Position numbers and translations under genes: made by a program
The notes under the pieces: model-generated
What the model was told of the DNA's origin: nothing
Seen by the model: the letters and a program-made list of their open reading frames with translations, nothing else
The model's database searches: none
Source of the DNA: Bacillota bacterium
GTDB lineage: Bacteria > Bacillota > Clostridia > Oscillospirales > Acutalibacteraceae
Reading direction: 5' to 3'
Assembly (NCBI GenBank): GCA_023458755.1
Contig: JAEWYE010000058.1
Span: 7,505-71,504 of the forward strand
Length of the DNA stretch: 64,000 bases
Shown here: positions 1 to 64,000 of the stretch, one piece after another
How positions within the stretch are numbered: position 1 is the stretch's first letter
How the letters are laid out: every line of letters begins with the position of its first letter

Positions 1-1157
1 TCTTCGCCGTAGTAAGCGCAGGTGAGAACCTTGAGCATATTCTCCACGTTGGTTTCTCTTGGGTTGGAGCCCGTGCAAGGGTCTTTTACCGCGTTCTCGG
101 CAATTGCCTGACAATGTGACTTGAAGTTTTCTTCGCTTACGCCGTTGTCCTTATAGCTTTGTGCGATGCTCAGTTTCTTGTTCAGGTCACGAACCGCGTC
201 AACAAGAGAGTTGGTGAGCTGCTTATCGGTTGTGCCCGGCAGACCGAGTGCTTTTGCGATTTCCGCATAGCGCTCCATGCAGACTCTGGAGTTGTATTGA
301 ATCACGTTCGGCAGCAGAATTGCGTTGCAGCAGCCGTGTGGAATTTCGAATACAGCACCTGTTTTGTGCGCCAGGCTGTGAGCGATGCCGAGCAGTGCGT
401 TGGAGAATGCCATACCTGCCATGCACTGCGCAATGTGCATTTTGCCGCGGGCCTCTACGTCGCCGTTGTAGGAATCCAGCAGGCAGTCAAAAATGTCGGA
501 AATTGCTTTGATTGCAAGCGCGTCGGAGAATGGGGAGCGGGCGGTCGCGACATAAGCCTCAATTGCATGGGTTAAAGCATCCATACCGGTGTGAGCGGTG
601 AGCTTCTTCGGCATGGTGAGCGGAATATCGTTATCCAGCACGGCGATATCCGGTGTGATTTCAAAGTCTGCGAGAGGATATTTAATATCGGTGGAATAAT
701 CGGTGATAACGGAGAATGCGGTAACCTCAGATGCGGTGCCGCTGGTGGAAGGAACCGCGACGAAGATGGCTTTCTTTCTTAACTGAGGCATGGTAAACGG
801 ATTTTTAATGTCGTCAAAAGTTTTATCCGGATATTCATAGAACACCCACATTGCTTTTGCGGCATCAATCGGGGAACCGCCGCCGATTGCGACGATCACG
901 TCCGGCTCAAATTCACGCATAGCCTTTGCTCCGTCATATACGCTTTCGATGGAAGGGTCAGGCTGAACGCCTTCATATAAATAAGTTTGGAGTCCGGCTT
1001 CTTTTAAGATATTGTCGAGCTTATCCAAAAAACCATTCTTTTTCATGGAGCTTCCGCCGGTAACAATAAAGGCTTTTTTGTAGCCCTTCAAGTTTTTCAG
1101 CTCGTTCATTGCGCCGGAACCGTAGTACAGATCTCTTGGTAAAGTAAAACGTGCCAT
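1..1157 (-). CDS. Iron-containing (group III) alcohol dehydrogenase, butanol/1,2-propanediol dehydrogenase-like; 3' end runs off the window
   Basis: Reverse-strand translation from the ATG at 1157 gives MARFTLPRDLYYGSGAMNELK... with GGGSPIDAAK and the HxxxH metal-binding region typical of Fe-ADH. A GGAGG RBS sits 8 nt upstream. It is missing from the ORF track only because it is open at the window edge. Confidence 0.85.
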   Translation of the reverse strand, partial: MARFTLPRDLYYGSGAMNELKNLKGYKKAFIVTGGSSMKKNGFLDKLDNILKEAGLQTYLYEGVQPDPSIESVYDGAKAMREFEPDVIVAIGGGSPIDAAKAMWVFYEYPDKTFDDIKNPFTMPQLRKKAIFVAVPSTSGTASEVTAFSVITDYSTDIKYPLADFEITPDIAVLDNDIPLTMPKKLTAHTGMDALTHAIEAYVATARSPFSDALAIKAISDIFDCLLDSYNGDVEARGKMHIAQCMAGMAFSNALLGIAHSLAHKTGAVFEIPHGCCNAILLPNVIQYNSRVCMERYAEIAKALGLPGTTDKQLTNSLVDAVRDLNKKLSIAQSYKDNGVSEENFKSHCQAIAENAVKDPCTGSNPRETNVENMLKVLTCAYYGE

Positions 1158-1296
1158 TGAGTATTCCTCCTAAAATTTTTTTCGTCTGATAGCAAAAGAA
1201 ACAACACATAATTACGCTTCCTTTTTAAGGACAGTTTGCGCAGAGGAAAGGTAAAATATGTAGGTGTCTGATTGCTATATTTCCTGAAAACATTGT

Positions 1297-1314
1297 TTGT
1301 TAATTATCTAACAA
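1297..1314. promoter_or_regulatory. Candidate Rex (redox-sensing repressor) operator TTGTTAATTATCTAACAA, embedded in a 12-bp perfect inverted repeat (1286..1321)
   Basis: 17/18 match to the clostridial Rex box TTGTTAA-N4-TTAACAA. It lies ~140 nt upstream of the Fe-ADH start. Alcohol dehydrogenases are classic Rex targets. Confidence 0.4.
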
Positions 1315-1495
1315 TGTTTTCAGCTATTATCCTACCATGTTACAACACAAGATTCAACACATTTTTCGCATTATTTACAGTTATTTAAAAATTTTTTTAC
1401 TGTTTAAATCAATGCTATTTCTATTGATGTTAAACTCCCTTTTTAAGAAAATGAATAAAGAAAAATATGGATAGCGGAATCTTAATTTACAACTG

Positions 1496-2179
1496 TTAAT
1501 TTATGCCGTTACAAACCGCGATCGTGTAAATCTCGCTCGGATGTGAAACAATATGTTTGGCATGGCTTTGCTCCAACTCGTGCCGGTCTCGAAATCCCCA
1601 AAGTACACCAACGGTGTCCATTCCGGCATTTTCTCCGGTTTGCATATCTACATTGGTATCTCCAATATAAAGGCATTGCTTGGGCGTTACGCCCAGTTCC
1701 TCAGCAATCAGCAGCGCACCCTGCGGCGAAGGCTTCCGTTCCACTTGCGAACGCTGACCGTAACACAGGTCGAACAGATCATTACCAAATAAATTGCGTA
1801 TCACTTCTTCAGTAACATTGTGGGGCTTATTCGAAAGTACGGCAAGTTTCATGTTCTGTTGTTTTAATGCTTTCAGCAATTCCTGCATGCCGTCATATCC
1901 GGTAACTAGGTGCATGGTGTCGCTCTCATAAAGCGTGTCATAGGTTTTCCGAAGACGAAGAACATCCTCCTCCGTATAGGAATCGGTCACGGCGGCCAGC
2001 ATGCGGCGAATCAGTTTATCCGCGCCGTTGCCAACCAGATAGCGGTATTTTTCCACTTCAATTGTCGAATAACCGCACGCGGTAAGCGCGCTGTTCGCAA
2101 AATAAGCAATGGAATTCAGTGTATTCGCTAATGTCCCGTCCAAATCAAAAATACAAGCCTGATACAAAAAATCACCCAT
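1496..2179 (-). CDS. HAD-IA family hydrolase (phosphoglycolate phosphatase-like)
   Basis: DLDGTL motif I near the N-terminus, plus the SNK and GDTxxD motifs of HAD hydrolases. Confidence 0.8.
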   Translation of the reverse strand: MGDFLYQACIFDLDGTLANTLNSIAYFANSALTACGYSTIEVEKYRYLVGNGADKLIRRMLAAVTDSYTEEDVLRLRKTYDTLYESDTMHLVTGYDGMQELLKALKQQNMKLAVLSNKPHNVTEEVIRNLFGNDLFDLCYGQRSQVERKPSPQGALLIAEELGVTPKQCLYIGDTNVDMQTGENAGMDTVGVLWGFRDRHELEQSHAKHIVSHPSEIYTIAVCNGIN

Positions 2180-2468
2180 TCGTTTTAAAATTTAAGCTAG
2201 GGAAGTTTGGTGCTTCCTTAGAACCTCGCAGTTTAATAGTATCAAGAATTTTATTTATTTCAAGTGGGTACCGCGCACAATACTGCAAATTGCGGGGCAA
2301 GTTGCAGGGTGAATTCCGGATTATGAATCAAATTTGGAATATAAAAATAATGTTAAAAAAATATCAAATTACCTATTGCATATATTCGATTTTATGGTAT
2401 ACTAACATGGGGTAAATTTGAAATACAATTTACTTTGAATAATATTATAACACTAGGGAGTAATAACT

Positions 2469-3416
2469 ATGAAAAATGCCGGAGTAAACGGAAGAGTCGT
2501 TGTCATTGGCGCAGGAAACGTTGGCGCTACTATTGCCTACACCATACTTATGAACGATCTGACTTCTGAAATTGTAATGATCGATGTAAATAAAGAAAAG
2601 GCACAGGGCGAAGTCCTTGATATGAACCATGGCCTTGCCTATTTCAAACAAGTTTCGATTCGCGAAGGCGATTATGAAGACTGCGCAGATGCAGACGTTA
2701 TTATCGTCACCGCCGGTCTTGGCCGCAAACCGGGCCAAACCCGTTTGGAGCTTGCACAAATCAACACGAAAATTGCTCGCGATATTACCAAGAACATCAT
2801 GAAATACGCAAAGAACCCGATGATCGTTGTTGTTTCCAACCCTGTTGATGTTTTGACATATGTGATTCAAAAGGAATCCGGTTTGCCGGCTAACCGCGTA
2901 ATCGGTTCGGGTACTTCCCTTGACACATCCCGCTTTAAGTTCTTACTCAGCCAGGAATGCAAAATTGATGTTCGCAACATTCATGCTTACATTGTCGGTG
3001 AGCACGGTGACAGTGAAGTTGCTCTGTGGAGCCACGCAAACGTTGCCGGCAAGCCTTTCGATGAATTCGTAAGCGACAACAAAAATTCTTACGGCATTGA
3101 CCGTAACAAGATTTTTGAGGAAACCAAGAACTCCGGTGCGGAAATCATCCGCTTGAAGGGCGCAACCTTCTACGGTATCGGCATGTCCGTTGCCCGTATC
3201 GTTGCCTGCATCCTTGGCAATGAGCACGCAGTTCTTACCGTATCCACTGCTTTAGACGGTCAGTATGATTTACACGATGTTGCGCTGAGCCTGCCTGCCA
3301 TCATCGGTTCCAACGGTGTAGAGCGTTACATGGATATCTATTTGAGCGATGAAGAATATAAAGCTCTGCATGATTCCGCAGATAAACTTAAAGAATCCAT
3401 AAAAGTAGTATACTAA
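2469..3416 (+). CDS. LDH-family NAD-dependent 2-hydroxyacid dehydrogenase (L-lactate/malate dehydrogenase family)
   Basis: GAGNVGAT Rossmann motif, the catalytic IVGEHGDS and the DTSRF substrate arginine. The specificity position preceding KPG is Arg (GRKPGQTR) rather than the Gln of canonical L-LDH. Confidence 0.85.
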   Translation: MKNAGVNGRVVVIGAGNVGATIAYTILMNDLTSEIVMIDVNKEKAQGEVLDMNHGLAYFKQVSIREGDYEDCADADVIIVTAGLGRKPGQTRLELAQINTKIARDITKNIMKYAKNPMIVVVSNPVDVLTYVIQKESGLPANRVIGSGTSLDTSRFKFLLSQECKIDVRNIHAYIVGEHGDSEVALWSHANVAGKPFDEFVSDNKNSYGIDRNKIFEETKNSGAEIIRLKGATFYGIGMSVARIVACILGNEHAVLTVSTALDGQYDLHDVALSLPAIIGSNGVERYMDIYLSDEEYKALHDSADKLKESIKVVY

Positions 3417-3469
3417 GTTATATTTATTATATTTTATATACTCAAAATCATTTTTAAGGAGATTGGAAT

Positions 3470-4642
3470 ATGGATTACGCTAAAGTTGCTATTGAAAAGC
3501 ACAAAGAGTGGAAAGGCAAAATTCATGTGGTACCCAGTTGCCCATTGGAAACAAAGGATGATTTGTCAATTGCTTATACCCCGGGCGTTGCGGCTCCTTG
3601 CTTAGAAATCAGCGAAGACGTAAACAAGTCTTACGATTACACCCGCCGCGGCAACCTGGTTGCTGTTGTGACGGACGGTACCGCTGTTCTCGGCCTTGGC
3701 GATATTGGACCGGAAGCCGGTATGCCTGTTATGGAAGGCAAATCCGTTCTCTTCAAATCCTTCGGTGATGTTGACGCATTCCCAATTTGTGTTCGTTCCA
3801 AGGATGTAGACGAAATCGTTCATACGGTTGAAATGATTGCCGGTTCCTTCGGCGGCATCAATCTGGAAGATATTTCTGCTCCCCGCTGCTTTGAAATTGA
3901 AAAGCGTTTGAAAGCTTCTCTTGACATTCCTGTATTCCATGACGACCAGCACGGTACTGCCGTTGTAACCATGGCCGCTATGATTAACGCTTTAAAGATT
4001 GTCGGCAAAAAGATTGAAGATATTTCCGCAGTTGTCAGCGGTGCCGGTGCTGCCGGTATTGCCTGCACCAAATTGCTGATGGCACTCGGCCTCAAGGATG
4101 TTATCCTTTGCGACCGCCAGGGTGCTATCTACAAGGGCCGCGACGGCTTGAACCCGATTAAGGCGGAGATGGCTGAAATTACAAACCTGAAATGCAAAAA
4201 AGGTACCATGGCAGAGGTTATTAAGGGTGCCGATGTATTCATGGGTGTTTCCGCTCCCGGCTGCTTAACACCGGAAATGGTCAAAACAATGGCAAAAGAC
4301 CCGGTCATCTTTGCATGCGCAAACCCGACTCCGGAAATCTTCCCGGATGTTGCTCTTGCCGCAGGTGCTAAAGTTGTCGGTACCGGCCGTTCGGACTTCC
4401 CGAATCAGATCAACAATGTTCTTGCGTTCCCCGGCATCTTCCGCGGTGCTTTGGATGTTCGCGCAAGTGACATCAACGATGATATGATGCTTGCCGCGGC
4501 ATTTGCTATTGCGGACTTGGTCAAGCCGGAAGAGCTTTCTCCTGACTTCATCATTCCAGCTCCGTTCAACAAAGCGGTTGCTCCAGCCGTTGCGGAAGCT
4601 GTAAAAGCAGCTGCACGCAAGACCGGTGTAGCAAGACTGTAA
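3470..4642 (+). CDS. NAD(P)-dependent malic enzyme (short bacterial type)
   Basis: Malic enzyme N-terminal and NAD-binding domains, with GAGAAG; ~390 aa like YtsJ/MaeA. Confidence 0.9.
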
Positions 4643-4674
4643 TATTTACTATAAGAGTTATACTCATTAATAAT

Positions 4675-4718
4675 CAGACAGGGCGCCAAACCGATCGGTT
4701 GGGCGCCCTGTCTTTTGC
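4675..4718. terminator. Bidirectional rho-independent terminator between convergent genes
   Basis: Perfect GC-rich stem cagacagggcgcc...ggcgccctgtctg, followed by a T-run and preceded by an A-run. Confidence 0.65.
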
Positions 4719-4735
4719 ATTTTTGCAGTTAATAG

Positions 4736-5365
4736 TTATTTTAACTCCGTGCCGCCCCATTCTACAACGGCAAAGCCTTTGCGCTCAAAGGTTGGCAGTG
4801 TTTGTTCGGGTACGGTGATTGATTTGTTCAAAGGCTTGTAGACCATGAACACACGCAGTATACTGTCCGGTTTCGGTACTATATTAAGTTTTGCGTAATC
4901 CGTGTAGGCCGAACCCTGAAATGTAATCAAATTATAGGCATTCTCCTGCATTTTTGGCAGCCAATACACAATAAATTCGTTATACTCCTTCGGCGTTAAC
5001 CCCAAATAGGCCAGCTTTTCCTGCAAAAACGCAGCGGTGTCGCTGCCCTTCACCACAAAGCCCTTGCTCATATCATAGTTCACGTTGGAAGTACCTTCCC
5101 AATACAGGTAAGAGTATTCCTTTTGGTCTGCTTTGTTGATGAGCTTTCCGCCCGGATAAGCGGTTACATTCCAGCCGTTTCCGTAGTCGGGGTAGGTGCA
5201 GGTGAACTTGCCGTTCAAGTCTAGCTGCACATTTACATCGGTGGTTTTCGCCGGATACAAATAAATGACAGGCTTCATAGACCTGTGTTCAAAGGGTGAT
5301 TTCCTGCATCCAGCAAGAGCAAACAGCAAAACGGCGCTGAGAATGAGTGCGAGTACCTTCTTCAT
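4736..5365 (-). CDS. Lipoprotein of unknown function
   Basis: N-terminal MKKVLALILSAVLLFALAGC signal peptide with a lipobox cysteine; no recognisable catalytic motif. Confidence 0.55.
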   Translation of the reverse strand: MKKVLALILSAVLLFALAGCRKSPFEHRSMKPVIYLYPAKTTDVNVQLDLNGKFTCTYPDYGNGWNVTAYPGGKLINKADQKEYSYLYWEGTSNVNYDMSKGFVVKGSDTAAFLQEKLAYLGLTPKEYNEFIVYWLPKMQENAYNLITFQGSAYTDYAKLNIVPKPDSILRVFMVYKPLNKSITVPEQTLPTFERKGFAVVEWGGTELK

Positions 5366-5439
5366 AAAACTTTCCCTCTTTCTAATTGTAATTGTAGAAA
5401 TAGAAAATCTCCTGCAAAATCATGCGGAAGAAAGACCGG

Positions 5440-5967
5440 CTAGAATTCGATTCCCTTCCGTGCAGGCATGCCTTTATCAAAGGGATGCTTAACTTTTTTC
5501 ATCTCTGTCACATAGTCCGCCAGGTCAAGAATTTCCCGCGATGGGTCACGCCCAGTCAGAACAAGCTCAAGTTTTTCCGGCTTTTTGCGCATGAATTCAA
5601 GAAGCATATTAGCATTCAGCAGATTGCAGCTCAGCGCACCGAACACTTCATCCAGAATCAGCAAATCACAATTGTCCTTTTGTGCGGCGTTGATGGCCTG
5701 TTTCAGCATATTCTCGCACAACGCGGCAGTTTGGACTAATTCCGCTTCCTCCATTTGAAAGGTGAATTTGATGGTTTGCGGTACATCCATAACGGTAATA
5801 TTCGGAATCTTCCGTAAAATATCCCGTTCACTGGAAGACTCGCCTTTTAAAAACTGTACCAAAAGCACCCGTTTTCCACAGCCGCAGGCACGAATGCCGA
5901 GCCCCACCGCAGCCGTTGTTTTGCCTTTGCCGTCTCCGCAATAGATATGGATTTGTCCGTTTTGCAT
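5440..5967 (-). CDS. cobO: Cob(I)yrinic acid a,c-diamide / cob(I)alamin adenosyltransferase (CobA/CobO/BtuR type)
   Basis: P-loop GDGKGKTTAA and overall match to BtuR/CobO; 175 aa. Confidence 0.85.
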   Translation of the reverse strand: MQNGQIHIYCGDGKGKTTAAVGLGIRACGCGKRVLLVQFLKGESSSERDILRKIPNITVMDVPQTIKFTFQMEEAELVQTAALCENMLKQAINAAQKDNCDLLILDEVFGALSCNLLNANMLLEFMRKKPEKLELVLTGRDPSREILDLADYVTEMKKVKHPFDKGMPARKGIEF

Positions 5968-6267
5968 GGTACTTACCGTTCTTTCTTTTCAAATAAAAAG
6001 CTTTGCCCAGTCCAGTGAAGCCGAATCCCATCTAAATTTGACGGGAAAGGGCAAACTATTATAATTAAGACTCAATGCATTAAAAATCTACGGGCATTGA
6101 TGCAGATTTTTTTCTGTGCTTTTATTGGAGATTTGTGTTATTTATTCATACTATATAAAATTTTCTGGATTTTATGTTCGTATTTCTATTATAATCCAAT
6201 CTTTATAAATTGTAAACGAAGCAAAACTTTGCTATAATAGATACAATTCATATGATTTTTCTATGAC

Positions 6268-6370
6268 ATAGCCATTTGATTTGAAAACAGAGCCAATCTC
6301 CAAGCGTAAAATCCACATATCAAAGATTTAGCGCTTGTTTCTTGGATGTTTTCTAAAGTTAACTGGCTAT
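6268..6370 (+). repeat. Copy 1 of a ~103-nt imperfect-palindrome repeat family (candidate structured sRNA or MITE/REP-like element)
   Basis: Aligns along its full length, at high identity, with 28091..28193 and 53441..53543. Termini atagcca/tggctat are inverted. An internal stem gcgtaaaatc/gatttagcgc is present. Confidence 0.8.
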
Positions 6371-6409
6371 ATAAGAATAATAAATCTATGCATTGAGGGG
6401 GTATTTATC

Positions 6410-6973
6410 ATGAAAAAAATCACAACATTCCAGCTGGTCGGCACCGCGCTCATGGCGGCACTTGTTTTTGTTTCCAACTATTTGAGTTTTCCTATTCCGG
6501 TGGCGGTAGGAGCTCCAACAAGAATTCACCTTGCAAACGCGTTCTGTGTACTGTCCGGCTTGCTTTTAGGACCAATCGGCGGCGGACTTGCAGCCGGTAT
6601 CGGTTCCTTTCTGTACGATTTGACCAATCCGCTATATATTGCCGGTTCTCCGTTTACCTTTGCGTTTAAATTTCTGCTCGCTTTTGTCGCCGCAAAAATT
6701 GCGTACAGCCGCGGCCGAAAAGCGGAAAATGTCACATGGAACCTGATTGGCGCAATCGGCGGTTCGCTGACCTACATTGTTTTGTATCTTGGTAAGACGT
6801 TTGTTGACAATGCGCTTTTGCGTATGCCGCTTATTCCGTCTTTGACGCTTATTTGGACAAAGTTCGGAGCTTCCGCTGCTAATGCCGTAATTGCGGTTGT
6901 TATTTCCGTACCGCTTTGCCTTGCCATTCAGAAAGCGCTGCAAAAGAGCCGTCTGTTGGAAAAATTCAAGTAA
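6410..6973 (+). CDS. Small polytopic membrane protein, ECF-transporter S-component-like
   Basis: ~188 aa with 5-6 predicted TM helices, glycine-rich, fold resembling substrate-capture S components. Start chosen at MKKITTF with a GAGGGGG RBS; the track ORF starts further upstream. Confidence 0.55.
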   Translation: MKKITTFQLVGTALMAALVFVSNYLSFPIPVAVGAPTRIHLANAFCVLSGLLLGPIGGGLAAGIGSFLYDLTNPLYIAGSPFTFAFKFLLAFVAAKIAYSRGRKAENVTWNLIGAIGGSLTYIVLYLGKTFVDNALLRMPLIPSLTLIWTKFGASAANAVIAVVISVPLCLAIQKALQKSRLLEKFK

Positions 6974-7035
6974 CCTATAATAATATTGTAAGAAATAAAA
7001 ATGGTACTGTAAACGAGAGTTACAGTACCATTTTT

Positions 7036-8418
7036 CTATTTCATACTCTGAGCGGCCGCAGCCATGAGCGCGCTTGCGATCGGCCCTGCGGAGGTTCGGC
7101 CGTAGTTGCCTTCCTCTACCACCACCGCAAATGCGATGGGCGTTTTTTCATTGGATGAAAAGCCGACCATCCAGCCATTAGGCTGTTTTCCGCTGCCGAC
7201 TTCGGCTGTACCGGTTTTGGCACAGACCGAAAGTCCGGGGAACATGCTGTCGCCGTAATCTTTAGTCACATTATAACGCATCATAACCTTCAGTTGGTCG
7301 GCTGTTTCTGTTTGCAGCAGTCTGGTTCCGGTCGTCGTATGCCCGGACTGAGTTGTCAGGCCGTAGCTGGATGTGATGCTTTGAATCAGATAAGGATTTA
7401 CCGGTTCACCGCCATTCGCAATGGCACCCATGAGCAGCAGCATATGGTACGGGTTTGTGGTATCTGTGTATTGTCCTATGCCGGACCAAGCTAAATCCTG
7501 CTGCTGCGCACCGCTTACATTATATACGCTTTTGCTGGTTGGAATGCCGTCCAAACTGTAACTTTTATTAAAGCCCATTTGGTTTGCCATGGCAGTCATC
7601 TTGTCTTTTCCCAGCTCCATGGCGAGCTGTGCGAACGTAACATTGCAGGATTTTGCCAAAGCGTTTTTAAAGTTGATGGTGCCGTGCACGGAATCACAGG
7701 TAATCTTATTGCCGTTTACAATCATGCTGCCGGTGCAATGAAACGTGCGGCTTTGAATATCCGGTATATTTTCAATCGCCGCCGCGCTGGTTACCAGTTT
7801 AAAAATGGAACCGGGGGTATAGGAGGAGGAAAGAACACGGTTAAGGTAAACGCCCTCATATTTTTTATTTGTGGAAAGGTCTTTGGGTTCATTCTGCGGA
7901 TCAAAATTCGGAGAACTTACCATACACAGAATTTCGCCGGTTTTGTAGTTGTAAAGCACGGCGGCACCGTTCCGGCTGCCCAGTTTTTCCAGCGCCAGTT
8001 TGCAAAGGCTTGAATTTACGGTCAGCTTGATATTGCTGCCGGTCGGTTTGCTTCCCATCGGCTGTGCAAGTCCGGTAATGGGATTGTACCCCGCAAGCTG
8101 CGAGCGGTAATTGTATTGAATACCGGTTGAAATATAACCGTTTGTATCGCCGACGATATGCACCGTAGCACGGCGGATTTTCTCATCGCTGTTATAGGTT
8201 TGTTTGCCGTTTTCGCTTTTCAGCAGCACAGTGCCGCTTGCATCAGTGATTGCACCGGTATAGCTGCCTTGCCCGTTTGCAGTCAAGTGTTTGTTATAAG
8301 GCTGCGCTGCATACATGCCGCCTTTTGTAGCCATGCCGAACAAAAAATAACCGAGTCCGGCAAAAAATCCAAGAATAATAAGAAGAAGGGCTAGCGAACG
8401 CGCTCCGGTTGTTCTCAT
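7036..8418 (-). CDS. Class B penicillin-binding protein (peptidoglycan D,D-transpeptidase)
   Basis: N-terminal TM anchor, then the SxxK (SIFK), SxN (SCN) and KTG motifs. Confidence 0.85.
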   Translation of the reverse strand: MRTTGARSLALLLIILGFFAGLGYFLFGMATKGGMYAAQPYNKHLTANGQGSYTGAITDASGTVLLKSENGKQTYNSDEKIRRATVHIVGDTNGYISTGIQYNYRSQLAGYNPITGLAQPMGSKPTGSNIKLTVNSSLCKLALEKLGSRNGAAVLYNYKTGEILCMVSSPNFDPQNEPKDLSTNKKYEGVYLNRVLSSSYTPGSIFKLVTSAAAIENIPDIQSRTFHCTGSMIVNGNKITCDSVHGTINFKNALAKSCNVTFAQLAMELGKDKMTAMANQMGFNKSYSLDGIPTSKSVYNVSGAQQQDLAWSGIGQYTDTTNPYHMLLLMGAIANGGEPVNPYLIQSITSSYGLTTQSGHTTTGTRLLQTETADQLKVMMRYNVTKDYGDSMFPGLSVCAKTGTAEVGSGKQPNGWMVGFSSNEKTPIAFAVVVEEGNYGRTSAGPIASALMAAAAQSMK

Positions 8419-10103
8419 CTGCTTTTCCTCCTTGCCGCATAGGTTCGTTCATCCGACGCCTTGACAAAGGCCAACAGGCCCCATACCGCCATCATACTGG
8501 AACCGCCGGCACTGATGAACGGCAGAGTTACACCGGTAAGCGGAAGCACGTCGGTCGCGCCGAAAATGTTCAGGCAGGTTTGAAATAAAAGCATGCCCGA
8601 GGCCGCACAGGCCGAGATGGAGTAAAAGGTGGAACGGCTGCGGGTTGCGTCGGAGCGGGCGAACAGGATCAGCGCCGCGAGCGTAAGTACCACAACAACA
8701 GCCAACACCAATCCGGTTTCCTCACAGAGCATACCGAAAACAAGGTCACTGTTGCCTGCAAATACATTTTTCAGGGAGCCGTTCCCAATGCCCAAACCGA
8801 ACAGGCCGCCGCTAGCGGCGTATGTGAGTACTCTGGTTTGCTGCATGCCGGCGTCGTTGATGTTAGCGGCATCCCAAATATGTCCCCAAAGCAAAAATCG
8901 GTCCGCTACATACGGCTTGAACTTTAAAATCAAAAATGCGCCGAATACCGCAACGGAGCATGCAAGGAATACGGTTCTCACGCTGCCGGAACGCATGAAC
9001 GCAATCAGCAAAAAGGTGATGAAAAAGATGGCCGCGGTGCCGAAATCGCGCATGAGAAACAATGCCCCCATACAGATGGCGGAAAAAATGATGAATTCTG
9101 TCAGGTTCTTGGCGGTTTGCAGCTTATCCAACGTGGCGGCGCCCGCAAAGATAAACGCGATTTTTATCAGCTCCGACGGCTGAATGCTCATTCCGGCAAT
9201 GTGTATCCAATTTTTCGCTCCGTTTACTTCTTTGCCCAGCACAATATTCACCGCAAACAGAAGAATGGCGGCAATTCCGATCGCTAAGCGGAATTTATTG
9301 ACACGGTCAAGATTCCCCATAAACGCGATTAGAATGCAGAACAGCACAATCCCCGCCGCCATGGTGGCAAGCTGCGTGTAGGTGGTTTTTATGTCCGCGC
9401 CGCTTAGCAGCAGAATGCCAATTCCGCTGAGCAGAAAGCCGATGGTTTCCACCTCAAAGCTTACCCGTCCAAGTCCTTTCATGGAAAAGAGGTACAGTCC
9501 CCACTCCATTACAAAAAGTGCGCCGAACGGAATAAGCGGCAGTACGGAAAAGTTTCCGCCCGCAAAACAGCATTGTGCGGACAGCAGGATTTGAATCAGC
9601 GTGACCGCCGCAAGCAAGCCGAACGGCGAGGCCGCCCGCCCCTGGTAAAGCCGGAAAAAACGGTTCTTTTTCGGTGTAAAACTGTCGGACGACTTCAACA
9701 TCAGAGCGGTAGAACCCATGGAAATCATGTCACCCGCAAGCACAGGCAGGCTTGGTTTTGCCTTTTGGCCGTTCACAAAGGTGCCGGATTTCGAACCGGT
9801 ATCGGTTACAATCCAGCCGCTTTCACGCCGCATCAGTACGGCATGGTCGCGGGAGGCGGTTACATCCGGCAGTACGATATCGCAGCTTTTGCTTCTTCCG
9901 ATTGAATTTTCCCAATATAGCACGGGGATAGACTTGTGTGTTACCATATCCTCTAAAATGATGACCGGCTCTTCGCGCCGTCTCCCTTTTTTCAGGGAGG
10001 TAAAGCATCTCCATACGACAACGATTGCAACAAGAGGAATCAAAATACGAAAAACAAACAATGAAATTGAAAGTATAAACTGAATAAAGGGATTTGTTAG
10101 CAC
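8415..10103 (-). CDS. FHA-domain-fused FtsW/RodA/SpoVE (SEDS) family peptidoglycan glycosyltransferase
   Basis: One N-terminal TM, then a canonical FHA domain (GR...SRDHAVL...NGTFVNG), then a ~10-TM SEDS core. Its end overlaps the PBP start by 4 nt, indicating an operon. Confidence 0.85.
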   Translation of the reverse strand: MLTNPFIQFILSISLFVFRILIPLVAIVVVWRCFTSLKKGRRREEPVIILEDMVTHKSIPVLYWENSIGRSKSCDIVLPDVTASRDHAVLMRRESGWIVTDTGSKSGTFVNGQKAKPSLPVLAGDMISMGSTALMLKSSDSFTPKKNRFFRLYQGRAASPFGLLAAVTLIQILLSAQCCFAGGNFSVLPLIPFGALFVMEWGLYLFSMKGLGRVSFEVETIGFLLSGIGILLLSGADIKTTYTQLATMAAGIVLFCILIAFMGNLDRVNKFRLAIGIAAILLFAVNIVLGKEVNGAKNWIHIAGMSIQPSELIKIAFIFAGAATLDKLQTAKNLTEFIIFSAICMGALFLMRDFGTAAIFFITFLLIAFMRSGSVRTVFLACSVAVFGAFLILKFKPYVADRFLLWGHIWDAANINDAGMQQTRVLTYAASGGLFGLGIGNGSLKNVFAGNSDLVFGMLCEETGLVLAVVVVLTLAALILFARSDATRSRSTFYSISACAASGMLLFQTCLNIFGATDVLPLTGVTLPFISAGGSSMMAVWGLLAFVKASDERTYAARRKSR

Positions 10104-10131
10104 CGGGTTGTCATCCCCCTTCCTGTATCGT

Positions 10132-11007
10132 TCAGCGGCTGCTTTCCGGCTGTGCTACAAGCCCGAGCTGCTGTATAAGCTGCGGCAGTCCCGCTTCGAA
10201 ATTCACGCCGAAGCGCGGATCCGTCCCGGACTCTTTTGTGCGCACGATGCTGCCATAGGTGAAATCAACCGCCGTCTGCATAGCCTTGTCCAAATCCATT
10301 CCGTTCAGCAGCCCTGCCAGCAGCGTACTGGCGAATACATCTCCGGTTCCGTGAAAAAATCCCTGCACACGCGGGGAAAAGGCATAGCTGAATTTTCCGT
10401 TTTCCCGGTTGTATCCGGCACAGCCCAAAAGTTCGGGACTGAACCATACACCGGTCAGCACCACCTGTTTTGGGCCGAATTTTGAAAGACGAACCAGCAA
10501 TCCTTCAATGTAGCTGCGTTCATACGGGCCGTCATAGAATTCCTCCCCCAGCATGAATGCCGCTTCGGTCAGGTTTGGCACAATGATGTCCGCTTTTTTG
10601 CAGAGCTTCACCATGCCTCCAGCCATCTGTGAGGTGTAGGTAGGGTAAAGCTTGCCGTTGTCCGCCATGACGGGGTCGACTAGAATAAGATTATTTTTTG
10701 TTTTGAACAAATCAAAGATATCGGACACGATGGCAATCTGCTCAAAAGAACCCAAGAAACCGCTGTAAAGCGCATCAAACTTCAAGTCAAGACTTTTCCA
10801 GTGGTTTGCGAACGGTAGCATATCCTCCGTCAGGTCACGGTACGTATAGCCCGTAAAACCGCCGGTATGAGTAGAAAGCACCGCGGTGGGCAGTACGCTT
10901 ACGCCGATGCCCGCGGCGGAAAGAATTGGCAAGGCGACTGTTAGGGAGCATTTCCCAAAACCGGATATATCGTGAATGGCCGCCACTGTTTTTTGATTTT
11001 CCATCAA
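10132..11007 (-). CDS. pdxK: Pyridoxal/pyridoxamine kinase (ribokinase superfamily)
   Basis: PdxK/PdxY fold with the C-terminal GTGD anion-hole motif. Confidence 0.85.
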   Translation of the reverse strand: MMENQKTVAAIHDISGFGKCSLTVALPILSAAGIGVSVLPTAVLSTHTGGFTGYTYRDLTEDMLPFANHWKSLDLKFDALYSGFLGSFEQIAIVSDIFDLFKTKNNLILVDPVMADNGKLYPTYTSQMAGGMVKLCKKADIIVPNLTEAAFMLGEEFYDGPYERSYIEGLLVRLSKFGPKQVVLTGVWFSPELLGCAGYNRENGKFSYAFSPRVQGFFHGTGDVFASTLLAGLLNGMDLDKAMQTAVDFTYGSIVRTKESGTDPRFGVNFEAGLPQLIQQLGLVAQPESSR

Positions 11008-11265
11008 ACTGTTCCATGCCTTTCTGTTATGCGTTTCTCTGCTGAGAGTCTAGTACGCCGAATGAATTAGCAGATAGGATAAATACTCCAAGTACGGTAT
11101 CTATATTATACCTATCATATTTTATTATAGCACGAAATGTCAAGATAAAATCCATCATAATAAGAAATGAATATTATAAATGTGAAAAAACAGATTGAAG
11201 CCTAGCATTTTAAAATTAAAAAAGAAAATGGCCGCTTCCCGGAAAAAGAAAAGCAGCCAATTACT

Positions 11266-12780
11266 TTATTTATGATTTACATGGTCAATAAAGCGCAGAA
11301 AAGCGGATTTGCCTTCGGGGGCATCTTTGTACACACCCGCGTTGCCGAGTATCTTTGAGAAAATGATTCCAACATCTTGCTGAACAGCCTCATGAATTTC
11401 CTGCGGAGCAAGATGCCTTGCTTTGAGTTCTTCGTACCATTCCAAATGTTTTTGCATGGTTTCGTCTTTTTGCAGTTCTGTTTCTTTATCTGGATTTTCT
11501 AAATAATATTCCAGCGTCTCCAGTTCCGATTTTAGGCGGGCTGGCAAAATCGCAAGACCCATTACTTCAATCAGACCGATGTTTTCCTTTTTAATGTGAT
11601 GATATTCCGCATGAGGATGGAAAATACCGAGCGGATGCTCCGCCGTGGTACGGTTATTGCGCAGCACGAGGTCAAGCACAAACCGTTCGCCGCAGCGGCG
11701 CGCGACCGGCGTAATGGTATTATGGGGTATCTCGCCGCTGAAAGCGAGAATATTCGCCTGTTCGTCCGAGTAATCGCGCCATTTGGTCAGAATCTTGTCC
11801 GCCAAATCGCATAGTCGAGATTTATTTGTTCCGCTTAGCCGGATTACCGACATTGGCCAGTGTACCAGTCCGGAATCAATATCTTCATAGCCGTCAAATT
11901 GTATGTTTCGGTACACCGGCGCCTTCATCATCGGGAATTCAAAGCTGCCGCCCTGAAAATGGTCGTGTGTCAGAATGGAGCCCCCGACAATCGGCAGATC
12001 GGCGTTGGAACCGATAAAATAGTGCGGAAAGAGAGTGACAAAGTCCAGCAAATGCTCAAAAGCTTTGCGCGATATTTTCATCGGAACATGCTGTTCGTTC
12101 AAAATAATACAGTGCTCGTTGTAATATACATAGGGGGAATACTGCAAAAACCAGCGTTCTCCGCAAAGTGAAATCGGAATCAGCCGGTGATTGGCGCGCG
12201 GCGCCTGTGTAAGATTTCCCGCAAATCCTTCATTTTCTCGGCAAAGGGCGCATTTGGGATAACCGCTTTGCACGGTATTGCGGGCTGCTGCTATGGCTTT
12301 CGGGTCTTTTTCCGGTTTGGAAAGGTTTACGGTAATTATGATATCTCCGTATGCGGTTGGCACTTTCCAAAGCTTATCCTTTGCTACGCGGTCAACACGG
12401 ATATAATTGGAACTGCGGCTCAAATCGTAGTAATAATCCGTGGCGGCTTTGGGGGATTGTGCGTAAAGCTCGTCAAACAAACGGATTACTTCGGACGGGC
12501 GCGGCATGATACATGCCATTAGCTCCGTGTCAAATAGATCACGGTAGGTGGTGGTGTCTTCGGGGAACAGTCCCTGTTTAAAGGCCCAGTCAAGAATATT
12601 ATTTAGGATTGGTTCGGCGCAGGGCAAATTTTCCTCCGCAATCGAAACCGGACAGAATTCCTGCAATTTCAGCACATTCAGAATACGGTTGATTGCAAAT
12701 ACACAGTCATTTTCCTGCAGTAATTTGTGTTTTAGGCCGAACTGAACCAAGCGCTGGATTTCAGCGCTAATTTTTTGCAT
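11266..12780 (-). CDS. galT: Galactose-1-phosphate uridylyltransferase, Firmicutes long form (GalT family 2)
   Basis: ~500 aa, N-terminal MQKISAEIQRLVQFGL..., overall match to Gram-positive GalT. Confidence 0.9.
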   Translation of the reverse strand: MQKISAEIQRLVQFGLKHKLLQENDCVFAINRILNVLKLQEFCPVSIAEENLPCAEPILNNILDWAFKQGLFPEDTTTYRDLFDTELMACIMPRPSEVIRLFDELYAQSPKAATDYYYDLSRSSNYIRVDRVAKDKLWKVPTAYGDIIITVNLSKPEKDPKAIAAARNTVQSGYPKCALCRENEGFAGNLTQAPRANHRLIPISLCGERWFLQYSPYVYYNEHCIILNEQHVPMKISRKAFEHLLDFVTLFPHYFIGSNADLPIVGGSILTHDHFQGGSFEFPMMKAPVYRNIQFDGYEDIDSGLVHWPMSVIRLSGTNKSRLCDLADKILTKWRDYSDEQANILAFSGEIPHNTITPVARRCGERFVLDLVLRNNRTTAEHPLGIFHPHAEYHHIKKENIGLIEVMGLAILPARLKSELETLEYYLENPDKETELQKDETMQKHLEWYEELKARHLAPQEIHEAVQQDVGIIFSKILGNAGVYKDAPEGKSAFLRFIDHVNHK

Positions 12781-12798
12781 ATTCGAACACCCTTACTT

Positions 12799-13467
12799 TC
12801 AATATTTCTCCGCAACTTCACCGCAGCGCTTATAGATGCTGTCGGCAGGAATAAATCCGCGCACCATGGAGAGCGGATAAATGTTGCTGTGTCTGCCGAT
12901 TACGGTACCGGGGTTCAGAACGGAGTTGCATCCGACTTCCACGTTGTCACCCAGCATTGCGCCGAATTTTTTAAGGCCGGTTTCAATCTTTTCACCGTTT
13001 ACATGTACTGTGACCAGCGTCTTGTCCGATTTTACGTTTGAGGTGATGGAGCCTGCACCCATGTGCGATTTATAGCCCAAAACCGAGTCACCTACATAGT
13101 TGTAATGCGGCACCTGTACATTGTCGAAAATAATGACATTCTTTAATTCAGTGGAGTTGCCCACTACGCAGTTGGCACCTACCAGAGCGTTTCCGCGAAT
13201 AAAGGCGCACTGACGCACTTCGGTGTTGGGGCCAATGATGGTTGGGCCGGCAATATAGGCGGAATCAAACACTTTGGCGGAACGTGCGATCCATACATTT
13301 TCACCGCGGCGTTCATACTCTTCTTCGGAAAGACTTGCGCCTAACTCTAAAATGAAGCTGCCGATTTTCGGCAAAACTTCCCACGGATAAACCGCTTGCT
13401 GTAAAAGCGGAGCGGCGGCTGTATGCGTGAGGTCATATAAATTTTCAATCGTAACATTTTCGTGCAT
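12799..13467 (-). CDS. Left-handed beta-helix (hexapeptide-repeat) protein, sugar-nucleotidyltransferase C-terminal-domain-like
   Basis: Repeated [LIV]-G-x-x-x-x hexapeptide units (VGANCVVGNSTEL, GDSVLGYKSHMGAGS...). No N-terminal NTP-transferase domain. Confidence 0.55.
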   Translation of the reverse strand: MHENVTIENLYDLTHTAAAPLLQQAVYPWEVLPKIGSFILELGASLSEEEYERRGENVWIARSAKVFDSAYIAGPTIIGPNTEVRQCAFIRGNALVGANCVVGNSTELKNVIIFDNVQVPHYNYVGDSVLGYKSHMGAGSITSNVKSDKTLVTVHVNGEKIETGLKKFGAMLGDNVEVGCNSVLNPGTVIGRHSNIYPLSMVRGFIPADSIYKRCGEVAEKY

Positions 13468-13626
13468 GTTGTTTCTCCTTCGCGCTGCAATGCTGCAAGC
13501 GCTGTATTTATTATATTTTTTATTGCTGCTGCGGTCAATATCCTTATCTGCCGTATTTATTCAATATTGTATCATATCCTAAGGGAAGCCGCACGGATTT
13601 CATGAAAAAGGGCTGCTATAAATGGG

Positions 13627-15327
13627 TCACGGGCCGGCGGTCACAAGTCTCTTCAAAAGAAGCAGGTCAGTAGTATCCACGATGCCGTCATTATCTATGT
13701 CCGCTGCCTGAAGATAAACGCCGCTTAAGCTGCTGCCGTTGTTCAAATGGGCGTATAAAAGACGCTCATCCCGCGAGGTAAGGTTGCCGGATCCGACGAA
13801 ATCCCCTTTTACAACAGCGACCAAATGGTCGATTATACGCTCGTTATCCCGCAGCTCAATGGAAGTGCCCGTACCGATGTTGCCGCTTTCCAGAACGGTG
13901 CCGTTCGGTTTTACCGCGCGTAGCGTGGCGGAACCCATATCAATCCCACTTTTCAGCCGCGCGAAAGTGGTGGAAGCGTTCACGTAAAGCAACCCTTCAT
14001 TTCGGTCAATAGCATATGCGGTGCTTTTTATGCTTGTGGGAATATTAGGAAGACTACCCGTGCCGGAGCTTTCGGGAGCGCTTGGGTCGGAGCCGGCCGG
14101 CGGATTCAGCGGTTCACTGGAAGTGTCGGGGTTAGCGGAAGAACTCGAAACAGATGGAATACCGGAGCTGCCTGTACCGCCGGTACTGCCGGAACTTGGC
14201 GTACTCTCAGTCGGAGAAGAAGAACTGTAGGCCGGTTGACTTTCGCTTGGGGTACTGCTTGCGCCGTTTGTGGTTGGTTTGCTCAAGTCGACAAAGCGAA
14301 TGGTGCTGTCCTGAGAAACAATCGCGGCGGCAACCGTTCCGTTCGCTGCCAAATCGAGCAAATCACCGTCAAATTTGTATTCGGAAAGGAAAGTGCCGTC
14401 GGTGGCGAATTTTCCTACGGTACGGGAGCCGGTTTTGCACAGAATTTCACCGGTACTCAGCATACAGGCGACATCTCCGGTTCCTCCGGTATCTTTTACC
14501 TTGTGAAAAACCGGCGGATTTCCCTGCACCCGGAAAATGGTTCCGTTTGTATCCACTGCAACCGAATTGCTTAAAAACCGATAAGGGATTGCCGGCATAT
14601 CCGAGGAAAACAAAGAGGGCTCCTTGTTTGGTGCACCGGGTTTTACGTTTGCAACCGCAATCTTGGTTCCGGAACTATAAGTGATATAGAGGTAAGAATC
14701 AGGGGACACACAAATGGATGCGAAGTCCCCGTGCGTACCGGTAATAGTGGCTGCAGGCAAGGAAGAACCACTGCTGAAAACAGAAAAAATGTTCTTTGCG
14801 GCACTGTCCAGCACGTATACATTTCCGTTGTTGTCTTCCGTAATTCCCTGCGGGACTTGATTGTTAATATTGCTTAACTTATAGGAAGCATCAAAGAAAT
14901 TTTCAGCTTTTCCTAACGGATACCGTGAAACATCAATACCGGATGCTGCGGTATCCGGGGCTGCTTTTGTCGGCCCGGCAAAATAAATCTCTCCGTTGTG
15001 TGATTCTGCACAGCTATAGGCGTAATCCAGAGTGATACCGCTGCTAGCGGAAAGACATCCTTCATTGGATAAATAAGTGATTTTTGTAGCGTTACCGTCT
15101 GTGCTGGCCAAAATAAAACCAGCACTTTCATTTGGAAACAGATGAATATTCTTTGAATAAACGGATGTGTCCGGGATTTCTTCACCGATTGGTTTCGTAC
15201 TTATTCCCGCTGCCGCACCATAGCATATAAGTAGAATCATTAGGACAGCACTTGCAGAAATAAGAAAATGCCGTCTTGCCAGCCGCTTCACAGCATCACC
15301 CCATTTTATATTTACAAATTGTAACAT
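13627..15327 (-). CDS. Secreted repeat (beta-propeller-like) protein with Ser/Thr/Pro-rich linker and dockerin-like C-terminal module
   Basis: Signal peptide, a long STP-rich low-complexity linker, and the C-terminal DIDNDGIVDTTDLLLLKRLV, which matches the dockerin calcium-binding loop pattern. Confidence 0.5.
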   Translation of the reverse strand: MLQFVNIKWGDAVKRLARRHFLISASAVLMILLICYGAAAGISTKPIGEEIPDTSVYSKNIHLFPNESAGFILASTDGNATKITYLSNEGCLSASSGITLDYAYSCAESHNGEIYFAGPTKAAPDTAASGIDVSRYPLGKAENFFDASYKLSNINNQVPQGITEDNNGNVYVLDSAAKNIFSVFSSGSSLPAATITGTHGDFASICVSPDSYLYITYSSGTKIAVANVKPGAPNKEPSLFSSDMPAIPYRFLSNSVAVDTNGTIFRVQGNPPVFHKVKDTGGTGDVACMLSTGEILCKTGSRTVGKFATDGTFLSEYKFDGDLLDLAANGTVAAAIVSQDSTIRFVDLSKPTTNGASSTPSESQPAYSSSSPTESTPSSGSTGGTGSSGIPSVSSSSANPDTSSEPLNPPAGSDPSAPESSGTGSLPNIPTSIKSTAYAIDRNEGLLYVNASTTFARLKSGIDMGSATLRAVKPNGTVLESGNIGTGTSIELRDNERIIDHLVAVVKGDFVGSGNLTSRDERLLYAHLNNGSSLSGVYLQAADIDNDGIVDTTDLLLLKRLVTAGP

Positions 15328-15456
15328 TATATTCTAAAATGTATACAATTTTGTGAATATTTTTCATACAATGAAATCCATACCGCCGCTTTGATGATAA
15401 ACAGTGCAAGCTTTCTATCAGCATATGCGTGTTTGAACTGGAAAGGATGACTCAAT

Positions 15457-16410
15457 ATGACGAAAATTTGTATATTAGATGGCTACACAACGAATCCGGG
15501 CGACGTAAGCTGGAAAAAACTCGAAGATTTAGGTGAAGTGACCGTTTTTGACCGTACCCCGAAAGAACTGATTTTAGAACGGGTAAGGGACGCACAGATC
15601 ATCATAACCAATAAAACGCCTCTTGACCGTGAGACCATATTTGCTTTGCCGAACATGCGGTATATCGGTACACTGGCGACAGGCTACAATGTAATTGATA
15701 CTGCCGCAGCCCGTGAGCGCGGTATTCCTGTGTGTAATGTGCCGACCTACTGCACGAAAGCGGTAGCGCAGCACACATTCGCATTGCTGCTGGACCTTGC
15801 CAGCCATGTACATGAACACAGTGAAACCGTGCGCAAGGGGCAATGGGCGACCAGTGTGGATTTTTGTTATTGGAAAACGCCGATCGTCGAATTGGAGGGG
15901 AAAAGCATCGGAATTATCGGGTTTGGCAATATCGGTAAAGCGGTTGCGGACATTGCGCTTGCCATGGGCATGAAGGTGCTGGTATCCAGCCGCACGGAAC
16001 GAAACATGCCGGAAGGCTGCCGCTGGGTGACACAGGAGGAGCTGTTCGCGCAAAGCGATGTGATTACCATCCATTGCCCGCTTACCCCACAGACCACCGA
16101 GCTGATTCATCGGGAAACATTACAACAAATGAAAAACACGGCGATTCTCATCAACACTTCGCGCGGGGGCGTTATTCATGAACAAGACCTTGCGGATGCG
16201 CTGAACAACGGCGAAATTGCGGCTGCTGGGTTAGATGTGCTTACCAACGAGCCGCCTAAGGCCGATAATCCGCTTCTCACCGCAAAAAATTGCGTCATCA
16301 CACCCCACATTGCATGGGCGTCCCACGATTCACGGGAGCGTTTAGTCGAGATTGTTGCGCAAAATGTACTAGAATTTTTACGTGGACAACCACAAAATGT
16401 AGTCAATTAA
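15457..16410 (+). CDS. D-isomer-specific 2-hydroxyacid dehydrogenase (glycerate/hydroxypyruvate reductase-like)
   Basis: GxGxxG NAD-binding motif GIIGFGNIGKAVA and a catalytic His in ITPHIAW. Confidence 0.85.
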   Translation: MTKICILDGYTTNPGDVSWKKLEDLGEVTVFDRTPKELILERVRDAQIIITNKTPLDRETIFALPNMRYIGTLATGYNVIDTAAARERGIPVCNVPTYCTKAVAQHTFALLLDLASHVHEHSETVRKGQWATSVDFCYWKTPIVELEGKSIGIIGFGNIGKAVADIALAMGMKVLVSSRTERNMPEGCRWVTQEELFAQSDVITIHCPLTPQTTELIHRETLQQMKNTAILINTSRGGVIHEQDLADALNNGEIAAAGLDVLTNEPPKADNPLLTAKNCVITPHIAWASHDSRERLVEIVAQNVLEFLRGQPQNVVN

Positions 16411-16537
16411 CAAAAAAGCGACCGGCGCATTTTTATGCACCGGTCATTTTATTTGAAGTTGACGCATGAAAAATCAAGTTGTATTTGTACAAGCACGCAA
16501 GGGAAAGTTCCATAAAATTCAAAAATCCTGTAAAAAA

Positions 16538-16572
16538 GGCAAAAACCGGCGTTTGCCGGTTTTTGCCTTTTG
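16538..16572. terminator. Rho-independent terminator (second of two after the 2-hydroxyacid dehydrogenase)
   Basis: ggcaaaaaccggc-gttt-gccggtttttgcc followed by tttt. A weaker hairpin lies at 16419..16446. Confidence 0.6.
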
Positions 16573-17038
16573 GGGAGGAGTTGTATTGAAAAAGGAGCGG
16601 TATTCCATACCGCAGAACTTATAAGCAAGTGAATATTTATGAGTGTCTAACTCATGTATCGTTTCTATGGTATTATTATAAGGCACAAGATATGGTATGT
16701 CAACGATTTCTATTCCTGCTGCGCCTTAATCTCCCTTTTGAATAAATTGTGTTTTACGATACCTCTCTTTTTAATATTTTTGACGGACATTTTTCCTTTT
16801 ATACACAGATCTATTCATATTTCTGTAAAAAACGGATAAATTGTTACGGCTTTTTCTCCATCCATAAAGGAACAGATGTCGGCTCTTCCCACTTTTCTGC
16901 AGGCGCCCGCCTTTTTTGTTGTATTTATAAAGCTGAAATGGTAGAATAATAGAAATTTAAAAATATCTTTTTGCACGGTTGTGAAAGTGGAAGGACGCTT
17001 TTCTAAACGTGAGAAATAAAGGTTGAAAAGAGAAAATT

Positions 17039-18433
17039 ATGAATATAAAAAAGAATGATATTGTCGAACTGGAGATTACCGGGCTAACCGCGGAGGGCAG
17101 CGGAGTTGGCAGGGTAGAGAATATTGCGGTTTTTGTGCCGGCTTCCGCTGTTGGCGACAAGCTGCGCGTGCGAATTTTAAAAACAGCAAAAACATATGCT
17201 TTTGGAAAAATTGAGCGGATACTAGTGCCGTCCCAAGACCGAACCCCGGTGGACTGCTCCCAGTTTTTGCGCTGCGGCGGCTGTGCATTTCGCCACATTT
17301 CCTATGAGGCGGAACTGCGGGCGAAAGAGCAGCGGGTGCACGATGCCATGCTGCGCATCGGCGGCTTTGCGGATTTAAACATTATGCCGATTGTGGGAGC
17401 ACAGCGGTCGGACCGCTACCGCAATAAAGCACAGCTTCCAATCGGCAAAGGTGCAAGTCAAGAGATTACAATGGGCTTTTTTGCCACTCACAGCCATCGG
17501 ATTATTGATTGTGAAGAATGCCTGCTGCAGCCTTCGGTGTTTGCGGATGCGATGAACGCGGTGAAAGAATGGGCAAAGCAGAGCGGCGAAGATGTATATG
17601 ATGAGGAAAGCGGAAGGGGACATTTGCGTCACCTTTACCTTCGTCAGGCGGAAGCAACCGGAGAAATTATGGTATGCTTAGTGGTAAACGGTAACGGTGT
17701 TCATGGTGAAGCGGAACTGGCCGAGCTTTTAAAGGAACGGGTCGCCGGATTAAAAAGTGTAATCATCAACAGCAACCGTGAAAAAACAAATGTGGTGCTG
17801 GGCAGAAAGTGCAGGACGGTGTGGGGCAGCGACTATATTACCGATACCCTTTGCGGTTTGAAATTTCACATTTCCCCCTTGTCATTTTATCAGGTGAACC
17901 GCACCCAAGCGGAGCGGTTGTATGCGATTGCAGCACAATACGCGGAACTCACCGGAAGGGAAACGTTGCTGGATCTGTATTGTGGAACCGGCACGATCGG
18001 GCTTTCCATGGCCAAAAGAGCCAAACGCTTAATCGGCGTGGAAGTGGTGGAGCAGGCGGTGGAGGATGCACGCAAAAACGCGGCGCTGAACGGTATTGAG
18101 AATGCCGAGTTTTTGTGCATGGATGCCGCAAAGGCGGCTTCTATGCTGAAAGATCGGGGTGAACGCCCGAATGTGGTGGTACTCGATCCCCCGCGCAAGG
18201 GCTGTGATGCAGATCTGATTGAAACCGTGGTAACCATGTTGCCGGAGCGTGTTGTTTATGTTTCCTGTGACCCGGCTACGCTTGCCCGCGATCTCAAACT
18301 GTTTGCCTCCAAGGGCTATGCCCCTCAAGTTTTAACCCCTGTGGATATGTTTCCCCGAACGGCTCATACAGAATGTATCTGTCTGCTTGAACATTCTGCC
18401 GAGGAGAAGATAAAATATGAATCAGTTCTTTAA
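17039..18433 (+). CDS. rlmD: 23S rRNA (uracil-C5)-methyltransferase RlmD/RumA
   Basis: N-terminal TRAM domain, a Cys4 cluster (CSQFLRCGGCAF...C...C), SAM-MTase motifs and a catalytic Cys near the C-terminus. Confidence 0.9.
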   Translation: MNIKKNDIVELEITGLTAEGSGVGRVENIAVFVPASAVGDKLRVRILKTAKTYAFGKIERILVPSQDRTPVDCSQFLRCGGCAFRHISYEAELRAKEQRVHDAMLRIGGFADLNIMPIVGAQRSDRYRNKAQLPIGKGASQEITMGFFATHSHRIIDCEECLLQPSVFADAMNAVKEWAKQSGEDVYDEESGRGHLRHLYLRQAEATGEIMVCLVVNGNGVHGEAELAELLKERVAGLKSVIINSNREKTNVVLGRKCRTVWGSDYITDTLCGLKFHISPLSFYQVNRTQAERLYAIAAQYAELTGRETLLDLYCGTGTIGLSMAKRAKRLIGVEVVEQAVEDARKNAALNGIENAEFLCMDAAKAASMLKDRGERPNVVVLDPPRKGCDADLIETVVTMLPERVVYVSCDPATLARDLKLFASKGYAPQVLTPVDMFPRTAHTECICLLEHSAEEKIKYESVL

Positions 18434-18710
18434 GCAGGTATATGACATTGTAGAGCAGATACCTTATGGGATGGTGGCTTCATTTGGTCAGATTGCACAC
18501 ATGCTGGGACGGCCCCGCGCGGCGCGAGAGGTTGGTTGGGCCATGCGGTGCTGTCCTGATGGTTTGCCTTGGCAGAGGGTGGCCATGAAGGATGGTACGA
18601 TTGCGGGCGGTATTTATGCGGATATGCGCAGAACCATTCTTGAAGCCGAAGGAGTACTATTTTTGCCTGATGGACGTGTGGATATGGATTTATGCCGTTG
18701 GTTCGGTTAA
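18417..18710 (+). CDS. MGMT-family protein (alkyltransferase-like, DNA-binding domain only)
   Basis: Ogt/Ada C-terminal DNA-binding fold with PWQRV in place of the catalytic PCHRV. It overlaps the rlmD stop. Confidence 0.7.
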   Translation: MNQFFKQVYDIVEQIPYGMVASFGQIAHMLGRPRAAREVGWAMRCCPDGLPWQRVAMKDGTIAGGIYADMRRTILEAEGVLFLPDGRVDMDLCRWFG

Positions 18711-18755
18711 GCGTGGTGCAAACAACGGATATAGGATTGAAAAGGGTAATATTGT

Positions 18756-19292
18756 ATGAAGAATATTCAATTAAAAAACGGAAAAGAACTAGCTATACGC
18801 AAAGCAACGGAGCACGATGCGGAAAATATGGCACGGTTTAAAACCGGCATCAGTGGAGAATCCGACTTTCTTTCATTCGGTGAGAATGAAATTGAAATTA
18901 CGCCGGAAACGGAGCAGAAAATTATTCAGGCCGAAAACGCAAAGGATAATTCCGTGGTTATGATTGCGGTAATAGACGGCGAAATCGTCGGTTTTGTCGC
19001 GTTTGCAGGAGGCAGCCGTGTTCGCAAGCGTCATGCGGAAGAAATGGGAATATCCGTCCGAAAAAAGTATTGGGGACTGGGAATCAGTAATTTTATGATG
19101 GAAGCTTTGATTGAGTGGGCAAAAGGGACGGGCATCATACGCAAAATAGATTTGCTGACTAGAGCGGATAACGAAAAGGCCATTAAGCTATATGCAAAAT
19201 ACGGCTTTGAAAAGGAAGGCATCGTCAGGCGTGATTTGAACGTAAACGGCGTGTTCTATGACTCTTTCAGTATGGGACTGCTCATAGATTAG
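18756..19292 (+). CDS. GNAT family N-acetyltransferase
   Basis: Acetyl-CoA binding motif A region (VRKKYWGLGISNFMMEAL). Confidence 0.8.
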   Translation: MKNIQLKNGKELAIRKATEHDAENMARFKTGISGESDFLSFGENEIEITPETEQKIIQAENAKDNSVVMIAVIDGEIVGFVAFAGGSRVRKRHAEEMGISVRKKYWGLGISNFMMEALIEWAKGTGIIRKIDLLTRADNEKAIKLYAKYGFEKEGIVRRDLNVNGVFYDSFSMGLLID

Positions 19293-19301
19293 GAGAAGAA
19301 G

Positions 19302-19667
19302 ATGAATATTCAAATAATTGAGAAAAACGGGATTGCGATCGCTGTGGTCAATAGCACAGAAAAGGCTATTACCAATGTGCAGTCAGCACTGGATTTTATA
19401 ATGTCGGTGACATATGAAACCGGCAGCAGTCGAATTGCGCTGAACAAAGAAGCCATTTTGGAAGATTTCTTTGTTTTAAGCACATGTCTTGCGGGAGAAG
19501 TGCTGCAAAAATTTATCAATTACCGTGTGAAATTCGTGGTAATCGGGGATTTTTCACACTATACAAGCAAACCGCTGCAGGATTTCATACGGGAGTCCAA
19601 TCGGGGGAATGATATCTTTTTTGTTGCCAGCGAGACAGAAGCCATTGAAAAGCTTGCACGGCCATAA
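19302..19667 (+). CDS. DUF4180 domain protein
   Basis: Size and sequence are typical of DUF4180, which is commonly encoded beside GNAT genes. Confidence 0.55.
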   Translation: MNIQIIEKNGIAIAVVNSTEKAITNVQSALDFIMSVTYETGSSRIALNKEAILEDFFVLSTCLAGEVLQKFINYRVKFVVIGDFSHYTSKPLQDFIRESNRGNDIFFVASETEAIEKLARP

Positions 19668-19741
19668 TTTCGCATATTCTATTCCATCACCAACCGGGAA
19701 TAATCGAATATTCAAATAATTTAAGAAAGAAGGAAAAAATC

Positions 19742-20917
19742 ATGGAGAATTTTGTGTTTTACAGCCCGACATATTTCGCGTTCGGGAAGGATCAAGAAAC
19801 CAATGCAGGCAAGTATGTGCGGCGTTTCGGTGGAAGTAAGGTGCTCATCCATTACGGCGGCGGCTCGGTTGTCCGTTCCGGACTTTTAGATAGAGTAAAA
19901 GCTTCTCTGAAAGCGGAACAAATCGAATTTGTGGAACTTGGCGGAGTAAAGCCGAACCCGCGCAGCGGGCTTGTGTACGAAGGCGTAGAGCTATGCCGGA
20001 AAGAAAACGTGGACTTTATACTCGCCGTGGGTGGGGGAAGCACGATTGATTCCTCAAAAGCAATCGCAGCGGGTTCTGTGTATGACGGCGATTTCTGGGA
20101 CTTTTTCTGCGGGAAAGAGGTAACCAAAGCGCTCGGCATTGGAACGGTCCTGACGATTTCAGCGGCTGGAAGCGAAGGCTCCCCGGATGCCGTCATTACA
20201 AACGAGGACGGTATGTACAAACGCGGAGCAAGCGGGGAAGCGCTGCGCCCGGCATTTTCCATTCTGAATCCTGCTTTAACGCAAACGCTTCCGCCTTATC
20301 AGATTGCCTGCGGTGCAACCGACATTATGGCGCATCTGTTTGAACGTTATTTTACCACAACAAAAGAAGTGGAGGTAACAGACCGGATGATTGAAGGGCT
20401 GCTGTTAACGATGATACACGAAGCTCCGCGCGCGGTGAGTGAGCCGAGCAACTATCAGGCACAGGCCAATATTATGTGGGCGGGCATGATGGCGCACAAC
20501 AATTCCTGCGGCGTTGGCAGAGTACAGGATTGGGCAAGCCACGACATTGAGCATGAGCTTTCCGCAGTTTACGACTGTGCGCACGGTGCAGGACTTGCGG
20601 TCGTGTTCCCCGCTTGGATGACGTATAACGTAAAGCGTGATGTGAACCGCTTTGCGCAGCTTGCTGTTCGTGTGTGGGGCTGTCAAATGGATTTTGACCA
20701 TCCGGACCATACCGCTATGGAGGGTATCGCTTCGCTGAGACGATTCCTGAAATTCATCGGCATGCCTTCCAACTTTAAAGAACTTGGAGCCAGTGAAGCG
20801 GATATCCAAAAAATGGCGCATACCGCGTGCTGTGGGAACGGACGCGGCGGAACCATCGGCGGCTTTGCACAGCTCAACGAAACGGATGTCGCGAATATTT
20901 ACCGCTTAATGGTATAA
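19742..20917 (+). CDS. Iron-containing alcohol dehydrogenase (NADH-dependent butanol dehydrogenase/YqhD-like)
   Basis: GGGS(T)ID NAD motif and the Fe-binding His cluster (HDIEHELS...HGAGLA). Paralog of the ADH at 1..1157. Confidence 0.85.
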   Translation: MENFVFYSPTYFAFGKDQETNAGKYVRRFGGSKVLIHYGGGSVVRSGLLDRVKASLKAEQIEFVELGGVKPNPRSGLVYEGVELCRKENVDFILAVGGGSTIDSSKAIAAGSVYDGDFWDFFCGKEVTKALGIGTVLTISAAGSEGSPDAVITNEDGMYKRGASGEALRPAFSILNPALTQTLPPYQIACGATDIMAHLFERYFTTTKEVEVTDRMIEGLLLTMIHEAPRAVSEPSNYQAQANIMWAGMMAHNNSCGVGRVQDWASHDIEHELSAVYDCAHGAGLAVVFPAWMTYNVKRDVNRFAQLAVRVWGCQMDFDHPDHTAMEGIASLRRFLKFIGMPSNFKELGASEADIQKMAHTACCGNGRGGTIGGFAQLNETDVANIYRLMV

Positions 20918-20945
20918 AAAGTTTCATTACCGGGAGGGCTGTTGT

Positions 20946-21374
20946 ATGGTAACGGTTGAAATGCTGAAGAAAGAGGAGATTCCGGCACTGATGGAGCTTT
21001 ATAAGGCACTGGTTCCGCATGATCTATCACTGGAAAAAGCCGAACGCACCTATGACGAAATGCGGGCGAACAGCGAGTATTTGCTCTTAGCTGCCAAGAA
21101 GGACGGGGAACTTCTCGGCTCCATGCTGGGTATCTGCTGCCAAAGCCTTACCATGCCTTTTCTGGTGGTGGAGGACGTCATTGTGAAGGACGGCGTGCGG
21201 GAAAAGGGAATCGGCCGAAAACTGATGGAGGCACTCGATGAGTTCGCGAAAAGCAGAAACTGCGCGTATGCGATTCTGGTGTCCTCCGCTTTTCGAACCG
21301 GCGCGCATCAGTTTTATGAAAAGGTCGGGTATACCGACAGTGTAGTCGGGTTCCGAAAATTATACGAGGAATAA
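20946..21374 (+). CDS. GNAT family N-acetyltransferase
   Basis: GNAT fold motifs (VREKGIGRKLMEAL). Confidence 0.75.
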   Translation: MVTVEMLKKEEIPALMELYKALVPHDLSLEKAERTYDEMRANSEYLLLAAKKDGELLGSMLGICCQSLTMPFLVVEDVIVKDGVREKGIGRKLMEALDEFAKSRNCAYAILVSSAFRTGAHQFYEKVGYTDSVVGFRKLYEE

Positions 21375-21378
21375 AAAC

Positions 21379-21422
21379 AAAGCTATCGGCTGCAAATTGC
21401 AACTGCCGATAGCTTTCTTTAT
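21379..21422. terminator. Bidirectional rho-independent terminator
   Basis: Palindrome aaagctatcggc...gccgatagcttt flanked by A- and T-runs, between convergent genes. Confidence 0.65.
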
Positions 21423-21434
21423 ATGTATCTATGA

Positions 21435-23087
21435 TTATCCGTGAGTCTGCGTCGCGACAACGCTTTCGCCGCAGTAGATTTTTCGAAGCTTGGGCTTCTC
21501 GATTTTTCCGGTTGGATTTCTGGGAATATCCGCGAAGATAATTTTATGCGGGCGTTTGTATCTGGGCAGCTTTAAGCAGAATTCATTGATTTCTTCTTCC
21601 GTACAGGTAAAGCCTTCTTTGATTTCAATAATAGCTGCCGCAATTTCACCGAGCCGTTTCTCCGGAAGACCGATTACTGCAACGTCTTTTACCGCTTTAT
21701 GCGTGCGTAAAAAGTCCTCAATCTGGACAGGATATAAATTCTCGCCGCCACTGATAATCACATCTTTTTTGCGGTCGACCAGATAGAGAAAACCGTCCTC
21801 GTCCTCCTGCGCCATATCGCCGGTAAACAGCCAGCCGTCCTGAAGAACCTGTGCGGTCGCCTCCGGGTCGTTGTAGTAGCAAGTCATAACGCCGGGTCCT
21901 TTTACCGCCAGTTCCCCGATTTCTCCCTGTTTTACGGTGTTGTGTGCCTCATCCACAATTTTTACTTCCCAGCCGTATCCGGCTTTGCCGATTGCGCCTA
22001 CTTTGTGAATGTTTTCCACACCCAAATGTACACAGCCGGGGCCAATCGACTCACTAAGCCCGTAGTTGGTGTCGTACTGATGGTTCGGAAATTTCTCTTT
22101 CCAGCGTGCAATCAGGCTCGGGGGAACGGGCTGTGCACCAATATGCATCAATCTCCACTGCGCAAGCTCGTAATCGTCCAGACGGATTTCGCCGCGGTCA
22201 ATGGCATCCAAAATATCCTGCGCCCACGGTACAAGGAGCCACACAATGGTGCATCTTTCCTGTGATACGACTTCCAAAATACTTTTTGGCTTTGCACCAG
22301 TGAGCAGTACGGCTTTGGCACCCACCAAAAAGCTGCCGAACCAGTGCATTTTCGCGCCGGTGTGGTAAAGCGGGGGAATGCATAAAAATACGTCGTCTTT
22401 GGTTTGACTGTGATGCTTTTGTTCCACCTTGCACGCATGCATTAAACTCATGTGATTATGTAAAATCGCCTTTGGAAAACCGGTTGTTCCCGAAGAAAAA
22501 TAAATCGCCGCATCGTCATCGTCTGTCAGCGGAATCTGCGGGGACTGGCTGGAGCAGTTTTCTGCCAGATGGCTGTAGCTTTCCGCGAAGCTTGGGGTAT
22601 TGTCACCCACATAGAAGAGCAGACGGTTTTTACTGATTTCATCCGCAATTTCTTCCACTCTGCCGATAAACGCGGGGCCGAATACCAGCACGTCGGCTTC
22701 CGCCAGATTGACGCAGTATTTGATTTCTTCGGAGGTGTAGCGAAAGTTTAAAGGCACCGCCAAAGCGCCCGTTTTTAATATTCCAAAATAAATCGGCAGC
22801 CATTCCAAGCAATTCATCAAAAGAATCCCGACTTTATCGCCCTTTTTGATTCCCCTGCTCAAAAGAAGGTTGGCAAACCGGTTTGCCTTTTCATTAAATA
22901 CATTCCAGGTGATTTCTCTGCGAAAATGACAAATCGGGTCCGGCTCGATCAGTTCATATTCCTTCCAGGTTACGCGCCTTGTTTCCGGTATATCCGGATT
23001 AATTTCCACAAGACAAATATCGTTTCCGTATAATCTGCAATTGCGCTCTAATATATCCGTAATTGGCATGCTTGTACGTCCTTTCAT
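21435..23087 (-). CDS. AMP-dependent synthetase/ligase (acyl-CoA synthetase family)
   Basis: AMP-binding signature YSSGTTGFPKA, plus TGD and the C-terminal GKI(E)K lysine motif. Confidence 0.85.
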   Translation of the reverse strand: MKGRTSMPITDILERNCRLYGNDICLVEINPDIPETRRVTWKEYELIEPDPICHFRREITWNVFNEKANRFANLLLSRGIKKGDKVGILLMNCLEWLPIYFGILKTGALAVPLNFRYTSEEIKYCVNLAEADVLVFGPAFIGRVEEIADEISKNRLLFYVGDNTPSFAESYSHLAENCSSQSPQIPLTDDDDAAIYFSSGTTGFPKAILHNHMSLMHACKVEQKHHSQTKDDVFLCIPPLYHTGAKMHWFGSFLVGAKAVLLTGAKPKSILEVVSQERCTIVWLLVPWAQDILDAIDRGEIRLDDYELAQWRLMHIGAQPVPPSLIARWKEKFPNHQYDTNYGLSESIGPGCVHLGVENIHKVGAIGKAGYGWEVKIVDEAHNTVKQGEIGELAVKGPGVMTCYYNDPEATAQVLQDGWLFTGDMAQEDEDGFLYLVDRKKDVIISGGENLYPVQIEDFLRTHKAVKDVAVIGLPEKRLGEIAAAIIEIKEGFTCTEEEINEFCLKLPRYKRPHKIIFADIPRNPTGKIEKPKLRKIYCGESVVATQTHG

Positions 23088-23832
23088 TCCTGTTGCTCAA
23101 AACTTCAGCACATGTATGTTTTACCACTTTAAATCAAAAAAGTAAATAGGTTTTGGACATATTCCTATAAAAAGTCGGATGTATGCCAAAATGGAACATC
23201 GGAATCATTCGACGGATTCCACCCTGCAAAAATAAAAGGGCGGCATATAATATAAATATTCAATAAAATTTAGGGATAAAGATCCGCATGAAAACCCATA
23301 AATAAAAGGGCTTGATGATTTTTATATGTTTTTAATTGAAACTTCGCACAATAATGTTTACTGAATAATTAGCATACAAGAGAATTTAGGAGATATTACG
23401 AGGAAATAAAAGAGTTCCTGGCTTAATAATTTACACAAGTGTGAGCTTTTTTGCAGAAAAGTGCTTAAAACCTTGCACTCCAGCGAAGCGAAAAAGGGCG
23501 GCTTCGACGCCCTCGCCCCCTCGGTTGGCGCGCGGGAGCACGCAATAGTTGAGTAGAGCTTGAAAACATTCTAAAATTTGATCGATTTTTTAAATTACTG
23601 GTTTATTCAGTAGATATTCTAATAGAATAAAATTTTAGAAAACACTTGATATAGGGCGCTGGAAAGACTATGATTATTTTATTATAGAAGTACTATGCTA
23701 TCTTATTTATTCACTATATTTTGTAAAGAAAACTCATTGCTTTCTATTAATTTTCAATGTTGAATTTTAGAAAGGAACGTGATAACATATTGCATTAATA
23801 ATTATTTTGAATATAAACGAGGGTATTAGAAT

Positions 23833-26658
23833 ATGGAAGAAAAGAAACAAACTCTAAGTGAAGAAGGCTCCGAACCTATTTATAAGTTAACGCTTGAAGA
23901 AGCGTGCGAAGCCATGCATACAAGACCGGATGGTTTGACTTCGGCAGAAGCAAAGGCAAATCAGGAGAAGTATGGCAAGAATGTAATCAGCCAGAAGAAA
24001 GGAAAACCGATCATTCTTGTTTTTCTTTCGAATTTTGTCAGCTTAATGGCTATCCTTTTATGGATAGGCGGCATTATCGCGTTTATCGCGCAGATGCCCG
24101 AACTGGCAATTGCCATTTGGCTTGTGAACGTTATCAACGGTGTATTCAGCTTTTGGCAGGAGCACCGCGCGAGCAAGGCGACCGAAGCACTCAAAAAGAT
24201 GCTTCCGTCTTATGCCCGTGTGATTCGTGACGGGCAGGAAGTGCAGATTTCGGCGGAAGATTTGGTGCCCGGTGATATCATGCTCATTGAAGAGGGCGAC
24301 AAGATATCCGCGGACGCACGTGTGCTGGCAAGCAGCGATCTTCAGGTCAATCAGTCCACCCTGACCGGTGAATCAAATCCGGTGCGGAAAACGCACGATC
24401 CGATTTTTAAAGAGGATTTGTCCAAGTTTGAAATACCGAACTATATCTTTACCGGAACCAGCGTGGCAAGCGGTACCGCGAAAGCGGTGGTTACTTCCGT
24501 CGGTATGCAGACCGAGTTCGGCAAAATCGCGAATTTAACACAGGCTATGGACGATGTAAAAAGCCCGCTGCAAAAGGAATTGGATATTCTGACTAAGCAG
24601 GTTTCCATGATTGCTATCGGCATTGGCGTCGCGTTTTTTGTAGCGGCGGCATTTTTCGTGAAGCAGCCTCTTGCGCAGGCGTTTATCTTTGCGCTGGGCA
24701 TGATTGTTGCGTTTATACCGGAAGGTCTGCTCCCGACCGTTACACTGTCACTCGCTACGGCTGTGCAGCGCATGGCCAAAGAACATGCGCTGGTAAAACG
24801 TCTGTCCGCTGTTGAAACCTTGGGCTGTACCTCTGTTATTTGCTCCGATAAAACCGGAACCCTGACGCAGAATGAAATGACCGTCTGCAATTTGTGGCTG
24901 CCCCGGCAGGAGTTTGAGGTTACCGGGCTTGGATATGCGCCCGTGGGCAAAATTATGGCCGGAGACAAAGAAACAAGCGCAGCAGAAAACCACGATTTAA
25001 AAACACTGCTCACCGCGGCCGGCTTGTGCAGCAATGCGCGCGTGGTGCCGCCGAATGAAGAAAATGACCGTTATACGGTTTTGGGTGACCCGACCGAAGC
25101 CTGTTTGGGCGTTGTCGCGCAAAAAGCAGGAATCGATCTGGAAACCCAGGCAGCCTTAACACCGCGTATCCGTGAGCTGCCCTTTGATTCCCGCCGCAAA
25201 CGAATGAGTACCATCCATCAGTTGGAAAAGCCGGTTGACGGCGCGCAGAGAATTGCTTATATCAAAGGTGCTCCGAAAGAAGTACTGGAGCTGTGTTCAA
25301 GCATGTGCCGGGATGGCAAAAGTGTAGAGTTGACTGCCGAACAGCGCACACAAGTGATGCAGGCAAACGATAATTATGCAAGCAAGGGACTTCGTGTTTT
25401 AGCGGTTGCATACCGTATTTTGTCAAAAAACAGCAATCTGCCGGTAGCGCTTAGTGCGTACACTCCGGAACTCATTGAGCAGGATATGGTTTTTGTCGGC
25501 TTGGTCGTTATGGCAGACCCGCCGCGCCCGGAAGTTGCGGACGCAGTCGCCCTGTGCCGCAAGGCAAATATCCGCATCATTATGATAACCGGTGATTACG
25601 GTCTTACGGCCGAAAGTATCGCAAAGCGTATCGGTATTGTGCAGGGCGAACATCCCCGCATCATATCGGGTGTTGATTTGGAGGCCATGTCGGATGAAGA
25701 ACTGAAAGTAGCCCTCAAGGACGAAGTGATTTTCGCCCGTGTAGCACCGGAGCAAAAATACAAGGTTGTTTGCAGTCTGCAGGAAATGGGGCATATTGTT
25801 GCGGTTACCGGTGACGGTGTAAACGACTCCCCGGCACTGAAAAAAGCGGATATCGGTGTGGCAATGGGTATTTCTGGCACGGATGTTGCCAAAGAAGCCG
25901 CTGATATGATTTTGACCGATGATAACTTTGCGTCCATTGTAAGGGCAATTGAAGAAGGCCGTGCGGTATACAGCAATATCCGCAAATTCCTTCTTTACAT
26001 CTTTAACAGCAATACGCCGGAGGCAGTGCCTTCCGCCGCGTTCCTGTTCTCAAGGGGCGGCATTCCGCTTCCTTTGACCGTAATGCAGATTTTGTCCGTT
26101 GACCTTGGCACCGATATGCTGCCTGCACTCGGACTTGGAGCGGAACTGCCGGAACCGGGCATTATGGACCGCCCTCCGCGTTCCACAAAAGAGACCCTGC
26201 TGAATAAGCGTTTGATTGTCTTAGCGTTTTTCTGGTATGGTTTACTGGAGTCAACAATCTCATTAGGGGCCTATTTCTTTGTGAACTTGATGAACGGCTG
26301 GCCAAATGTGCCGCTGGCAGGTTCCGGACTGATTTACCACCACGCCACCACGATGGCGCTCGCGTCCATTGTTTTCTGTCAGATCGGTGTAGTGCAGTGC
26401 GCCCGTACCGAAAAACAGTCCATTTTTAAGGTCGGTTTGCTCAGTAACCCACATATCGTAAAGGGTATTATTTTTGAAATTCTTCTGATCAGCGCGATAA
26501 TTTATCTGCCGTTTATGCAGCAAATTTTCCAGACTGCGCCGATTGCATGGAGCGACTGGGTATTCCTGGTTTGCTGCCCGGTGGTAATTATTCTGTTGGA
26601 TGAAATCCGGAAAGTGATTGCCCGCCATTTGGATTATAAGAAAAAAATTAAAAAATAA
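23833..26658 (+). CDS. P2-type cation-translocating P-type ATPase (Ca2+ or Na+/K+-type)
   Basis: DKTGTLT phosphorylation site, the TGD and GDGVNDSPALKKADIG hinge motifs, and 10 TM helices. Confidence 0.9.
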   Translation: MEEKKQTLSEEGSEPIYKLTLEEACEAMHTRPDGLTSAEAKANQEKYGKNVISQKKGKPIILVFLSNFVSLMAILLWIGGIIAFIAQMPELAIAIWLVNVINGVFSFWQEHRASKATEALKKMLPSYARVIRDGQEVQISAEDLVPGDIMLIEEGDKISADARVLASSDLQVNQSTLTGESNPVRKTHDPIFKEDLSKFEIPNYIFTGTSVASGTAKAVVTSVGMQTEFGKIANLTQAMDDVKSPLQKELDILTKQVSMIAIGIGVAFFVAAAFFVKQPLAQAFIFALGMIVAFIPEGLLPTVTLSLATAVQRMAKEHALVKRLSAVETLGCTSVICSDKTGTLTQNEMTVCNLWLPRQEFEVTGLGYAPVGKIMAGDKETSAAENHDLKTLLTAAGLCSNARVVPPNEENDRYTVLGDPTEACLGVVAQKAGIDLETQAALTPRIRELPFDSRRKRMSTIHQLEKPVDGAQRIAYIKGAPKEVLELCSSMCRDGKSVELTAEQRTQVMQANDNYASKGLRVLAVAYRILSKNSNLPVALSAYTPELIEQDMVFVGLVVMADPPRPEVADAVALCRKANIRIIMITGDYGLTAESIAKRIGIVQGEHPRIISGVDLEAMSDEELKVALKDEVIFARVAPEQKYKVVCSLQEMGHIVAVTGDGVNDSPALKKADIGVAMGISGTDVAKEAADMILTDDNFASIVRAIEEGRAVYSNIRKFLLYIFNSNTPEAVPSAAFLFSRGGIPLPLTVMQILSVDLGTDMLPALGLGAELPEPGIMDRPPRSTKETLLNKRLIVLAFFWYGLLESTISLGAYFFVNLMNGWPNVPLAGSGLIYHHATTMALASIVFCQIGVVQCARTEKQSIFKVGLLSNPHIVKGIIFEILLISAIIYLPFMQQIFQTAPIAWSDWVFLVCCPVVIILLDEIRKVIARHLDYKKKIKK

Positions 26659-26680
26659 AAATAAAACGGGAGGATACAGA

Positions 26681-27331
26681 ATGAAAGTTATTATTGTGGG
26701 CTGTGGCAAACTGGGTTCCGGCTTAGCCCGAAATCTGCTCAAAAAAGGCCATCATGTAACGGTCATCGACAGCAAGCCGGAAGCATTCGAACTGCTCGGC
26801 AAAGACTATAAAGGCGAAACCATTGTGGGCATCGGCTTTGACCGTGATATTCTGGAACAGGCAAAAATCCGTTCCGCCGATGCGATTATCGCCTGCAGCA
26901 AGAGTGATGAAGCAAACGCATTAATCGGCAGAGTGGCGCGCAATGTTTATAAGGTTCCGCGTGTTATCTCCAGATTATACGACCCACGCAAAGCCGAAAT
27001 TTACCGCAGCTTAGGCATTCAAACCATCTCTACCACCACATGGGGTATTCAGCGCGCTACTGAAATGCTCAGCTATGGTCAGCTTGACAGCATTTTAACG
27101 CTGGGAGCCAGCAATGTCGAATTAATCCGCATTGAAACTCCGGCGCTTCTTATCGGCAGAACAGTAAGGGAACTGACGGTTTTGGGTGAAATCCAAGTTG
27201 CCGCAATCTTCCGTGAAAACAAAACATTTCTTCCCACAATGGGTACCGTGCTGCAAAAGCATGATGTCATCTACCTTACCGTCGTATCGTCCTCTGCGAA
27301 GAAATTAAAATCCATGCTCGGCTTGGCTTAA
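26681..27331 (+). CDS. TrkA/KtrA-type RCK domain protein (K+ transport regulatory subunit)
   Basis: N-terminal Rossmann GCGKLG motif plus a TrkA_C domain. Start chosen at MKVIIVG with a GGGAGG RBS. Confidence 0.85.
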   Translation: MKVIIVGCGKLGSGLARNLLKKGHHVTVIDSKPEAFELLGKDYKGETIVGIGFDRDILEQAKIRSADAIIACSKSDEANALIGRVARNVYKVPRVISRLYDPRKAEIYRSLGIQTISTTTWGIQRATEMLSYGQLDSILTLGASNVELIRIETPALLIGRTVRELTVLGEIQVAAIFRENKTFLPTMGTVLQKHDVIYLTVVSSSAKKLKSMLGLA

Positions 27332-27344
27332 GGAGGAAAATAGA

Positions 27345-28013
27345 ATGAAAGTGATTATTATAGGCGGCGGCCAAACCGGAGTATACATTGCAAATTTGCT
27401 TTTGAACAATAACTGTTCCGTTAAAGTGATTGAAAACCGTGAAAATGTTTTTTCAAAATTAGTGAATGATCTTCCTAAAGAAAATATCATATTTGGCAGC
27501 GGTACCGATCCGAATGTGCTCGAAGCTGCGGGAATCGCGGACGTGGATGTAGTCGCGGCTGTTACTGGTGAAGATGAAGTAAATCTGGTTGCCTCCACTA
27601 TCGCGAAGTTTGAGTTTGCTGTTCCGCGTGTGATTGCGCGCGTCAACAATCCGAAGAATTCCTGGATGTTCAACTCCAGCATGGGCATTGATGTCGGACT
27701 GAATCAAGCGGACTTAATGGCTCATCTCGTAGTGGAAGGAATGGATTTGAAAAACATCCTCACACTTTTGAAAATCAACAGCAGCGATTATTCCATCGTA
27801 CAGGTGCAGGTGGATACGCAGTCTGAGGCAGTGCATAAAAATATTAAGGATTTGGCGATACCGGCAAATTCGGTTCTGATTGCCATTACCCGCGGGCAGG
27901 ATACAATAGTTCCCCGCGGCGATACCGCAATCAACGCAGGCGATAATATCCTTGCTTTGGCGGACGCAAAAGCACAAGCCGTAATCAATGAATTATTCGG
28001 ATCGAACAAATAA
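27345..28013 (+). CDS. TrkA/KtrA-type RCK domain protein (second paralog)
   Basis: GGGQTG Rossmann motif plus a C-terminal TrkA_C domain. Confidence 0.85.
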   Translation: MKVIIIGGGQTGVYIANLLLNNNCSVKVIENRENVFSKLVNDLPKENIIFGSGTDPNVLEAAGIADVDVVAAVTGEDEVNLVASTIAKFEFAVPRVIARVNNPKNSWMFNSSMGIDVGLNQADLMAHLVVEGMDLKNILTLLKINSSDYSIVQVQVDTQSEAVHKNIKDLAIPANSVLIAITRGQDTIVPRGDTAINAGDNILALADAKAQAVINELFGSNK

Positions 28014-28090
28014 AACAGCAAAGATCGAAATTCCGAATGATACAGAACCACCTGGGACTGCTTATTGTCCGGGTGGTTCTTGCTATACAT

Positions 28091-28193
28091 ATAGTCAGTT
28101 GATTTGAAAACAAGACCAATCTACAGGTGCAAAATCCATCTATCAAAGATTTTGCGCTTGCCTCCTGGATGTTTTCTAAAGTTAACTGACTAT
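28091..28193 (+). repeat. Copy 2 of the ~103-nt imperfect-palindrome repeat family
   Basis: Full-length alignment to copies 1 and 3. Compensatory changes keep the stems paired (atagtca/tgactat; caaaatc/gattttg). Confidence 0.8.
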
Positions 28194-28270
28194 ATAAAAA
28201 TAAAGTATGGTATAATGAACATCATGGGCAGGATGGATACGGGATACTAAGAAAAGCAGGAGGAACGAGC

Positions 28271-28717
28271 ATGATACGAAAAATTCAGGAACAGGATAAA
28301 GAAAAATTTATTGCGATGGCAAACGAGTTTTATCACTCCAATGCCGTACTGCATTCGATTCCGGAGGATTATATACAAAGAACCTTTCATGAAATTATTT
28401 CCGGCAGTCCTTACGCGGCTGCCTATGTGTATGAGTCCAACGGTAAAATTGCGGGGTATGTCCTGCTGGCGTTTACCTATTCCAACGAAGCCGGCGGCAT
28501 GGTCATGTGGATAGAAGAAATTTATATTCTGCCGCAGTATCAGGGACTTGGCTTTGGCAAAGAGCTGTTCGCTTTTCTGGAAACTGAGTATGAAGATAAA
28601 GTTGCAAGAATCCGTTTGGAAGTGGAAGACTCGAATCGAAGAGCGGTTGACCTTTACCGCCGAATTGGGTTTGCCGATTTGGATTATGCGCAAATGTATA
28701 AGGATAAAGTGAAATAA
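28271..28717 (+). CDS. GNAT family N-acetyltransferase
   Basis: GNAT motif (QGLGFGKELFAFLE). Confidence 0.8.
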   Translation: MIRKIQEQDKEKFIAMANEFYHSNAVLHSIPEDYIQRTFHEIISGSPYAAAYVYESNGKIAGYVLLAFTYSNEAGGMVMWIEEIYILPQYQGLGFGKELFAFLETEYEDKVARIRLEVEDSNRRAVDLYRRIGFADLDYAQMYKDKVK

Positions 28718-28757
28718 CCTCAAATACAAAACATCGGAGGAAGGAACCATACGCCAC

Positions 28758-29879
28758 ATGATTTATTTGGATTATGCCGCCAATACGCCAGTTAATGAAG
28801 AAGTTTTGCAGATCTTTTGCGAGGTTTCACGCGATTATGTAGCCAATCCGAATTCCCATCATCGGCTGGGACAGTCGGCCAAGCAGCGTTTGGATGAATC
28901 CACAAGGCAGATTGCGGAACTGCTGCATGTGAAGGAAAACGAGATTGTTTACACATCGGGGGCAAGCGAATCCAACAATTTAGCAATCAAAGGAGCCGCT
29001 TTTGAATATAAAAAATACGGCAAACACATTATCACGACCTATTTGGAACATTCTTCCGTAAACGGCGCCGCTGCCGCCTTGCGGGATATGGACTATGAAG
29101 TGGATTACGTGGATGTCATGGAAAGCGGCCTTATAGACCTGCAGCATTTGAAGGAATTGCTGCGGGAGGATACCATTCTCGTTTCTGTTTGCTGGGTGGA
29201 CAGTGAGATTGGCATCCGGCAGGATATTGGTAGAATTGCGGATTTACTTTCCGCATATCCGCACTGTTTATTTCATGTGGACGCGACACAGGCAGTTGGG
29301 AAGATTCCGGTTTCGTTTGAAAAGGTGGATTTGATGACCTTTGCTCCGCATAAATTCTACGGCCTAAACGGCTGCGGGGTTTTGCTGAAAAAAGAAAAAG
29401 TCCTGCTCCAGCCTCTTATACACGGCGGAATCAGCACCACGCCCTTCCGAAGCGGTACGCCTGCACTCGGTATGATTGCGTCGACAGCAAAGGCACTCTC
29501 CCTCGCCCAAGCAGAGCAGGAAATTCGCTATGCATATGTGGCAGGGCTGAATGGAAAACTGCGTCAGGCGTTCAGGCATTACCCGAAGGTTCGGGTGAAC
29601 AGCACACAAAATTCTGTTCCGTTTATTCTGAATATCAGTATCCTTGGGGCAAAATCCGAGGCGTTTGAGGCGGAACTGGAGTCGCACGAAATTTATCTTT
29701 CCACCAAATCTGCCTGCTGCGCGCCCAATACACCTTCCCGTCCGGTTTACGCGCTTACCAAAGACAAAAAAGCGGCGCTATCCACCCTACGAATCAGCTT
29801 AAGTCATCTGACTTCCGAAGCGGATATCCGAGAGTTTTTGAACTGCTTTGACAGTTGTTATAAGAAATATGTAAAATAG
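28758..29879 (+). CDS. Cysteine desulfurase (NifS/IscS-like class V aminotransferase)
   Basis: PLP-lysine region (FAPHKFYG) and a C-terminal active-site Cys region (STKSACCA). Confidence 0.85.
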   Translation: MIYLDYAANTPVNEEVLQIFCEVSRDYVANPNSHHRLGQSAKQRLDESTRQIAELLHVKENEIVYTSGASESNNLAIKGAAFEYKKYGKHIITTYLEHSSVNGAAAALRDMDYEVDYVDVMESGLIDLQHLKELLREDTILVSVCWVDSEIGIRQDIGRIADLLSAYPHCLFHVDATQAVGKIPVSFEKVDLMTFAPHKFYGLNGCGVLLKKEKVLLQPLIHGGISTTPFRSGTPALGMIASTAKALSLAQAEQEIRYAYVAGLNGKLRQAFRHYPKVRVNSTQNSVPFILNISILGAKSEAFEAELESHEIYLSTKSACCAPNTPSRPVYALTKDKKAALSTLRISLSHLTSEADIREFLNCFDSCYKKYVK

Positions 29880-29889
29880 AGGATTCACT

Positions 29890-30717
29890 ATGCAAAGATA
29901 CGAAGAAATCGAAAGAAGCATCCTGAAAAAATACCGAAAAGAGATATGGATTAAGTTTATCGCCGGAGTGAAAGATTATCAGCTCATTCGCCCGAACGAT
30001 AAAATTGCTGTATGCATTTCGGGCGGAAAAGATTCTATGCTGATGGCAAAATGCTTACAGCAATTGCAAAAGCACAGCGATTTTCCGTTTGAACTGGAAT
30101 ATTTGGTTATGGACCCGGGCTATAACGCGGTAAACCGTCAGCGGATTGTGGACAACGCGGAGTGCCTGAATCTTCCCATTCAAATTTTTGAAACCAAAAT
30201 TTTTGATATCGTGGCCGAAGCGGGCGGCTCCCCCTGTTACCTGTGCGCCAAAATGCGGAGGGGATGCCTTTATAAAAAGGCGCAGGAACTGGGCTGCAAT
30301 AAAATTGCGCTCGGTCACCATTTTGACGATGTGATTGAAACCATTCTGATGAGCATGCTTTACGGCGCGGAAATCAAGACCATGATGCCGAAACTGCACA
30401 GTACCAATTACGCGGGAATGGAATTGATCCGGCCGCTGTATATGGTGAAGGAAGCGGATATCATCGCGTGGAAACGGTACAACGACCTGCAGTTTATTCA
30501 GTGTGCCTGCCGGTTTACCGAAAACTGCGTTCTGGGTGACAACGGCGGCGGTTCCAAACGGGAGGAAATGAAGGCGCTGGTGAAAAAGTTTCGACAGATT
30601 AACCCGAAGATTGACATGAATATTTTCCGCAGCGTGCACAATGTCAATTTGGAAACCATTATCGGCTATCATATCGGTGAGGAAAAACACAGCTTTTTAG
30701 ACGAATATGACGAGTGA
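29890..30717 (+). CDS. PP-loop ATPase of the TtcA family (tRNA thiolation enzyme)
   Basis: SGGKDS PP-loop plus conserved Cys pairs (CYLC, CAC) for an Fe-S cluster. Sits immediately downstream of the cysteine desulfurase. Confidence 0.75.
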   Translation: MQRYEEIERSILKKYRKEIWIKFIAGVKDYQLIRPNDKIAVCISGGKDSMLMAKCLQQLQKHSDFPFELEYLVMDPGYNAVNRQRIVDNAECLNLPIQIFETKIFDIVAEAGGSPCYLCAKMRRGCLYKKAQELGCNKIALGHHFDDVIETILMSMLYGAEIKTMMPKLHSTNYAGMELIRPLYMVKEADIIAWKRYNDLQFIQCACRFTENCVLGDNGGGSKREEMKALVKKFRQINPKIDMNIFRSVHNVNLETIIGYHIGEEKHSFLDEYDE

Positions 30718-30944
30718 GTCCATAGAAATGAATATTTGCGAATTCAGCAGATTTCGGTATTGTTTTCAATAATTGCTATTAAAAAACAAATTTCGTGACT
30801 TTTCTGGAATATTTGATATAATGGTAATAAATTCAAGTGAATATAATTTACCTGTTTCTCTCAAGTTAAAAGAATGAATACGTTCCCCAAGCAATATACA
30901 TGTAGAATGCATATTGCTTGAAATAAAAAAGAGGAGATGTTCTT

Positions 30945-33056
30945 GTGGAACCATACGTTATGATTGCTCTTGCCGTTATCGGCGGAATCATCCTGCTTTA
31001 CCTGCTCATTTTCAAAGTGTTCGGTCTAAGAGTGATTGATTCAGACGAGGTAGCGGTAGTTGAAAAATGGTGGAGTATGAAGGGCTCCTTAAAGGATTCC
31101 ATTATCGCCCTGCACGGTGAAGCCGGTTATTCACCGGATCTGCTTCGCGGCGGTATCCATTTCAAATCGGCATTTATGTATAAGATACATAAATATCCTC
31201 TTATCACAATTCCGCAGGGACAAATTGCCTATCTGTTTGCACGTGACGGTATGCCGCTGGCTCCTACTCAAACTTTAGGCAGAGTAGTACCGGAGGCCAA
31301 TAATTTTCAGAATGTGAATGGTTTCCTGCAGAATGGCGGACAAAGAGGTCCGCAGAGGGGTATCCTCAGAGAAGGTACGTATGCGATTAATCTGGCGCAG
31401 TTTATCGTCATTACGCCGAATGACATCAAGGCGATTTTCAACGGTTCCAAGCAGGAACGCGCCGAACTTGTCAGCATGCAGCAAACCCTGCAGGCAAGGG
31501 GAGCGTTCAGCCCGGTTGTCATTATGGGAAACGCCAATGAATCCAGCGACATGATGGGCATAGTGACCGTGCATGACGGTCTCCCGCTCGAACAGGGCGA
31601 AATTATTGCACCAAGCGTCGGAGAGGGACATGCGAGTTTTCAGGATCCGGAGAAATTTTTGGAGCTTGGCGGCAGACGCGGCAAGCAGCTTCAAGTTTTG
31701 ACCGACGGTACCTACTACATCAACCGCCTGTTCGCAACGGTTGAGTTCCGCCCGAAAACGGTTGTTCCCATCGGTTTTGTCGGTGTTGTCGTTTCGTTCT
31801 TTGGAGCAGAAGGTGTCGACACAACCGGAGCGGATTATAAACACGGTGAACTCGTTGGAAACGGCTGCAAGGGTGTGCTGGAAAAACCGTTAATGGCAGG
31901 CAAATATGCGTTTAATACCGATGCAGGAAAAGTCGTTTTAGTGCCAACCACCAACATCATCTTAAAATGGAACAAGTCCGAATCCGGCGATCATAAGTAC
32001 GACGAAAACCTGACCGAGGTTGATATCATTACCAAAGACGCGTTTGAACCGTCTCTTCCGCTGTCTGTTGTTATGCACATCGATTACAAACAGGCACCTT
32101 GGGTGATTCAGCGGTTCGGCGATATCAACATGCTGGTCAATCAGTCTTTAGACCCGCTCGTCAGTGCCTATTTTAAGGATGTGGCACAGACAAAGACCTT
32201 GATTGAACTGATTCAGGAGCGCAGCGCAATCCGTGAGCGTGCCGTTACCGAAATGAAAGAAAAATTCGAAAAATACAATCTTCAGTTGGAGGAAGTGCTC
32301 ATTGGCACACCGAAAACAAGCACAGGCGACGTACAGATTGAAAACATCTTAACCCAGCTTCGTGAGCGTCAAATTGCAGAAGAGAAAAAGGTCACCTACC
32401 AAAAGCAGCAGTCCGCAGCCGAAAGTGAGAAATCGCTGCGCGAAGCACAGGCTACGGCAGAACAGCAAAGCTTCCTCACCAAGTCTAAAATTCAAATCGA
32501 AATTGAAGGCAACAGCGGTGCGGCTTTGGCAAGCAAGGCACAGCAGGAAGCCAACCAGATTATCGCGCTCGCAAAAGCAAATGCGGAAAAAATCAAAATG
32601 GAAGGTGAAGCGCAGGCCTCCATGGAAACCAATGTCGGTTTGGCAAAAGCGCAGGCCATCGACGCACAGGTTAAGGCATATGGCGGTGCGGAATATCGTG
32701 TTATTCAGGAAATTGCGGATAAACTGACCGATGCCATTAAAAATTCCAAAGTGGATATTGTGCCGAAGACAGTTGTCAATATGGGCACATCCGCCGGTGC
32801 GGATAACGGAAATGCAAATAACAGCACGGTTATGGATACACTGTTAAAGTTCATTACGCTGGATCAGCTGGGTGTTTCTCTCAAGCATGGTTCGGAATCA
32901 TCCCCAGCGGTGCCGGTTGTTGAGAAAGTCACTGATTCCCAAAAAGCAGATGCCAAACCGCAGTCTCCTGCGGCGGAAAGTGCTCCTGCGCCGGTTCAGT
33001 CTGTTCCGGTGAAAGAAACGCCAAAAACTACTGAAAAACCTAAGGGCATAAAATAA
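30945..33056 (+). CDS. Flotillin-like SPFH/band-7 family protein with long coiled-coil and PT-rich tail
   Basis: N-terminal TM, SPFH domain, and an Ala/Glu/Gln/Lys-rich flotillin-type coiled coil. Starts at GTG 30945 (RBS AGAGGAG) or ATG 30960. Confidence 0.85.
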   Translation: MEPYVMIALAVIGGIILLYLLIFKVFGLRVIDSDEVAVVEKWWSMKGSLKDSIIALHGEAGYSPDLLRGGIHFKSAFMYKIHKYPLITIPQGQIAYLFARDGMPLAPTQTLGRVVPEANNFQNVNGFLQNGGQRGPQRGILREGTYAINLAQFIVITPNDIKAIFNGSKQERAELVSMQQTLQARGAFSPVVIMGNANESSDMMGIVTVHDGLPLEQGEIIAPSVGEGHASFQDPEKFLELGGRRGKQLQVLTDGTYYINRLFATVEFRPKTVVPIGFVGVVVSFFGAEGVDTTGADYKHGELVGNGCKGVLEKPLMAGKYAFNTDAGKVVLVPTTNIILKWNKSESGDHKYDENLTEVDIITKDAFEPSLPLSVVMHIDYKQAPWVIQRFGDINMLVNQSLDPLVSAYFKDVAQTKTLIELIQERSAIRERAVTEMKEKFEKYNLQLEEVLIGTPKTSTGDVQIENILTQLRERQIAEEKKVTYQKQQSAAESEKSLREAQATAEQQSFLTKSKIQIEIEGNSGAALASKAQQEANQIIALAKANAEKIKMEGEAQASMETNVGLAKAQAIDAQVKAYGGAEYRVIQEIADKLTDAIKNSKVDIVPKTVVNMGTSAGADNGNANNSTVMDTLLKFITLDQLGVSLKHGSESSPAVPVVEKVTDSQKADAKPQSPAAESAPAPVQSVPVKETPKTTEKPKGIK

Positions 33057-33095
33057 GCAAAGAAACAAAAATGCTCCCGCTGCAATTGCAGCGGG
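33057..33095. terminator. Bidirectional rho-independent terminator
   Basis: aaaaatgctcccgctgcaattgcagcgggagcattttt, a perfect palindrome. Confidence 0.7.
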
Positions 33096-33111
33096 AGCAT
33101 TTTTAGTTTCT

Positions 33112-33699
33112 TTAATAGTAGCGAATCACCGAGATCACTTTGCCCAGTACCAAAACATTGGTGGCGTAAATCGGTTCAAAGGCTGGATTTTCAGGCTGCA
33201 AACGCACACAGTCCTTTTCGCGGTACAGTCTTTTCACGGTTGCCTCGTCCTCAATCAGTGCAACGACAATTTCACCATCGTCCGCCGTCGGTGTTTTTTC
33301 CACAATAACATAGTCACCGTCTAAAATACCCGCGTTTATCATACTTTCTCCGCGTACGCGAAGGGCAAACAATTCTCTTCCGCTTTGGTGCTGTGCGGAA
33401 AAAGGAATATAGCCCTGTACTTCTTCTACCGCAAGGATCGGCAGGCCTGCCGTGACTCTTCCGACAATGGGAACCTGCGAAGCCTGTTCGGTGCCTTCTA
33501 TGTGTATCGCACGGTTTAATCCCACATCGCGGCTGATATATCCTTCACGCTCCAGCACCTTTAGGTGCATGTGAACGGTCGAGGTGGATTTTAAGCCTGT
33601 GGCCGCGCAGATTTCACGTACCGATGGTGGGACGCCGCATTGTGCACGGTCTTTTAAAAAATCATATATTTGCTGCTGGCGCTTGGTAAGTCCTTTCAT
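33112..33699 (-). CDS. lexA: LexA repressor (S24 peptidase)
   Basis: N-terminal winged HTH, the Ala-Gly cleavage site, and the Ser/Lys dyad (GESM...VVALIEDEATVKR). Confidence 0.9.
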   Translation of the reverse strand: MKGLTKRQQQIYDFLKDRAQCGVPPSVREICAATGLKSTSTVHMHLKVLEREGYISRDVGLNRAIHIEGTEQASQVPIVGRVTAGLPILAVEEVQGYIPFSAQHQSGRELFALRVRGESMINAGILDGDYVIVEKTPTADDGEIVVALIEDEATVKRLYREKDCVRLQPENPAFEPIYATNVLVLGKVISVIRYY

Positions 33700-33775
33700 C
33701 GCCGTAGCCTCCTGATTGTTTCTTGAATATTTGTTCGGTCCTTTTGATTATTATAACATAAGCGGGGAAGAAATT

Positions 33776-33789
33776 CAAACATTTGTTTG
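33776..33789. promoter_or_regulatory. Candidate SOS/Cheo-type LexA operator CAAACATTTGTTTG at the lexA promoter; a second half-conserved box GAATATTTGTTC lies at 33726..33737
   Basis: Perfect 14-bp palindrome of the GAAC-N4-GTTC class. It sits at the -35 position relative to the minus-strand TTATAAT -10 box (33748..33754). Confidence 0.4.
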
Positions 33790-34194
33790 CTAATTTTTAT
33801 AGCGCAAAAATTAAAAGAATATTCATAGCATATTCACAACTCATTTGGGTAAAACTACTATAATAATGTTGTATTCAAGAAATGGAGCCGCACCATGAAT
33901 GAGTACAATGTTCTACCCTCCTCAATATACCCCTCAAGCTAATGAAAAAGGATCGAATCAGTTGGATTCGATCCTTTTTCTTGTGCCAAAATTCAGCGGT
34001 AGGGCAGTTTCCCTTCAAAATTAATATACTGTACCGGTATATCGAATGTCTGCTGAATAAACCATTTCGTAAGTATGATCAATAGACTCGAACTTAGCTT
34101 GAGATAATTGCAGATAAAAATCTGAATAAAATTTATTTCTATAGCATATTCCCCCGATTTGGTGGTCAAAATAACGGTGGAGGTGCTACAAGAA

Positions 34195-34920
34195 ATGAGT
34201 TTACATTTTCAATCAAGTAATGGAAGAAAAATCACGGGCAAGGGCTTTTATATAGCACTCGGCGTGTGCTTAATTGCAATTGGTGTTGCGGCATGGACCA
34301 CTTATGACAGTGTTGTCAAGTATGCCAATCCCTCGGAAAGCAGTTCAACGGCGGCATCGCAAACCGTTAAGCCGACGGATAAAACGGTGAGCGGTGTAAC
34401 GGGAAAACCGTCGTCCAGCAGTACTGCTTCAAAAGCGTCTTCTTCCAGCACGGCATCAAAACCGGTTTCATCCGTACCGGCTAAAACAGCCGGTATCATT
34501 ACCAACGGAAAGGTCACGTACTATTATCCCGTTGGGCAAGCGGTAAGCAAAAAGTACAGTGGCAGCAATCTGGTAAAGTCGGTAACGATGAATGATTTTC
34601 GCGTGCATTCCGGAACGGATTTCACCGCAAAAATCGGAGACGTAGTTTGCGCGATTGCGGACGGTAAAGTAACCGATATTTATAAGGACGATTTGCTTGG
34701 CAACGTAATGGTAATTTCGCATAATGGCAGTGTGGTTGCCCGCTACTGCGGTCTGGGTGATACGCCTTTGGTGAAAAAAGGAGCAAATGTAAAGTCCGGA
34801 CAAAAGATCGGCTCTGTCAGCACAGTTCCGTTTGAAATGGTGGAACCGCCGCATTTACACCTTGAAATTAAAAAGGACGGCGTTTTGGTAGACCCCGTGA
34901 GCATTTTATCAAAAAAATAA
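34195..34920 (+). CDS. M23 family metallopeptidase (membrane-anchored, with Ser/Thr-rich linker)
   Basis: HxxxD (HSGTDF) and HxH (HLHLE) zinc motifs. Start chosen at MSLHF with a GGTGGAGGTG RBS. Confidence 0.8.
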   Translation: MSLHFQSSNGRKITGKGFYIALGVCLIAIGVAAWTTYDSVVKYANPSESSSTAASQTVKPTDKTVSGVTGKPSSSSTASKASSSSTASKPVSSVPAKTAGIITNGKVTYYYPVGQAVSKKYSGSNLVKSVTMNDFRVHSGTDFTAKIGDVVCAIADGKVTDIYKDDLLGNVMVISHNGSVVARYCGLGDTPLVKKGANVKSGQKIGSVSTVPFEMVEPPHLHLEIKKDGVLVDPVSILSKK

Positions 34921-35195
34921 CCGGATCAGAGACCGCATGCCCCCGAAACATGATTGATCATGCGCTGAGGGGCAAAAACAAGGGGGCGTTTTGCAACACC
35001 CCCTTGTTTTTGTGCGAAATAGTGCGCTTATCTCTCAAAACAGGAAGAAAAATGATTGAAAATTGAATTTAAAAGTCGTTATATTTTACAAAATTTATCA
35101 CAGAAATTCATTGTGTATTAACAATTTATACATGAATTGTGGTACAATAAAATTGTTCAGGGATTTCATAAATATGAATAAAAGGAGGCAAGGTA

Positions 35196-35639
35196 GTGTC
35201 CGTAACAAAAAAGGCGTCCGTTCTTGTTTGTGTTACCGGTCAGCGTGATTGCGACAGACTGATACGAGCAGGCAAAAAGATTTCGGAAGAGCGTGGAATT
35301 CCCATGCAGGTACTTTGTGTACAGCCAACTTCTTCAGGGTACGAAACCAGCTGTGATGAGCTGGAATATTTACGTCAAACCGCGCGTGACGCGTCGGCGG
35401 AAATGTCTGTGTTTTTCAACGACGAAGCAGTTTTAGTGGCGGTTGGCTTTATGAAGCAAATAGGGGCAACCCACATTGTAACCGGTATGGCGGAAGCGCC
35501 GATAAATGGATTTGTAGAGTTAATCCACAAACTTGTACCAAATATTCCGATATCAATGGTATCAAGGGAAGGAACAATATATAATATTTGTCCGGCAAAT
35601 AAAAAAATAAATTCAACCAAGTTTGCACCAGTCCGATAG
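35196..35639 (+). CDS. Universal stress protein (UspA)-like domain protein
   Basis: GTG start with an AAGGAGG RBS. The N-terminal VLVCVTGQRDCDRLIRAG pattern resembles a USP/adenine-nucleotide alpha-hydrolase fold. Confidence 0.45.
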   Translation: MSVTKKASVLVCVTGQRDCDRLIRAGKKISEERGIPMQVLCVQPTSSGYETSCDELEYLRQTARDASAEMSVFFNDEAVLVAVGFMKQIGATHIVTGMAEAPINGFVELIHKLVPNIPISMVSREGTIYNICPANKKINSTKFAPVR

Positions 35640-35645
35640 GCTACA

Positions 35646-35693
35646 TAAAAAAGGCGGCGGAGAGTATTTCAAAACTCTCCGCCGCCTTTTTAT
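35646..35693. terminator. Bidirectional rho-independent terminator (serves spoIIID and the USP-like gene)
   Basis: aaaaaaggcggcggagag...ctctccgccgccttttt. Confidence 0.7.
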
Positions 35694-35694
35694 G

Positions 35695-35964
35695 CTATTC
35701 TTTACTCTTTTTGTATTTAAGCCGAGTTGCCATGCCGCCCCGAATGTGCCGCTGGGCTTTGTTGATTTCCAGCACATTTTTCACTTCTTTATATAACTGA
35801 GGATCAACATACTTTAGCCGTTCAGCAACATCTTTATGTACAGTAGATTTGCTTACTCCAAATTTTTTTGCGGCTTTCCGAACGGTAGCCTTATTTTCAA
35901 TGATGTATTCGCCCAGTTCTACGGCGCGTTCCTCAACAATACCTTTCACTGTTCTGCCTCCCAA
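35695..35964 (-). CDS. spoIIID: Stage III sporulation transcriptional regulator SpoIIID
   Basis: Near-identical architecture to B. subtilis SpoIIID (VRKAAKKFGVSKSTVHKD...IRGGMATRLKYKK). Confidence 0.9.
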   Translation of the reverse strand: MGGRTVKGIVEERAVELGEYIIENKATVRKAAKKFGVSKSTVHKDVAERLKYVDPQLYKEVKNVLEINKAQRHIRGGMATRLKYKKSKE

Positions 35965-36212
35965 CTTGTTCTATCGTTCATGTATATGCAGGGAGAGGGC
36001 AGGAATATGAAAAGATATGTGCATATATCTTATGAGGTGGAATTGCTTACTAAAAAATTTTCTGTACTTCAATTTATCTACACGATTAGCTTTTAGATTA
36101 ATTTAGAAAATGATTGGTAATTATAAGAAAATTGAATTATTAATAAGACAATATTGATTATAATGAAGTATATTTATAAAAAAATATATATTATGTAAAA
36201 GGATGTGCGAAA

Positions 36213-37793
36213 ATGTCGATCTATTTCAGTAAACTACTGAATTTCTTTAAAAAGCATTTCTCTCTCATTTTGATTATATTGTTTAGTATTACCATCATTC
36301 CTATACTGGTGGTTTCAATCTTTAACTGGGCAGCAGGCGATGATTTTCGTTTTAGTATACAAACACATCAAGCAATGACGGCATCAGGATTTCCCGTTTT
36401 CAATGTCATAAAAGCAGCAGCGGGGATTGCTGCAGGCTCCTATTTTCAGTGGCAGGGAACTTATTCTGCCATTTTTCTAATGGCTCTGCAGCCCGCCATA
36501 TTTTCGCCAAGAGCTTATATTGCGGTTACATTTATCTTAATGGGAGCATTGCTATTCAGCACGGTTTATTTGCTAAATACAATTCTTTCCAAATGCTTTC
36601 ATTTGGAAAGAAAATATATTATATATATTGCGGTTCCCATGCTGTTTTTACAGATTCAGTTTGTTCCTGCACTGGTTGAAGCGTTTTATTGGTATAATGG
36701 CGCAATATATTATACTTTTTTTTACTCCATCATGCTCTTATATATCAGTCAACTCATGCAAATTTATTTCAATAAAGACAAGAAATATAAGAAAGCTTTC
36801 ATTCTTTCCATTGTTTTAGCAATCGTACTGGGTGGGGGGAATTTTGTTACTGGGATCCTAACAACGCTGATTGGTTTGTGTTTTGTGGCTTTTTCGTTGA
36901 TCAATCATTCGACACAAACCAAAAGAACGATACTCCTTGGACTTACGGAGGCTATTCTCCTGATTTCGTTTGCTGTTAGCATCGTGGCACCAGGAAATTC
37001 TGTGCGGCAGCAATTATCAACCAAATCGAGTCTGTTAAATACAATTGGCAACAGCATTGGTCAGGCTGTAAAGGATATTAAGAATTGGACCACTCCGACT
37101 GTCATCATTATATGTTTGTTATTGGTCCCCGTAATAGTAAAAATAGTAAAGCAAACCGATTTGCAATTTCGTTGGCCAGGAATATGGATTGGCTTTACTT
37201 TTTTACTATTTGCCGCCCAAAATGCACCGCCATTCTATGCACAATCCTTTGCTGGGCGAGGCAGATTACGCAATATTGTTTTTTATTCTTTCATTTGGTT
37301 TGTCTTTATTAGTCTGTTTTACGGTATTGGCTGGCTTCAAAGGACATATTCGTCAGCGTTTTCCAGACTCTACAACTCTATAACAGAAAAATTTACTTCA
37401 AAAGAGATTCGTTCAACCAAGAATGCAGTATTATCGATTCTTGTCGTTTTACTTGTAGCGGTAAATTTAAGAACAGCGACTCTCAACAAAATCAGCAGTG
37501 TTATCTGTTCTTCCGACCTCATCACCGGAAAATCTGCGGCTTACAGCAAACAGCTCAGTGACCGACAAAGCATTATTGATAATCCAAACATTGATGTAGT
37601 AAGAATTCCTGCCTTAACGGTATACCCGGAGAGCATAGCGGCCGACGAAATAACCTATGATGAAAATAGCTGGAGAAATAAAAGTATGGCGATTTTTTAT
37701 AATAAAAAATCCATCGTAAAATACAATAAACCGGTTGCTAAACAGGCAACGCCTAAGAAAGCAACCCCACAAGAGCCGGTCATGCTGAACTGA
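36213..37793 (+). CDS. Polytopic membrane protein, GT-C-glycosyltransferase-like (paralog A of 60154..61731)
   Basis: About 11 TM helices and a DD motif (WAAGDDFRF) in the first extracytoplasmic loop after TM1. The ~100-aa soluble C-terminal domain has no known catalytic signature. Confidence 0.7.
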   Translation: MSIYFSKLLNFFKKHFSLILIILFSITIIPILVVSIFNWAAGDDFRFSIQTHQAMTASGFPVFNVIKAAAGIAAGSYFQWQGTYSAIFLMALQPAIFSPRAYIAVTFILMGALLFSTVYLLNTILSKCFHLERKYIIYIAVPMLFLQIQFVPALVEAFYWYNGAIYYTFFYSIMLLYISQLMQIYFNKDKKYKKAFILSIVLAIVLGGGNFVTGILTTLIGLCFVAFSLINHSTQTKRTILLGLTEAILLISFAVSIVAPGNSVRQQLSTKSSLLNTIGNSIGQAVKDIKNWTTPTVIIICLLLVPVIVKIVKQTDLQFRWPGIWIGFTFLLFAAQNAPPFYAQSFAGRGRLRNIVFYSFIWFVFISLFYGIGWLQRTYSSAFSRLYNSITEKFTSKEIRSTKNAVLSILVVLLVAVNLRTATLNKISSVICSSDLITGKSAAYSKQLSDRQSIIDNPNIDVVRIPALTVYPESIAADEITYDENSWRNKSMAIFYNKKSIVKYNKPVAKQATPKKATPQEPVMLN

Positions 37794-37914
37794 TTAGGGA
37801 AGTAAATTTAAAAATCCGTACCAAGATTGATCTCTTGGTGTGGATTTAAATTGGAACTTTAGCGTAAATAACCACCGGATTTGCCGGTGCAGATTAAAAA
37901 TCTTTAGATACAAG

Positions 37915-38103
37915 AAAACCTCCTTTTGCTAAAATAGTAGCAGGTTCGCCAACCGCACTAAAAGCAAAAGGAGGTTTTGTCATGAATAACATAAACAGTT
38001 TATCACATTCGAAGTGGAGATGCCAATATCATATAGTCTTTGCACCGAAGTATCGGTGTAAATTGGCACAATGCCTATCCGTGGCTGATGGGGGATCAGT
38101 TTG
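37915..38103 (+). mobile_element. IS200/IS605-family insertion sequence remnant: left-end hairpin that sequesters the RBS, plus a truncated tnpA
   Basis: Hairpin aaaacctccttttgct...agcaaaaggaggtttt (37915..37978). An ORF from 37982 begins MNNINSLSHSKWRCQYHIVFAPKYR, matching the Y1 transposase N-terminus, then degenerates and stops at 38103. Confidence 0.65.
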
Positions 38104-38363
38104 ACAGTGTTATGAATTATCCGGTGACGAAAGCCTGCGTCCAATTTTTTGCTATGCAGAAGGATAATGCGCAGGACTTTGCTGATAATTTATCCGGCTT
38201 TTTAATGTGGAACTCCGAGCAGGTTAACTTTGCCATGCTGAATCTTTTAGACAGCCAAGGCCCCATGCAAAAGGGAGTTGCATGGACCTTGGTTTTTTTA
38301 TTGAAAATTTTTAAAATTATATTATCTGCTATAAAATATATCTTCAGTGTGATAAAATTGTAA
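38040..38363 (+). pseudogene. Fragment of a GH13 alpha-amylase-family gene (neopullulanase/cyclomaltodextrinase-like)
   Basis: The translation [20 protein letters not shown]...NLLDS matches GH13 conserved region ([23 protein letters not shown]...NLLGSHD). Only ~70 aa of homology remain, and both flanks are missing. Confidence 0.6.
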
Positions 38364-38399
38364 AAAATTCATATAGAATGTCTTTCGGAATTGTGAAGA

Positions 38400-40253
38400 T
38401 TGGAGCAAACTGAAATGAAACATTTTCAAATCATCCGGAAACGGATGTCGAGGCTCTCGTTCAAAGTCTTTTTATTACTGATTTTTTGCCTGATTATTCC
38501 AATGTTCTGCATGTTCAGCTATATGAAATCGAACTTCGAACAATATATTCAAGACGAGTTGAGCAATAAAATTATCCAAGGTATGGCCAGAAGCGAACAG
38601 GGAATTTATAAATCGCTTCAAAACATGGCCAACCTCTCCAGTGTTATTGTGATGAACAAAAATTTGGAAGATACCATGTCCGACCCCAACAATAGCTATT
38701 ATAACAAAACATTGGCATTTGACAGTGCGGTAAAGAATTTGATGGCCGCCAATCTTTTCACGATAAATGACATTAAAATTACGTTTTTGGATGTTCAGGG
38801 CAATATATACTCAAATTGGAGTATGGATTACCACGATTATTCCTTCCTTTTTAACCAGAATTGGGTTCAGGAAAGTATCAAGCAAAAGGGGCACACCATA
38901 TGGAGTATGTTTTCTCCCGGATATATCATTGAACCAAATCAAAAAGAAGAAAAATATATTTCATTGGCACGTTCCATGCTGAGTGACGGCATAACAGGAA
39001 ACCGTATCGGCACTCTTATCATCAGTATTGGGCAAAGCCAGTTCAATGACTTGCTCATGCAGTATTCTTATTCGCAGGATGATCTTGTCTATGTTTGTTT
39101 AAATAACGGTGATATTTTATTGAAAAACAAGCCGCAGGAACCCCTGCCCGACGCACATGTCAAAGCGAAAGTCGGACTTGTTCCGATTGGCTCAAGCGGC
39201 AGCCTGCGTGACGAATATCAGGGAAAGCAGTACTTGGTAAGCTACTATACACTTTCTGAACCGTGGACCTTTAACGGACAAAGACTGGTCGTCATGTACT
39301 ATACGGATTACCGCGGCGTCTTGACGCAGATGAACAAGCTTTCCCAGCAAATTGATTTAAGCATGATGGCATTTTTTGTCGTGATTGTTTTGCTGATGAG
39401 TTTTATTTCCACGCGGTTGGTAAAACCGATCCGTGTACTGGCACGGCAGATGCAGGTGTATTCGATTGACAAAGAGCTGCACGGATTGGACATGGCCCGG
39501 CAGGATGAAATCGGCCACTTGAATCGTGCTTTTTCAAAAATGCTGGACAATATACGCGAACTCTTCTCCAAACTGAACCACGAGCATGAAGTGCGCGAAA
39601 AATATCAGTTTGAGGCACTTCGTGCCCAGGTTAACCCCCATTTTCTGTTTAACACACTGAACATGATTCGCTGGATGGCTATTATCCGCAAGGCGGACAA
39701 TATTGTGGAAAGCATTGACGCACTTGTCAATATGCTGAAATTCAGTATGAGCCGGGGCGGCGAACTGGTATCACTGGAAGAGGAGCTAAGCAACATACGC
39801 AGCTATGTTTTTATACAGAACAGCCGATTCGGAAACCGATATGAAGTGAAAATCGACATCAGCCCCGAACTTTTGCCGCTGCAGGTTATCAAGTTTATTT
39901 TGCAGCCGGTCGTGGAAAACGCGGTTATCCATGGCTTTGACGAAGAAAGCGGGACAATTTGGATTTATGGAGAACGGGAAGAAGATATTCTAAAACTATA
40001 TGTAAAGGACAATGGAAAGGGAATTCCGCCCGATATAATCAATAAATTCAGTCAGTCAAAAGATATGCACCGCGATGAAAAGAAATTGACCGGAATCGGA
40101 CTTGCGAATGTCAACGAACGCATTCAGGTTACTTATGGAGAACAGTTCGGCATTCAGATTGACAGCCGGTTAGGGGAAGGCACGTTGGTTACCTATACGT
40201 TACCGGCTATAGAGGGGAGCGCGAAGGCAATTGAAGAAGGTCATGATCGTTGA
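38400..40253 (+). CDS. Sensor histidine kinase, YesM/LytS-like (two TM segments, HAMP, His_kinase, HATPase_c)
   Basis: HAMP region, an H-box in QVNPHFLFNTLN, and N/G boxes of the GHKL ATPase. Confidence 0.85.
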   Translation: MEQTEMKHFQIIRKRMSRLSFKVFLLLIFCLIIPMFCMFSYMKSNFEQYIQDELSNKIIQGMARSEQGIYKSLQNMANLSSVIVMNKNLEDTMSDPNNSYYNKTLAFDSAVKNLMAANLFTINDIKITFLDVQGNIYSNWSMDYHDYSFLFNQNWVQESIKQKGHTIWSMFSPGYIIEPNQKEEKYISLARSMLSDGITGNRIGTLIISIGQSQFNDLLMQYSYSQDDLVYVCLNNGDILLKNKPQEPLPDAHVKAKVGLVPIGSSGSLRDEYQGKQYLVSYYTLSEPWTFNGQRLVVMYYTDYRGVLTQMNKLSQQIDLSMMAFFVVIVLLMSFISTRLVKPIRVLARQMQVYSIDKELHGLDMARQDEIGHLNRAFSKMLDNIRELFSKLNHEHEVREKYQFEALRAQVNPHFLFNTLNMIRWMAIIRKADNIVESIDALVNMLKFSMSRGGELVSLEEELSNIRSYVFIQNSRFGNRYEVKIDISPELLPLQVIKFILQPVVENAVIHGFDEESGTIWIYGEREEDILKLYVKDNGKGIPPDIINKFSQSKDMHRDEKKLTGIGLANVNERIQVTYGEQFGIQIDSRLGEGTLVTYTLPAIEGSAKAIEEGHDR

Positions 40254-41838
40254 TGACGAAATACTGGTGCGGGTCGGCATAAAATCTATCTTAAACTGGG
40301 AAGAACATGGGTATAGTGTGGTGTGCGAGGCATCCAACGGCAGGGACGCACTGGAAAAGATTCAGCAGTATCAACCGGATTTGGTATTAACAGATTTGAT
40401 GATGGATAAAATGGACGGGTTCGAATTAATTTCGCAATGCAAAACACTGTACCCCAAAATCAAATTTATTGTGCTGAGCAGCTACAATGATTTTGATAAT
40501 GTGAGAAAAGCAATGAAAATCGGTGCTGCGGATTATATTTTCAAACTTACCGCGAAACCGGAGGATATGCTGTCCGTATTAAATGAAGTCAGTAAATCCT
40601 TGGAAGAAGTCCCGAAGGAAAATTCGGACTCCATATTGTTGAAAAACATTTCGGCCATTAAAAACAGATTGATTAAGATCGCAATTCAGCAGAGCTATTT
40701 AAAAAAATCCGAGCTTCTGGAGGAGTTTACTGCCCTGAACCTGAAAACAGATTTTAATCGGGACTATGTGTCCGTTTATATCAGTATCGATAATTTTTAC
40801 GCCAAACAAAGAAACGGCACCTTGTCCGAAATCCAGCTTCTTAAATTTTCAATTGAAAACATCGTGGATGAAGTCATGAACAAAAACAGGCAGGCGGAAA
40901 CGTACAACTACGATCAGGGCGATTTAATCGTATTAATCAATGTTGGGGCGGAAGAAAGGTACGACAGCCTGTGTATGGATTTGAAAAAAGATGTCAGTAC
41001 GATTGCCGAATATGTAAAACGATATATGGGTGTTGAAATATCCGCTTCTCTCAGCGGCATTTTTACGGGTGTCGATCAGATCAAAAGTGCGGTAAGTCAA
41101 AATCTGCAGGCGCTTTCCAGGCGCTTTCTGTCAGGCAGGGAAACTTTACATGTTTTTCACAGTGAGAATGCCGACAGCACCGAGTTTAACCTGCCGGATG
41201 ATCTTAAGCCGGCAAGGTTGCAAAAATTGCTCTGGGACGAAAATTTTGAACAGATACAAGAGTATTTAAACGAGCTATGGAGCTTTTTTCAATCGGAAAA
41301 GGTGCAGAATTCAGAGAAAATACGAATTGAACTGTTGGAGCTGTATCATCATTTTCGCAAACATGCAAGCAAAAACCGAATTGCTTTTGATAATCTGGTC
41401 GATGAAAACAGCTTGAGTTTATACGAAGCGATTACCCGCTACGACCGGATATCCTGCATAGAAGAAAGCTTTTCCTGCATTCTTGGCCAGTATCGCCTGC
41501 AGTTTGAAAACTTTGTGCAGGTAAAATGCCGCAGCGAAATTAACGAAGTAAAACAGTATGTACGGCAGAATCTAAATGCCGATTTAAGCGTGCAGGCGGC
41601 GGCTAAACTAGTAAATATGAGCGAAAGCTATTTTTCTCATCTTTTTAAAAGTGAGATGGGAATGAGCTTTATTAATTATGTGAATAAAATGCGTGTAGAA
41701 CATGCGGAGACCTTACTTCGCGAGACAAACGGGCGAATCAGCGAAATCGCGCTGGAAGTGGGAATTGACAATCCTAATTACTTCAGTGTTTTGTTTAAAA
41801 AGATTACAGGAAAATCCCCAAATGAATACCGAAGCTGA
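40231..41838 (+). CDS. Two-component response regulator with AraC-type HTH output (YesN-like)
   Basis: Receiver domain (DDE...D...K) plus a C-terminal AraC HTH. Overlaps the kinase gene. Confidence 0.85.
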   Translation: MKKVMIVDDEILVRVGIKSILNWEEHGYSVVCEASNGRDALEKIQQYQPDLVLTDLMMDKMDGFELISQCKTLYPKIKFIVLSSYNDFDNVRKAMKIGAADYIFKLTAKPEDMLSVLNEVSKSLEEVPKENSDSILLKNISAIKNRLIKIAIQQSYLKKSELLEEFTALNLKTDFNRDYVSVYISIDNFYAKQRNGTLSEIQLLKFSIENIVDEVMNKNRQAETYNYDQGDLIVLINVGAEERYDSLCMDLKKDVSTIAEYVKRYMGVEISASLSGIFTGVDQIKSAVSQNLQALSRRFLSGRETLHVFHSENADSTEFNLPDDLKPARLQKLLWDENFEQIQEYLNELWSFFQSEKVQNSEKIRIELLELYHHFRKHASKNRIAFDNLVDENSLSLYEAITRYDRISCIEESFSCILGQYRLQFENFVQVKCRSEINEVKQYVRQNLNADLSVQAAAKLVNMSESYFSHLFKSEMGMSFINYVNKMRVEHAETLLRETNGRISEIALEVGIDNPNYFSVLFKKITGKSPNEYRS

Positions 41839-42024
41839 AAATGAAAGGTAAAAAGCAGAATTGTGATAGTGCTTCTTTCCTCTTTCTGCATAAGGCGCAA
41901 AATTTCATAATTTCATAGCGGTTTTGATAAGAATAAGAGCAGAATGGATGATTCCACCCATCTGCTTTTTCTTATATAATGAAGTCACAAAACAACTTGA
42001 GACAATTTATGAACTCAAGAAATA

Positions 42025-43416
42025 ATGAGGAGGATGTTTATGAAACTGAAAAAGTTAGCAGGTGTTGTACTCGCTGGTGCTTTAATAGCTTCGACTATTA
42101 CTGGCTGCAGCGGCGGTACCGCAAGCAGCGCGGATGGTTCCAAGGATTCGGCTGCTGCGTCTCAAAAATCCGGAAAAACCGTTACCCTTCGTGTGTGGGG
42201 CGGCGTTCCGCCCGAATCCGGCCCGCAAAAATCCATTGACGCGTTCAATGAAGCATTTAAGGACAAAGGAATTCAGGCAGAATACGAAAGATTCGTTAAC
42301 GATGACACCGGAAACCTGAAGCTGGAAACCAGCCTTATGGCCGGCAGCGATGTAGATTTGTACATGACCTATACTCCGGCTCTCCTGCAAAAACGTGCAT
42401 CCGGAAATATGGCTCTTGATTTGTCCAAACTCATTGAACAGGATAAATTTGATGTAACCGGCACTTTGGGAGATATTGCCAAATCCTATTACATTAACGG
42501 CAAGCCGTATTCCGTTCCGACAAAGCGCGATCAGTACGGAATTGTAATCAACAAAACTATGTTTGACAAGGCCGGCATTGCGGTTCCGACGGAATGGACT
42601 TTTGACGAATTCCGCGAGATCGCAAAGAAACTGACCAAAGGCGAAGGACAGGACAAGGTTTACGGTATGTTCTGGAATTCCCAGCAGGATCTCCTCTATC
42701 CCTTTAATTATCTCTCGGTACAGACCCTGGGCGGTGATCCGCTGTATAAAGCCGGCGGAAAAGAAGCCAATATCACAGACCCGGTAAACATTAAGAGTAT
42801 CGAATTAATCAACAACATGATGAATGTGGATAAATCTTCTCCGACTCATACGGACAGCGTAACGCAAAAGCTTTCACAGGAAGGCATGTTCCTTGCTGGC
42901 AAATGTGCGATGACAGTCGGCCCGTGGATGGTAAGAAGCATTAAGGATACCACACAGTATCCGCATGATTTCGTTACCGCGTTTGCCCCGTATCCAGTTG
43001 TGGAAAAAGGCAAAAGACAATATACACAGGGCGGTTACGGCGATTTCCTCTGCATTAATCCGAAATCCCAGAACGTCGACGCGGCTTGGCAGTATTTAAA
43101 ATGGTACGCAACAGAAGGCATGCTTCCGTTGGCTGCCGGCGGACGTGTGCCGTCTGCAAACACCTATAAGGCGGAGGATGTAACAAAATCTTTCCTTTCC
43201 GGCGCGGAAAAATTGTTTGACGCACAATCTACTCAGAAAATTTTAATCACACCTGCTTCCAATTACGCGGTTCCTACTATAACCACAAAGCTGCCTGAAA
43301 TCAACAAGATTCTTACAGAAGAACTTGAAAACATCTATACAGGCAAAAAGACCGTGCAGGATGGACTTGGCAACGCGCAGAAGCGTGCAAATGAGCAGCT
43401 GCAAAAAGCAGGCTGA
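42025..43416 (+). CDS. Sugar ABC transporter substrate-binding lipoprotein (family 1 SBP)
   Basis: Lipoprotein signal LAGALIASTITGCSG, followed by an SBP_bac_1-like sequence. Confidence 0.85.
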   Translation: MRRMFMKLKKLAGVVLAGALIASTITGCSGGTASSADGSKDSAAASQKSGKTVTLRVWGGVPPESGPQKSIDAFNEAFKDKGIQAEYERFVNDDTGNLKLETSLMAGSDVDLYMTYTPALLQKRASGNMALDLSKLIEQDKFDVTGTLGDIAKSYYINGKPYSVPTKRDQYGIVINKTMFDKAGIAVPTEWTFDEFREIAKKLTKGEGQDKVYGMFWNSQQDLLYPFNYLSVQTLGGDPLYKAGGKEANITDPVNIKSIELINNMMNVDKSSPTHTDSVTQKLSQEGMFLAGKCAMTVGPWMVRSIKDTTQYPHDFVTAFAPYPVVEKGKRQYTQGGYGDFLCINPKSQNVDAAWQYLKWYATEGMLPLAAGGRVPSANTYKAEDVTKSFLSGAEKLFDAQSTQKILITPASNYAVPTITTKLPEINKILTEELENIYTGKKTVQDGLGNAQKRANEQLQKAG

Positions 43417-43495
43417 ACAGCATAATTTCGTGAGGGGGAAGAGAATTCTTCCCCCTCTTTTAAAAAACTGAGATTGATCGAAAGGAGGAGAACAA

Positions 43496-44383
43496 ATGAA
43501 ACTGAGCAGACAGCTAAAAACCGATTTAACGGGATACACATTCATTTTGCCGAATATCATTGGTGTTGCTTTGTTTACATTGTTCCCTATGGTATTTTCC
43601 CTTATCATCAGCTTTACGGACTGGGATTATACAAAAGGTTTTGGAAATTGGAATTTCATAGGATTTCAAAATTATGCCGGAATGTGGAAAGACGAGTGGT
43701 TTATTGCATCGCTTGTTAACACGATTATTTTTGCTGTCGTGGTGGTTCCCGTTACGATCGCGCTGGCCTTGGTTATCGCGGTGGTGATTGATAAATTTTG
43801 TTTCGGTAAATTGCCGATTCGCTTGGCAATGTTTATGCCCTATATATCCAATGTAGTAGCGGTTGCCATTGTGTGGGTCATGATGTATTCTCCATGGGGC
43901 CCCTTTACACAGCTGATTAAAATGTTCGGAGTAAAAAATCCGCCGCAATGGCTGGGTGACAGCAACTGGGCGCTCATGGCAATTATATTGATGACCATTT
44001 GGTCAAATGTCGGGTATTCGGTTATGATTTATACGTCGGCTATTCAAAGTCTGCCCAAAGATGTGTACGAAGCAGCCGATGTGGACGGAGCCAGTGAAGT
44101 CCGTAAATTCTTTCAGATTACCGTTCCGTTCCTGACACCGACTACCTTCTTCTTGGTGATTACTACCTTTATCACATCCTTCCAGGTGTTCGCGCCGATT
44201 CAGATTATGACAAGAGGCGGCCCGGGAACCTCAACGCACGTGCTGGTTTATTATATTTACACCTCGGCGTTTACCTTCTACCGCATGGGTTACGCTTCCG
44301 CCATGTCCTGGATTCTGTTCCTTATTTTGTTTGCAATTACCATGGTAGAGTGGCGCGGACAGAAAAAATGGGTAAGTTATTGA
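43496..44383 (+). CDS. Sugar ABC transporter permease (MalF/UgpA-like)
   Basis: Six TM helices and the EAA loop (YEAADVDGASEVRKFFQITVP). Confidence 0.85.
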   Translation: MKLSRQLKTDLTGYTFILPNIIGVALFTLFPMVFSLIISFTDWDYTKGFGNWNFIGFQNYAGMWKDEWFIASLVNTIIFAVVVVPVTIALALVIAVVIDKFCFGKLPIRLAMFMPYISNVVAVAIVWVMMYSPWGPFTQLIKMFGVKNPPQWLGDSNWALMAIILMTIWSNVGYSVMIYTSAIQSLPKDVYEAADVDGASEVRKFFQITVPFLTPTTFFLVITTFITSFQVFAPIQIMTRGGPGTSTHVLVYYIYTSAFTFYRMGYASAMSWILFLILFAITMVEWRGQKKWVSY

Positions 44384-45285
44384 TGAAGGAGGGTACAACT
44401 GTGGCACATCAAATTGTAAAACGTAAAAACGTTGCATACAAAACTCGAAAACTGTTGATTCGTATCATTATTACTGCTGTTATCGGTGTATTTGCCCTGA
44501 CAATGATTGTACCGTTCCTTTGGATGCTGTCCGCTTCTATGAAGCATCCGCTGGATGTTATGAAGCTGCCAATTGAATGGATTCCAAAATATTTCTATAT
44601 TGACAATTACCGGATTGTATGGAATATCGGCAATTCCGCTCCCCGCGATTATCATCTTGGTCTGGCTTACTGGAATTCGATTAAAATCGCGGTCATCAAT
44701 CTGGTCGGTTCCGTACTCACCAGTACCTTGGCGGGCTATGCGTTTGCAAAAATCAAGTTCCGCGGTGCCAACGGAGTTTTTCTGGCGTATCTCGCTACGA
44801 TGATGATACCCACCCAGGTGACGCTTATTCCGAAATTTGTCATGTTTGACAAGCTTGGAATTATGGGTACGCATCTCACTATGATTCTGCCGGGACTTAT
44901 TACGATAACGGGTACATTCTTAATGCGCCAGTTCTTTATGCAGGTGCCCGATGAGCTTTCCGAATCCGCCAGAATTGACGGAGCGGGAGAATTCCGAATC
45001 TGGGCGCAGATTATGGTTCCGATTGCAAAGCCCGGTATGGCTTCACTTGCCATGATCGTGTTTTTGTGGAACTGGAACAATTATCTGGACGCTTTGGTAT
45101 TTTTAACAAACTGGAGATTATATACGCTGCCGCTGGCTTTGACAAATTTCATCGAAGAAAGTGTAACGCAGTATAACTTGGTAATGGCGGCATCCGCTTC
45201 CGCCTTGCTTCCGGTCTTTATCATCTTTTTACTGGGGCAGCGCTTCTTTGTCAAAGGCCTTATGGCTGGTGCGGTAAAAGGATAA
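44368..45285 (+). CDS. Sugar ABC transporter permease (MalG/UgpE-like)
   Basis: EAA loop (ESARIDGAGEFRIWAQIMVPI). The start is uncertain: ATG 44368, ATG 44383, or GTG 44401, which has the best RBS. Confidence 0.8.
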   Translation: MGKLLMKEGTTVAHQIVKRKNVAYKTRKLLIRIIITAVIGVFALTMIVPFLWMLSASMKHPLDVMKLPIEWIPKYFYIDNYRIVWNIGNSAPRDYHLGLAYWNSIKIAVINLVGSVLTSTLAGYAFAKIKFRGANGVFLAYLATMMIPTQVTLIPKFVMFDKLGIMGTHLTMILPGLITITGTFLMRQFFMQVPDELSESARIDGAGEFRIWAQIMVPIAKPGMASLAMIVFLWNWNNYLDALVFLTNWRLYTLPLALTNFIEESVTQYNLVMAASASALLPVFIIFLLGQRFFVKGLMAGAVKG

Positions 45286-45319
45286 CTCGCATTTTAGTGT
45301 CAAGAAGGGAATATGGATT

Positions 45320-46630
45320 ATGAATAGTATAACGGAGCCGCAAAAGCAGATTCCGGTAGCCGCTGAAGTGGACGTTTTGGTTGTCGGTGCCGGACCCGCA
45401 GGCTTTTCCGCCGCAGTATGCGCCGCGCGCGAGGGCGCGAAAACAATGCTGATTGAACAGACCGGTGATGTAGGCGGTGTTGCCACCACCGGGCTGATGA
45501 GCCACTGGACGGGGAATACGCAGGGCGGTTTTTACGAAGAAATTTTGGATCGCTCCGCGGAGGCGGGGGGCGACTGGGATACAGCCGAATTTAACGGGGG
45601 CTTGCGTCAGGTTATTAACCCGGAGCGGCTGAAAACAATCATGCTTCAAATGTTGGACGAGGCCGGAGTAAAATTGTGCCTGTATACGTTCTCCAGTGAA
45701 GCAATTGTGGAAAATGACCGAATAAAAGGTGTCATCGTTCAAAGTAAGGCAGGCCGTCAGGCAATCCTTGCGAAAGTAATCATTGATGCCACCGGTGACG
45801 GCGATATTGCCGCCAGCGCGGGAGTTCCGTATCAAAAGGGCAGAGAAACCGACGGCAAAATGCAGCCGATGAGCCTTATGTTCAAGGTAGCCGGTGTCGA
45901 TGTGGAGCGCGGTGTTTTTCCGGGCGGGTTTGAGGAAACTTTCCAAATCCCAAAGGGAGATATTCAAACACTTGGGCGTGAACATATTCCTTCACCTGCC
46001 GGTCATGTGCTGCTGTATAAAACTACACTGCCCGGTGTTGTTACCTGCAATATGACCAACTGCATTGATGTGGACGGCACCAATCCGGACGACCTTACCC
46101 ATGCAACCTGTGTGTGCAGAAACCAGATCGATCCGATTGTAGCGTTTCTGCGCGAATATGTGCCGGGATTTGAAAACTGCTACCTGATCAGCTCCGCTTC
46201 TGTTATTGGTGTGCGGGAAACACGCCATTTTAAAGGGGAAGCCTGTATTACGGAGCAAGATATCCGTGACGCCCGTGTTTTTGAGGATTGGGCGGTAACA
46301 CGTGTAAGCTTTAATTTTGATATACATAATCTTACCGGAAACGGATTGGATGAAACCGGCGAGCAAAAGCACTTTAAGCAGAAAAAGGGCTATACCATTC
46401 CTTACGGGTGCCTGGTGCCGGTGAAAATCGACGGTCTGCTGCTGGCGGGAAGAGATATTTCCGGAACACATATGGCACACTCAAATTTCCGCGTAATGCC
46501 GATTTGTGCCAATATGGGTCAGGCAGCCGGAATTGCGGCCGCAATGTGTGTAAAACAGAATATTCAGCCGCGCGTACTGAATGTAAAACGACTTCAAAAC
46601 AGATTAATGGAGCAGGGTGTAAAGCCCTGA
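45320..46630 (+). CDS. FAD-dependent oxidoreductase (PF12831-like), function unknown
   Basis: N-terminal dinucleotide fold VLVVGAGPAGFSAAVCAAREGAKTMLIE, and GD...TGDGD motifs. Confidence 0.7.
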   Translation: MNSITEPQKQIPVAAEVDVLVVGAGPAGFSAAVCAAREGAKTMLIEQTGDVGGVATTGLMSHWTGNTQGGFYEEILDRSAEAGGDWDTAEFNGGLRQVINPERLKTIMLQMLDEAGVKLCLYTFSSEAIVENDRIKGVIVQSKAGRQAILAKVIIDATGDGDIAASAGVPYQKGRETDGKMQPMSLMFKVAGVDVERGVFPGGFEETFQIPKGDIQTLGREHIPSPAGHVLLYKTTLPGVVTCNMTNCIDVDGTNPDDLTHATCVCRNQIDPIVAFLREYVPGFENCYLISSASVIGVRETRHFKGEACITEQDIRDARVFEDWAVTRVSFNFDIHNLTGNGLDETGEQKHFKQKKGYTIPYGCLVPVKIDGLLLAGRDISGTHMAHSNFRVMPICANMGQAAGIAAAMCVKQNIQPRVLNVKRLQNRLMEQGVKP

Positions 46631-46637
46631 GAGAAAA

Positions 46638-48404
46638 ATGATGAATACTGTAATTTCTGAAAATTATGACTTTATCGTGGTCGGAGGCGGTATGTCCGGG
46701 CTTTGTGCAGCCATTGCGGCTGCGCGCGGCGGGGCAAAAACCGCTCTTGTGCACGACCGGCCTGTATTGGGCGGAAATGCCAGTTCCGAAATGCGCATGC
46801 ATATCTGCGGAGCGGATTATCACATGTCGCGTCCCAATGCCCGCGAAACGGGAATTTTAGAAGAAATTCTTCTGGAACACAAGCACCGCAACCCAAACAA
46901 CAGTTATCCGATTTTTGATTCTGTTTTATGGGAAAAGGCTCGTTTTCAGGAGAATCTTTCTTTGTATCTGAATACCAGAATGCTGGATGTAGAAGTGCGG
47001 GACGGAAGAATTGTTTCGGTTACGGCGGAACAGCTGACAACGGAAAAGCGATTCTGCCTGAGTGCACCCTTGTTTGCCGATGCGACCGGAGACGGTGTTT
47101 TGGGTGCCAAAAGCGGCGCGGAATATCGGATTGGCCGGGAAGGAAAAGCGGAGTACGGAGAGCAGTATGCCCCGGATGAGCCAGATTGCTGCACCATGGG
47201 AAATTCCCTTATGTTCCATGCTCATGACACAGGCCATTCCGTTCCGTTTGTAAAACCGTTTTGGGCGAATACCTATACGGAAGAACAGTTGAAACGGCGC
47301 GATCATGCACAGGTCACCTCCGGTTACTGGTGGATTGAACTTGGCGGCGGACAATATGAAATCATTCAGGATGGCGAAATTATCCGGGATGAACTGCTAA
47401 AAGCGGTATTCGGTGTATGGGATCATATCAAAAACGGCGGTGAACACCATGCGGAAAATCTGGAACTGGATTGGGTCGGATTTCTGCCGGGAAAACGTGA
47501 AAGCCGACGTTTAATGGGGCCTTATGTGCTGAAAGAACAGGACTGTCTGGAAGGCCGGCGTTTTGAAGACGCCGTAGCTTATGGCGGATGGCCGATGGAT
47601 GTTCATACAGTTGAAGGCTTTTTAACGCAAAACGAAGATCCGACGGTATGGCTTTCGTTGGATGATGTATATACGATTCCATACCGCTCTTTATTCTCCA
47701 TCAATATCAGCAATCTGTTTTTAGCAGGCCGCGCAATCAGCTGTACGCATATGGCGTTCGCGTCTTCCCGCGTTATGGCTACCTGTGCCGTAGTGGGGCA
47801 GGCGGTAGGTACTGCGGCTGCTTTGGCTGTCAAGAAAAAAACGGAACCATCCGGTATTTTGGAAGATATTCGCGAGCTTCAGCAAGTTCTTTTGCGTGAC
47901 GACTGCTACATTCCCGGTGTTGTCAATACAGATTCCCATGACCATGCGCGCGAAGCAGAAGTTACGGCCTCATCTTATGAACAAGACTGTCCGCCGGAAA
48001 ATGTCATGAACGGCGTAGCCAGAACGGTAGGCGAACAAACCAATTGCTGGCAGGCACCGGTAAAGGAAGAGCCTTGGCTGCGGCTGCGCTTTTTAAGCCC
48101 GGCTATCCTGCATGAAGTCTGCCTTACGTTTGATTCCAATTTAAGCAGAGAAATCACGATTTCCATTTCCGACGAGGTGCTGGCCCGTCAGGTACCGGGT
48201 ACCTCTCCCGAATTGGTACGGGATTACACGCTTCAGGGCTTTTACAACGGAGAAATGGTGTTTGAAAAAAATGTGTGCGGGAATTATCAGCGCCATTGTG
48301 TGATTCCGTTGGAAGTTCCGGTGCTGTGCGACGAAATCCTTCTTACCGTGAAGGCGACCAACGGCGCGGACATTGCCAAAGTCTATGAGGTTCGTGTATA
48401 CTAA
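46638..48404 (+). CDS. FAD-dependent oxidoreductase (PF12831-like), longer paralog with extra C-terminal domain
   Basis: N-terminal FIVVGGGMSGLCAAIAAARGGAKTALV; shares its architecture with the upstream paralog. Confidence 0.7.
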   Translation: MMNTVISENYDFIVVGGGMSGLCAAIAAARGGAKTALVHDRPVLGGNASSEMRMHICGADYHMSRPNARETGILEEILLEHKHRNPNNSYPIFDSVLWEKARFQENLSLYLNTRMLDVEVRDGRIVSVTAEQLTTEKRFCLSAPLFADATGDGVLGAKSGAEYRIGREGKAEYGEQYAPDEPDCCTMGNSLMFHAHDTGHSVPFVKPFWANTYTEEQLKRRDHAQVTSGYWWIELGGGQYEIIQDGEIIRDELLKAVFGVWDHIKNGGEHHAENLELDWVGFLPGKRESRRLMGPYVLKEQDCLEGRRFEDAVAYGGWPMDVHTVEGFLTQNEDPTVWLSLDDVYTIPYRSLFSINISNLFLAGRAISCTHMAFASSRVMATCAVVGQAVGTAAALAVKKKTEPSGILEDIRELQQVLLRDDCYIPGVVNTDSHDHAREAEVTASSYEQDCPPENVMNGVARTVGEQTNCWQAPVKEEPWLRLRFLSPAILHEVCLTFDSNLSREITISISDEVLARQVPGTSPELVRDYTLQGFYNGEMVFEKNVCGNYQRHCVIPLEVPVLCDEILLTVKATNGADIAKVYEVRVY

Positions 48405-48470
48405 TCCTAAGAATATGCGAATTAAATCAGTGCACCTGCCGATGCTGAGTTTGTATAAGGGGGATTTTGA

Positions 48471-51515
<3,045 letters not shown>

Positions 51516-51681
51516 TTTTTGCAATTTATAATATTGGTTTATCCATCAGTTGTTCGATTGAAAGAACTATACTGAATCAGAAAGGCGTAAGGTATAGCTT
51601 TATATCTTTACGCCTTTCTCTGTTTTGTTTCCAAATCAAATCTGGGGGAAGATTTGGATAAGCATTGAAAGGGGATTGTAT

Positions 51682-53361
51682 ATGTTTAGAAATATGAGAA
51701 TCGGTAAAAAATTAATTCTGACTTTTGTTTTCGTGACCGTACTGTCCAGCTGTGCGGGTGTGGTCGGTCTGATTCAGATGCGGAATTTAGACACAAATTA
51801 TGCGTATGCTTTAAACCATTATGGATTTGCACAGGCGGATATCGGACTTTTCCATGCGGAATTTAACAACAGCCGTACCATTATCCGGGATATTATATTT
51901 GAAACCGATACAGACACAGTGAATACATATTCCAATGAACTTACACAAATTAATGGTAAGGTCGATAGCTGCTTTTCCAATATGAAAAAGAATATGGCCA
52001 GCCAAAATGAAATTCGTTTGTATAATACGATAAAGGATACCTTATCTCAATATCGTGCAATCAGCGACCAAATTGTAATACTTGCGAAGCAAAACAAAAA
52101 GACCGAAGCACAGACATTTTTAAAAGAGCAGGGCGACCCTCTTTCCGACAAGATTTCCGCTTCCATTGATTCTTTGATTCAAGAAAATACATCAAATGGA
52201 AAGAAAGTGTCCGGCGATCTTGCCACGCAAGTGAACCTCTCCTATTTTACCATGATTGCGATTCTTGTTATTGCTTTGGCTCTTTCGTTCTTCATCGCTT
52301 TCACAATTGCGCGCGGAATCAGCAAGCCAATTCACGAAATGGAGACTGCTGCCCAGCGTATGGCACGGGGTGATTTGAATGTGGAAATTCAGGTGAATTC
52401 CAAGGACGAAATAGGAACTCTTGGTGCAGCCATGGCAAAATCTATGGCATCCATACGGTCATACATAGCGGACATTACAAAAACTCTTGGTGAAATAAAA
52501 CAGGGGAACCTAACAGCTGTTTCCCAATTGGATTATGTCGGCGATTATGCGGAATTAAAGGCTTCGTGCGACGGCATTCTGGAATCGTTAACGGATACGC
52601 TGGGGAATATTAATCAAGCGGCGGAACAGGTGGCAAGCGCTTCCGAGCAAGTATCCAACAGTTCACAAATGCTGGCACAGGGCGCGTCGGAGCAGGCAAG
52701 CTCCGTGGAAGAGCTTGCTGCGGCGGTCTCGGAAATATCCAACCACGTTCAGGAAAATACGGAACATGCAGAAGAAGCCAGAGCGAACGCAAACCGTGTT
52801 TGCGCGGATATTGAAATCAGCAACCGGTATATGGATGAAATGGTTGATTCGATGCAACAGATTCACAATTCATCCGGGGAGATCGGTAAAATCATTCAAA
52901 CGATTGAGGATATCGCGTTTCAAACCAATATACTTGCCTTGAATGCGGCGGTCGAAGCAGCCAGAGCAGGAGCGGCTGGAAAAGGCTTTGCCGTTGTGGC
53001 AGATGAGGTAAGAAATCTGGCGGGGAAAAGCGCCAATGCCGCGAAGGAAACGACTGCCTTAATTCAAAGCTCCATGCAGCAAGTGGAAAAGGGTACAAAA
53101 ACAGCGGATGCAACCGCAAAATCTCTGCTCCAAGTAATCGGGAGTGCACAGACCGTTTCGAATAATGTAGAGCACATCGCGCAGGCATCCCAAAAACAGG
53201 CAAGTGCAGTCAGCCAGATAACAACAGGTGTTGATCAGATTTCAAGTGTAGTACAAACAAACTCTGCAACGGCAGAGGAAAGCGCTGCCGCAAGTGAGGA
53301 GTTTTCCGGTCAGGCGCAGTCGTTAAAAGAATTGGTACAGAAATTCAAATTAAAAAACTGA
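51682..53361 (+). CDS. Methyl-accepting chemotaxis protein (4HB sensor, HAMP, MCP signalling domain)
   Basis: Two TM segments flank a ~170-aa helical sensor; HAMP; conserved MCP hairpin tip [22 protein letters not shown]. Start at [10 protein letters not shown] with an AAAGGGGA RBS. Confidence 0.85.
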
Positions 53362-53440
53362 ACAGATTCAGCATTCAAGAAAAGTGACCTCCAGTCATAG
53401 GAAAGAGCTATGGCTGGAGGTTTTCGATGTTATCGAAATA

Positions 53441-53543
53441 ATAGTCAGTTCATTTGAAAACAAAACCAATTTCCAAGCGTAAAATCCATATATCAAAGAT
53501 TTTACGCTTGCTTCTTGGATGTTTTTTAAGGTTAACGGACTAA
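53441..53543 (+). repeat. Copy 3 of the ~103-nt imperfect-palindrome repeat family
   Basis: Full-length alignment to copies 1 and 2, with a perfect internal stem aagcgtaaaatc/gattttacgctt. It lies just downstream of the MCP terminator hairpin (53386..53425). Confidence 0.8.
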
Positions 53544-53784
53544 AACAACATGCCGAAAGGAAAGACTTTTTGGATATTGGCAGACGTACGAATATTATAG
53601 AATGAATATTAACACATAATTCTTATTAGTGATTATAAAATGGTCAATCTGCGCTAAAGTTGTAACATATCACAATAAAATATGCAGAACAATATGAAAT
53701 CTATATAAAACACAAACTATTTTTGGGAAATCTATTGCAAAGCACAGAACGGTGTGCTACTATATAGGCAGTTGATTGAAAACG

Positions 53785-53822
53785 TTACCGATAAGGTTAC
53801 CGATAAGGATTCCGATAACGAT
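53785..53822 (+). promoter_or_regulatory. Three tandem ~12-nt direct repeats (GTTACCGATAAG x2, GATTCCGATAACG) with an adjacent cre-like site TGAAAACGTTACC (53776..53788)
   Basis: The repeats lie 75-110 nt upstream of the sugar-binding protein gene. The cre-like site matches TGWAANCGNTNWCA at 12/14 positions. Confidence 0.4.
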
Positions 53823-53894
53823 TCCATATTTCGACCAAAGGTAGCGTGTTTCATGCAAAACAAATTAACTAGTTGAAAGGGAGAAGAAAACAGT

Positions 53895-55301
53895 ATGAAA
53901 AAGTCGAAAAAGCTATTGTCATTCGCACTTGCAGCTCTTATGATTGCTGGTGCAACAACCGGCTGCTCTAGCAACACGGGTACTAGCTCAGCAACCGCTT
54001 CCACGGATGCTTCCGCGGCAGCAAGCAGCACAGCAGGAGCCAAAGAATTCTTTTATTTGAATTTTAAACCGGAGACCGCAGACAAATACAAGGAAATTGC
54101 AGCGGCCTATCTCAAAGAAAAAGGCGTTACCGTTAAGGTCGAAACAGCGGCTCAGAATAAGTACGAAGAGACTCTGAGAACCGATATGCAGAAGGACGAC
54201 GCACCGGCACTTTTCCAAATCAACGGACCAGTTGGATACCAGAATTGGAAAGATTACTGCGCAGATATGACCGATTCTAAAATCTACAGCTATTTAACCG
54301 ACAAGAATCTCGCTGTAAAATCGGACGGAAAAGTGTATGGTGTTCCTTATGCGGTAGAAGGCTATGGCATCATTTACAACGACGCTATCATGAAGAAATA
54401 CTTTGCGTTATCCAACAAAGCAGTCAGCATTTCCTCTGCTGCGGATATCAAGAATTTTGATACCTTGAAAAAAGTTGCAGAAGATATGACAAAGAATAAA
54501 GCTGCGTTGGGTATTCAGGGCGTATTCGCTTCCACCTCCTTCAAGAAAGGTGAAGACTGGAGATGGCAAACCCATCTGCTCAATATGCCTTTGTACTATG
54601 AATTCAAAGACAACACAGCATCCCAAGATGTTATTTTGAATGGTTTGAATTCAAAGGAAATTACCTTTAAATATGCTGCAAATTATCAGAACATATTTGA
54701 TCTGTATTTGAACAATTCCTGCACAGACAAAAAATTGCTGAGCAACAAGTCTGTAGATGATTCTATGGCAGAGTTTGCACTTGGCAAAGTAGCAATGGTT
54801 CAAAACGGCAACTGGGCATGGGGTCAAATTGCTAAGGTGAGCGGCAACACAGTTAAAGAAGACGATGTGAAATTCATGCCGATTTACACAGGCGTTTCCG
54901 GCGAAGAAAGCCAGGGCATCTGTGTGGGTACCGAAAACTATTACGCAATTAACAGCAAGGTTTCCGCAGACAAACAAAAGGCTGCACTTGATTTTGTCGA
55001 CTGGTTATTCTCCAGTGCAACCGGTAAGAAATTTGCTACGAATGACTTAGGCCTCATTGCTCCGTTCAATACGTTCTCCGACAGTGAAAAGCCAAACGAC
55101 CCGCTGGCAAAACAGGTTTCCGCAGCTTTAGCGACTGGCAAAACGGTCGTGTGGACTTTCCCGGCATTCCCTGGCCAACAGTTTAAAAATGATGTCGGTT
55201 CCGTTCTTCTTGGATATGTTCAAGGACAAAAGAAATGGGATGACGTTGTAACTACTACCAAAAATTCCTGGAAAACTGAGAAGGCTAATATCGGCAGCTG
55301 A
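53895..55301 (+). CDS. Sugar ABC transporter substrate-binding lipoprotein
   Basis: Lipoprotein signal LAALMIAGATTGCSS, followed by SBP_bac_1 family sequence. Confidence 0.85.
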   Translation: MKKSKKLLSFALAALMIAGATTGCSSNTGTSSATASTDASAAASSTAGAKEFFYLNFKPETADKYKEIAAAYLKEKGVTVKVETAAQNKYEETLRTDMQKDDAPALFQINGPVGYQNWKDYCADMTDSKIYSYLTDKNLAVKSDGKVYGVPYAVEGYGIIYNDAIMKKYFALSNKAVSISSAADIKNFDTLKKVAEDMTKNKAALGIQGVFASTSFKKGEDWRWQTHLLNMPLYYEFKDNTASQDVILNGLNSKEITFKYAANYQNIFDLYLNNSCTDKKLLSNKSVDDSMAEFALGKVAMVQNGNWAWGQIAKVSGNTVKEDDVKFMPIYTGVSGEESQGICVGTENYYAINSKVSADKQKAALDFVDWLFSSATGKKFATNDLGLIAPFNTFSDSEKPNDPLAKQVSAALATGKTVVWTFPAFPGQQFKNDVGSVLLGYVQGQKKWDDVVTTTKNSWKTEKANIGS

Positions 55302-55436
55302 TTAGCTGACTATACCATTAAGTAAATAGGTTATACCGTTCCGTATTCAAATGCGGAACGGTATAACGATAATGGGTTTGGTGAGTCTGGATCATTTCGT
55401 CTGACTCACCGTTTTTACTAAAATAGGAGAAATGAT

Positions 55437-56282
55437 ATGGAGAAAACACTGAAAAAGTATTTTGGCATATTTGCATTGCCTACATTATTAGCATTTTTAC
55501 TATACTTTTTAATTCCGTTTATTTGGGGCATTTATCTATCTTTTACCAGATTCACTATTGCAACCGACGCTAAATGGATTGGTTTGCAGAATTATGTCAG
55601 AGCATTTTCCAATCAGGACTTCCTGCATGCGCTTGGGTTTACAAGTATGTTTACCGTTGTATCGGTTATTTCCATTAATGTCTTAGCTTTTTTCTTAGCC
55701 TATTTGTTAACCAGAGGAAGAAAAGGAACAAATGCGTTCAGAACCATATTTTTCATGCCAAACTTAATCGGCGGTATTGTATTGGGCTACATATGGCAGA
55801 TTATTTTTAACGGCATCCTGAGCAAGTTCGGAGTAACACTGACCTATAGTCCGGAATATGGCTTCTGGGGTTTAGTCATTATGATGAATTGGCAGTTAAT
55901 CGGATATATGATGGTTATCTATATAGCCGGTATTCAGAATGTTCCGCGAGAACTGATTGATGCCGCAAAAGTGGATGGAGCCACGGCTTGGGGAACTTTG
56001 CGCCACGTAACGCTGCCACTGGTTATGCCTTCCATTACGATTTGCCTGTTCCTTACCTTGACAAATTCCTTTAAATTATTCGACCAGAACTTATCCTTGA
56101 CAGGCGGCGAACCGCTGAATCAAACCGCTATGCTGGCACTGGATATTTACAATACCTTCTATAACAGAGGCGGCAGCTGGACCGGTGTAGGCCAAGCAAA
56201 AGCAGTTGTATTCTTTATTTTGGTTACGATTATTGCGTTAGTCCAGCTTACTATCACCAGAAAAAGGGAGGTTGAAAACTAA
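55437..56282 (+). CDS. Sugar ABC transporter permease
   Basis: Six TM helices and the EAA loop (IDAAKVDGATAWGTLRHVTLPL). Confidence 0.85.
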   Translation: MEKTLKKYFGIFALPTLLAFLLYFLIPFIWGIYLSFTRFTIATDAKWIGLQNYVRAFSNQDFLHALGFTSMFTVVSVISINVLAFFLAYLLTRGRKGTNAFRTIFFMPNLIGGIVLGYIWQIIFNGILSKFGVTLTYSPEYGFWGLVIMMNWQLIGYMMVIYIAGIQNVPRELIDAAKVDGATAWGTLRHVTLPLVMPSITICLFLTLTNSFKLFDQNLSLTGGEPLNQTAMLALDIYNTFYNRGGSWTGVGQAKAVVFFILVTIIALVQLTITRKREVEN

Positions 56283-57136
56283 TGGAAAATAATTCAATTC
56301 AAAACAAATCAAGAGTAAAAGAATATACACTGTTTTTATTCATGTCCTTATTGTCCGTTGTGTTTTTATTACCTATCCTTATTGTGGCCATGAATTCCTT
56401 TAAGGGAAAGCTTTATATCAGTGATAATCCTTTTGCACTGCCAAACGGCACTACGTTCTCCGGTATTGAAAACTACTTGAGCGGTATCGAACTTGTCGGC
56501 TTCTTTCAAGCTTTTGGGCTGTCTTTGTTTGTTACAGTCTTTTCTGTCCTCGTAATTGTTTTGTTTACCTCTATGACAGCCTGGTACATAGTCCGGGTAA
56601 AATCGAAATTTACTCGTATGTTGTATTATTTGTTTGTATTTGCCATGGTGGTACCTTTCCAAATGGTCATGTTTACAATGGTGAAAATGGCGAATATGAC
56701 ACATGTTGACAACCCGATTGGCATTGTTATTATTTATTTGGGCTTTGGCGCCGGTCAGGCTGTATTTATCTTTTCTGGGTTTGTCAAATCTATACCGCTT
56801 GAAATAGAAGAAGCCGCTGTGATTGATGGCTGCAATCCTTTTCAGACTTTCTTTAAAGTCGTAATTCCGATTATGAAACCGGTGGCAATTACAGTTGCGA
56901 TTTTGAATGTCATGTGGATTTGGAATGACTATCTGCTGCCCTATTTGGTGCTTGGTACGCAGGAATTCAAAACGATTCCGGTTGCGGTTCAGTATTTGAA
57001 CGGAGCTTACGGAGCTTCCAATATGGGTGCAATGATGGCACTTCTGGTTCTGGCGGTTTTGCCGGTAATTATATTTTACGTTCTCTGCCAGAAGTACATT
57101 ATTGAAGGTATCGTTGCGGGCGCCGTAAAGGGTTAA
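56282..57136 (+). CDS. Sugar ABC transporter permease
   Basis: EAA loop (EEAAVIDGCNPFQTFFKVVIPI). Its start overlaps the previous stop. Confidence 0.85.
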   Translation: MENNSIQNKSRVKEYTLFLFMSLLSVVFLLPILIVAMNSFKGKLYISDNPFALPNGTTFSGIENYLSGIELVGFFQAFGLSLFVTVFSVLVIVLFTSMTAWYIVRVKSKFTRMLYYLFVFAMVVPFQMVMFTMVKMANMTHVDNPIGIVIIYLGFGAGQAVFIFSGFVKSIPLEIEEAAVIDGCNPFQTFFKVVIPIMKPVAITVAILNVMWIWNDYLLPYLVLGTQEFKTIPVAVQYLNGAYGASNMGAMMALLVLAVLPVIIFYVLCQKYIIEGIVAGAVKG

Positions 57137-57165
57137 GTGATTATTGGATGCGGGAAGTGGTAATA

Positions 57166-58647
57166 ATGAGAGCAAGTGGGATTTTAATGCCCATATTCAG
57201 CCTTCCGTCCAAATACGGAATCGGATGTTTCTCCAAAGAAGCTTATCTATTTGTAGATCAATTAAAGAAGTGTGGGCAGCATTTTTGGCAGATACTTCCC
57301 TTGGGGCCAACAAGCTATGGAGATTCACCTTATCAGTCTTTTTCCACCTTTGCTGGCAATCCGTATTTTATTGACGTGGAAGCATTAACGGAAGAAGGTC
57401 TGTTAACAAAAGCAGAATGCGAAGCATGTGATTTTGGGGATAATGAACGATATATTGATTATGAGAAAATCTATCGTGCTAGATTTAAGGTACTGAAAAA
57501 GGCATATGAAAGAAGTAAAATTGACAATGATTCTCATTTTCAGAACTTTGTCTGTAAAAATTCTTTCTGGTTGGAAGATTATGCGCTGTTTATGTCCGTA
57601 AAAAGCTGCTTCGGCGAAAACAGCTGGAGTGAGTGGGATGAGGATATAAAACTCCGACATCCGGATGCGTTGGAGCGCTATCGGGAAAAGCTCAAGGACG
57701 AAGTGAAGTTCTATAAATTCATACAATATACCTTTATAAAACAATGGGAAAAATTAAAAAAGTATGCCAATAAAAACGGCGTTCAAATTATCGGAGATAT
57801 TCCGATCTATGTGGCTTTTGACAGCGCAGACAGCTGGTCGCATTCCGAGCTGTTTCAATTTGATGAATCCAAAACTCCGACCGCAGTTGCAGGCTGTCCT
57901 CCGGACGGATTTTCAAAAACCGGTCAACTTTGGGGGAATCCGCTTTATGCTTGGGAGTATCATAAGAAAACTTCGTATGCATGGTGGATTCAAAGAATAT
58001 CGTACTGCTTCCAGCTATATGATGTAGTTCGGGTGGACCATTTCAGGGGGTTTGATCAATACTATTCCATTCCCTATGGTGATCCGACCGCAGAATATGG
58101 CTGTTGGAGGGAAGGGCCGGGTCTTGACATGTTCAAAAAGCTGAGCGAGGAACTTGGTAAGTTGAACATCATTGCGGAGGACTTGGGATTTGTGACAGAT
58201 AGTGTACGGAAATTGGTGCGGGATACGGGTTACCCGGGTATGAAGGTGCTGGAGTTTGCGTTTGATTCCAGAGAGAAAAGCGATTATATGCCACATAATT
58301 ACCACCATAATTGTGTGATTTACACCGGAACCCATGATAATGATACGATTAAGGGCTGGTATCAAGCCATGCCGGAAGCAGACAGACAATTATCCATCGA
58401 CTACATGGGGAATGCGCAGACCGATTTTAAGAATATTCACTGGGATTTTATACGGTTGGCTCTCAGCAGCGTGGCCGATTTAGCCATTATTCCGATTCAG
58501 GATTACTTAGGGCTGGGTTCGGAGGCAAGAATAAACCGTCCGTCCACAATCGGTGAAAACTGGAAATGGCGTTTGCAAAATGGAGAAATAACGGAAGAAC
58601 TTTTGCGTAAAATAGCAAGACTCACTGCATTATATAGCAGAGGGTAA
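57166..58647 (+). CDS. malQ: 4-alpha-glucanotransferase (amylomaltase, GH77)
   Basis: GILMPIFSLPS...GDSPYQS N-terminus and overall match to MalQ/DPE. The alternative start at 57148 has a weaker RBS. Confidence 0.9.
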   Translation: MRASGILMPIFSLPSKYGIGCFSKEAYLFVDQLKKCGQHFWQILPLGPTSYGDSPYQSFSTFAGNPYFIDVEALTEEGLLTKAECEACDFGDNERYIDYEKIYRARFKVLKKAYERSKIDNDSHFQNFVCKNSFWLEDYALFMSVKSCFGENSWSEWDEDIKLRHPDALERYREKLKDEVKFYKFIQYTFIKQWEKLKKYANKNGVQIIGDIPIYVAFDSADSWSHSELFQFDESKTPTAVAGCPPDGFSKTGQLWGNPLYAWEYHKKTSYAWWIQRISYCFQLYDVVRVDHFRGFDQYYSIPYGDPTAEYGCWREGPGLDMFKKLSEELGKLNIIAEDLGFVTDSVRKLVRDTGYPGMKVLEFAFDSREKSDYMPHNYHHNCVIYTGTHDNDTIKGWYQAMPEADRQLSIDYMGNAQTDFKNIHWDFIRLALSSVADLAIIPIQDYLGLGSEARINRPSTIGENWKWRLQNGEITEELLRKIARLTALYSRG

Positions 58648-58922
58648 TATTCCTTTATAATCTAAATTATAAGTTTTAGATTCTAACCTTCTTGTGAAGC
58701 CTTTCGGTCAACAGATGTAAGTCATCGGCTTGCATTTGTTGAGTGAGGGCTTTAAAATTCCGCTTGCTAAGGCGAAAATTTAAAGTGAATTCATATAAGA
58801 AATATCTGTATTTTTATTGCATTTTGTAACATAATTTGCTATATTTATTACTAAGAAACAGCAAGAGCTTGCAGCTTGATTGTGGCGCACAGGAAACTGT
58901 AGGTTAAAGGGAGAACAAGTGT

Positions 58923-59954
58923 ATGGACACAATTACAATTAAAGATGTTGCAAGAATGTGCGGAGTTGGCGTAACAACAGTATCCCGAGCAATTAATAAT
59001 CATCCGGATATCAGCGAAGAAACAAAAGCCATGATTATGCAGGTGATTAAGGAAAATCACTATGTTCCAAACAACAGTGCAAGAAACCTGAAACGGACAG
59101 CTTCCAAAACCATAGCAGTTTTAATCAAAGGTATTACCAACCCTTTTTTCAACCGAATGCTCCAAGTCTTTGAAAAAGAAACCCAGCGAAAAAAATACTC
59201 CTACATTTTGCAGCGCGTCGATGAAAATCAGGATGAAATCGATGTTGCAATCGAATTGGAGAAGGAGAAACGTTTAAAGGGAATTGTATTCCTTGGCGGA
59301 TATTTTTCGCATTCAAAGGAGAAGCTGGAGCAATTATCGGTGCCGTTTGTGCTTAGTACGATCGGAATGACTGCAGAAGTGGATAAGAATAATTATTCGT
59401 CCGTATCAGTTGATGACTTTAAAGAAAGCTACAAAATGGTAGATTATCTTTGCAGCCTTGGCCATAAAAAGATTGCAATCATTTCAGCCAATATGGAAGA
59501 TGAAAGTATCGGAAAGTTAAGATATCAGGGGTATCGGAAAGCCTTGGAAAACAATGGAATCGTATTTAATCAAAATTTAGTATGGTGCATGAAGGATAAT
59601 ATTGAAAGCTATACGATGGAAAATGGATATATTGTAGCAAAAGAACTGCTGGAATCCAAACAAGAGTTCACAGCGCTATATGCCGTTTCTGACAGTTTAG
59701 CAATCGGCGCGTGCAAAGCAATTATCGAAGCAGGGAAAAGAGTTCCGGAGGATTATTCGGTTGCTGGATTCGACGGTTTGGATATGGGCTTTTACTATAA
59801 TCCTTCCATTACTACTATCCGACAGCCAGTGGAGGAAATTGCGGAGGAGACCATTAAAATTCTTTTCCGTTTGATTCAGAACAGAACAACGCAGGAGCAC
59901 AAAACATTTCCGGCAGAACTGGTTGTTCGCGATTCGACTGCTCCTCTGCTCTGA
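58923..59954 (+). CDS. LacI family transcriptional regulator
   Basis: N-terminal HTH ITIKDVARMCGVGVTTVSRAIN plus a periplasmic-binding-protein-like sugar-binding core. Confidence 0.85.
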   Translation: MDTITIKDVARMCGVGVTTVSRAINNHPDISEETKAMIMQVIKENHYVPNNSARNLKRTASKTIAVLIKGITNPFFNRMLQVFEKETQRKKYSYILQRVDENQDEIDVAIELEKEKRLKGIVFLGGYFSHSKEKLEQLSVPFVLSTIGMTAEVDKNNYSSVSVDDFKESYKMVDYLCSLGHKKIAIISANMEDESIGKLRYQGYRKALENNGIVFNQNLVWCMKDNIESYTMENGYIVAKELLESKQEFTALYAVSDSLAIGACKAIIEAGKRVPEDYSVAGFDGLDMGFYYNPSITTIRQPVEEIAEETIKILFRLIQNRTTQEHKTFPAELVVRDSTAPLL

Positions 59955-60153
59955 AAGTTTATAGTGCAAGTTCGGTGGCGATTTGGTTGATACCTTTTGC
60001 CACCGGTTTTTTATCTCAAGTTTCCATTATCGTTTAAACGATTATACATCAGCGGAATAAAATAATTGTAATTCTAATAATAAATTAAAACAGGATTGAT
60101 ATTGCTTATAATAAAATTCGATAATTTCAATATATTTTAAAGGATGTGCGAGA

Positions 60154-61731
60154 ATGTTAACCCTTTTCAATACACTAAGAAATTTTGTCTTCAAGCATTT
60201 ATCTCTTATTTTAATAATTCTGTTTATTATGAGCATTGCACCTCTTCTTGTAATTTCAATATACAATTGGCCGTCTATTGATGATTTTCGTTTTAGTATT
60301 CAAACACGTCAGGCACTGTCAGCAACAGGATTTCCTGTTCTCAATGTAATTAAAGCTGCAGCCACTACTGTTTCCAGCTCCTACTATCAGTGGCAAGGGA
60401 CTTTTTCCGCTATTTTTCTAATGGCTCTGCAGCCTAATGTATTTTCCGCCAGAGGCTATATACTTGTTCCAATCATATTGCTAGCCTTCTTAATATTTGC
60501 AACATTTTATTTGTTAGATACAATTATTATTAAGCATCTGCATTTGGAAAGAAAGTATCTTGTTTATATTGGCATACCAATGCTTTTTTTGCAAATTCAG
60601 TTTGTTCCTTCAACAGTACAAGCATTTTACTGGTATAACGGAGCAGTCTATTATACTTTCTTCTATTCTTTAATGTTACTATATATCAGTGAATTAATTC
60701 GAATTTATTTCAGTAAAAATAAATATATAAAGAGTTTGGTTGTTTCTATTGTTCTTGCCGTTGTATTGGGTGGTGGCAACTTTGTTACCTCTCTGTTGAT
60801 GTCGCTGATTGGTGCATGTTTTATTGTGCTGTCTATATTCAGCCATGCGAAACAATCAAAACGAACAGTATTCCTTATATTACCTGAAGTTACTCTGCTG
60901 ATTGCATTTGCAATTAGTATGGTTGCTCCCGGAAATTCAGTCAGACAAGCGTATTTTACAAAATTAAGCCCACTGCGGGCCATATACCAAAGTATTGTTC
61001 AGGCTTTGACTGACATTAAAAATTGGACGACCCCTACGGTTATCATTATTTGTTTACTGTTAATTCCGGTTATGGCTAGAATTGCAAAAAAGATTCATTT
61101 GTCATATCGTCTACCGGGAATTTTATTGGGAATTACATTTTTACTATTCGCTGCTCAGAATACTCCTACCTGGTATGCCCAATCTTTTGTTGGACCCACC
61201 AGATTGAGAGATATTATTTTTTATTCGTATATTTGGGCCCTTTTTATAAACCTCACTTACTGGCTCGGCTGGTTTCAAAAAACGTATGCATCGTCCCTGT
61301 CTGAATTACGAAATTTATTGAAAAATCGGTTTCATCCACAAGAAATTATTTCCACTAAAACCTTCGTTTTATCACTTCTTCTTGTTTTATTGATTGTTAC
61401 AAATTTAAGTTCTGCTAATCTGAGTAAGGTAAGCAGCTTTATCTGTACTTCCGATTTGCTCAGCGGAAAAGCCGCTGCTTACAATAAGCAGCTTGGTGAA
61501 AGACAATTAATTTTGGATAATCCGAGCATTGAAGAAGTAAAAGTGCCTGCCATAACTGTTTTCCCAAAAAGTTTATATTTAAGTGATATGTCAGGTGATC
61601 CACAATATTGGACGAACAAAAGTCTGGCTGCATTTTACAATAAAAAGTCGGTTCAAACATACAGTATCCCAGTAGTAAAGCCATCAGATAAAGCTCAAAC
61701 CACTAGTGATGAGCCGGTAATATTTAAGTGA
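60154..61731 (+). CDS. Polytopic membrane protein, GT-C-glycosyltransferase-like (paralog B of 36213..37793)
   Basis: About 55-60% amino-acid identity to the 36213 gene along its full length, with the same WxxxDDFRF loop motif. The nucleotide-level similarity extends into the 5' UTR (aaaggatgtgcgaRaatg). Confidence 0.7.
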   Translation: MLTLFNTLRNFVFKHLSLILIILFIMSIAPLLVISIYNWPSIDDFRFSIQTRQALSATGFPVLNVIKAAATTVSSSYYQWQGTFSAIFLMALQPNVFSARGYILVPIILLAFLIFATFYLLDTIIIKHLHLERKYLVYIGIPMLFLQIQFVPSTVQAFYWYNGAVYYTFFYSLMLLYISELIRIYFSKNKYIKSLVVSIVLAVVLGGGNFVTSLLMSLIGACFIVLSIFSHAKQSKRTVFLILPEVTLLIAFAISMVAPGNSVRQAYFTKLSPLRAIYQSIVQALTDIKNWTTPTVIIICLLLIPVMARIAKKIHLSYRLPGILLGITFLLFAAQNTPTWYAQSFVGPTRLRDIIFYSYIWALFINLTYWLGWFQKTYASSLSELRNLLKNRFHPQEIISTKTFVLSLLLVLLIVTNLSSANLSKVSSFICTSDLLSGKAAAYNKQLGERQLILDNPSIEEVKVPAITVFPKSLYLSDMSGDPQYWTNKSLAAFYNKKSVQTYSIPVVKPSDKAQTTSDEPVIFK

Positions 61732-62290
61732 AAAATTAACATTGCAAAGGACATAGCTTATACGGAGAAATCACAAACGGGTACTACGTTTAGAAAAAGC
61801 CTCTACTCCCTTGGCAATGCCAACAAGGCGGAAGCAGAAACATTTAAATATGCTGACCAAGATAATCAGCTTTAGTTCATCTCAGGTGTGTTAATTTGGA
61901 TGGCTGTTCGACCAGTGCGAACGCTTGAAAAGGGATTGCCAAATCTATATAGTTTGTGTTATTGTGTTCATAGCGAATAGGATTTCCTTTCTGTGTGTTG
62001 TTGGTGTGGTAACTTAACTGTAACACAGGCTTTTCCTATTCGCTATCTTTTTTCACTTATTGTAACGCTTCAATTGTAATCCTAGAATTCACAAAAAAGC
62101 ATCTATCCTTGGGCTTGATCATTCTATTTATAACGAGTATTATGTCCCCTTTGTTGGTAGCCATAATGAAAGATATCCTTATTATACCATATTAGAATAA
62201 ATATAATTATTGTCGTGCTAGAATTTATGGATAGTTTTTAAATGTTATAATTAATCTAAAATAATTTTATAAAATGGGGTATTTGCTCAA

Positions 62291-64000
62291 ATGTTTTTGA
62301 AAAATAAAGAAAACAAGCTTCTTTCATCTCAAATTACAGACTCAGCTATTGATGCCCCAAAACTTAAACGCTACAAAACTATCGGTAAAAAAGAGATTAT
62401 TATATTGTTTTTAATATTTATTGCATGTGTTTTGGGGTCACTTTTTGTATATAAAACTGCGGTTAAACCTGCAAGTCAAGGCATTTATGCGGTGCCTTTG
62501 CAGAACAGTATGGACTCAATAATCCAAATTAAATCAGATAGCAATATTCAACAAAAATTTATTTATGATGGTGAAATAGCTGGAATTCAATTATATTTTA
62601 CGACTTCTGGAAATTCAAATGATCATGGGAGTATTATAGTACAATTATGGGAGACAGAAACAAATAATAAACTAGGAGAAGCTGAAGTAGCTTTATCCAA
62701 TATCGCAGATCGACAACCAGTGTCTTTCCGATTTAATCAATTTATTTCATGCAGATCTGGAGAAAAATATAAACTTATTGTGAAACCTAGAAATGATTTC
62801 GATAGTAATTGCTCTTTAGCGATATGCTACAATAGTTTTATTGATAATTCTGTTAATAATTTGTCGAACCTTTATTTTAATGGAAAACTATCCAATGGTT
62901 CAATTGCATTGACATTATTACATACAAATATATTTATTATCAAATTTTTCATATTGTTTTCAGTCCTAGTAACTTTGTTCTTTTTATTTAGTTATTATAT
63001 TTTGTTTATTCTAAAAACAAAAACCCAACTTATATTTTTGCTTATTGCATTTTCGCTAGGGGGGTTATATTTATTTATTCTTCCTCCAATATCTGCACCG
63101 GATGAAGATACACACTTTGCAACGACATATGAATATAGCAATCATTTTTATGGATATTTTGTGGATCCCCAAAAAGATGTAATTCCAGAAACGGTTAATG
63201 CACATACTTTGGTAAATGGTGAGGAACATGTGCATGCCCATTACCAAATTGCTGCGCGAGAAACGGATGCTGTAGCATACTCAAAATTGCTCAAATACCC
63301 TGGGATTGGACAATACAGAATTATAGAAGAAGGAATGTTTCAAAATGCTGGTAATCAAAATCAGATAAATGGGGAAATCCAAGAGTGCGTGTTAAGTGTT
63401 TCACCTATTGCTTATGCTCCAGGCATATTAGGGGTGCTAATTGCAAGACTTCTTGGACTAGGCGGGATACAATTAATATTGTTAGGTCGTTTTTTTAATT
63501 TGGGCTTTTATATTTTGCTTGCTTATTTTGCAGTGAAAATAATTCCCTTTGGAAAGGTGACTCTTTGTTCAATCGCTCTTTTCCCAATGATGTTACATCT
63601 TGCGGCATCTTTTTCTTATGATGCGGTACTAAATGGCAGTGCATTTTTATTCATAGCATTAGTTTTGAGTTTGGCCTATGGCAAGCCTATGTGTTGGTAC
63701 GATGTAGCTGTTTTAATTTACTGTGCGATGGTTTTTGGTTCAATAAAAGCTATATATATGGTGTTATTACTTTTAGTTTTAATTATTCCATTGGAAAATA
63801 AATTTTTCAAGAAAAAAGGAATTGTAATATTCATTACATTATTGGTTATAGCGATATCTACTTTTGTAATTAGCACTTTAGGAAATATACTAACTAAGAA
63901 TTCAAATTTAGTATCAGTTGGAGAAAAATACACGTACGGATATATGGTAAAACATCCAATATGGTTTGTATTCATTTGCGTAAAATCTTTTATTAGTTCA
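62291..64000 (+). CDS. Large polytopic membrane protein, DUF2142/GT-C-like; 3' end runs off the window
   Basis: Open frame from ATG 62291 to the window edge, missing from the ORF track for lack of a stop. N-terminal TM, a ~150-aa extracytoplasmic domain, then many TM helices with PPISAPDEDTHF (a PDExxH-like motif). Confidence 0.55.
   Translation, partial: MFLKNKENKLLSSQITDSAIDAPKLKRYKTIGKKEIIILFLIFIACVLGSLFVYKTAVKPASQGIYAVPLQNSMDSIIQIKSDSNIQQKFIYDGEIAGIQLYFTTSGNSNDHGSIIVQLWETETNNKLGEAEVALSNIADRQPVSFRFNQFISCRSGEKYKLIVKPRNDFDSNCSLAICYNSFIDNSVNNLSNLYFNGKLSNGSIALTLLHTNIFIIKFFILFSVLVTLFFLFSYYILFILKTKTQLIFLLIAFSLGGLYLFILPPISAPDEDTHFATTYEYSNHFYGYFVDPQKDVIPETVNAHTLVNGEEHVHAHYQIAARETDAVAYSKLLKYPGIGQYRIIEEGMFQNAGNQNQINGEIQECVLSVSPIAYAPGILGVLIARLLGLGGIQLILLGRFFNLGFYILLAYFAVKIIPFGKVTLCSIALFPMMLHLAASFSYDAVLNGSAFLFIALVLSLAYGKPMCWYDVAVLIYCAMVFGSIKAIYMVLLLLVLIIPLENKFFKKKGIVIFITLLVIAISTFVISTLGNILTKNSNLVSVGEKYTYGYMVKHPIWFVFICVKSFISS

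Follow-up and report, generated by a model that had tools for sequence, protein, structure and literature searches.

Three copies of an imperfect palindrome of about 103 nt lie scattered among unrelated genes in a 64,000-nt stretch of clostridial DNA, and they raise the question of whether such a repeat is a structured RNA of the cell or a mobile element that has settled between its genes. The stretch, called the window in the following, corresponds to bases 7433-71432 of a 274.7-kb metagenome-assembled scaffold (ENA ERZ28600514, LEMO22-1 scaffold_16), and its proteins are closest to those of uncultured Oscillospiraceae-type Clostridia near Caproiciproducens and Acutalibacter. In the initial annotation, the repeat was taken as a candidate structured small RNA or a MITE/REP-like family, and base changes that keep the copies paired were read as a sign of selection on secondary structure. 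The evidence makes it very probable that the repeat is a mobile element of the MITE type, small, non-coding and ending in inverted repeats, which landed between genes. No earlier description of this repeat family was found.

The copies had been placed at 6268-6370, 28091-28193 and 53441-53543, all in the same orientation on the + strand, and alignment and pattern searches confirm this arrangement. Copies 2 and 3 align without gaps to copy 1 at 85% and 81% identity, respectively, as members of one family, and searches of the window with a 22-nt left-end pattern and a 23-nt tip pattern, allowing up to three mismatches, returned exactly three sites against a chance expectation of 0.00-0.01. The true unit is 101 nt long, with boundaries set by the empty sites of relatives, and the refined coordinates are 6269-6369 for copy 1 (TAGCCA...TGGCTA), 28092-28192 for copy 2 (TAGTCAG...CTGACTA) and 53442-53542 for copy 3 (TAGTCAG...CGGACTA, placed by sequence family). 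It is AT-rich (28-35% GC) and palindromic almost end to end; its ends, 5′-TAGTCAGTT...AACTGACTA-3′, are inverted repeats with 5′-TAG...CTA-3′ outermost, and the terminal end sequence is TAGTCAGTTSATTTGAAAAC. Coding capacity is absent: no conserved ORF was found when copies 1 and 2 were read, and the only short ORF, in the right arm, varies from 16 codons in copy 1 to 6 in copy 2. The window copies occur singly, 22-25 kb apart, amid housekeeping genes. An ECF-S transporter gene carries copy 1 in its 5′ leader; copy 2 stands between a terminator-like hairpin that follows trkA and a GNAT gene's extended -10 promoter, and copy 3 past the terminator-like hairpin of a chemotaxis-receptor gene, about 350 nt upstream of a sugar-binding-protein gene. 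The earlier description of all copies as intergenic, with unrelated genes downstream, therefore holds on the annotation of the three loci.

Integron attC sites are imperfect palindromes in closely spaced cassette arrays, with RYYYAAC / GTTRRRY core sites and an adjacent integrase; this identity was rejected on the wide spacing of the copies, the misfit of their ends to the core sites and the lack of an integrase in the window. A second direct repeat, 300 nt long with 75% identity and unrelated to the hairpin element, is found at 36192-36491 and 60133-60432, at the 5′ ends of two paralogous glycosyltransferase-like genes (PF19528). A covariance-model match at 51541-51650 is weak (18 bits, E ~0.1) and probably due to chance; it covers a terminator-like hairpin located upstream of the gene for the chemotaxis receptor, and the 3′ side of this hairpin (TGTTTCCAAATCAAATC) is similar to the left end of the element in reverse complement.

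At two of the three loci, relatives preserve the site without the element. For copy 2, the element is missing from a relative whose TrkA is 89% identical (L043), with the trkA hairpin and the GNAT gene's TGgTATAAT box both in place; this relative reads ACATA followed directly by TAGAATTGAAG, where the window reads ACATA, the element (TAGTCAG...CTGACTA) and then TATAAAAATAAAG. For copy 1, relatives with an ECF-S protein 87% (L045) or 77% (L046, L047) identical keep cobO, the promoter and the RBS, again without the element, and read CTATGA(T/A)A followed directly by TAAGAAT, where the window has CTATGACA, the element (TAGCCA...TGGCTA) and TATAAGAAT. At both loci, removal of 103 nt from the window gives the empty site with no indel. 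This 103-nt difference, together with the flanking dinucleotides, indicates an element of 101 nt and a target duplication of 2 bp; the surroundings of both empty sites are rich in TA, and the phase of the 103-nt insertion is fixed by the flanking dinucleotides and not by length alone. A 97-nt unit (GYCA...TGRC) with an inner TA duplication was rejected, as it needs a 4-nt indel at both empty sites.

The duplicated dinucleotide is TA on both sides of copy 2 (28090..28091 and 28193..28194), as read from the sequence and the empty site. On the right of copy 1 it is likewise TA (6370..6371), and its left partner is CA (6267..6268), at a position where the empty site reads TA (L045) or AA (L046). 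Copy 3 is flanked by AA on the left (53440..53441) and on the right (53543..53544), and this matching pair, which is not TA, speaks for duplicated target rather than for a dinucleotide that belongs to the element. Among the seven intact copies of the family, five have TA/TA flanks (copy 2 and those at L011, L022a, L023 and L024), and AA/AA and CA/TA are found at copies 3 and 1. No alignable relative was found for an empty site of copy 3, its closest chemotaxis-receptor homologue being 65% identical. The filled and empty sites are a record of recent insertions by which this uncultured gut bacterium, related to Caproiciproducens, differs from close relatives.

All three window copies contain the ends of short-read contigs that were assembled independently from the same strain (L002, L003, L036, L040, L041), and contig ends of this sort are a typical consequence of repeats. 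One same-strain assembly also carries a 153-bp insertion near ~57137 (L041:3657-3809 vs L040:3657), between ABC permease and GH77 genes; it is absent from the window and from another assembly, and is not the hairpin element. Beyond the strain, the 21-nt tip pattern was run against a single genome from each species and gave 21 genome matches, of which 12 were rejected as chance (coding or unstructured sequence, other phyla). Full-length copies were found in two other metagenome-assembled Bacillota genomes, OH_CBrB_97 with at least four (L011, L024 and two in L022) and OH_PBB_95 with a copy at L023. The two L022 copies (L022:6359-6461 and L022:7086-7188) have the same orientation, lie 727 bp apart and bracket one GDSL-lipase gene; one is intact and the other is decayed at its left end. 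The loci in these two genomes match the window in the element only: the flanks are unrelated up to the element ends, and the element length is identical. The census is small, with 8 distinct copies in total, 3 of them in about 79 kb made up of the window and 7-8 kb on each side, within which no further copy was found. A scan of JGI metagenomes with a left-arm pattern returned chance matches only, and viral contigs and phage and plasmid collections gave no real match, that in L044 being a coding-sequence coincidence.

The genes beside the copies are likewise unrelated and include those for the ECF-S transporter, GNAT, the sugar-binding protein, an AraC-type regulator, GDSL lipase, RpiR, an amidohydrolase and a dehydrogenase, among others. 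Many copies lie directly past stop codons in convergent gaps, and between co-directional genes three copies are sense and three antisense (L022a, L022b and L007). The search for further copies that had been proposed as a check has thus placed the element beyond its three original loci, in two other genomes and in both orientations relative to genes. These results bear on the reading in which the palindrome is a regulatory sequence of the host (operator or terminator/attenuator) with a separate origin at each locus or with copies made by ordinary duplication. The intergenic position of the copies near promoters and terminators would suit this reading, but a length of 100 bp far exceeds any operator, no U-tract follows the hairpin, and the neighbouring genes have nothing in common. 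Furthermore, relatives have working-looking promoters and terminators without the element, and copies of identical length stand at unrelated sites in other genomes. A host regulatory palindrome is hence close to refuted and retains hardly any probability.

Precise intergenic insertion, a 2-bp and usually TA duplication, inverted ends, dispersal to unrelated sites and lack of coding capacity are all seen in the copies. With its size below the ~200-500 bp limit of the class, non-coding sequence, terminal inverted repeats, target duplication in filled and empty sites and dispersed copies, the element has every testable defining feature of the bacterial MITE class, the partner IS aside. As a MITE, it would depend for its movement on a transposase from another locus of the genome, acting in trans and binding the inverted ends; the 2-bp, mostly TA duplication points to a putative DDE enzyme of the IS630/Tc1-mariner type. 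IS630/mariner elements use a strictly TA target, in contrast to the AA/AA of copy 3 and the CA/TA of copy 1. Neither the window nor the loci next to the other copies, about 60 kb of sequence, yielded a transposase or an autonomous element whose ends match, and for this reason we infer, rather than observe, both the mobilization in trans and the IS630-type assignment.

A different mode of spread is that of REP/BIME-like palindromic repeats, in which a RAYT (REP-associated tyrosine transposase) acts on single-stranded DNA hairpins. Like the present copies, such repeats are intergenic, palindromic, multi-copy and often just 3′ of genes, and the equal folding of both strands described below is what a DNA-level hairpin would be expected to give. 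However, REP/BIME sequences with RAYT are 20-40-nt GC-rich hairpins with a conserved 5′ tetranucleotide, arranged in inverted pairs without target duplication and accompanied by the RAYT gene, whereas the element is an AT-rich 101-nt unit with a 2-bp target duplication, has no conserved GTAG-type tetranucleotide beside a short GC-rich stem, and occurs as single copies instead of clustered inverted pairs. Nor was a Y1/HUH transposase gene found in the window or in the examined loci of the other copies. Spread by RAYT is very unlikely on these grounds. Of the earlier MITE/REP-like label, the MITE part stands, with two empty sites, non-orthologous copies and assembly breaks on its side, and the REP part gives way to the 101-nt unit and its 2-bp duplication.

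The hairpin with inverted termini, inner stem and loop that had been described for the repeat, together with the compensatory changes quoted for it, is fully present in the folds and the alignment. RNA folding turns each window copy into a single full-length hairpin of -31 to -41 kcal/mol, with z-scores of -6.3 to -8.3 and none of 200 shuffles folding as well, and folds of the three copies with DNA parameters look the same. An inner stem, GCGTAAAATC/GATTT(T/A)GCGC, surrounds the loop CCAYATATCAAA in the family. In copy 1, fold and pair counts delimit a tip hairpin at 6301..6337 of the + strand, with a 13-bp stem and the 11-nt loop CACATATCAAA; this tip hairpin contains the 21-nt motif AAATCCAYNTATCAAAGATTT common to distant relatives. 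The element forms a hairpin because its two arms are inverted copies of each other, and the "compensatory" pattern is weak evidence on its own.

How far pairing has been maintained was counted over nine family sequences, in which the outer helix is 92% paired, standard pairs make up 93.7% of the paired cells and 4 of 39 pairs change on both sides. The changes seen include terminal T-A to C-G in copy 1 and the interchange of U-A, C-G and U-G in the inner stem. The covariation score of 0.113, compared with 0.083 in shuffles, was reached by only 1 of 500 shuffles; this excess is real but small, and kinship among the copies can inflate it. Comparison with distant relatives relies on a covariance-model alignment, which leans towards structure, and MAFFT with RNAalifold over the same relatives gave misaligned arms, with the tip stem as the only part recovered. 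On the + strand, G.U mispairs outnumber A.C mispairs by 20 to 5, or 12 to 5 after one invariant U.G pair is set aside. A preference for the + strand was not relied on from these counts, as folding energies give it no backing: the strands are about equal in folding, and in 8 of 11 elements the - strand matches or exceeds the + strand. Pairing in the element seems mildly favoured, and the compensatory excess with the G.U surplus is a hint of a pairing constraint beyond simple decay. The covariation excess fits equally a hairpin of RNA, a hairpin of DNA that movement requires and arm-to-arm correction during replication of the palindrome. Selection on pairing, as claimed in the initial annotation, is thus weakly suggested by the 4 double changes and the covariation score, and these do not tell the three causes apart.

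Should the pairing reflect selection on RNA, the copies would be small RNA genes, or a cis-acting RNA hairpin, with a + polarity transcript that would work through its conserved tip loop, either on targets or by protein binding. Very stable hairpins, pairs that change on both sides with covariation above 499 of 500 shuffles, and the excess of G.U over A.C on the + strand would all be expected from such RNAs, as would a loop motif that stays unchanged in hairpins with very different arms in other Clostridia and the position of copy 1 inside a 5′ leader. Against them, no promoter-like or terminator-like site common to the copies was found, the flanks being unrelated right up to the element ends, and copies 2 and 3 stand downstream of terminator-like hairpins. 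Moreover, the element is a precise insertion with target duplication, lies antisense to its co-directional flanking genes at L022a, L022b and L007, and folds as well or better from the - strand in most cases. The comparison with Rfam that had been suggested gave nothing at the gathering score; permissive scans returned miRNA-precursor-type hairpins and SpF43 at 30 bits (cut-off 70), which were rejected as generic. An independent small RNA therefore finds no support in promoters, orientation, strand or Rfam membership, and a structured RNA under selection is an unlikely account of the family. The repeat is instead a familiar kind of genomic parasite, in a new family, and not a new regulatory RNA gene. 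For annotation, this means that a covarying repeat with the look of a structured RNA is a mobile element, and that a false lead is removed.

The tip of the hairpin has a wider distribution than the rest of the element. An identical 21-23-nt tip, AAAATCCATATATCAAAGATTTT, with the layout AAAATCC-ATATATC-AAAGATTTT, was observed at L017:1329-1438 (+), L005:2356-2465 (-), L007:1783-1888 (-) and L010:7662-7696 (+). In the metagenome-assembled L017 and L005 (Oscillospiraceae) and L007 (Ruminiclostridium), it crowns hairpins of the same size (~100 nt), paired end to end, with arms that are 38-46% identical; that of L017 folds at -63.8 kcal/mol. L010 has a shorter hairpin with the same tip, and the genes beside all four are unrelated. 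The genome search required the tip, so that its identity is partly by construction. The tip motif resembles the IHF consensus WATCAANNNNTTR only approximately, and Clostridia are generally not known to have IHF. It is conceivable, though rather doubtful, that a wider superfamily of clostridial hairpin elements, each of ~100 nt, carries the tip as a functional module. Should the tip prove invariant on arms that drift and co-vary, a transposase or a host protein could bind to it, or it could be an RNA loop with a role in the cell, and the elements that bear it would be more than decaying parasites.

As a MITE, the element may still affect the genes between which it has landed. The ECF-S gene has a promoter-like sequence, TTGTAA-17-TATAAT with an upstream TG, at 6210..6238 of the + strand. 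The placement of copy 1 in the 5′ leader, proposed earlier, holds, since this promoter and the RBS are conserved and contiguous in relatives lacking the element; copy 1 would accordingly be transcribed within the leader. Any copy inside a transcript must be predicted to form an RNA duplex of about 40 bp, and for copy 1 this would be certain provided that the conserved ECF-S promoter is active. Given its position between the promoter and the RBS, the ECF-S mRNA should carry the ~40-bp duplex, ending about 25 nt before the RBS. By analogy with Correia and ERIC elements, such a duplex could alter mRNA processing or stability, and an effect of copy 1 on the ECF-S mRNA is plausible. On its cobO side (5968-6150), the cobO/ECF-S intergenic region exceeds that of the 77% relative L046 by about 165 nt for which the MITE does not account, and this side has a TTGACG-16-TATAAT site at 6038-6065.

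The features around the other two copies belong to the host. The terminator-like hairpin after trkA (28047..28078, + strand), upstream of copy 2, was read from the sequence and was not called by a simple terminator scan; it is conserved with paired changes in the empty-site relative and is a feature of the host gene and not of the element. The extended -10 box TGgTATAAT of the GNAT gene (28208..28216, + strand) is kept in the same relative and therefore pre-dates the insertion of copy 2. Just upstream of copy 3, a terminator-like hairpin followed by TTTT (53387..53422, + strand), again read from the sequence, is a host feature after the chemotaxis-receptor gene. Copy 1, with its ~40-bp duplex in the leader of a vitamin-type ECF transporter, and copy 2, between a terminator and a promoter, offer testable cases of MITE effects on expression.

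Among known bacterial repeats, RUP, Correia/NEMIS and ERIC are closest in kind to the element, and the Correia end, too, begins with TATAG. In general, bacterial MITEs are shorter than 200 bp and AT-rich, have inverted ends and TA termini, duplicate their target and give long stem-loop transcripts, as exemplified by Correia/NEMIS, ERIC and RUP (PMC2229807; PMC3049150). Correia/NEMIS elements of Neisseria, about 105-155 bp, are cut by RNase III in their duplex RNA and can change the expression of neighbouring genes, and their longer form has a central functional motif, an IHF site (PMC2229807). They share with the present element TA ends, TA duplication, inverted ends and a long duplex when transcribed (PMC2229807); however, they come from a different phylum and are compared here by description, and no promoter created at the element ends was found at our loci. 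ERIC/IRU of enterobacteria, 127 bp long, has an orientation-dependent effect on mRNA stability and is, like the element, an imperfect palindrome, intergenic, with TA ends and target duplication, co-transcribed with its neighbours (PMC2229807). ERIC is one sequence family across genera, whereas here only the tip is common across genera and the arms differ. The third system, RUP (repeat unit of pneumococcus), is a MITE of 107 bp from Streptococcus pneumoniae and presumably mobilized by IS630-Spn1 (PMC2229807; PMC3049150). The copy number seen here is far below the ~110 per genome of RUP, no IS630-type partner was found, and the likeness is one of described features, the generic-looking SpF43 match being the only RUP-era one from Rfam. 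In those features, RUP and the element agree: both belong to Firmicutes, are about 100 bp long, AT-rich, non-coding and intergenic, have inverted ends, insert at TA with duplication and give a long stem-loop when transcribed (PMC2229807; PMC3049150).

Follow-up and report, generated by a model that had tools for sequence, protein, structure and literature searches.

A divergent pair of GtrC-type GT-C membrane proteins as probable surface-glycan glycosyltransferases in an uncultured spore-forming Clostridium-class bacterium

The gtr operon STM0557-0559 of Salmonella adds alpha-1,4 glucose to O-antigen galactose. The gtrC product is a polytopic, serotype-specific membrane protein, and the bactoprenol-linked sugar is made by GtrB and flipped by GtrA. 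The gtrC genes are heterogeneous and are exchanged by recombination. In Gram-positive bacteria, side chains on wall polymers set phage receptors, immune recognition and hydrolase binding, and the GT-C enzymes involved are marked by 8-13 transmembrane (TM) helices and by an extracellular loop that carries a DxD or modified DxD motif (PMC8035078). GacI, GacJ, GacK and GacL, which act on the Group A carbohydrate of Streptococcus pyogenes, consist of a GT2 that makes an Und-P-sugar, a DUF2304 stimulator, a Wzx-type flippase and a GT-C enzyme that transfers onto the rhamnose polymer (PMC8035078). The DUF2304 family is that of GacJ and stimulates both GacI and PpgS (bioRxiv 10.1101/180810). Polymerase or chain-transferase roles have also been proposed for the DUF2142 family proteins WpsI and WpsJ in the lactococcal and S. 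thermophilus cwps/rgp loci, although these roles are predictions.

We analysed a stretch of 64,000 nucleotides (the window) from an uncultured, spore-forming, dockerin-bearing Clostridium-class organism, in which two forward-strand genes encode large membrane proteins. Paralog A (36213-37793) encodes 526 amino acids and paralog B (60154-61731) 525, the latter being gene 1 of a low-GC polysaccharide island. Their protein alignment is collinear, spans 520 aa with a single gap and shows 60% identity and 79% positives; it bears out an earlier description of two collinear paralogs of ~525 aa. Both proteins match PF19528 above its gathering cutoff of 27, A with 51.7 bits over profile positions 3-438 of 442 and B with 38.4 bits (E 8.3e-10) over positions 6-439 of 442. 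This family is called DUF6056 in an older Pfam copy and GT_STM0557_N in newer labels, after the Salmonella gtr locus, and the word "uncharacterised" in the first-pass annotation was therefore an overstatement. PF19528 is found in all but two of the 120 homologs listed and has 7,123 representatives at 50% clustering, and the best DUF6056 match among GTDB representatives is 44%. By score and label, A and B thus share PF19528 with Salmonella enterica GtrC (GtrC family III), a link that runs through the Pfam label and the literature on the locus, and their identity to STM0557 is probably very low. No NCBIfam or PHROGs model matched A, B or the DUF2142 protein encoded downstream of B.

Synonymous sites between A and B are saturated (dS about 1.9; 1.89), while dN is 0.28, giving a dN/dS of about 0.15. 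The two genes are under purifying selection. A pseudogene or decaying-duplicate reading was rejected on this ratio and because all invariant residues are kept in both proteins.

It is very likely that A and B, as GT-C enzymes, transfer a lipid-linked sugar to a surface glycan. That they are GtrC-type integral membrane glycosyltransferases of PF19528, decorating this glycan by the route and with the partners proposed here, we consider likely. A cytoplasmic GT2 would load a sugar onto polyprenyl (undecaprenyl) monophosphate, and the lipid-linked sugar would be flipped across the membrane. The GT-C enzyme would then act at the outer face. There, the invariant D43-D44 in its first external loop and the other invariant residues that face outward would serve to move the sugar onto an already exported cell-surface glycopolymer. 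Both the enzyme class and its mechanism are well established. What the proposal adds is a testable function, GtrC-type glycan decoration, for two membrane proteins labelled "DUF", and a connection to one particular rhamnose-polysaccharide cluster and one particular candidate lipid-sugar synthase. The early suggestion of a surface glycosylation or polymer-modifying system had named the right kind of function.

The putative catalytic acidic pair lies directly after the first hydrophobic helix, where A reads NWAAGDDFRFS and B reads NWPSIDDFRFS. Both contain W39-x3-D43-D44-F-R-F-S, so that the identical WxxxDDFRFS motif reported after TM1 was found at W39-D44 of each paralog. The codons of D43 and D44, part of the DDFRF motif at residue 43, occupy 36339-36344 in A and 60280-60285 in B (both forward strand). 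Both aspartates are invariant across a 63-sequence alignment with homologs reaching down to 25% identity, confirming that the acidic loop motif is conserved among homologs. Three K/R and no acidic residues occur in the N-terminal 15 residues, and the short loops following TM2 and TM4 are basic as well. These features fit an N-in, loop-out topology, with a C-terminal third that is inconsistent by helix count. Judged by the positive N-terminus and by analogy, the DD loop would face outward.

Hydropathy, a simple approach that misses helices and was relied on for the N-terminal part, gave 7-8 strong TM segments. The AlphaFold2 (AF2) model has about 12 long helices, within the range of about 8-13 TM helices of GT-C enzymes, and a small C-terminal domain. 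The predicted structure is similar in three dimensions to solved GT-C enzymes, and the GT-C fold assigned at first reading was thus recovered by structure prediction and structural comparison. Identity to the solved enzymes (ArnT, PglB/STT3, PMTs, AftA/AftB, PimE, ALG3/6/9/12 and PIG-M) is only 7-11%, and no subfamily is favoured. Sequence searches of PDB chains yielded no real match with a single sequence and only spurious nanobody matches with the 63-sequence profile.

The structural matches are distributed evenly among all families of GT-C enzymes, PglB and STT3 included, and show no preference for PMTs. This bears on whether A and/or B are instead protein O-glycosyltransferases of the PMT or Pgf type, acting on secreted or surface proteins such as S-layer or cellulosome/amylosome components. 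The organism does encode a dockerin protein, A is unlinked to any polysaccharide locus, and a 243-aa GT2 encoded downstream of B has similarity to PgfS and AglJ too, both of which supply protein glycosylation. However, A and B carry no MIR or other PMT-specific domain and have no Pfam PMT match, and the position and composition of B tie it to the polysaccharide island. We regard protein O-glycosylation as very unlikely and favour decoration of a surface glycan.

The surroundings of B point to a candidate glycan. The first-pass annotation had placed neither gene near polysaccharide genes, a judgement that fails for B because the window ends before the cluster. The position of a window boundary can by itself give rise to such a judgement. 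A public scaffold that matches the window without a single difference for 11,710 nt extends beyond the window end, and on it the DUF2142 gene opens a low-GC cluster of ~20 kb. The first part of this cluster encodes, in order, the DUF2142 protein, a pyruvyltransferase, an FrhB-like protein, a GT2, a Wzx, a GT4, the 243-aa GT2, a DUF2304 protein and a Cps2T rhamnosyltransferase (601 bits against a cutoff of 500). The remainder comprises a GT4, a GT2, a Wzy_C protein, an RmlA-type nucleotidyltransferase, two RmlD/RmlB-type proteins of the epimerase/dehydratase family, a GT2, an RmlC-type isomerase and a second Wzx. The cluster thus holds four genes of the dTDP-rhamnose-pathway type, with the Rml names assigned from Pfam domains. 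B lies at the 5' edge of this rhamnose cluster and its GC content of 35.2% is like that of the cluster (28-37%) and unlike that of the mal genes. Around A, polysaccharide genes are absent for 22 kb or more in both directions.

The 243-aa GT2 best matches polyprenyl-phosphate sugar synthases, namely PpgS, AglJ, a Dol-P-hexose enzyme and ArnC, as well as DPMS and GtrB in the PDB. This GacI/PpgS-like GT2 and the GacJ-like DUF2304 protein form a pair about 8.4 kb downstream of the B stop codon, outside the window. All component types of a GacIJKL-type set (a GT2 without TM helices, a DUF2304 protein, a Wzx-like protein, a GT-C enzyme and a rhamnose-polysaccharide locus) are present within the window-equivalent positions 60154-82241, and the arrangement would follow the same logic as the Group A carbohydrate system. 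It differs from that system in that the polymer appears to be Wzx/Wzy-dependent, with a pyruvyltransferase and with no rhamnan-type ABC-transporter genes seen in the 20 kb examined, and in that there are two or three GT-C enzymes instead of one. Since the host is Gram-positive, the acceptor cannot be LPS O-antigen as in Salmonella. The acceptor of B is quite plausibly the product of the adjacent cluster; the likely candidate would be the rhamnose-containing, pyruvylated, Wzx/Wzy-type polysaccharide of the cluster that begins with the DUF2142 GT-C gene. The GacI/PpgS-like GT2 and its DUF2304 partner would be the likely donor synthase for B. A may be an unlinked second-specificity copy that draws on the same lipid-sugar pool and modifies another position, linkage or polymer.

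The first gene of the cluster starts inside the window, where its 5' 1710 nt occupy 62291-64000 on the forward strand before it runs off the window end. The full protein (P0121) has 707 aa and matches PF09913 (DUF2142) with an E-value of 1.4e-33. It comprises one N-terminal TM helix, an extracytoplasmic beta-sandwich (residues 65-212) and a core with a predicted GT-C fold. Its PDEDTH motif (P269-H275; 63098-63115, forward strand) has D271 and H275 invariant and E272 conserved in at least 90% of 31 homologs. These results confirm the description of a DUF2142-like third membrane protein with a PDExxH-like motif after B. Like WpsI and WpsJ, P0121 is a PF09913 protein with a PDExxH motif and a GT-C fold, located inside a rhamnose-polysaccharide cluster, but it differs from them in its extra N-terminal TM helix and its beta-sandwich, a CBM-like ectodomain. 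WpsI and WpsJ fall outside the Pfam family of A and B.

Because B lies beside a gene whose family has been given such roles, at the head of a Wzx-dependent cluster, we considered whether A and B are themselves polymerase- or ligase-type GT-C enzymes that, like those proposed for WpsI/WpsJ, polymerise lipid-linked repeats or attach oligo- or polysaccharide chains to a wall polymer. The GT-C fold alone cannot separate monosaccharide from oligosaccharide donors, and PglB and STT3 are among the structural matches. Yet the cluster already has a Wzy_C protein and the DUF2142 GT-C protein for these steps, and the WpsI/WpsJ roles are themselves predicted. Moreover, PF19528 is named after a gtr-type locus for transfer of a single glucose, and elsewhere DUF6056 genes are paired with genes for GtrB-like Und-P-monosaccharide synthases and GtrA. 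A polymerase or ligase role is accordingly unlikely, and side-chain transfer from a lipid-linked monosaccharide is the reading we retain.

B and the DUF2142 gene are separated by 560 bp, and a long terminator-like hairpin lies between them (61970-62055, forward strand; dG -30.5 kcal/mol, z -4.4). Its perfect outer stem of 13 bp (ATAGCGAATAGGA/TCCTATTCGCTAT) is followed by a U-run. This strong hairpin makes co-transcription of B with the cluster unlikely. A contig from another sample (L088) starts exactly at 62055.

Nucleotide similarity between A and B extends upstream of the start codons, as had been noticed at the outset. In the 15 bases preceding the ATG, A and B agree at 14 positions (AAAGGATGTGCGA[A/G]A), and a -10-like box, ATATTG[A/C]TTATAAT, is common to A (36151-36164) and B (60099-60112). 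An alignment of the 150 nt upstream of each gene scored 36, compared with a maximum of 28 among mononucleotide shuffles (z = 6.0). On the forward strand, the shared region of A (36151-36212) consists of the -10-like ATATTGATTATAAT (36151-36164) and the leader/RBS AAAGGATGTGCGAAA (36198-36212). That of B (60085-60153) consists of a promoter-like TTAAAA-16-TATAAT (60085-60112) and the leader/RBS AAAGGATGTGCGAGA (60139-60153). The leader and box are also kept upstream of the homologs P0003, P0004 and P0005, making five genes in all with A and B. Since synonymous sites are saturated, conservation of the leader reflects constraint or recombination rather than leftover similarity. A search of the whole window with Rfam at gathering thresholds found nothing, so neither A nor B is preceded by a known riboswitch or leader RNA.

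Together with P0002-P0005, A and B make up a clade of at least six members, alleles or paralogs, that share 58-76% identity with one another. In a near-identical strain (L089), locus B is occupied by a 58%-identical allele (P0004), and the break falls at the start codon, so that the 5' region of B forms the left junction of the allelic replacement. The variable allele is bounded on its left exactly after lacI and its intergenic region, and its right-hand junction is predicted to fall no further than the hairpin at 61970-62055. The earlier proposal of a segmental duplication that has since diverged was therefore right about paralogy and the common leader, but a simple duplication does not fit at least six alleles, saturated dS and allele replacement at locus B. 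As side-chain glycosylation sets phage receptors, immune recognition and hydrolase binding, this replacement suggests that surface-glycan diversity is under selection in the lineage. Tentatively, the clade might represent interchangeable specificity cassettes, in which the conserved promoter and leader (ATATTGNTTATAAT ... AAAGGATGTGCGA) would act as a common expression signal and at the same time as a left homology arm for the recombinational swapping of diverged GT-C alleles between loci and strains. Such swapping would give rise to strain-level surface-glycan "serotypes" in this dockerin-bearing, spoIIID-carrying Clostridium-class lineage.

The replacement at locus B parallels the recombinational exchange of gtrC in Salmonella, and a set of cassettes would be analogous to Salmonella gtrC diversity, but without phages or phase variation. 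Our locus differs from the Salmonella system in its host, a Gram-positive spore-former. It also lacks a neighbouring gtrA or gtrB, a prophage context and any Dam/OxyR phase-variation signature. A Pfam scan of the ORFs of at least 150 aa in the window, excluding shadow ORFs that overlap larger genes, found no GT2 and thus no gtrB adjoining A or B; the 243-aa GT2 beyond the window end is the closest candidate. Likewise, the window contains no hydrophobic, non-overlapping ORF of 60-170 aa that could be a gtrA adjoining either gene (highest GRAVY 0.24); in place of GtrA, the cluster downstream encodes the two Wzx-type proteins. Searches for phage relatives returned none from a pattern scan of IMG/VR and, from INPHARED, only four unannotated "Bacteriophage sp." faecal contigs of 5-8 kb with 22-32% identity. 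With so few relatives in either collection, the idea of a phage-borne conversion module was dropped. A DUF6056 protein of E. faecalis had a weak to negligible effect in a phage-defence test.

Candidate donor synthases do adjoin DUF6056 genes in other genomes. In 11 of 80 genome loci, a GT2 of ~320 aa is directly adjacent to DUF6056, in several orientations and lineages. GtrB-like GT2 neighbours were seen in L009, L010, L030, L043, L072 and L074 and in Butyrivibrio loci, and one adjacent GT2 is homologous over its full length to the GtrB structure 5EKP (E 2e-54) and to ArnC. A full gtrC-gtrB-gtrA operon, with the order DUF6056-GT2-GtrA, was found once only, in L009 (PF04138, E 1e-25). Glycan acyltransferases (Acyl_transf_3) are added to the locus in L072 and L074. 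The remaining 69 of the 80 loci are orphans in unrelated contexts. Together with the GacI/J-like pair in the cluster adjacent to B, the GtrB-like neighbours point indirectly, by context, to a putative polyprenyl-phosphate-linked donor for A and B.

Within the window, both genes lie next to genes for sugar metabolism. B is preceded by malQ and lacI, and A is followed by a GH13 fragment and then a sensor-regulated ABC sugar locus. This raised the question of whether A and B serve the surrounding sugar-uptake or alpha-glucan utilisation islands, for instance through maltodextrin-derived or membrane-linked glucans, and not wall decoration. Outside the window, a GH13 gene adjoins P0005 on its upstream side in L090, in 11 loci (10 Flavonifractor, one Lawsonibacter) DUF6056 has GH13 genes on its downstream side at a distance of about 2.2 kb, and P0018 is a DUF6056 homolog fused to a PF04041-bearing segment. 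However, the association with GH13 is synteny limited to a few lineages, and the other homolog contexts are unrelated to sugar uptake. The GC content of B fits the polysaccharide island rather than the mal genes, and the left boundary of the variable allele separates it exactly from lacI and its intergenic region. In the window, moreover, the GH13 fragment is a pseudogene scar by an IS200 remnant. A functional link to sugar uptake or GH13 was rejected on these grounds; we judge it highly improbable, and the assignment of A and B to surface-glycan decoration stands. One large apparent family of neighbours consisted of antisense shadow ORFs in high-GC Flavonifractor and was discarded.

The scar flanking A (37860-38363, forward strand) begins with an IS200-like left end with a structured leader (37873-37978), followed by the first 25 codons of an IS200 transposase (37982-38056). 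These abut the C-terminal fragment of the GH13 gene (about 38062-38363), which has 87% DNA identity to the GH13 gene adjoining P0005 in L090. In the near-identical strain L095, the IS200 ORF continues (69 residues, to the contig end) and is Pfam-positive.

Paralogs A (36213..37793, + strand, 526 aa) and B (60154..61731, + strand, 525 aa) are collinear across 520 residues, with 60% identity, 79% positives and a single gap (BLASTP). Both contain W39-x3-D43-D44-F-R-F-S straight after the first hydrophobic helix, which confirms the paralog pair and loop motif described in the first-pass annotation. Between them dN is 0.28 and dS is 1.89, which indicates an old duplication with purifying selection on both copies. 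Each scores above the Pfam gathering cutoff for PF19528 and covers nearly the entire profile. This family is DUF6056 in the hmmscan copy and GT_STM0557_N in the newer Pfam labels on public gene calls. STM0557-0559 is a gtr operon of Salmonella Typhimurium by which O-antigen galactose receives alpha-1,4-glucose, and its GtrC is a membrane transferase of a serotype-specific, heterogeneous kind (PMC3688519; PMC13505456). The large PF19528 family comprises 7,123 representatives (50% clustering, E up to 1e-3), and the best DUF6056 match among GTDB representatives was 44%. Among the homologs, the DUF6056 protein P0018 (781 aa) also contains PF22847 and PF04041 domains. P0221 (890 aa) matches in two stretches, of which residues 407-889 score best, and may be a tandem or fusion protein.

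An alignment of 63 DUF6056 sequences, spanning homologs down to 25% identity, revealed invariant residues P30, D43, D44, W80, Q81, G82, P94, Y102, W160, N162, G163, Y167, N210, P260, G261, R265, P322 and R351. Structural matches included ALG6, AglB, ALG12 and STT3B, AftB, DPY19 and AftD, and ALG9, and Foldseek matches to STT3, ArnT and PglB (probability 0.99-1.0) concurred. The earlier proposal of a GT-C fold is supported by these matches and by the invariance of D43 and D44; the fold and the conserved acidic loop are both present. We infer that the loop probably faces outward: the N-terminus has three K/R residues, and TM2 and TM4 are each followed by a short basic loop. A and B are new members of an established family, and their mechanism class, GtrC/GacL-type extracytoplasmic glycan decoration, is likewise known. 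Protein O-glycosylation is a less probable role for them.

The neighbour genes of 80 homologous DUF6056 loci were clustered. A GT2 of about 320 aa directly adjoins DUF6056 in 11 of them, lying upstream, downstream or divergent, in Oscillospiraceae, Butyrivibrio, Bacilli and others. One such GT2 (locus L043) is a full-length homolog of ArnC and of the solved GtrB (sll0501, PDB 5EKP, E 2e-54), and locus L009 has a complete DUF6056-GT2-GtrA operon (GtrA, PF04138, E 1e-25). At all the other loci the gene is an orphan, in unrelated surroundings. Three-component transmembrane glycosylation systems in Gram-positive bacteria have been reviewed (PMC8035078), and the DUF6056 neighbourhoods carry their signature. 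In two distant genomes, Acyl_transf_3 (OafA-like) membrane acyltransferases adjoin DUF6056-GT2 pairs (L072:7873-8985 and L074:12412-13404), which suggests combined glycosylation and acylation modules.

Downstream of B, an ORF from 62291 extends past the window end and matches DUF2142 (PF09913, E 1.4e-33). D271 and H275 of its PDExxH motif are invariant in 31 homologs; the DUF2142-like neighbour noted before is confirmed. The fragment in the window is 100% identical to P0121, a protein of 707 aa whose gene lies on a 274.7-kb public scaffold with zero mismatches to window positions 52291-64000. On this scaffold, the DUF2142 gene is followed, in order, by genes for a polysaccharide pyruvyltransferase, an FrhB-like Fe-S protein, a GT2, a Wzx, a GT4, a 243-aa GT2, a DUF2304 protein, a Cps2T/WchF-type rhamnosyltransferase (NF046071, 601 bits; cutoff 500), a GT4, a GT2, a Wzy_C protein, RmlA-type (NTP_transferase), RmlD-type (epimerase/RmlD_sub_bind) and RmlB-type (epimerase/dehydratase family) proteins, a GT2, an RmlC-type protein (dTDP_sugar_isom) and a second Wzx; a GH25 muramidase comes after the cluster. 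The Rml names are our assignments from Pfam domains. The top matches of the 243-aa GT2 are the polyprenyl-phosphate sugar synthases PpgS, AglJ and ArnC and, in the PDB, DPMS and GtrB, while the DUF2304 protein belongs to the GacJ family, the activator of GacI and PpgS. Together these genes form a complete Wzx/Wzy rhamnose-polysaccharide cluster with the pyruvyltransferase, four dTDP-rhamnose-pathway-type genes, two Wzx and a GacI/GacJ-like pair.

GC content falls from 44.5% for the window, and 40% for the lacI directly upstream of B, to 35.2% for B, 31.5% for the DUF2142 gene and 28-37% over the cluster. This shared low GC indicates that B is the first gene of a rhamnose-polysaccharide island of ~22 kb, from 60154 to about window-equivalent 82241 (the window from B onwards and L087/L096). 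The first-pass annotation had placed neither paralog near polysaccharide genes. For B this was an artefact of the window edge, but it holds for A (GC 38.1%), which stands alone, with spoIIID on one side and a two-component/ABC sugar locus on the other. A role of A and B in alpha-glucan or sugar uptake is a less probable reading. Flanked by spoIIID and an M23 peptidase gene, a 147-aa ORF (35196-35639, +) had no Pfam match.

Within the island, the GacI/GacJ-like pair would synthesise a polyprenyl-P-sugar and a Wzx-type protein would flip it across. Moving the sugar onto the rhamnose-containing polymer at the outer face would then fall to the GT-C enzymes, B and/or the DUF2142 protein and perhaps A, with D43 and D44 as catalytic or metal-binding acids. 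The data establish paralogy, family, fold, motif, selection and gene neighbourhood. We infer the donor, the acceptor and the orientation in this scheme, as well as a difference in specificity between A and B. A polymerase- or ligase-type role has a lower probability than such decoration. Two findings speak against tight coupling: neither gtrA nor gtrB is present in the window, and the 560 bp between B and the DUF2142 gene include a strong hairpin with a U-run (61970-62055, dG -30.5, z -4.4, 13-bp perfect outer stem). L088, a contig from another sample with 100% identity to the scaffold, begins precisely at 62055; the hairpin may therefore mark the right edge of a variable B cassette. Unlike the classic gtr operon, A and B have no linkage to a gtrA/gtrB pair, occur in a Gram-positive host and are multi-allelic, and one of the two, B, lies embedded on the margin of a Wzx/Wzy rhamnose-polysaccharide island.

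Six or more alleles or paralogs belong to the A/B clade (A, B and homologs P0002-P0005), with 58-76% mutual identity. As had been claimed, similarity of A and B extends 5' of the starts: they agree at 14 of the 15 bases that precede the ATG (AAAGGATGTGCGA[A/G]A), a -10-like box, ATATTG[A/C]TTATAAT, is common to both, and the 150-nt upstream alignment has z = 6.0 against shuffles. The leader and box precede all five members compared (A, B, P0003, P0004 and P0005; P0002 was left out). With synonymous sites saturated between A and B, it is selection or repeated recombination, not recency of the duplication, that maintains the leader.

Contig L089 (SRR15661551), from a near-identical strain, matches window 59219-60118, the lacI 3' end and almost all of the intergenic region before B, at 94-100% per 100-nt bin (~99% overall). 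The alignment is identical up to a few bases before the start codon of B, past which identity drops to 62-81% per 100 nt. L089 encodes P0004, which shares 58% identity with B and 65% with A. Contig L094, from a sister run, has the B allele at 99% identity all along. L089 is a short contig from a single sample and may be a chimeric assembly join, yet it runs across the junction unbroken. The pattern looks like allelic replacement of a specificity gene at a fixed locus B, its left junction lying within the conserved leader.

Right after A, window 37860-38363 contains an IS200-like left end with a hairpin, an SD-sequestering stem-loop (dG -41.8, z -6.8) and the opening 25 codons of a Y1 transposase gene. 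This end is cut at about 38057 and joined to a GH13 alpha-amylase C-terminal fragment; on strain contig L095 the transposase ORF goes on (69 residues) up to the contig end. Elsewhere in the window, a 209-aa ORF (4736-5365, -) had no Pfam match. The only Pfam match of a 566-aa protein (13627-15327, -) is a type I dockerin at its C-terminus; the organism is therefore likely to assemble a cellulosome- or amylosome-like complex. At 7036-10103 (-), a class B PBP transpeptidase comes after an FtsW/RodA/SpoVE-family protein that bears an FHA domain at its N-terminus.

Follow-up and report, generated by a model that had tools for sequence, protein, structure and literature searches.

Two PF12831 flavoproteins, the only conserved enzymes of a seven-gene carbohydrate cassette, probably process sugar by an undescribed route

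We propose that two adjacent flavoproteins, FAD1 and FAD2, provide the catalysis in a self-contained carbohydrate cassette of seven genes, which we analysed in a 64-kb stretch of DNA from a bacterium of the Acutalibacteraceae (the window). Since they are the sole conserved enzymes of the cassette, FAD1 and FAD2 probably process sugar by an undescribed route. It is quite likely that both are catabolic enzymes for an imported carbohydrate. We would give the complete reading, set out below, a probability of roughly one in three; its most specific part, a flavin-assisted, redox-neutral mechanism of cleavage or deprotection, is tentative.

The two ORFs lie in tandem on the forward strand, as do all other features described here, at the positions given in an earlier note on this DNA: FAD1 (436 aa) at 45320–46630 and FAD2 (588 aa) at 46638–48404. 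That note also placed both in a PF12831-type family with a GxGxxG fold, and Pfam fully supports this. The PF12831 model has 416 positions and a curated gathering cut-off of 27 bits; profile positions 1–416 aligned with residues 18–429 of FAD1 (E 3.1e-114, 383 bits) and residues 11–418 of FAD2 (E 4.4e-90, 303 bits), so that both are full-length members scoring far above the cut-off. The N-terminal dinucleotide-binding motif typical of the family reads VVGAGPAG in FAD1 and VVGGGMSG in FAD2. The motif set of FAD1 (GAGPAG, GG, DATGDGD, G.RETRH, D334-x-H336, YTIPY, AGRDISGTH) recurs in the flavin part of FAD2 (about aa 1–434; 46638–47939) as GGGMSG, GG, DATGDG, G.RESRR, D321-x-H323, YTIPY and AGRAISCTH. 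In both orthologue groups the conservation of GxGxxG, GG, DATGDG and the C-terminal AGRxIS.TH reaches 90% or more, leaving the FAD-binding motifs intact, and the two families also share a conserved Arg-rich motif, G.RE[ST]R[HR]. BLASTP aligned FAD1 and FAD2 (E 2e-23) in a C-terminal segment of 148 aa with 38% identity and an N-terminal one of 185 aa with 28%. They form separate orthologue groups, each 59–98% identical among the matches listed; by sequence, the two are distant paralogs and not the product of a recent duplication.

Neither protein has a signal peptide, and FAD1 is predicted to be cytoplasmic. FAD2 continues into an additional domain of ~155 aa at its C-terminus (about aa 435–588; 47940–48404) with the beta-sandwich fold of CBM32/F5-8 type C domains, which distinguishes it from PF12831 at large. 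Its only Pfam match was DUF7402 (E 3e-4, under the cut-off), and PF00754 was found in some orthologues. This domain is absent from the earlier note. The family name carries no function, and PDB sequence and fold searches, NCBIfam and full-text literature searches yielded no characterised member of PF12831, in agreement with the earlier statement that the family lacks an established biochemical role. The same PDB searches returned no solved structure from the family, nor any with the substrate domain of FAD1 or FAD2. The reactions of the closest structural neighbours are C=C reduction or C–C dehydrogenation, not alcohol oxidation, and GMC N- and C-terminal oxidoreductase domains were missing from the Pfam matches of both proteins. 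An AF2 model of FAD1 has a mean pLDDT of 71, falling below 50 at residues 307–363, where several conserved candidate catalytic residues reside.

Pfam annotation confirmed the flanks of the pair: a CUT1 sugar ABC importer upstream, preceded by YesM/YesN-type genes, and downstream a LacZ-type GH2 beta-galactosidase. The sensor kinase (38400–40253) has an extracytoplasmic dCache sensor, HAMP, a PF06580 His_kinase domain and HATPase_c, and is followed by a response regulator with REC and AraC-type HTH domains (40231–41838); the position of both genes is conserved. The importer consists of an SBP_bac_1 solute-binding lipoprotein (42025–43416), with a signal peptide and lipobox (...ASTITG↓C), and two BPD_transp_1 permeases at 43496–44383 (69–93% identical to its cassette orthologues) and 44350–45285 (in conserved synteny). 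The true start of the binding protein is probably the ATG at 42040, directly downstream of AGGAGG. Its best solved match is 4rk2 (E 3.7e-18), and we found no solved close relative with a known ligand. The operon has no importer ATPase gene, and we assume that the importer works with a shared ATPase. A small hairpin downstream of the binding-protein gene (43434–43452), detected by pattern scan only, is possibly a partial terminator or an mRNA-stability element.

Spacing within the operon is tight, as the earlier note had stated, with each of its gap sizes one nucleotide too large: we counted 34 nt from the second permease gene to FAD1, 7 nt from FAD1 to FAD2 and 66 nt from FAD2 to the GH2 gene (48471–51515). 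No significant or terminator-like fold was detected in the FAD2–GH2 spacer (z -1.25), and no terminator was apparent before the strong hairpin downstream of GH2, an intrinsic terminator (51579–51632) with an ~18 bp stem and a U-rich tract that closes the operon (-22.9 kcal/mol, z -5.4, with none of 200 shuffles equally stable). Hence, the proposed co-transcription of the FAD pair with GH2 is plausible. Two observations back the suggested link with the two-component system: conserved synteny and a putative operator/promoter upstream of the binding-protein gene (41850–41982), identified by intergenic alignment. This region contains AAAAAGCAGAATTGTGATAG at 41850–41869 and an imperfect palindrome, GCAGAATGGATGATTCCACCCATCTGC, at about 41939–41965, adjoining a TATAAT -10 box (41975–41980). 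Both boxes are invariant, and the sequence between them variable, in the window and four relatives (L010, L011, L012 and L093); since these relatives are close, the alignment is no more than suggestive of an operator.

The earlier note had called for a gene-neighbourhood analysis, which we ran on the best 80 species-level FAD1 loci (63–91% identical in FAD1), with denominators that vary with the available flank. These loci span Clostridia, Spirochaetes, Paenibacillus and other phyla. All seven genes, in the order and orientation kinase–regulator–binding protein–permease–permease–FAD1–FAD2, were present at 29 of 51 loci with enough flank. FAD2 lies directly downstream of FAD1 at 39/71 loci, the importer directly upstream of FAD1 at 38/62, and the kinase and regulator upstream at 32/54. 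Pfam annotation showed the same seven genes between unrelated flanks in contigs of Hungatella, Faecalibacterium, Caldicoprobacterales and gut Lachnospiraceae, and carriers include the culturable Hungatella hathewayi, Lacrimispora saccharolytica, L. xylanisolvens, Paenibacillus etheri and Caldicoprobacter algeriensis. The hosts are mostly strict anaerobes. In Lacrimispora loci (e.g., L042 and L049) the end of FAD1 and the beginning of FAD2 share 4 nt, suggesting translational coupling. Many FAD1 orthologues stand alone, so an obligate relay between the two proteins is not required.

Gram-positive polysaccharide utilization loci combine a regulator, a transporter and at least one CAZyme, and those under YesM/YesN-type control, such as the B. 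subtilis yes rhamnogalacturonan genes, share with the cassette the PF06580 kinase, REC–AraC regulator, SBP_bac_1 protein and two permeases, all co-oriented. Their enzymes, however, are hydrolases or lyases, whereas here two flavoproteins are conserved and a hydrolase is found in few lineages, GH2 supplying the CAZyme in the window. At least 21 of 40 cassettes have no co-directional gene within 350 nt downstream of FAD2, and the majority of orthologous cassettes stop at FAD2, without a glycoside hydrolase. A GH2 gene follows FAD2 at 2/57 species loci and on one metagenome contig, all from the window's own clade (the window, L010, L011 and L093). The window's enzyme has the five domains of LacZ-type beta-galactosidases and matches the solved beta-galactosidase 9m0e (E 7.6e-266); its scores on NCBIfam equivalogs are under their cut-offs. 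At one locus of another lineage (L018), an unrelated GH42 beta-galactosidase occupies the same spot. Elsewhere, FAD2 is followed by GH123 with a kinase, a nucleotidyltransferase and an epimerase (Caldicoprobacterales) or by a D-2-hydroxyacid dehydrogenase (L056). The earlier note had described an oxidative step inserted into an import and hydrolysis operon; the distribution of GH2 and GH42 indicates the reverse, with the flavoenzymes as the core and the beta-galactosidase as a lineage-specific add-on. The independent recruitment of GH2 and GH42 and the CBM32-like domain of FAD2 make a galactoside-type substrate plausible, which keeps part of the earlier suggestion that a modified galactoside is oxidized.

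PF12831 is large and heterogeneous, comprising at E <= 1e-30 at least 2,046 clusters of 50% identity, among which FAD1 is one tight orthologue group; FAD1 alone retrieved 15,942 such clusters at E <= 1e-3. In metagenomes, FAD2-like genes directly follow other CUT1 permease genes, often as tandem pairs. More distant relatives occur at loci with GH130, GH88, GH2, GH43 and esterases. F5/8 type C domains are fused to FAD1-like relatives, and some lone FAD1 orthologues (L079, L083, L051 and one on a Butyricicoccus plasmid) adjoin GFO_IDH_MocA, AP_endonuc_2 and ThuA genes.

In the pathway we propose, the binding protein and permeases would import a small glycoside, probably galacto-configured or containing a beta-galactoside and possibly bearing an acidic or other decoration. 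The bound FAD of the flavoproteins would transiently oxidize a C–H/C–OH position of the sugar, making labile either the glycosidic bond or the link to the decoration, and the electrons would flow back from the same flavin or from the second flavoprotein, for no net redox change. In the window genome, GH2 would then remove or split beta-galactose. Such chemistry would be the flavin-based equivalent of NAD-dependent non-Koshland pathways (GH4/GH109 and the GFO/IDH/MocA 3-keto-glycoside systems). The importer, the CBM32-like domain, the F5/8 type C fusions and the transporter and glycan neighbourhoods of FAD2-like genes and more distant relatives argue for a carbohydrate role; the GH2, GH42 and GH123 genes after FAD2 point to a galactoside, and the neighbours of lone FAD1 orthologues to keto-sugars. 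Redox neutrality is consistent with a cassette that has no NAD(P)-binding second domain, Fe–S motif, ETF gene or ferredoxin gene and with the anaerobic lifestyle of most hosts.

Two published systems provide precedents. The AL/BT clusters of gut bacteria encode paired, paralogous oxidoreductases with a tightly bound cofactor that cleave glycosides in overall redox-neutral fashion (bioRxiv 10.1101/2024.03.25.586180). They differ in their NAD cofactor and GFO/IDH/MocA fold, and also depend on a DUF1080 hydratase and a sugar-phosphate-isomerase-like lyase, both absent here. The flavoenzyme FAD-GO deglycosylates by oxidation of the glycone 3-OH, without a hydrolase (PMC4650693), but belongs to the GMC family, is reoxidized by O2 and comes from aerobic soil bacteria. 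Several observations weigh against the proposed pathway: besides the missing lyase and hydratase, the link to beta-galactosidases is rare, FAD1 orthologues are often alone in a heterogeneous family, the structural neighbours catalyse other reactions, confidence in the FAD1 model is only moderate, and some relatives have organic-acid neighbourhoods. It is doubtful, although conceivable, that FAD1 and FAD2 are the first members of a novel class of carbohydrate-active enzymes, namely cytoplasmic PF12831 flavoproteins, one bearing a CBM32, that take the place of glycoside hydrolases in a widespread cassette for sensing, importing and processing sugar. By transient flavin oxidation in a redox-neutral manner, they would cleave or deprotect a modified beta-galactoside that resists hydrolases, for instance through ketal pyruvylation or etherification.

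An alternative that we consider unlikely is that the flavoproteins are ene-reductases or dehydrogenases like fumarate reductase, urocanate reductase or KstD. Their reaction would be the reduction (or introduction) of a C=C bond in a sugar derivative, conjugated with a carboxylate or carbonyl group; possible substrates are a 4,5-unsaturated uronate from a polysaccharide lyase or a keto-glycal/enone, with a net redox change that could provide fermenters with an electron sink. The Arg-rich motif suits a carboxylate, and the N-terminal PVLGGNASS of FAD2 resembles what we take to be a motif of the fumarate-reductase/KstD class. One FAD1 relative (59% identical) is encoded directly downstream of a tripartite tricarboxylate transporter permease; relatives in Arthrobacter and Roseibium (~33% identical) lie beside genes for CoA-transferase III, enoyl-CoA hydratase and aldehyde dehydrogenase, an organic-acid and not a glycan context, and GH88 occurs near distant relatives. 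However, only about 230–250 residues, confined to the FAD-binding domain, align with the PF00890 class (fumarate/urocanate reductase and 3-ketosteroid dehydrogenase). The capping/substrate domain is unrelated, and the PF00890 match covers residues 11–55 only, the N-terminal ~40 residues, rather than the FAD and capping domains. Moreover, the cassette encodes no ETF, ferredoxin, cytochrome or NAD(P)H-domain partner, no GH88/GH105 or lyase gene was found in or beside its core, and the add-ons recruited are beta-galactosidases, not uronate enzymes.

Less probable still is a role in decoration removal, in which the flavoenzymes would oxidatively free an imported mono- or disaccharide of a non-sugar substituent and leave the rest to ordinary enzymes like GH2. 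The substituent could be an amino group, a lactyl or methyl ether, or the 4,6-pyruvate ketal of a galactose or mannose. We assume that LacZ-type enzymes may require undecorated galactose. In xanthan loci of Microbacterium and Paenarthrobacter, pyruvylated mannose is released and then imported (bioRxiv 10.64898/2026.04.20.719765; PMC12772297). The modules xutR3-xutM1-3-xutN (bioRxiv 10.64898/2026.04.20.719765) and PAI4-PAI8 (PMC12772297) follow the same logic as the cassette, each with a dedicated regulator, a CUT1 importer and only one enzyme, an "FAD-dependent oxidoreductase". A Microvirga plasmid carries such a module as well, its PF12831 gene being 37% identical, and a full-text search on pyruvylated sugars and depyruvylation returned no enzyme that removes a pyruvate ketal. 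The dehydrogenase after FAD2 in L056 echoes XutB/PAI16, esterases flank a Paenibacillus relative, and N-acetyltransferase domains are fused to FAD1-like (P0389) and FAD2-like (P0213) proteins. On the other hand, the xut and PAI modules have another regulator type and a single flavoprotein, and XutN and PAI8 are likened to ours by annotation and gene order only. Ketal hydrolysis needs no redox cofactor, and the cassette has no conserved gene for handling pyruvate, formaldehyde or amines.

The arrangement in the window, with no terminator before the end of GH2, could also be read as a GH2-centred operon for oligosaccharide import and hydrolysis in which the flavoproteins add an auxiliary net oxidation, for example glycoside 3-oxidation into the canonical 3-keto-glycoside route; a 3-keto-glycoside-type route was among the roles suggested in the earlier note, and the GFO_IDH_MocA, AP_endonuc_2 and ThuA genes that adjoin a few of the lone FAD1 orthologues would fit. 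We regard this as improbable: GH2 is missing from 55 of 57 species loci with downstream room, most cassettes being hydrolase-free, and known 3-keto routes use NAD-bound GFO enzymes (bioRxiv 10.1101/2024.03.25.586180) or O2-dependent GMC enzymes (PMC4650693), not PF12831. Furthermore, neither a GFO/IDH/MocA oxidoreductase nor a xylose-isomerase-like TIM-barrel lyase was found among the 36 Pfam-scanned ORFs of the window, which include 34 of its 41 ORFs of at least 200 aa. Non-redox catalysis, with reduced flavin as nucleophile or scaffold as in UDP-galactopyranose mutase (for example, turning a galactofuranoside into a pyranoside, or rearranging the ring or linkage in another way, ahead of the beta-galactosidase), would suit the galactose-related context and the missing redox partner but is very unlikely, the N-terminal FAD2 matches to such mutases being weak (E 5e-3 to 9e-3) and limited to the Rossmann motif (residues 9–54), and the cassette having no nucleotide-sugar genes.

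The FAD1/FAD2 pair is an uncharacterised but promising target. PF12831 is a very large family for which we found no biochemical role, and the cassette is an unusually clean entry point, being compact, autonomously regulated and found in culturable hosts, with two flavoproteins as its sole conserved enzymes. Identifying the ligand of the binding protein would directly name the substrate. This could reveal a flavin-based route of glycan breakdown or deprotection in anaerobic gut and digester communities, and would permit re-annotation of many "FAD-dependent oxidoreductase" genes beside sugar transporters. Should the pair represent a new enzyme class, many PF12831 genes near sugar transporters or in glycan loci would gain their first chemistry; should FAD1 and FAD2 be ordinary dehydrogenases, theirs would still be the first function assigned in PF12831.

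The region from 38.4 to 51.6 kb of the window holds nine ORFs in the ORF listing, all co-oriented on the + strand. Pfam matches identify a sensor kinase with dCache, HAMP, His_kinase (PF06580) and HATPase domains (38400-40253), a REC-AraC response regulator (40231-41838), an SBP_bac_1 solute-binding protein (SBP; 42025-43416), two BPD_transp_1 permeases (43496-44383 and 44350-45285), the PF12831 flavoproteins FAD1 (45320-46630; 436 aa) and FAD2 (46638-48404; 588 aa), and a five-domain GH2 (48471-51515). All 416 positions of the PF12831 model are covered in FAD1 (E 3.1e-114) and in FAD2 (E 4.4e-90), and GxGxxG opens both proteins. Since ORF positions, Pfam matches and this motif all agree, the coordinates and family assignment of the earlier note are confirmed. 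The gaps from permease to FAD1, from FAD1 to FAD2 and from FAD2 to GH2 are 34, 7 and 66 nt; the RNA fold of the last spacer is not significant (z -1.25). Immediately 3' of GH2, a stem of ~18 bp precedes a U-tract; the folding energy is -22.9 kcal/mol (z -5.4), a stability reached by none of 200 shuffles. We aligned the spacer between the regulator and SBP genes with that of four relatives, and found two boxes that do not vary, with variable sequence between them. Box 1 is AAAAAGCAGAATTGTGATAG, and box 2 is an imperfect palindrome, GCAGAATGGATGATTCC-CCATCTGC, abutting a TATAAT box. This resembles a putative regulator-dependent promoter, and is only suggestive because the four relatives are close. 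SBP has a lipoprotein signal and the two flavoproteins have none; hence, FAD1 and FAD2 are predicted to act in the cytoplasm on an imported compound. A PDB search gave no close solved relative of SBP with a known ligand. Downstream of the first ATG of the SBP ORF (42025) come AGGAGG and two further in-frame ATGs; translation more likely begins at the ATG at 42040 (MKLKKLAG...).

The surroundings of the operon are rich in sugar catabolism, with a GalT gene at 11266-12780 (- strand) and a separate maltodextrin-type operon at 53895-59954 (SBP_bac_8, two permeases, GH77 4-alpha-glucanotransferase and a LacI regulator). Genes for DUF6056 membrane proteins (36213-37793 and 60154-61731) flank the sugar-utilisation region on both sides, where the window's GC content is lowest (0.36 and 0.31-0.35, versus ~0.45-0.49). 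A 566-aa protein (13627-15327, - strand) has a C-terminal type I dockerin as its sole Pfam match, which makes a cellulosome-type system probable in the host; its N-terminal ~500 aa are unannotated. The S component of an ECF-type riboflavin transporter (RibU-like) is encoded at 6335-6973, and neither an FMN riboswitch nor any other Rfam RNA was detected in the whole window at the gathering threshold.

We collected FAD1 loci using one genome per species, which gave >593 pattern-confirmed loci, and analysed the best 80 (63-91% identical). These span Lachnospiraceae, Oscillospiraceae, Christensenellales, Caldicoprobacter, Paenibacillus and Spirochaetes, along with MAGs labelled Armatimonadota, Chloroflexota and Omnitrophota. 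Window proteins were placed on the loci by tblastn, with loci that have enough flank as denominators. FAD2 is immediately 3' of FAD1 in 39 of 71 loci, SBP and two permeases are immediately upstream in 38 of 62, kinase and regulator lie farther upstream in 32 of 54, and the complete seven-gene set is present in 29 of 51. Contigs from Hungatella, Faecalibacterium, Caldicoprobacterales and two abundant gut lineages, annotated with Pfam, carry the same seven genes between unrelated flanks, and metagenome FAD2 orthologues with at least 60% identity have the full cassette. Together, the synteny counts and unrelated flanks show that the conserved functional unit is the two-component system, the ABC importer, FAD1 and FAD2: an autonomously regulated import unit whose sole conserved enzymes are the two flavoproteins. 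All-against-all ORF clustering of 89 loci yielded no further gene family shared by more than 16 of them. Of 40 cassettes, at least 21 lack a co-directional gene in the 350 nt downstream of FAD2. Several loci of Lacrimispora, a genus whose species L. saccharolytica WM1 encodes FAD2 as ADL04372.1, have a 4-nt overlap between the FAD1 stop and the FAD2 start. The earlier note had pictured the pair as an oxidative step within an operon for oligosaccharide import and hydrolysis, but GH2 is downstream in only 2 of 57 loci (L010 and L011, both from the window's own clade).

Genes appended after FAD2 vary. The LacZ-type GH2 of the window clade is also found there on one metagenome contig (L093), and in an unrelated MAG (L018; FAD1 71% identical) a GH42 beta-galactosidase gene overlaps the FAD2 end. 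In Caldicoprobacterales, FAD2 is followed by epimerase, nucleotidyltransferase, APH-type kinase and GH123-like genes, and at other loci by a D-2-hydroxyacid dehydrogenase gene (L056) or LacI regulators. Two non-homologous beta-galactosidase families, GH2 and GH42, recruited at the same position, together with a CBM32-like domain in FAD2, point to a galacto-configured substrate, in a small sample. Immediately after the operon terminator of the window is a methyl-accepting chemotaxis protein (MCP) gene (4HB_MCP, HAMP, MCPsignal; 51625-53361), the true start of which is probably later because the listed TTG overlaps the terminator. MCP genes ~35% identical to it lie just 3' of FAD2 in L028 (13811-14935) and L127 (2166-3290); this could reflect chemotaxis to the same sugar, or coincidence.

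A BLASTP comparison of FAD1 with FAD2 (E 2e-23) shows 28% identity in the N-terminal and 38% in the C-terminal part, and the two proteins form separate, well-conserved orthologue groups. Judged from their sequences, they are ancient paralogs and not the product of a recent tandem duplication. FAD2 is extended by a C-terminal domain of ~155 aa with a CBM32-like fold, which the earlier note did not mention. With 30 + 30 orthologues aligned together, conservation reaches 90% or more in both families at GxGxxG, GG, H62/H55, DATGDG, GRE, G.RE[ST]R[HR], D314/D302, D323/D311, D334-x-H336/D321-x-H323, YTIPY, AGRxIS.TH and RVM..CA. Both proteins should thus bind FAD, and the presumptive common active site is polar and rich in Arg, His, Asp and Tyr. 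Covalent histidyl-FAD (SHW/MHI motif versus RSHT of FrdA) was rejected, as the conserved His is misaligned with the FrdA flavinylation site in a manual alignment. Neither protein has a second nucleotide-binding domain or an Fe-S cysteine motif, and the cassette has no gene for an electron-transfer partner. No NCBIfam model covers FAD1 or FAD2, and PDB sequence searches matched only a ~40-residue Rossmann segment of unrelated flavoenzymes.

The FAD1 orthologue group is a single 50%-identity cluster with next relatives at most ~51% identical, within a superfamily of 2,046 clusters at E <= 1e-30 and 15,942 at E <= 1e-3. Fusions to F5/8 type C domains are frequent in FAD1-like relatives; an aminoglycoside-N-acetyltransferase-like domain is the fusion partner in one of them, and GNAT domains are in one FAD2-like protein. 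PF12831 genes in glycan loci are familiar to specialists, and PF12831 paralog pairs beside sugar importers recur beyond the cassette. Metagenome FAD2-like genes with 47-58% identity lie directly 3' of other CUT1 permeases without FAD1, frequently as tandem pairs; such FAD2-like (PF12831 + CBM32-like) pairs, tandem or flanking the transporter genes, occur on metagenome contigs L153-L155, L159, L163, L166, L172, L173 and L176. Plasmid relatives were found in a LacI-permease-permease-SBP-FAD module (Microvirga; 37%), after a tripartite tricarboxylate transporter near GFO/IDH/MocA and sugar-phosphate-isomerase genes (Butyricicoccus; 59%), in HK-RR-SBP-perm-perm-GH130-FAD-SGNH-SASA (Paenibacillus), and at the end of a GH2-GH130-GH2-GH88-GH43 cluster (Bacteroides). 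Lone FAD1 orthologues adjoin GFO_IDH_MocA, AP_endonuc_2, ThuA, GH20-like, GH30, GH2, sulfatase and SASA esterase genes. An uncharacterised family of proteins of ~460 aa adjoins FAD1 orthologues in four species (L084 6212-7591, L077 7462-8853, L031 8580-9953, L089 13576-15642). Its gene lies between permease and FAD1 in Caldicoprobacter algeriensis, and within a LacI + SBP_bac_5 (Opp-type) transporter locus in L084 and L077; the 459-aa protein had no match in Pfam or PDB sequence searches, and may be a further partner enzyme.

We consider it likely (probability about 0.8) that FAD1 and FAD2, with their intact FAD motifs and the CBM32-like fold of FAD2, are catabolic enzymes for the imported carbohydrate. 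As a tentative mechanism, a transient flavin oxidation might labilise a glycosidic or substituent bond; since the electrons would be handed back afterwards, an external partner would be unnecessary. The substrate would be a galacto-configured glycoside, possibly decorated, and GH2 (or GH42) would complete breakdown in some lineages. Mechanistic precedent for paired oxidoreductases without an external redox partner is the gut "alternative pathway", in which two NAD-bound GFO/IDH/MocA enzymes run a redox-neutral cycle of oxidation, elimination, hydration and reduction (bioRxiv 10.1101/2024.03.25.586180). GFO/IDH/MocA and TIM-barrel lyase genes of the canonical 3-keto-glycoside pathway were absent from the 36 window ORFs scanned with Pfam. 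FAD-GO, a flavoenzyme that deglycosylates via 3-OH oxidation with O2 as oxidant, is a GMC enzyme (PMC4650693), which rules it out as a homologue.

Frd- or KstD-like chemistry, with ene-reduction or dehydrogenation acting on a sugar acid that is unsaturated or has a keto group, is rather unlikely. The best structural matches of the FAD2 flavin part are geranylgeranyl reductase, flavocytochrome c3 fumarate reductase, urocanate reductase, KstD, L-aspartate oxidase, FixC and GidA, but we read the ~230-285 aligned residues as the FAD-binding domain alone. The FAD1 model (mean pLDDT 71; low confidence at residues 53-67 and 307-363) gave the same picture (TM ~0.5), and fold and PDB sequence searches found no solved structure that shares the substrate domain. 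On plasmids of Arthrobacter (L099 12533-20724) and Roseibium (L092 5230-13955), relatives of ~33% identity are part of a conserved aerobic cluster with genes for a transporter, PF12831, CoA-transferase III, enoyl-CoA hydratase, (ferredoxin), a DHDPS-like enzyme and aldehyde dehydrogenase. The cluster has the look of an organic-acid pathway and not of a glycan locus; PF12831 is thus functionally mixed, with a carbohydrate role not exclusive, and the chemistry of the family may be nearer to C-C dehydrogenation. The Arthrobacter relative was rejected as a xanthan locus, as it sits in this CoA-transferase/hydratase cluster instead.

Oxidative stripping of a decoration, for example a pyruvate ketal, is doubtful. 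Xanthan loci (XutN, MMX123_02549; PAI8, GMCHHGAN_003843) that have to handle imported pyruvylated mannose combine a regulator, an ABC transporter and a "FAD-dependent oxidoreductase" (bioRxiv 10.64898/2026.04.20.719765; PMC12772297), a likeness to the cassette in gene order and annotation alone. Literature searches found no depyruvylase, and a pyruvylated-galactose lead gave no link, the PvGal-ase paper reporting no gene cluster. In one Spirochaetota MAG, a gene of the URO-D family, which takes in methylcobamide methyltransferases of anaerobic O-demethylase systems, lies between FAD1 and FAD2 (L073 11320-12441); this single case fits decoration removal. Auxiliary oxidation in a hydrolase-centred operon, as the earlier note proposed, agrees with the window's own GH2 and is improbable given the conserved core. 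Non-redox, UGM-like flavin chemistry, for a pair with no redox-partner gene in the cassette, is very improbable.

The combination of two-component system, CUT1 importer and enzymes is of an already known kind; literature searches found no description of one in which a conserved pair of uncharacterised flavoproteins replaces the hydrolases. Full-text searches likewise found no functional characterisation of PF12831, bearing out the earlier statement that the family has no established biochemical role; matches from cockroach-gut and Maribacter literature were irrelevant to FAD1/FAD2 function. Nothing in the present data proves new chemistry, and that the pair represents a new flavin-dependent class of glycan-cleaving or deprotecting enzymes is a speculative prospect. 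The cassette nonetheless offers an unusually tractable path to a first function in the very large PF12831 family.
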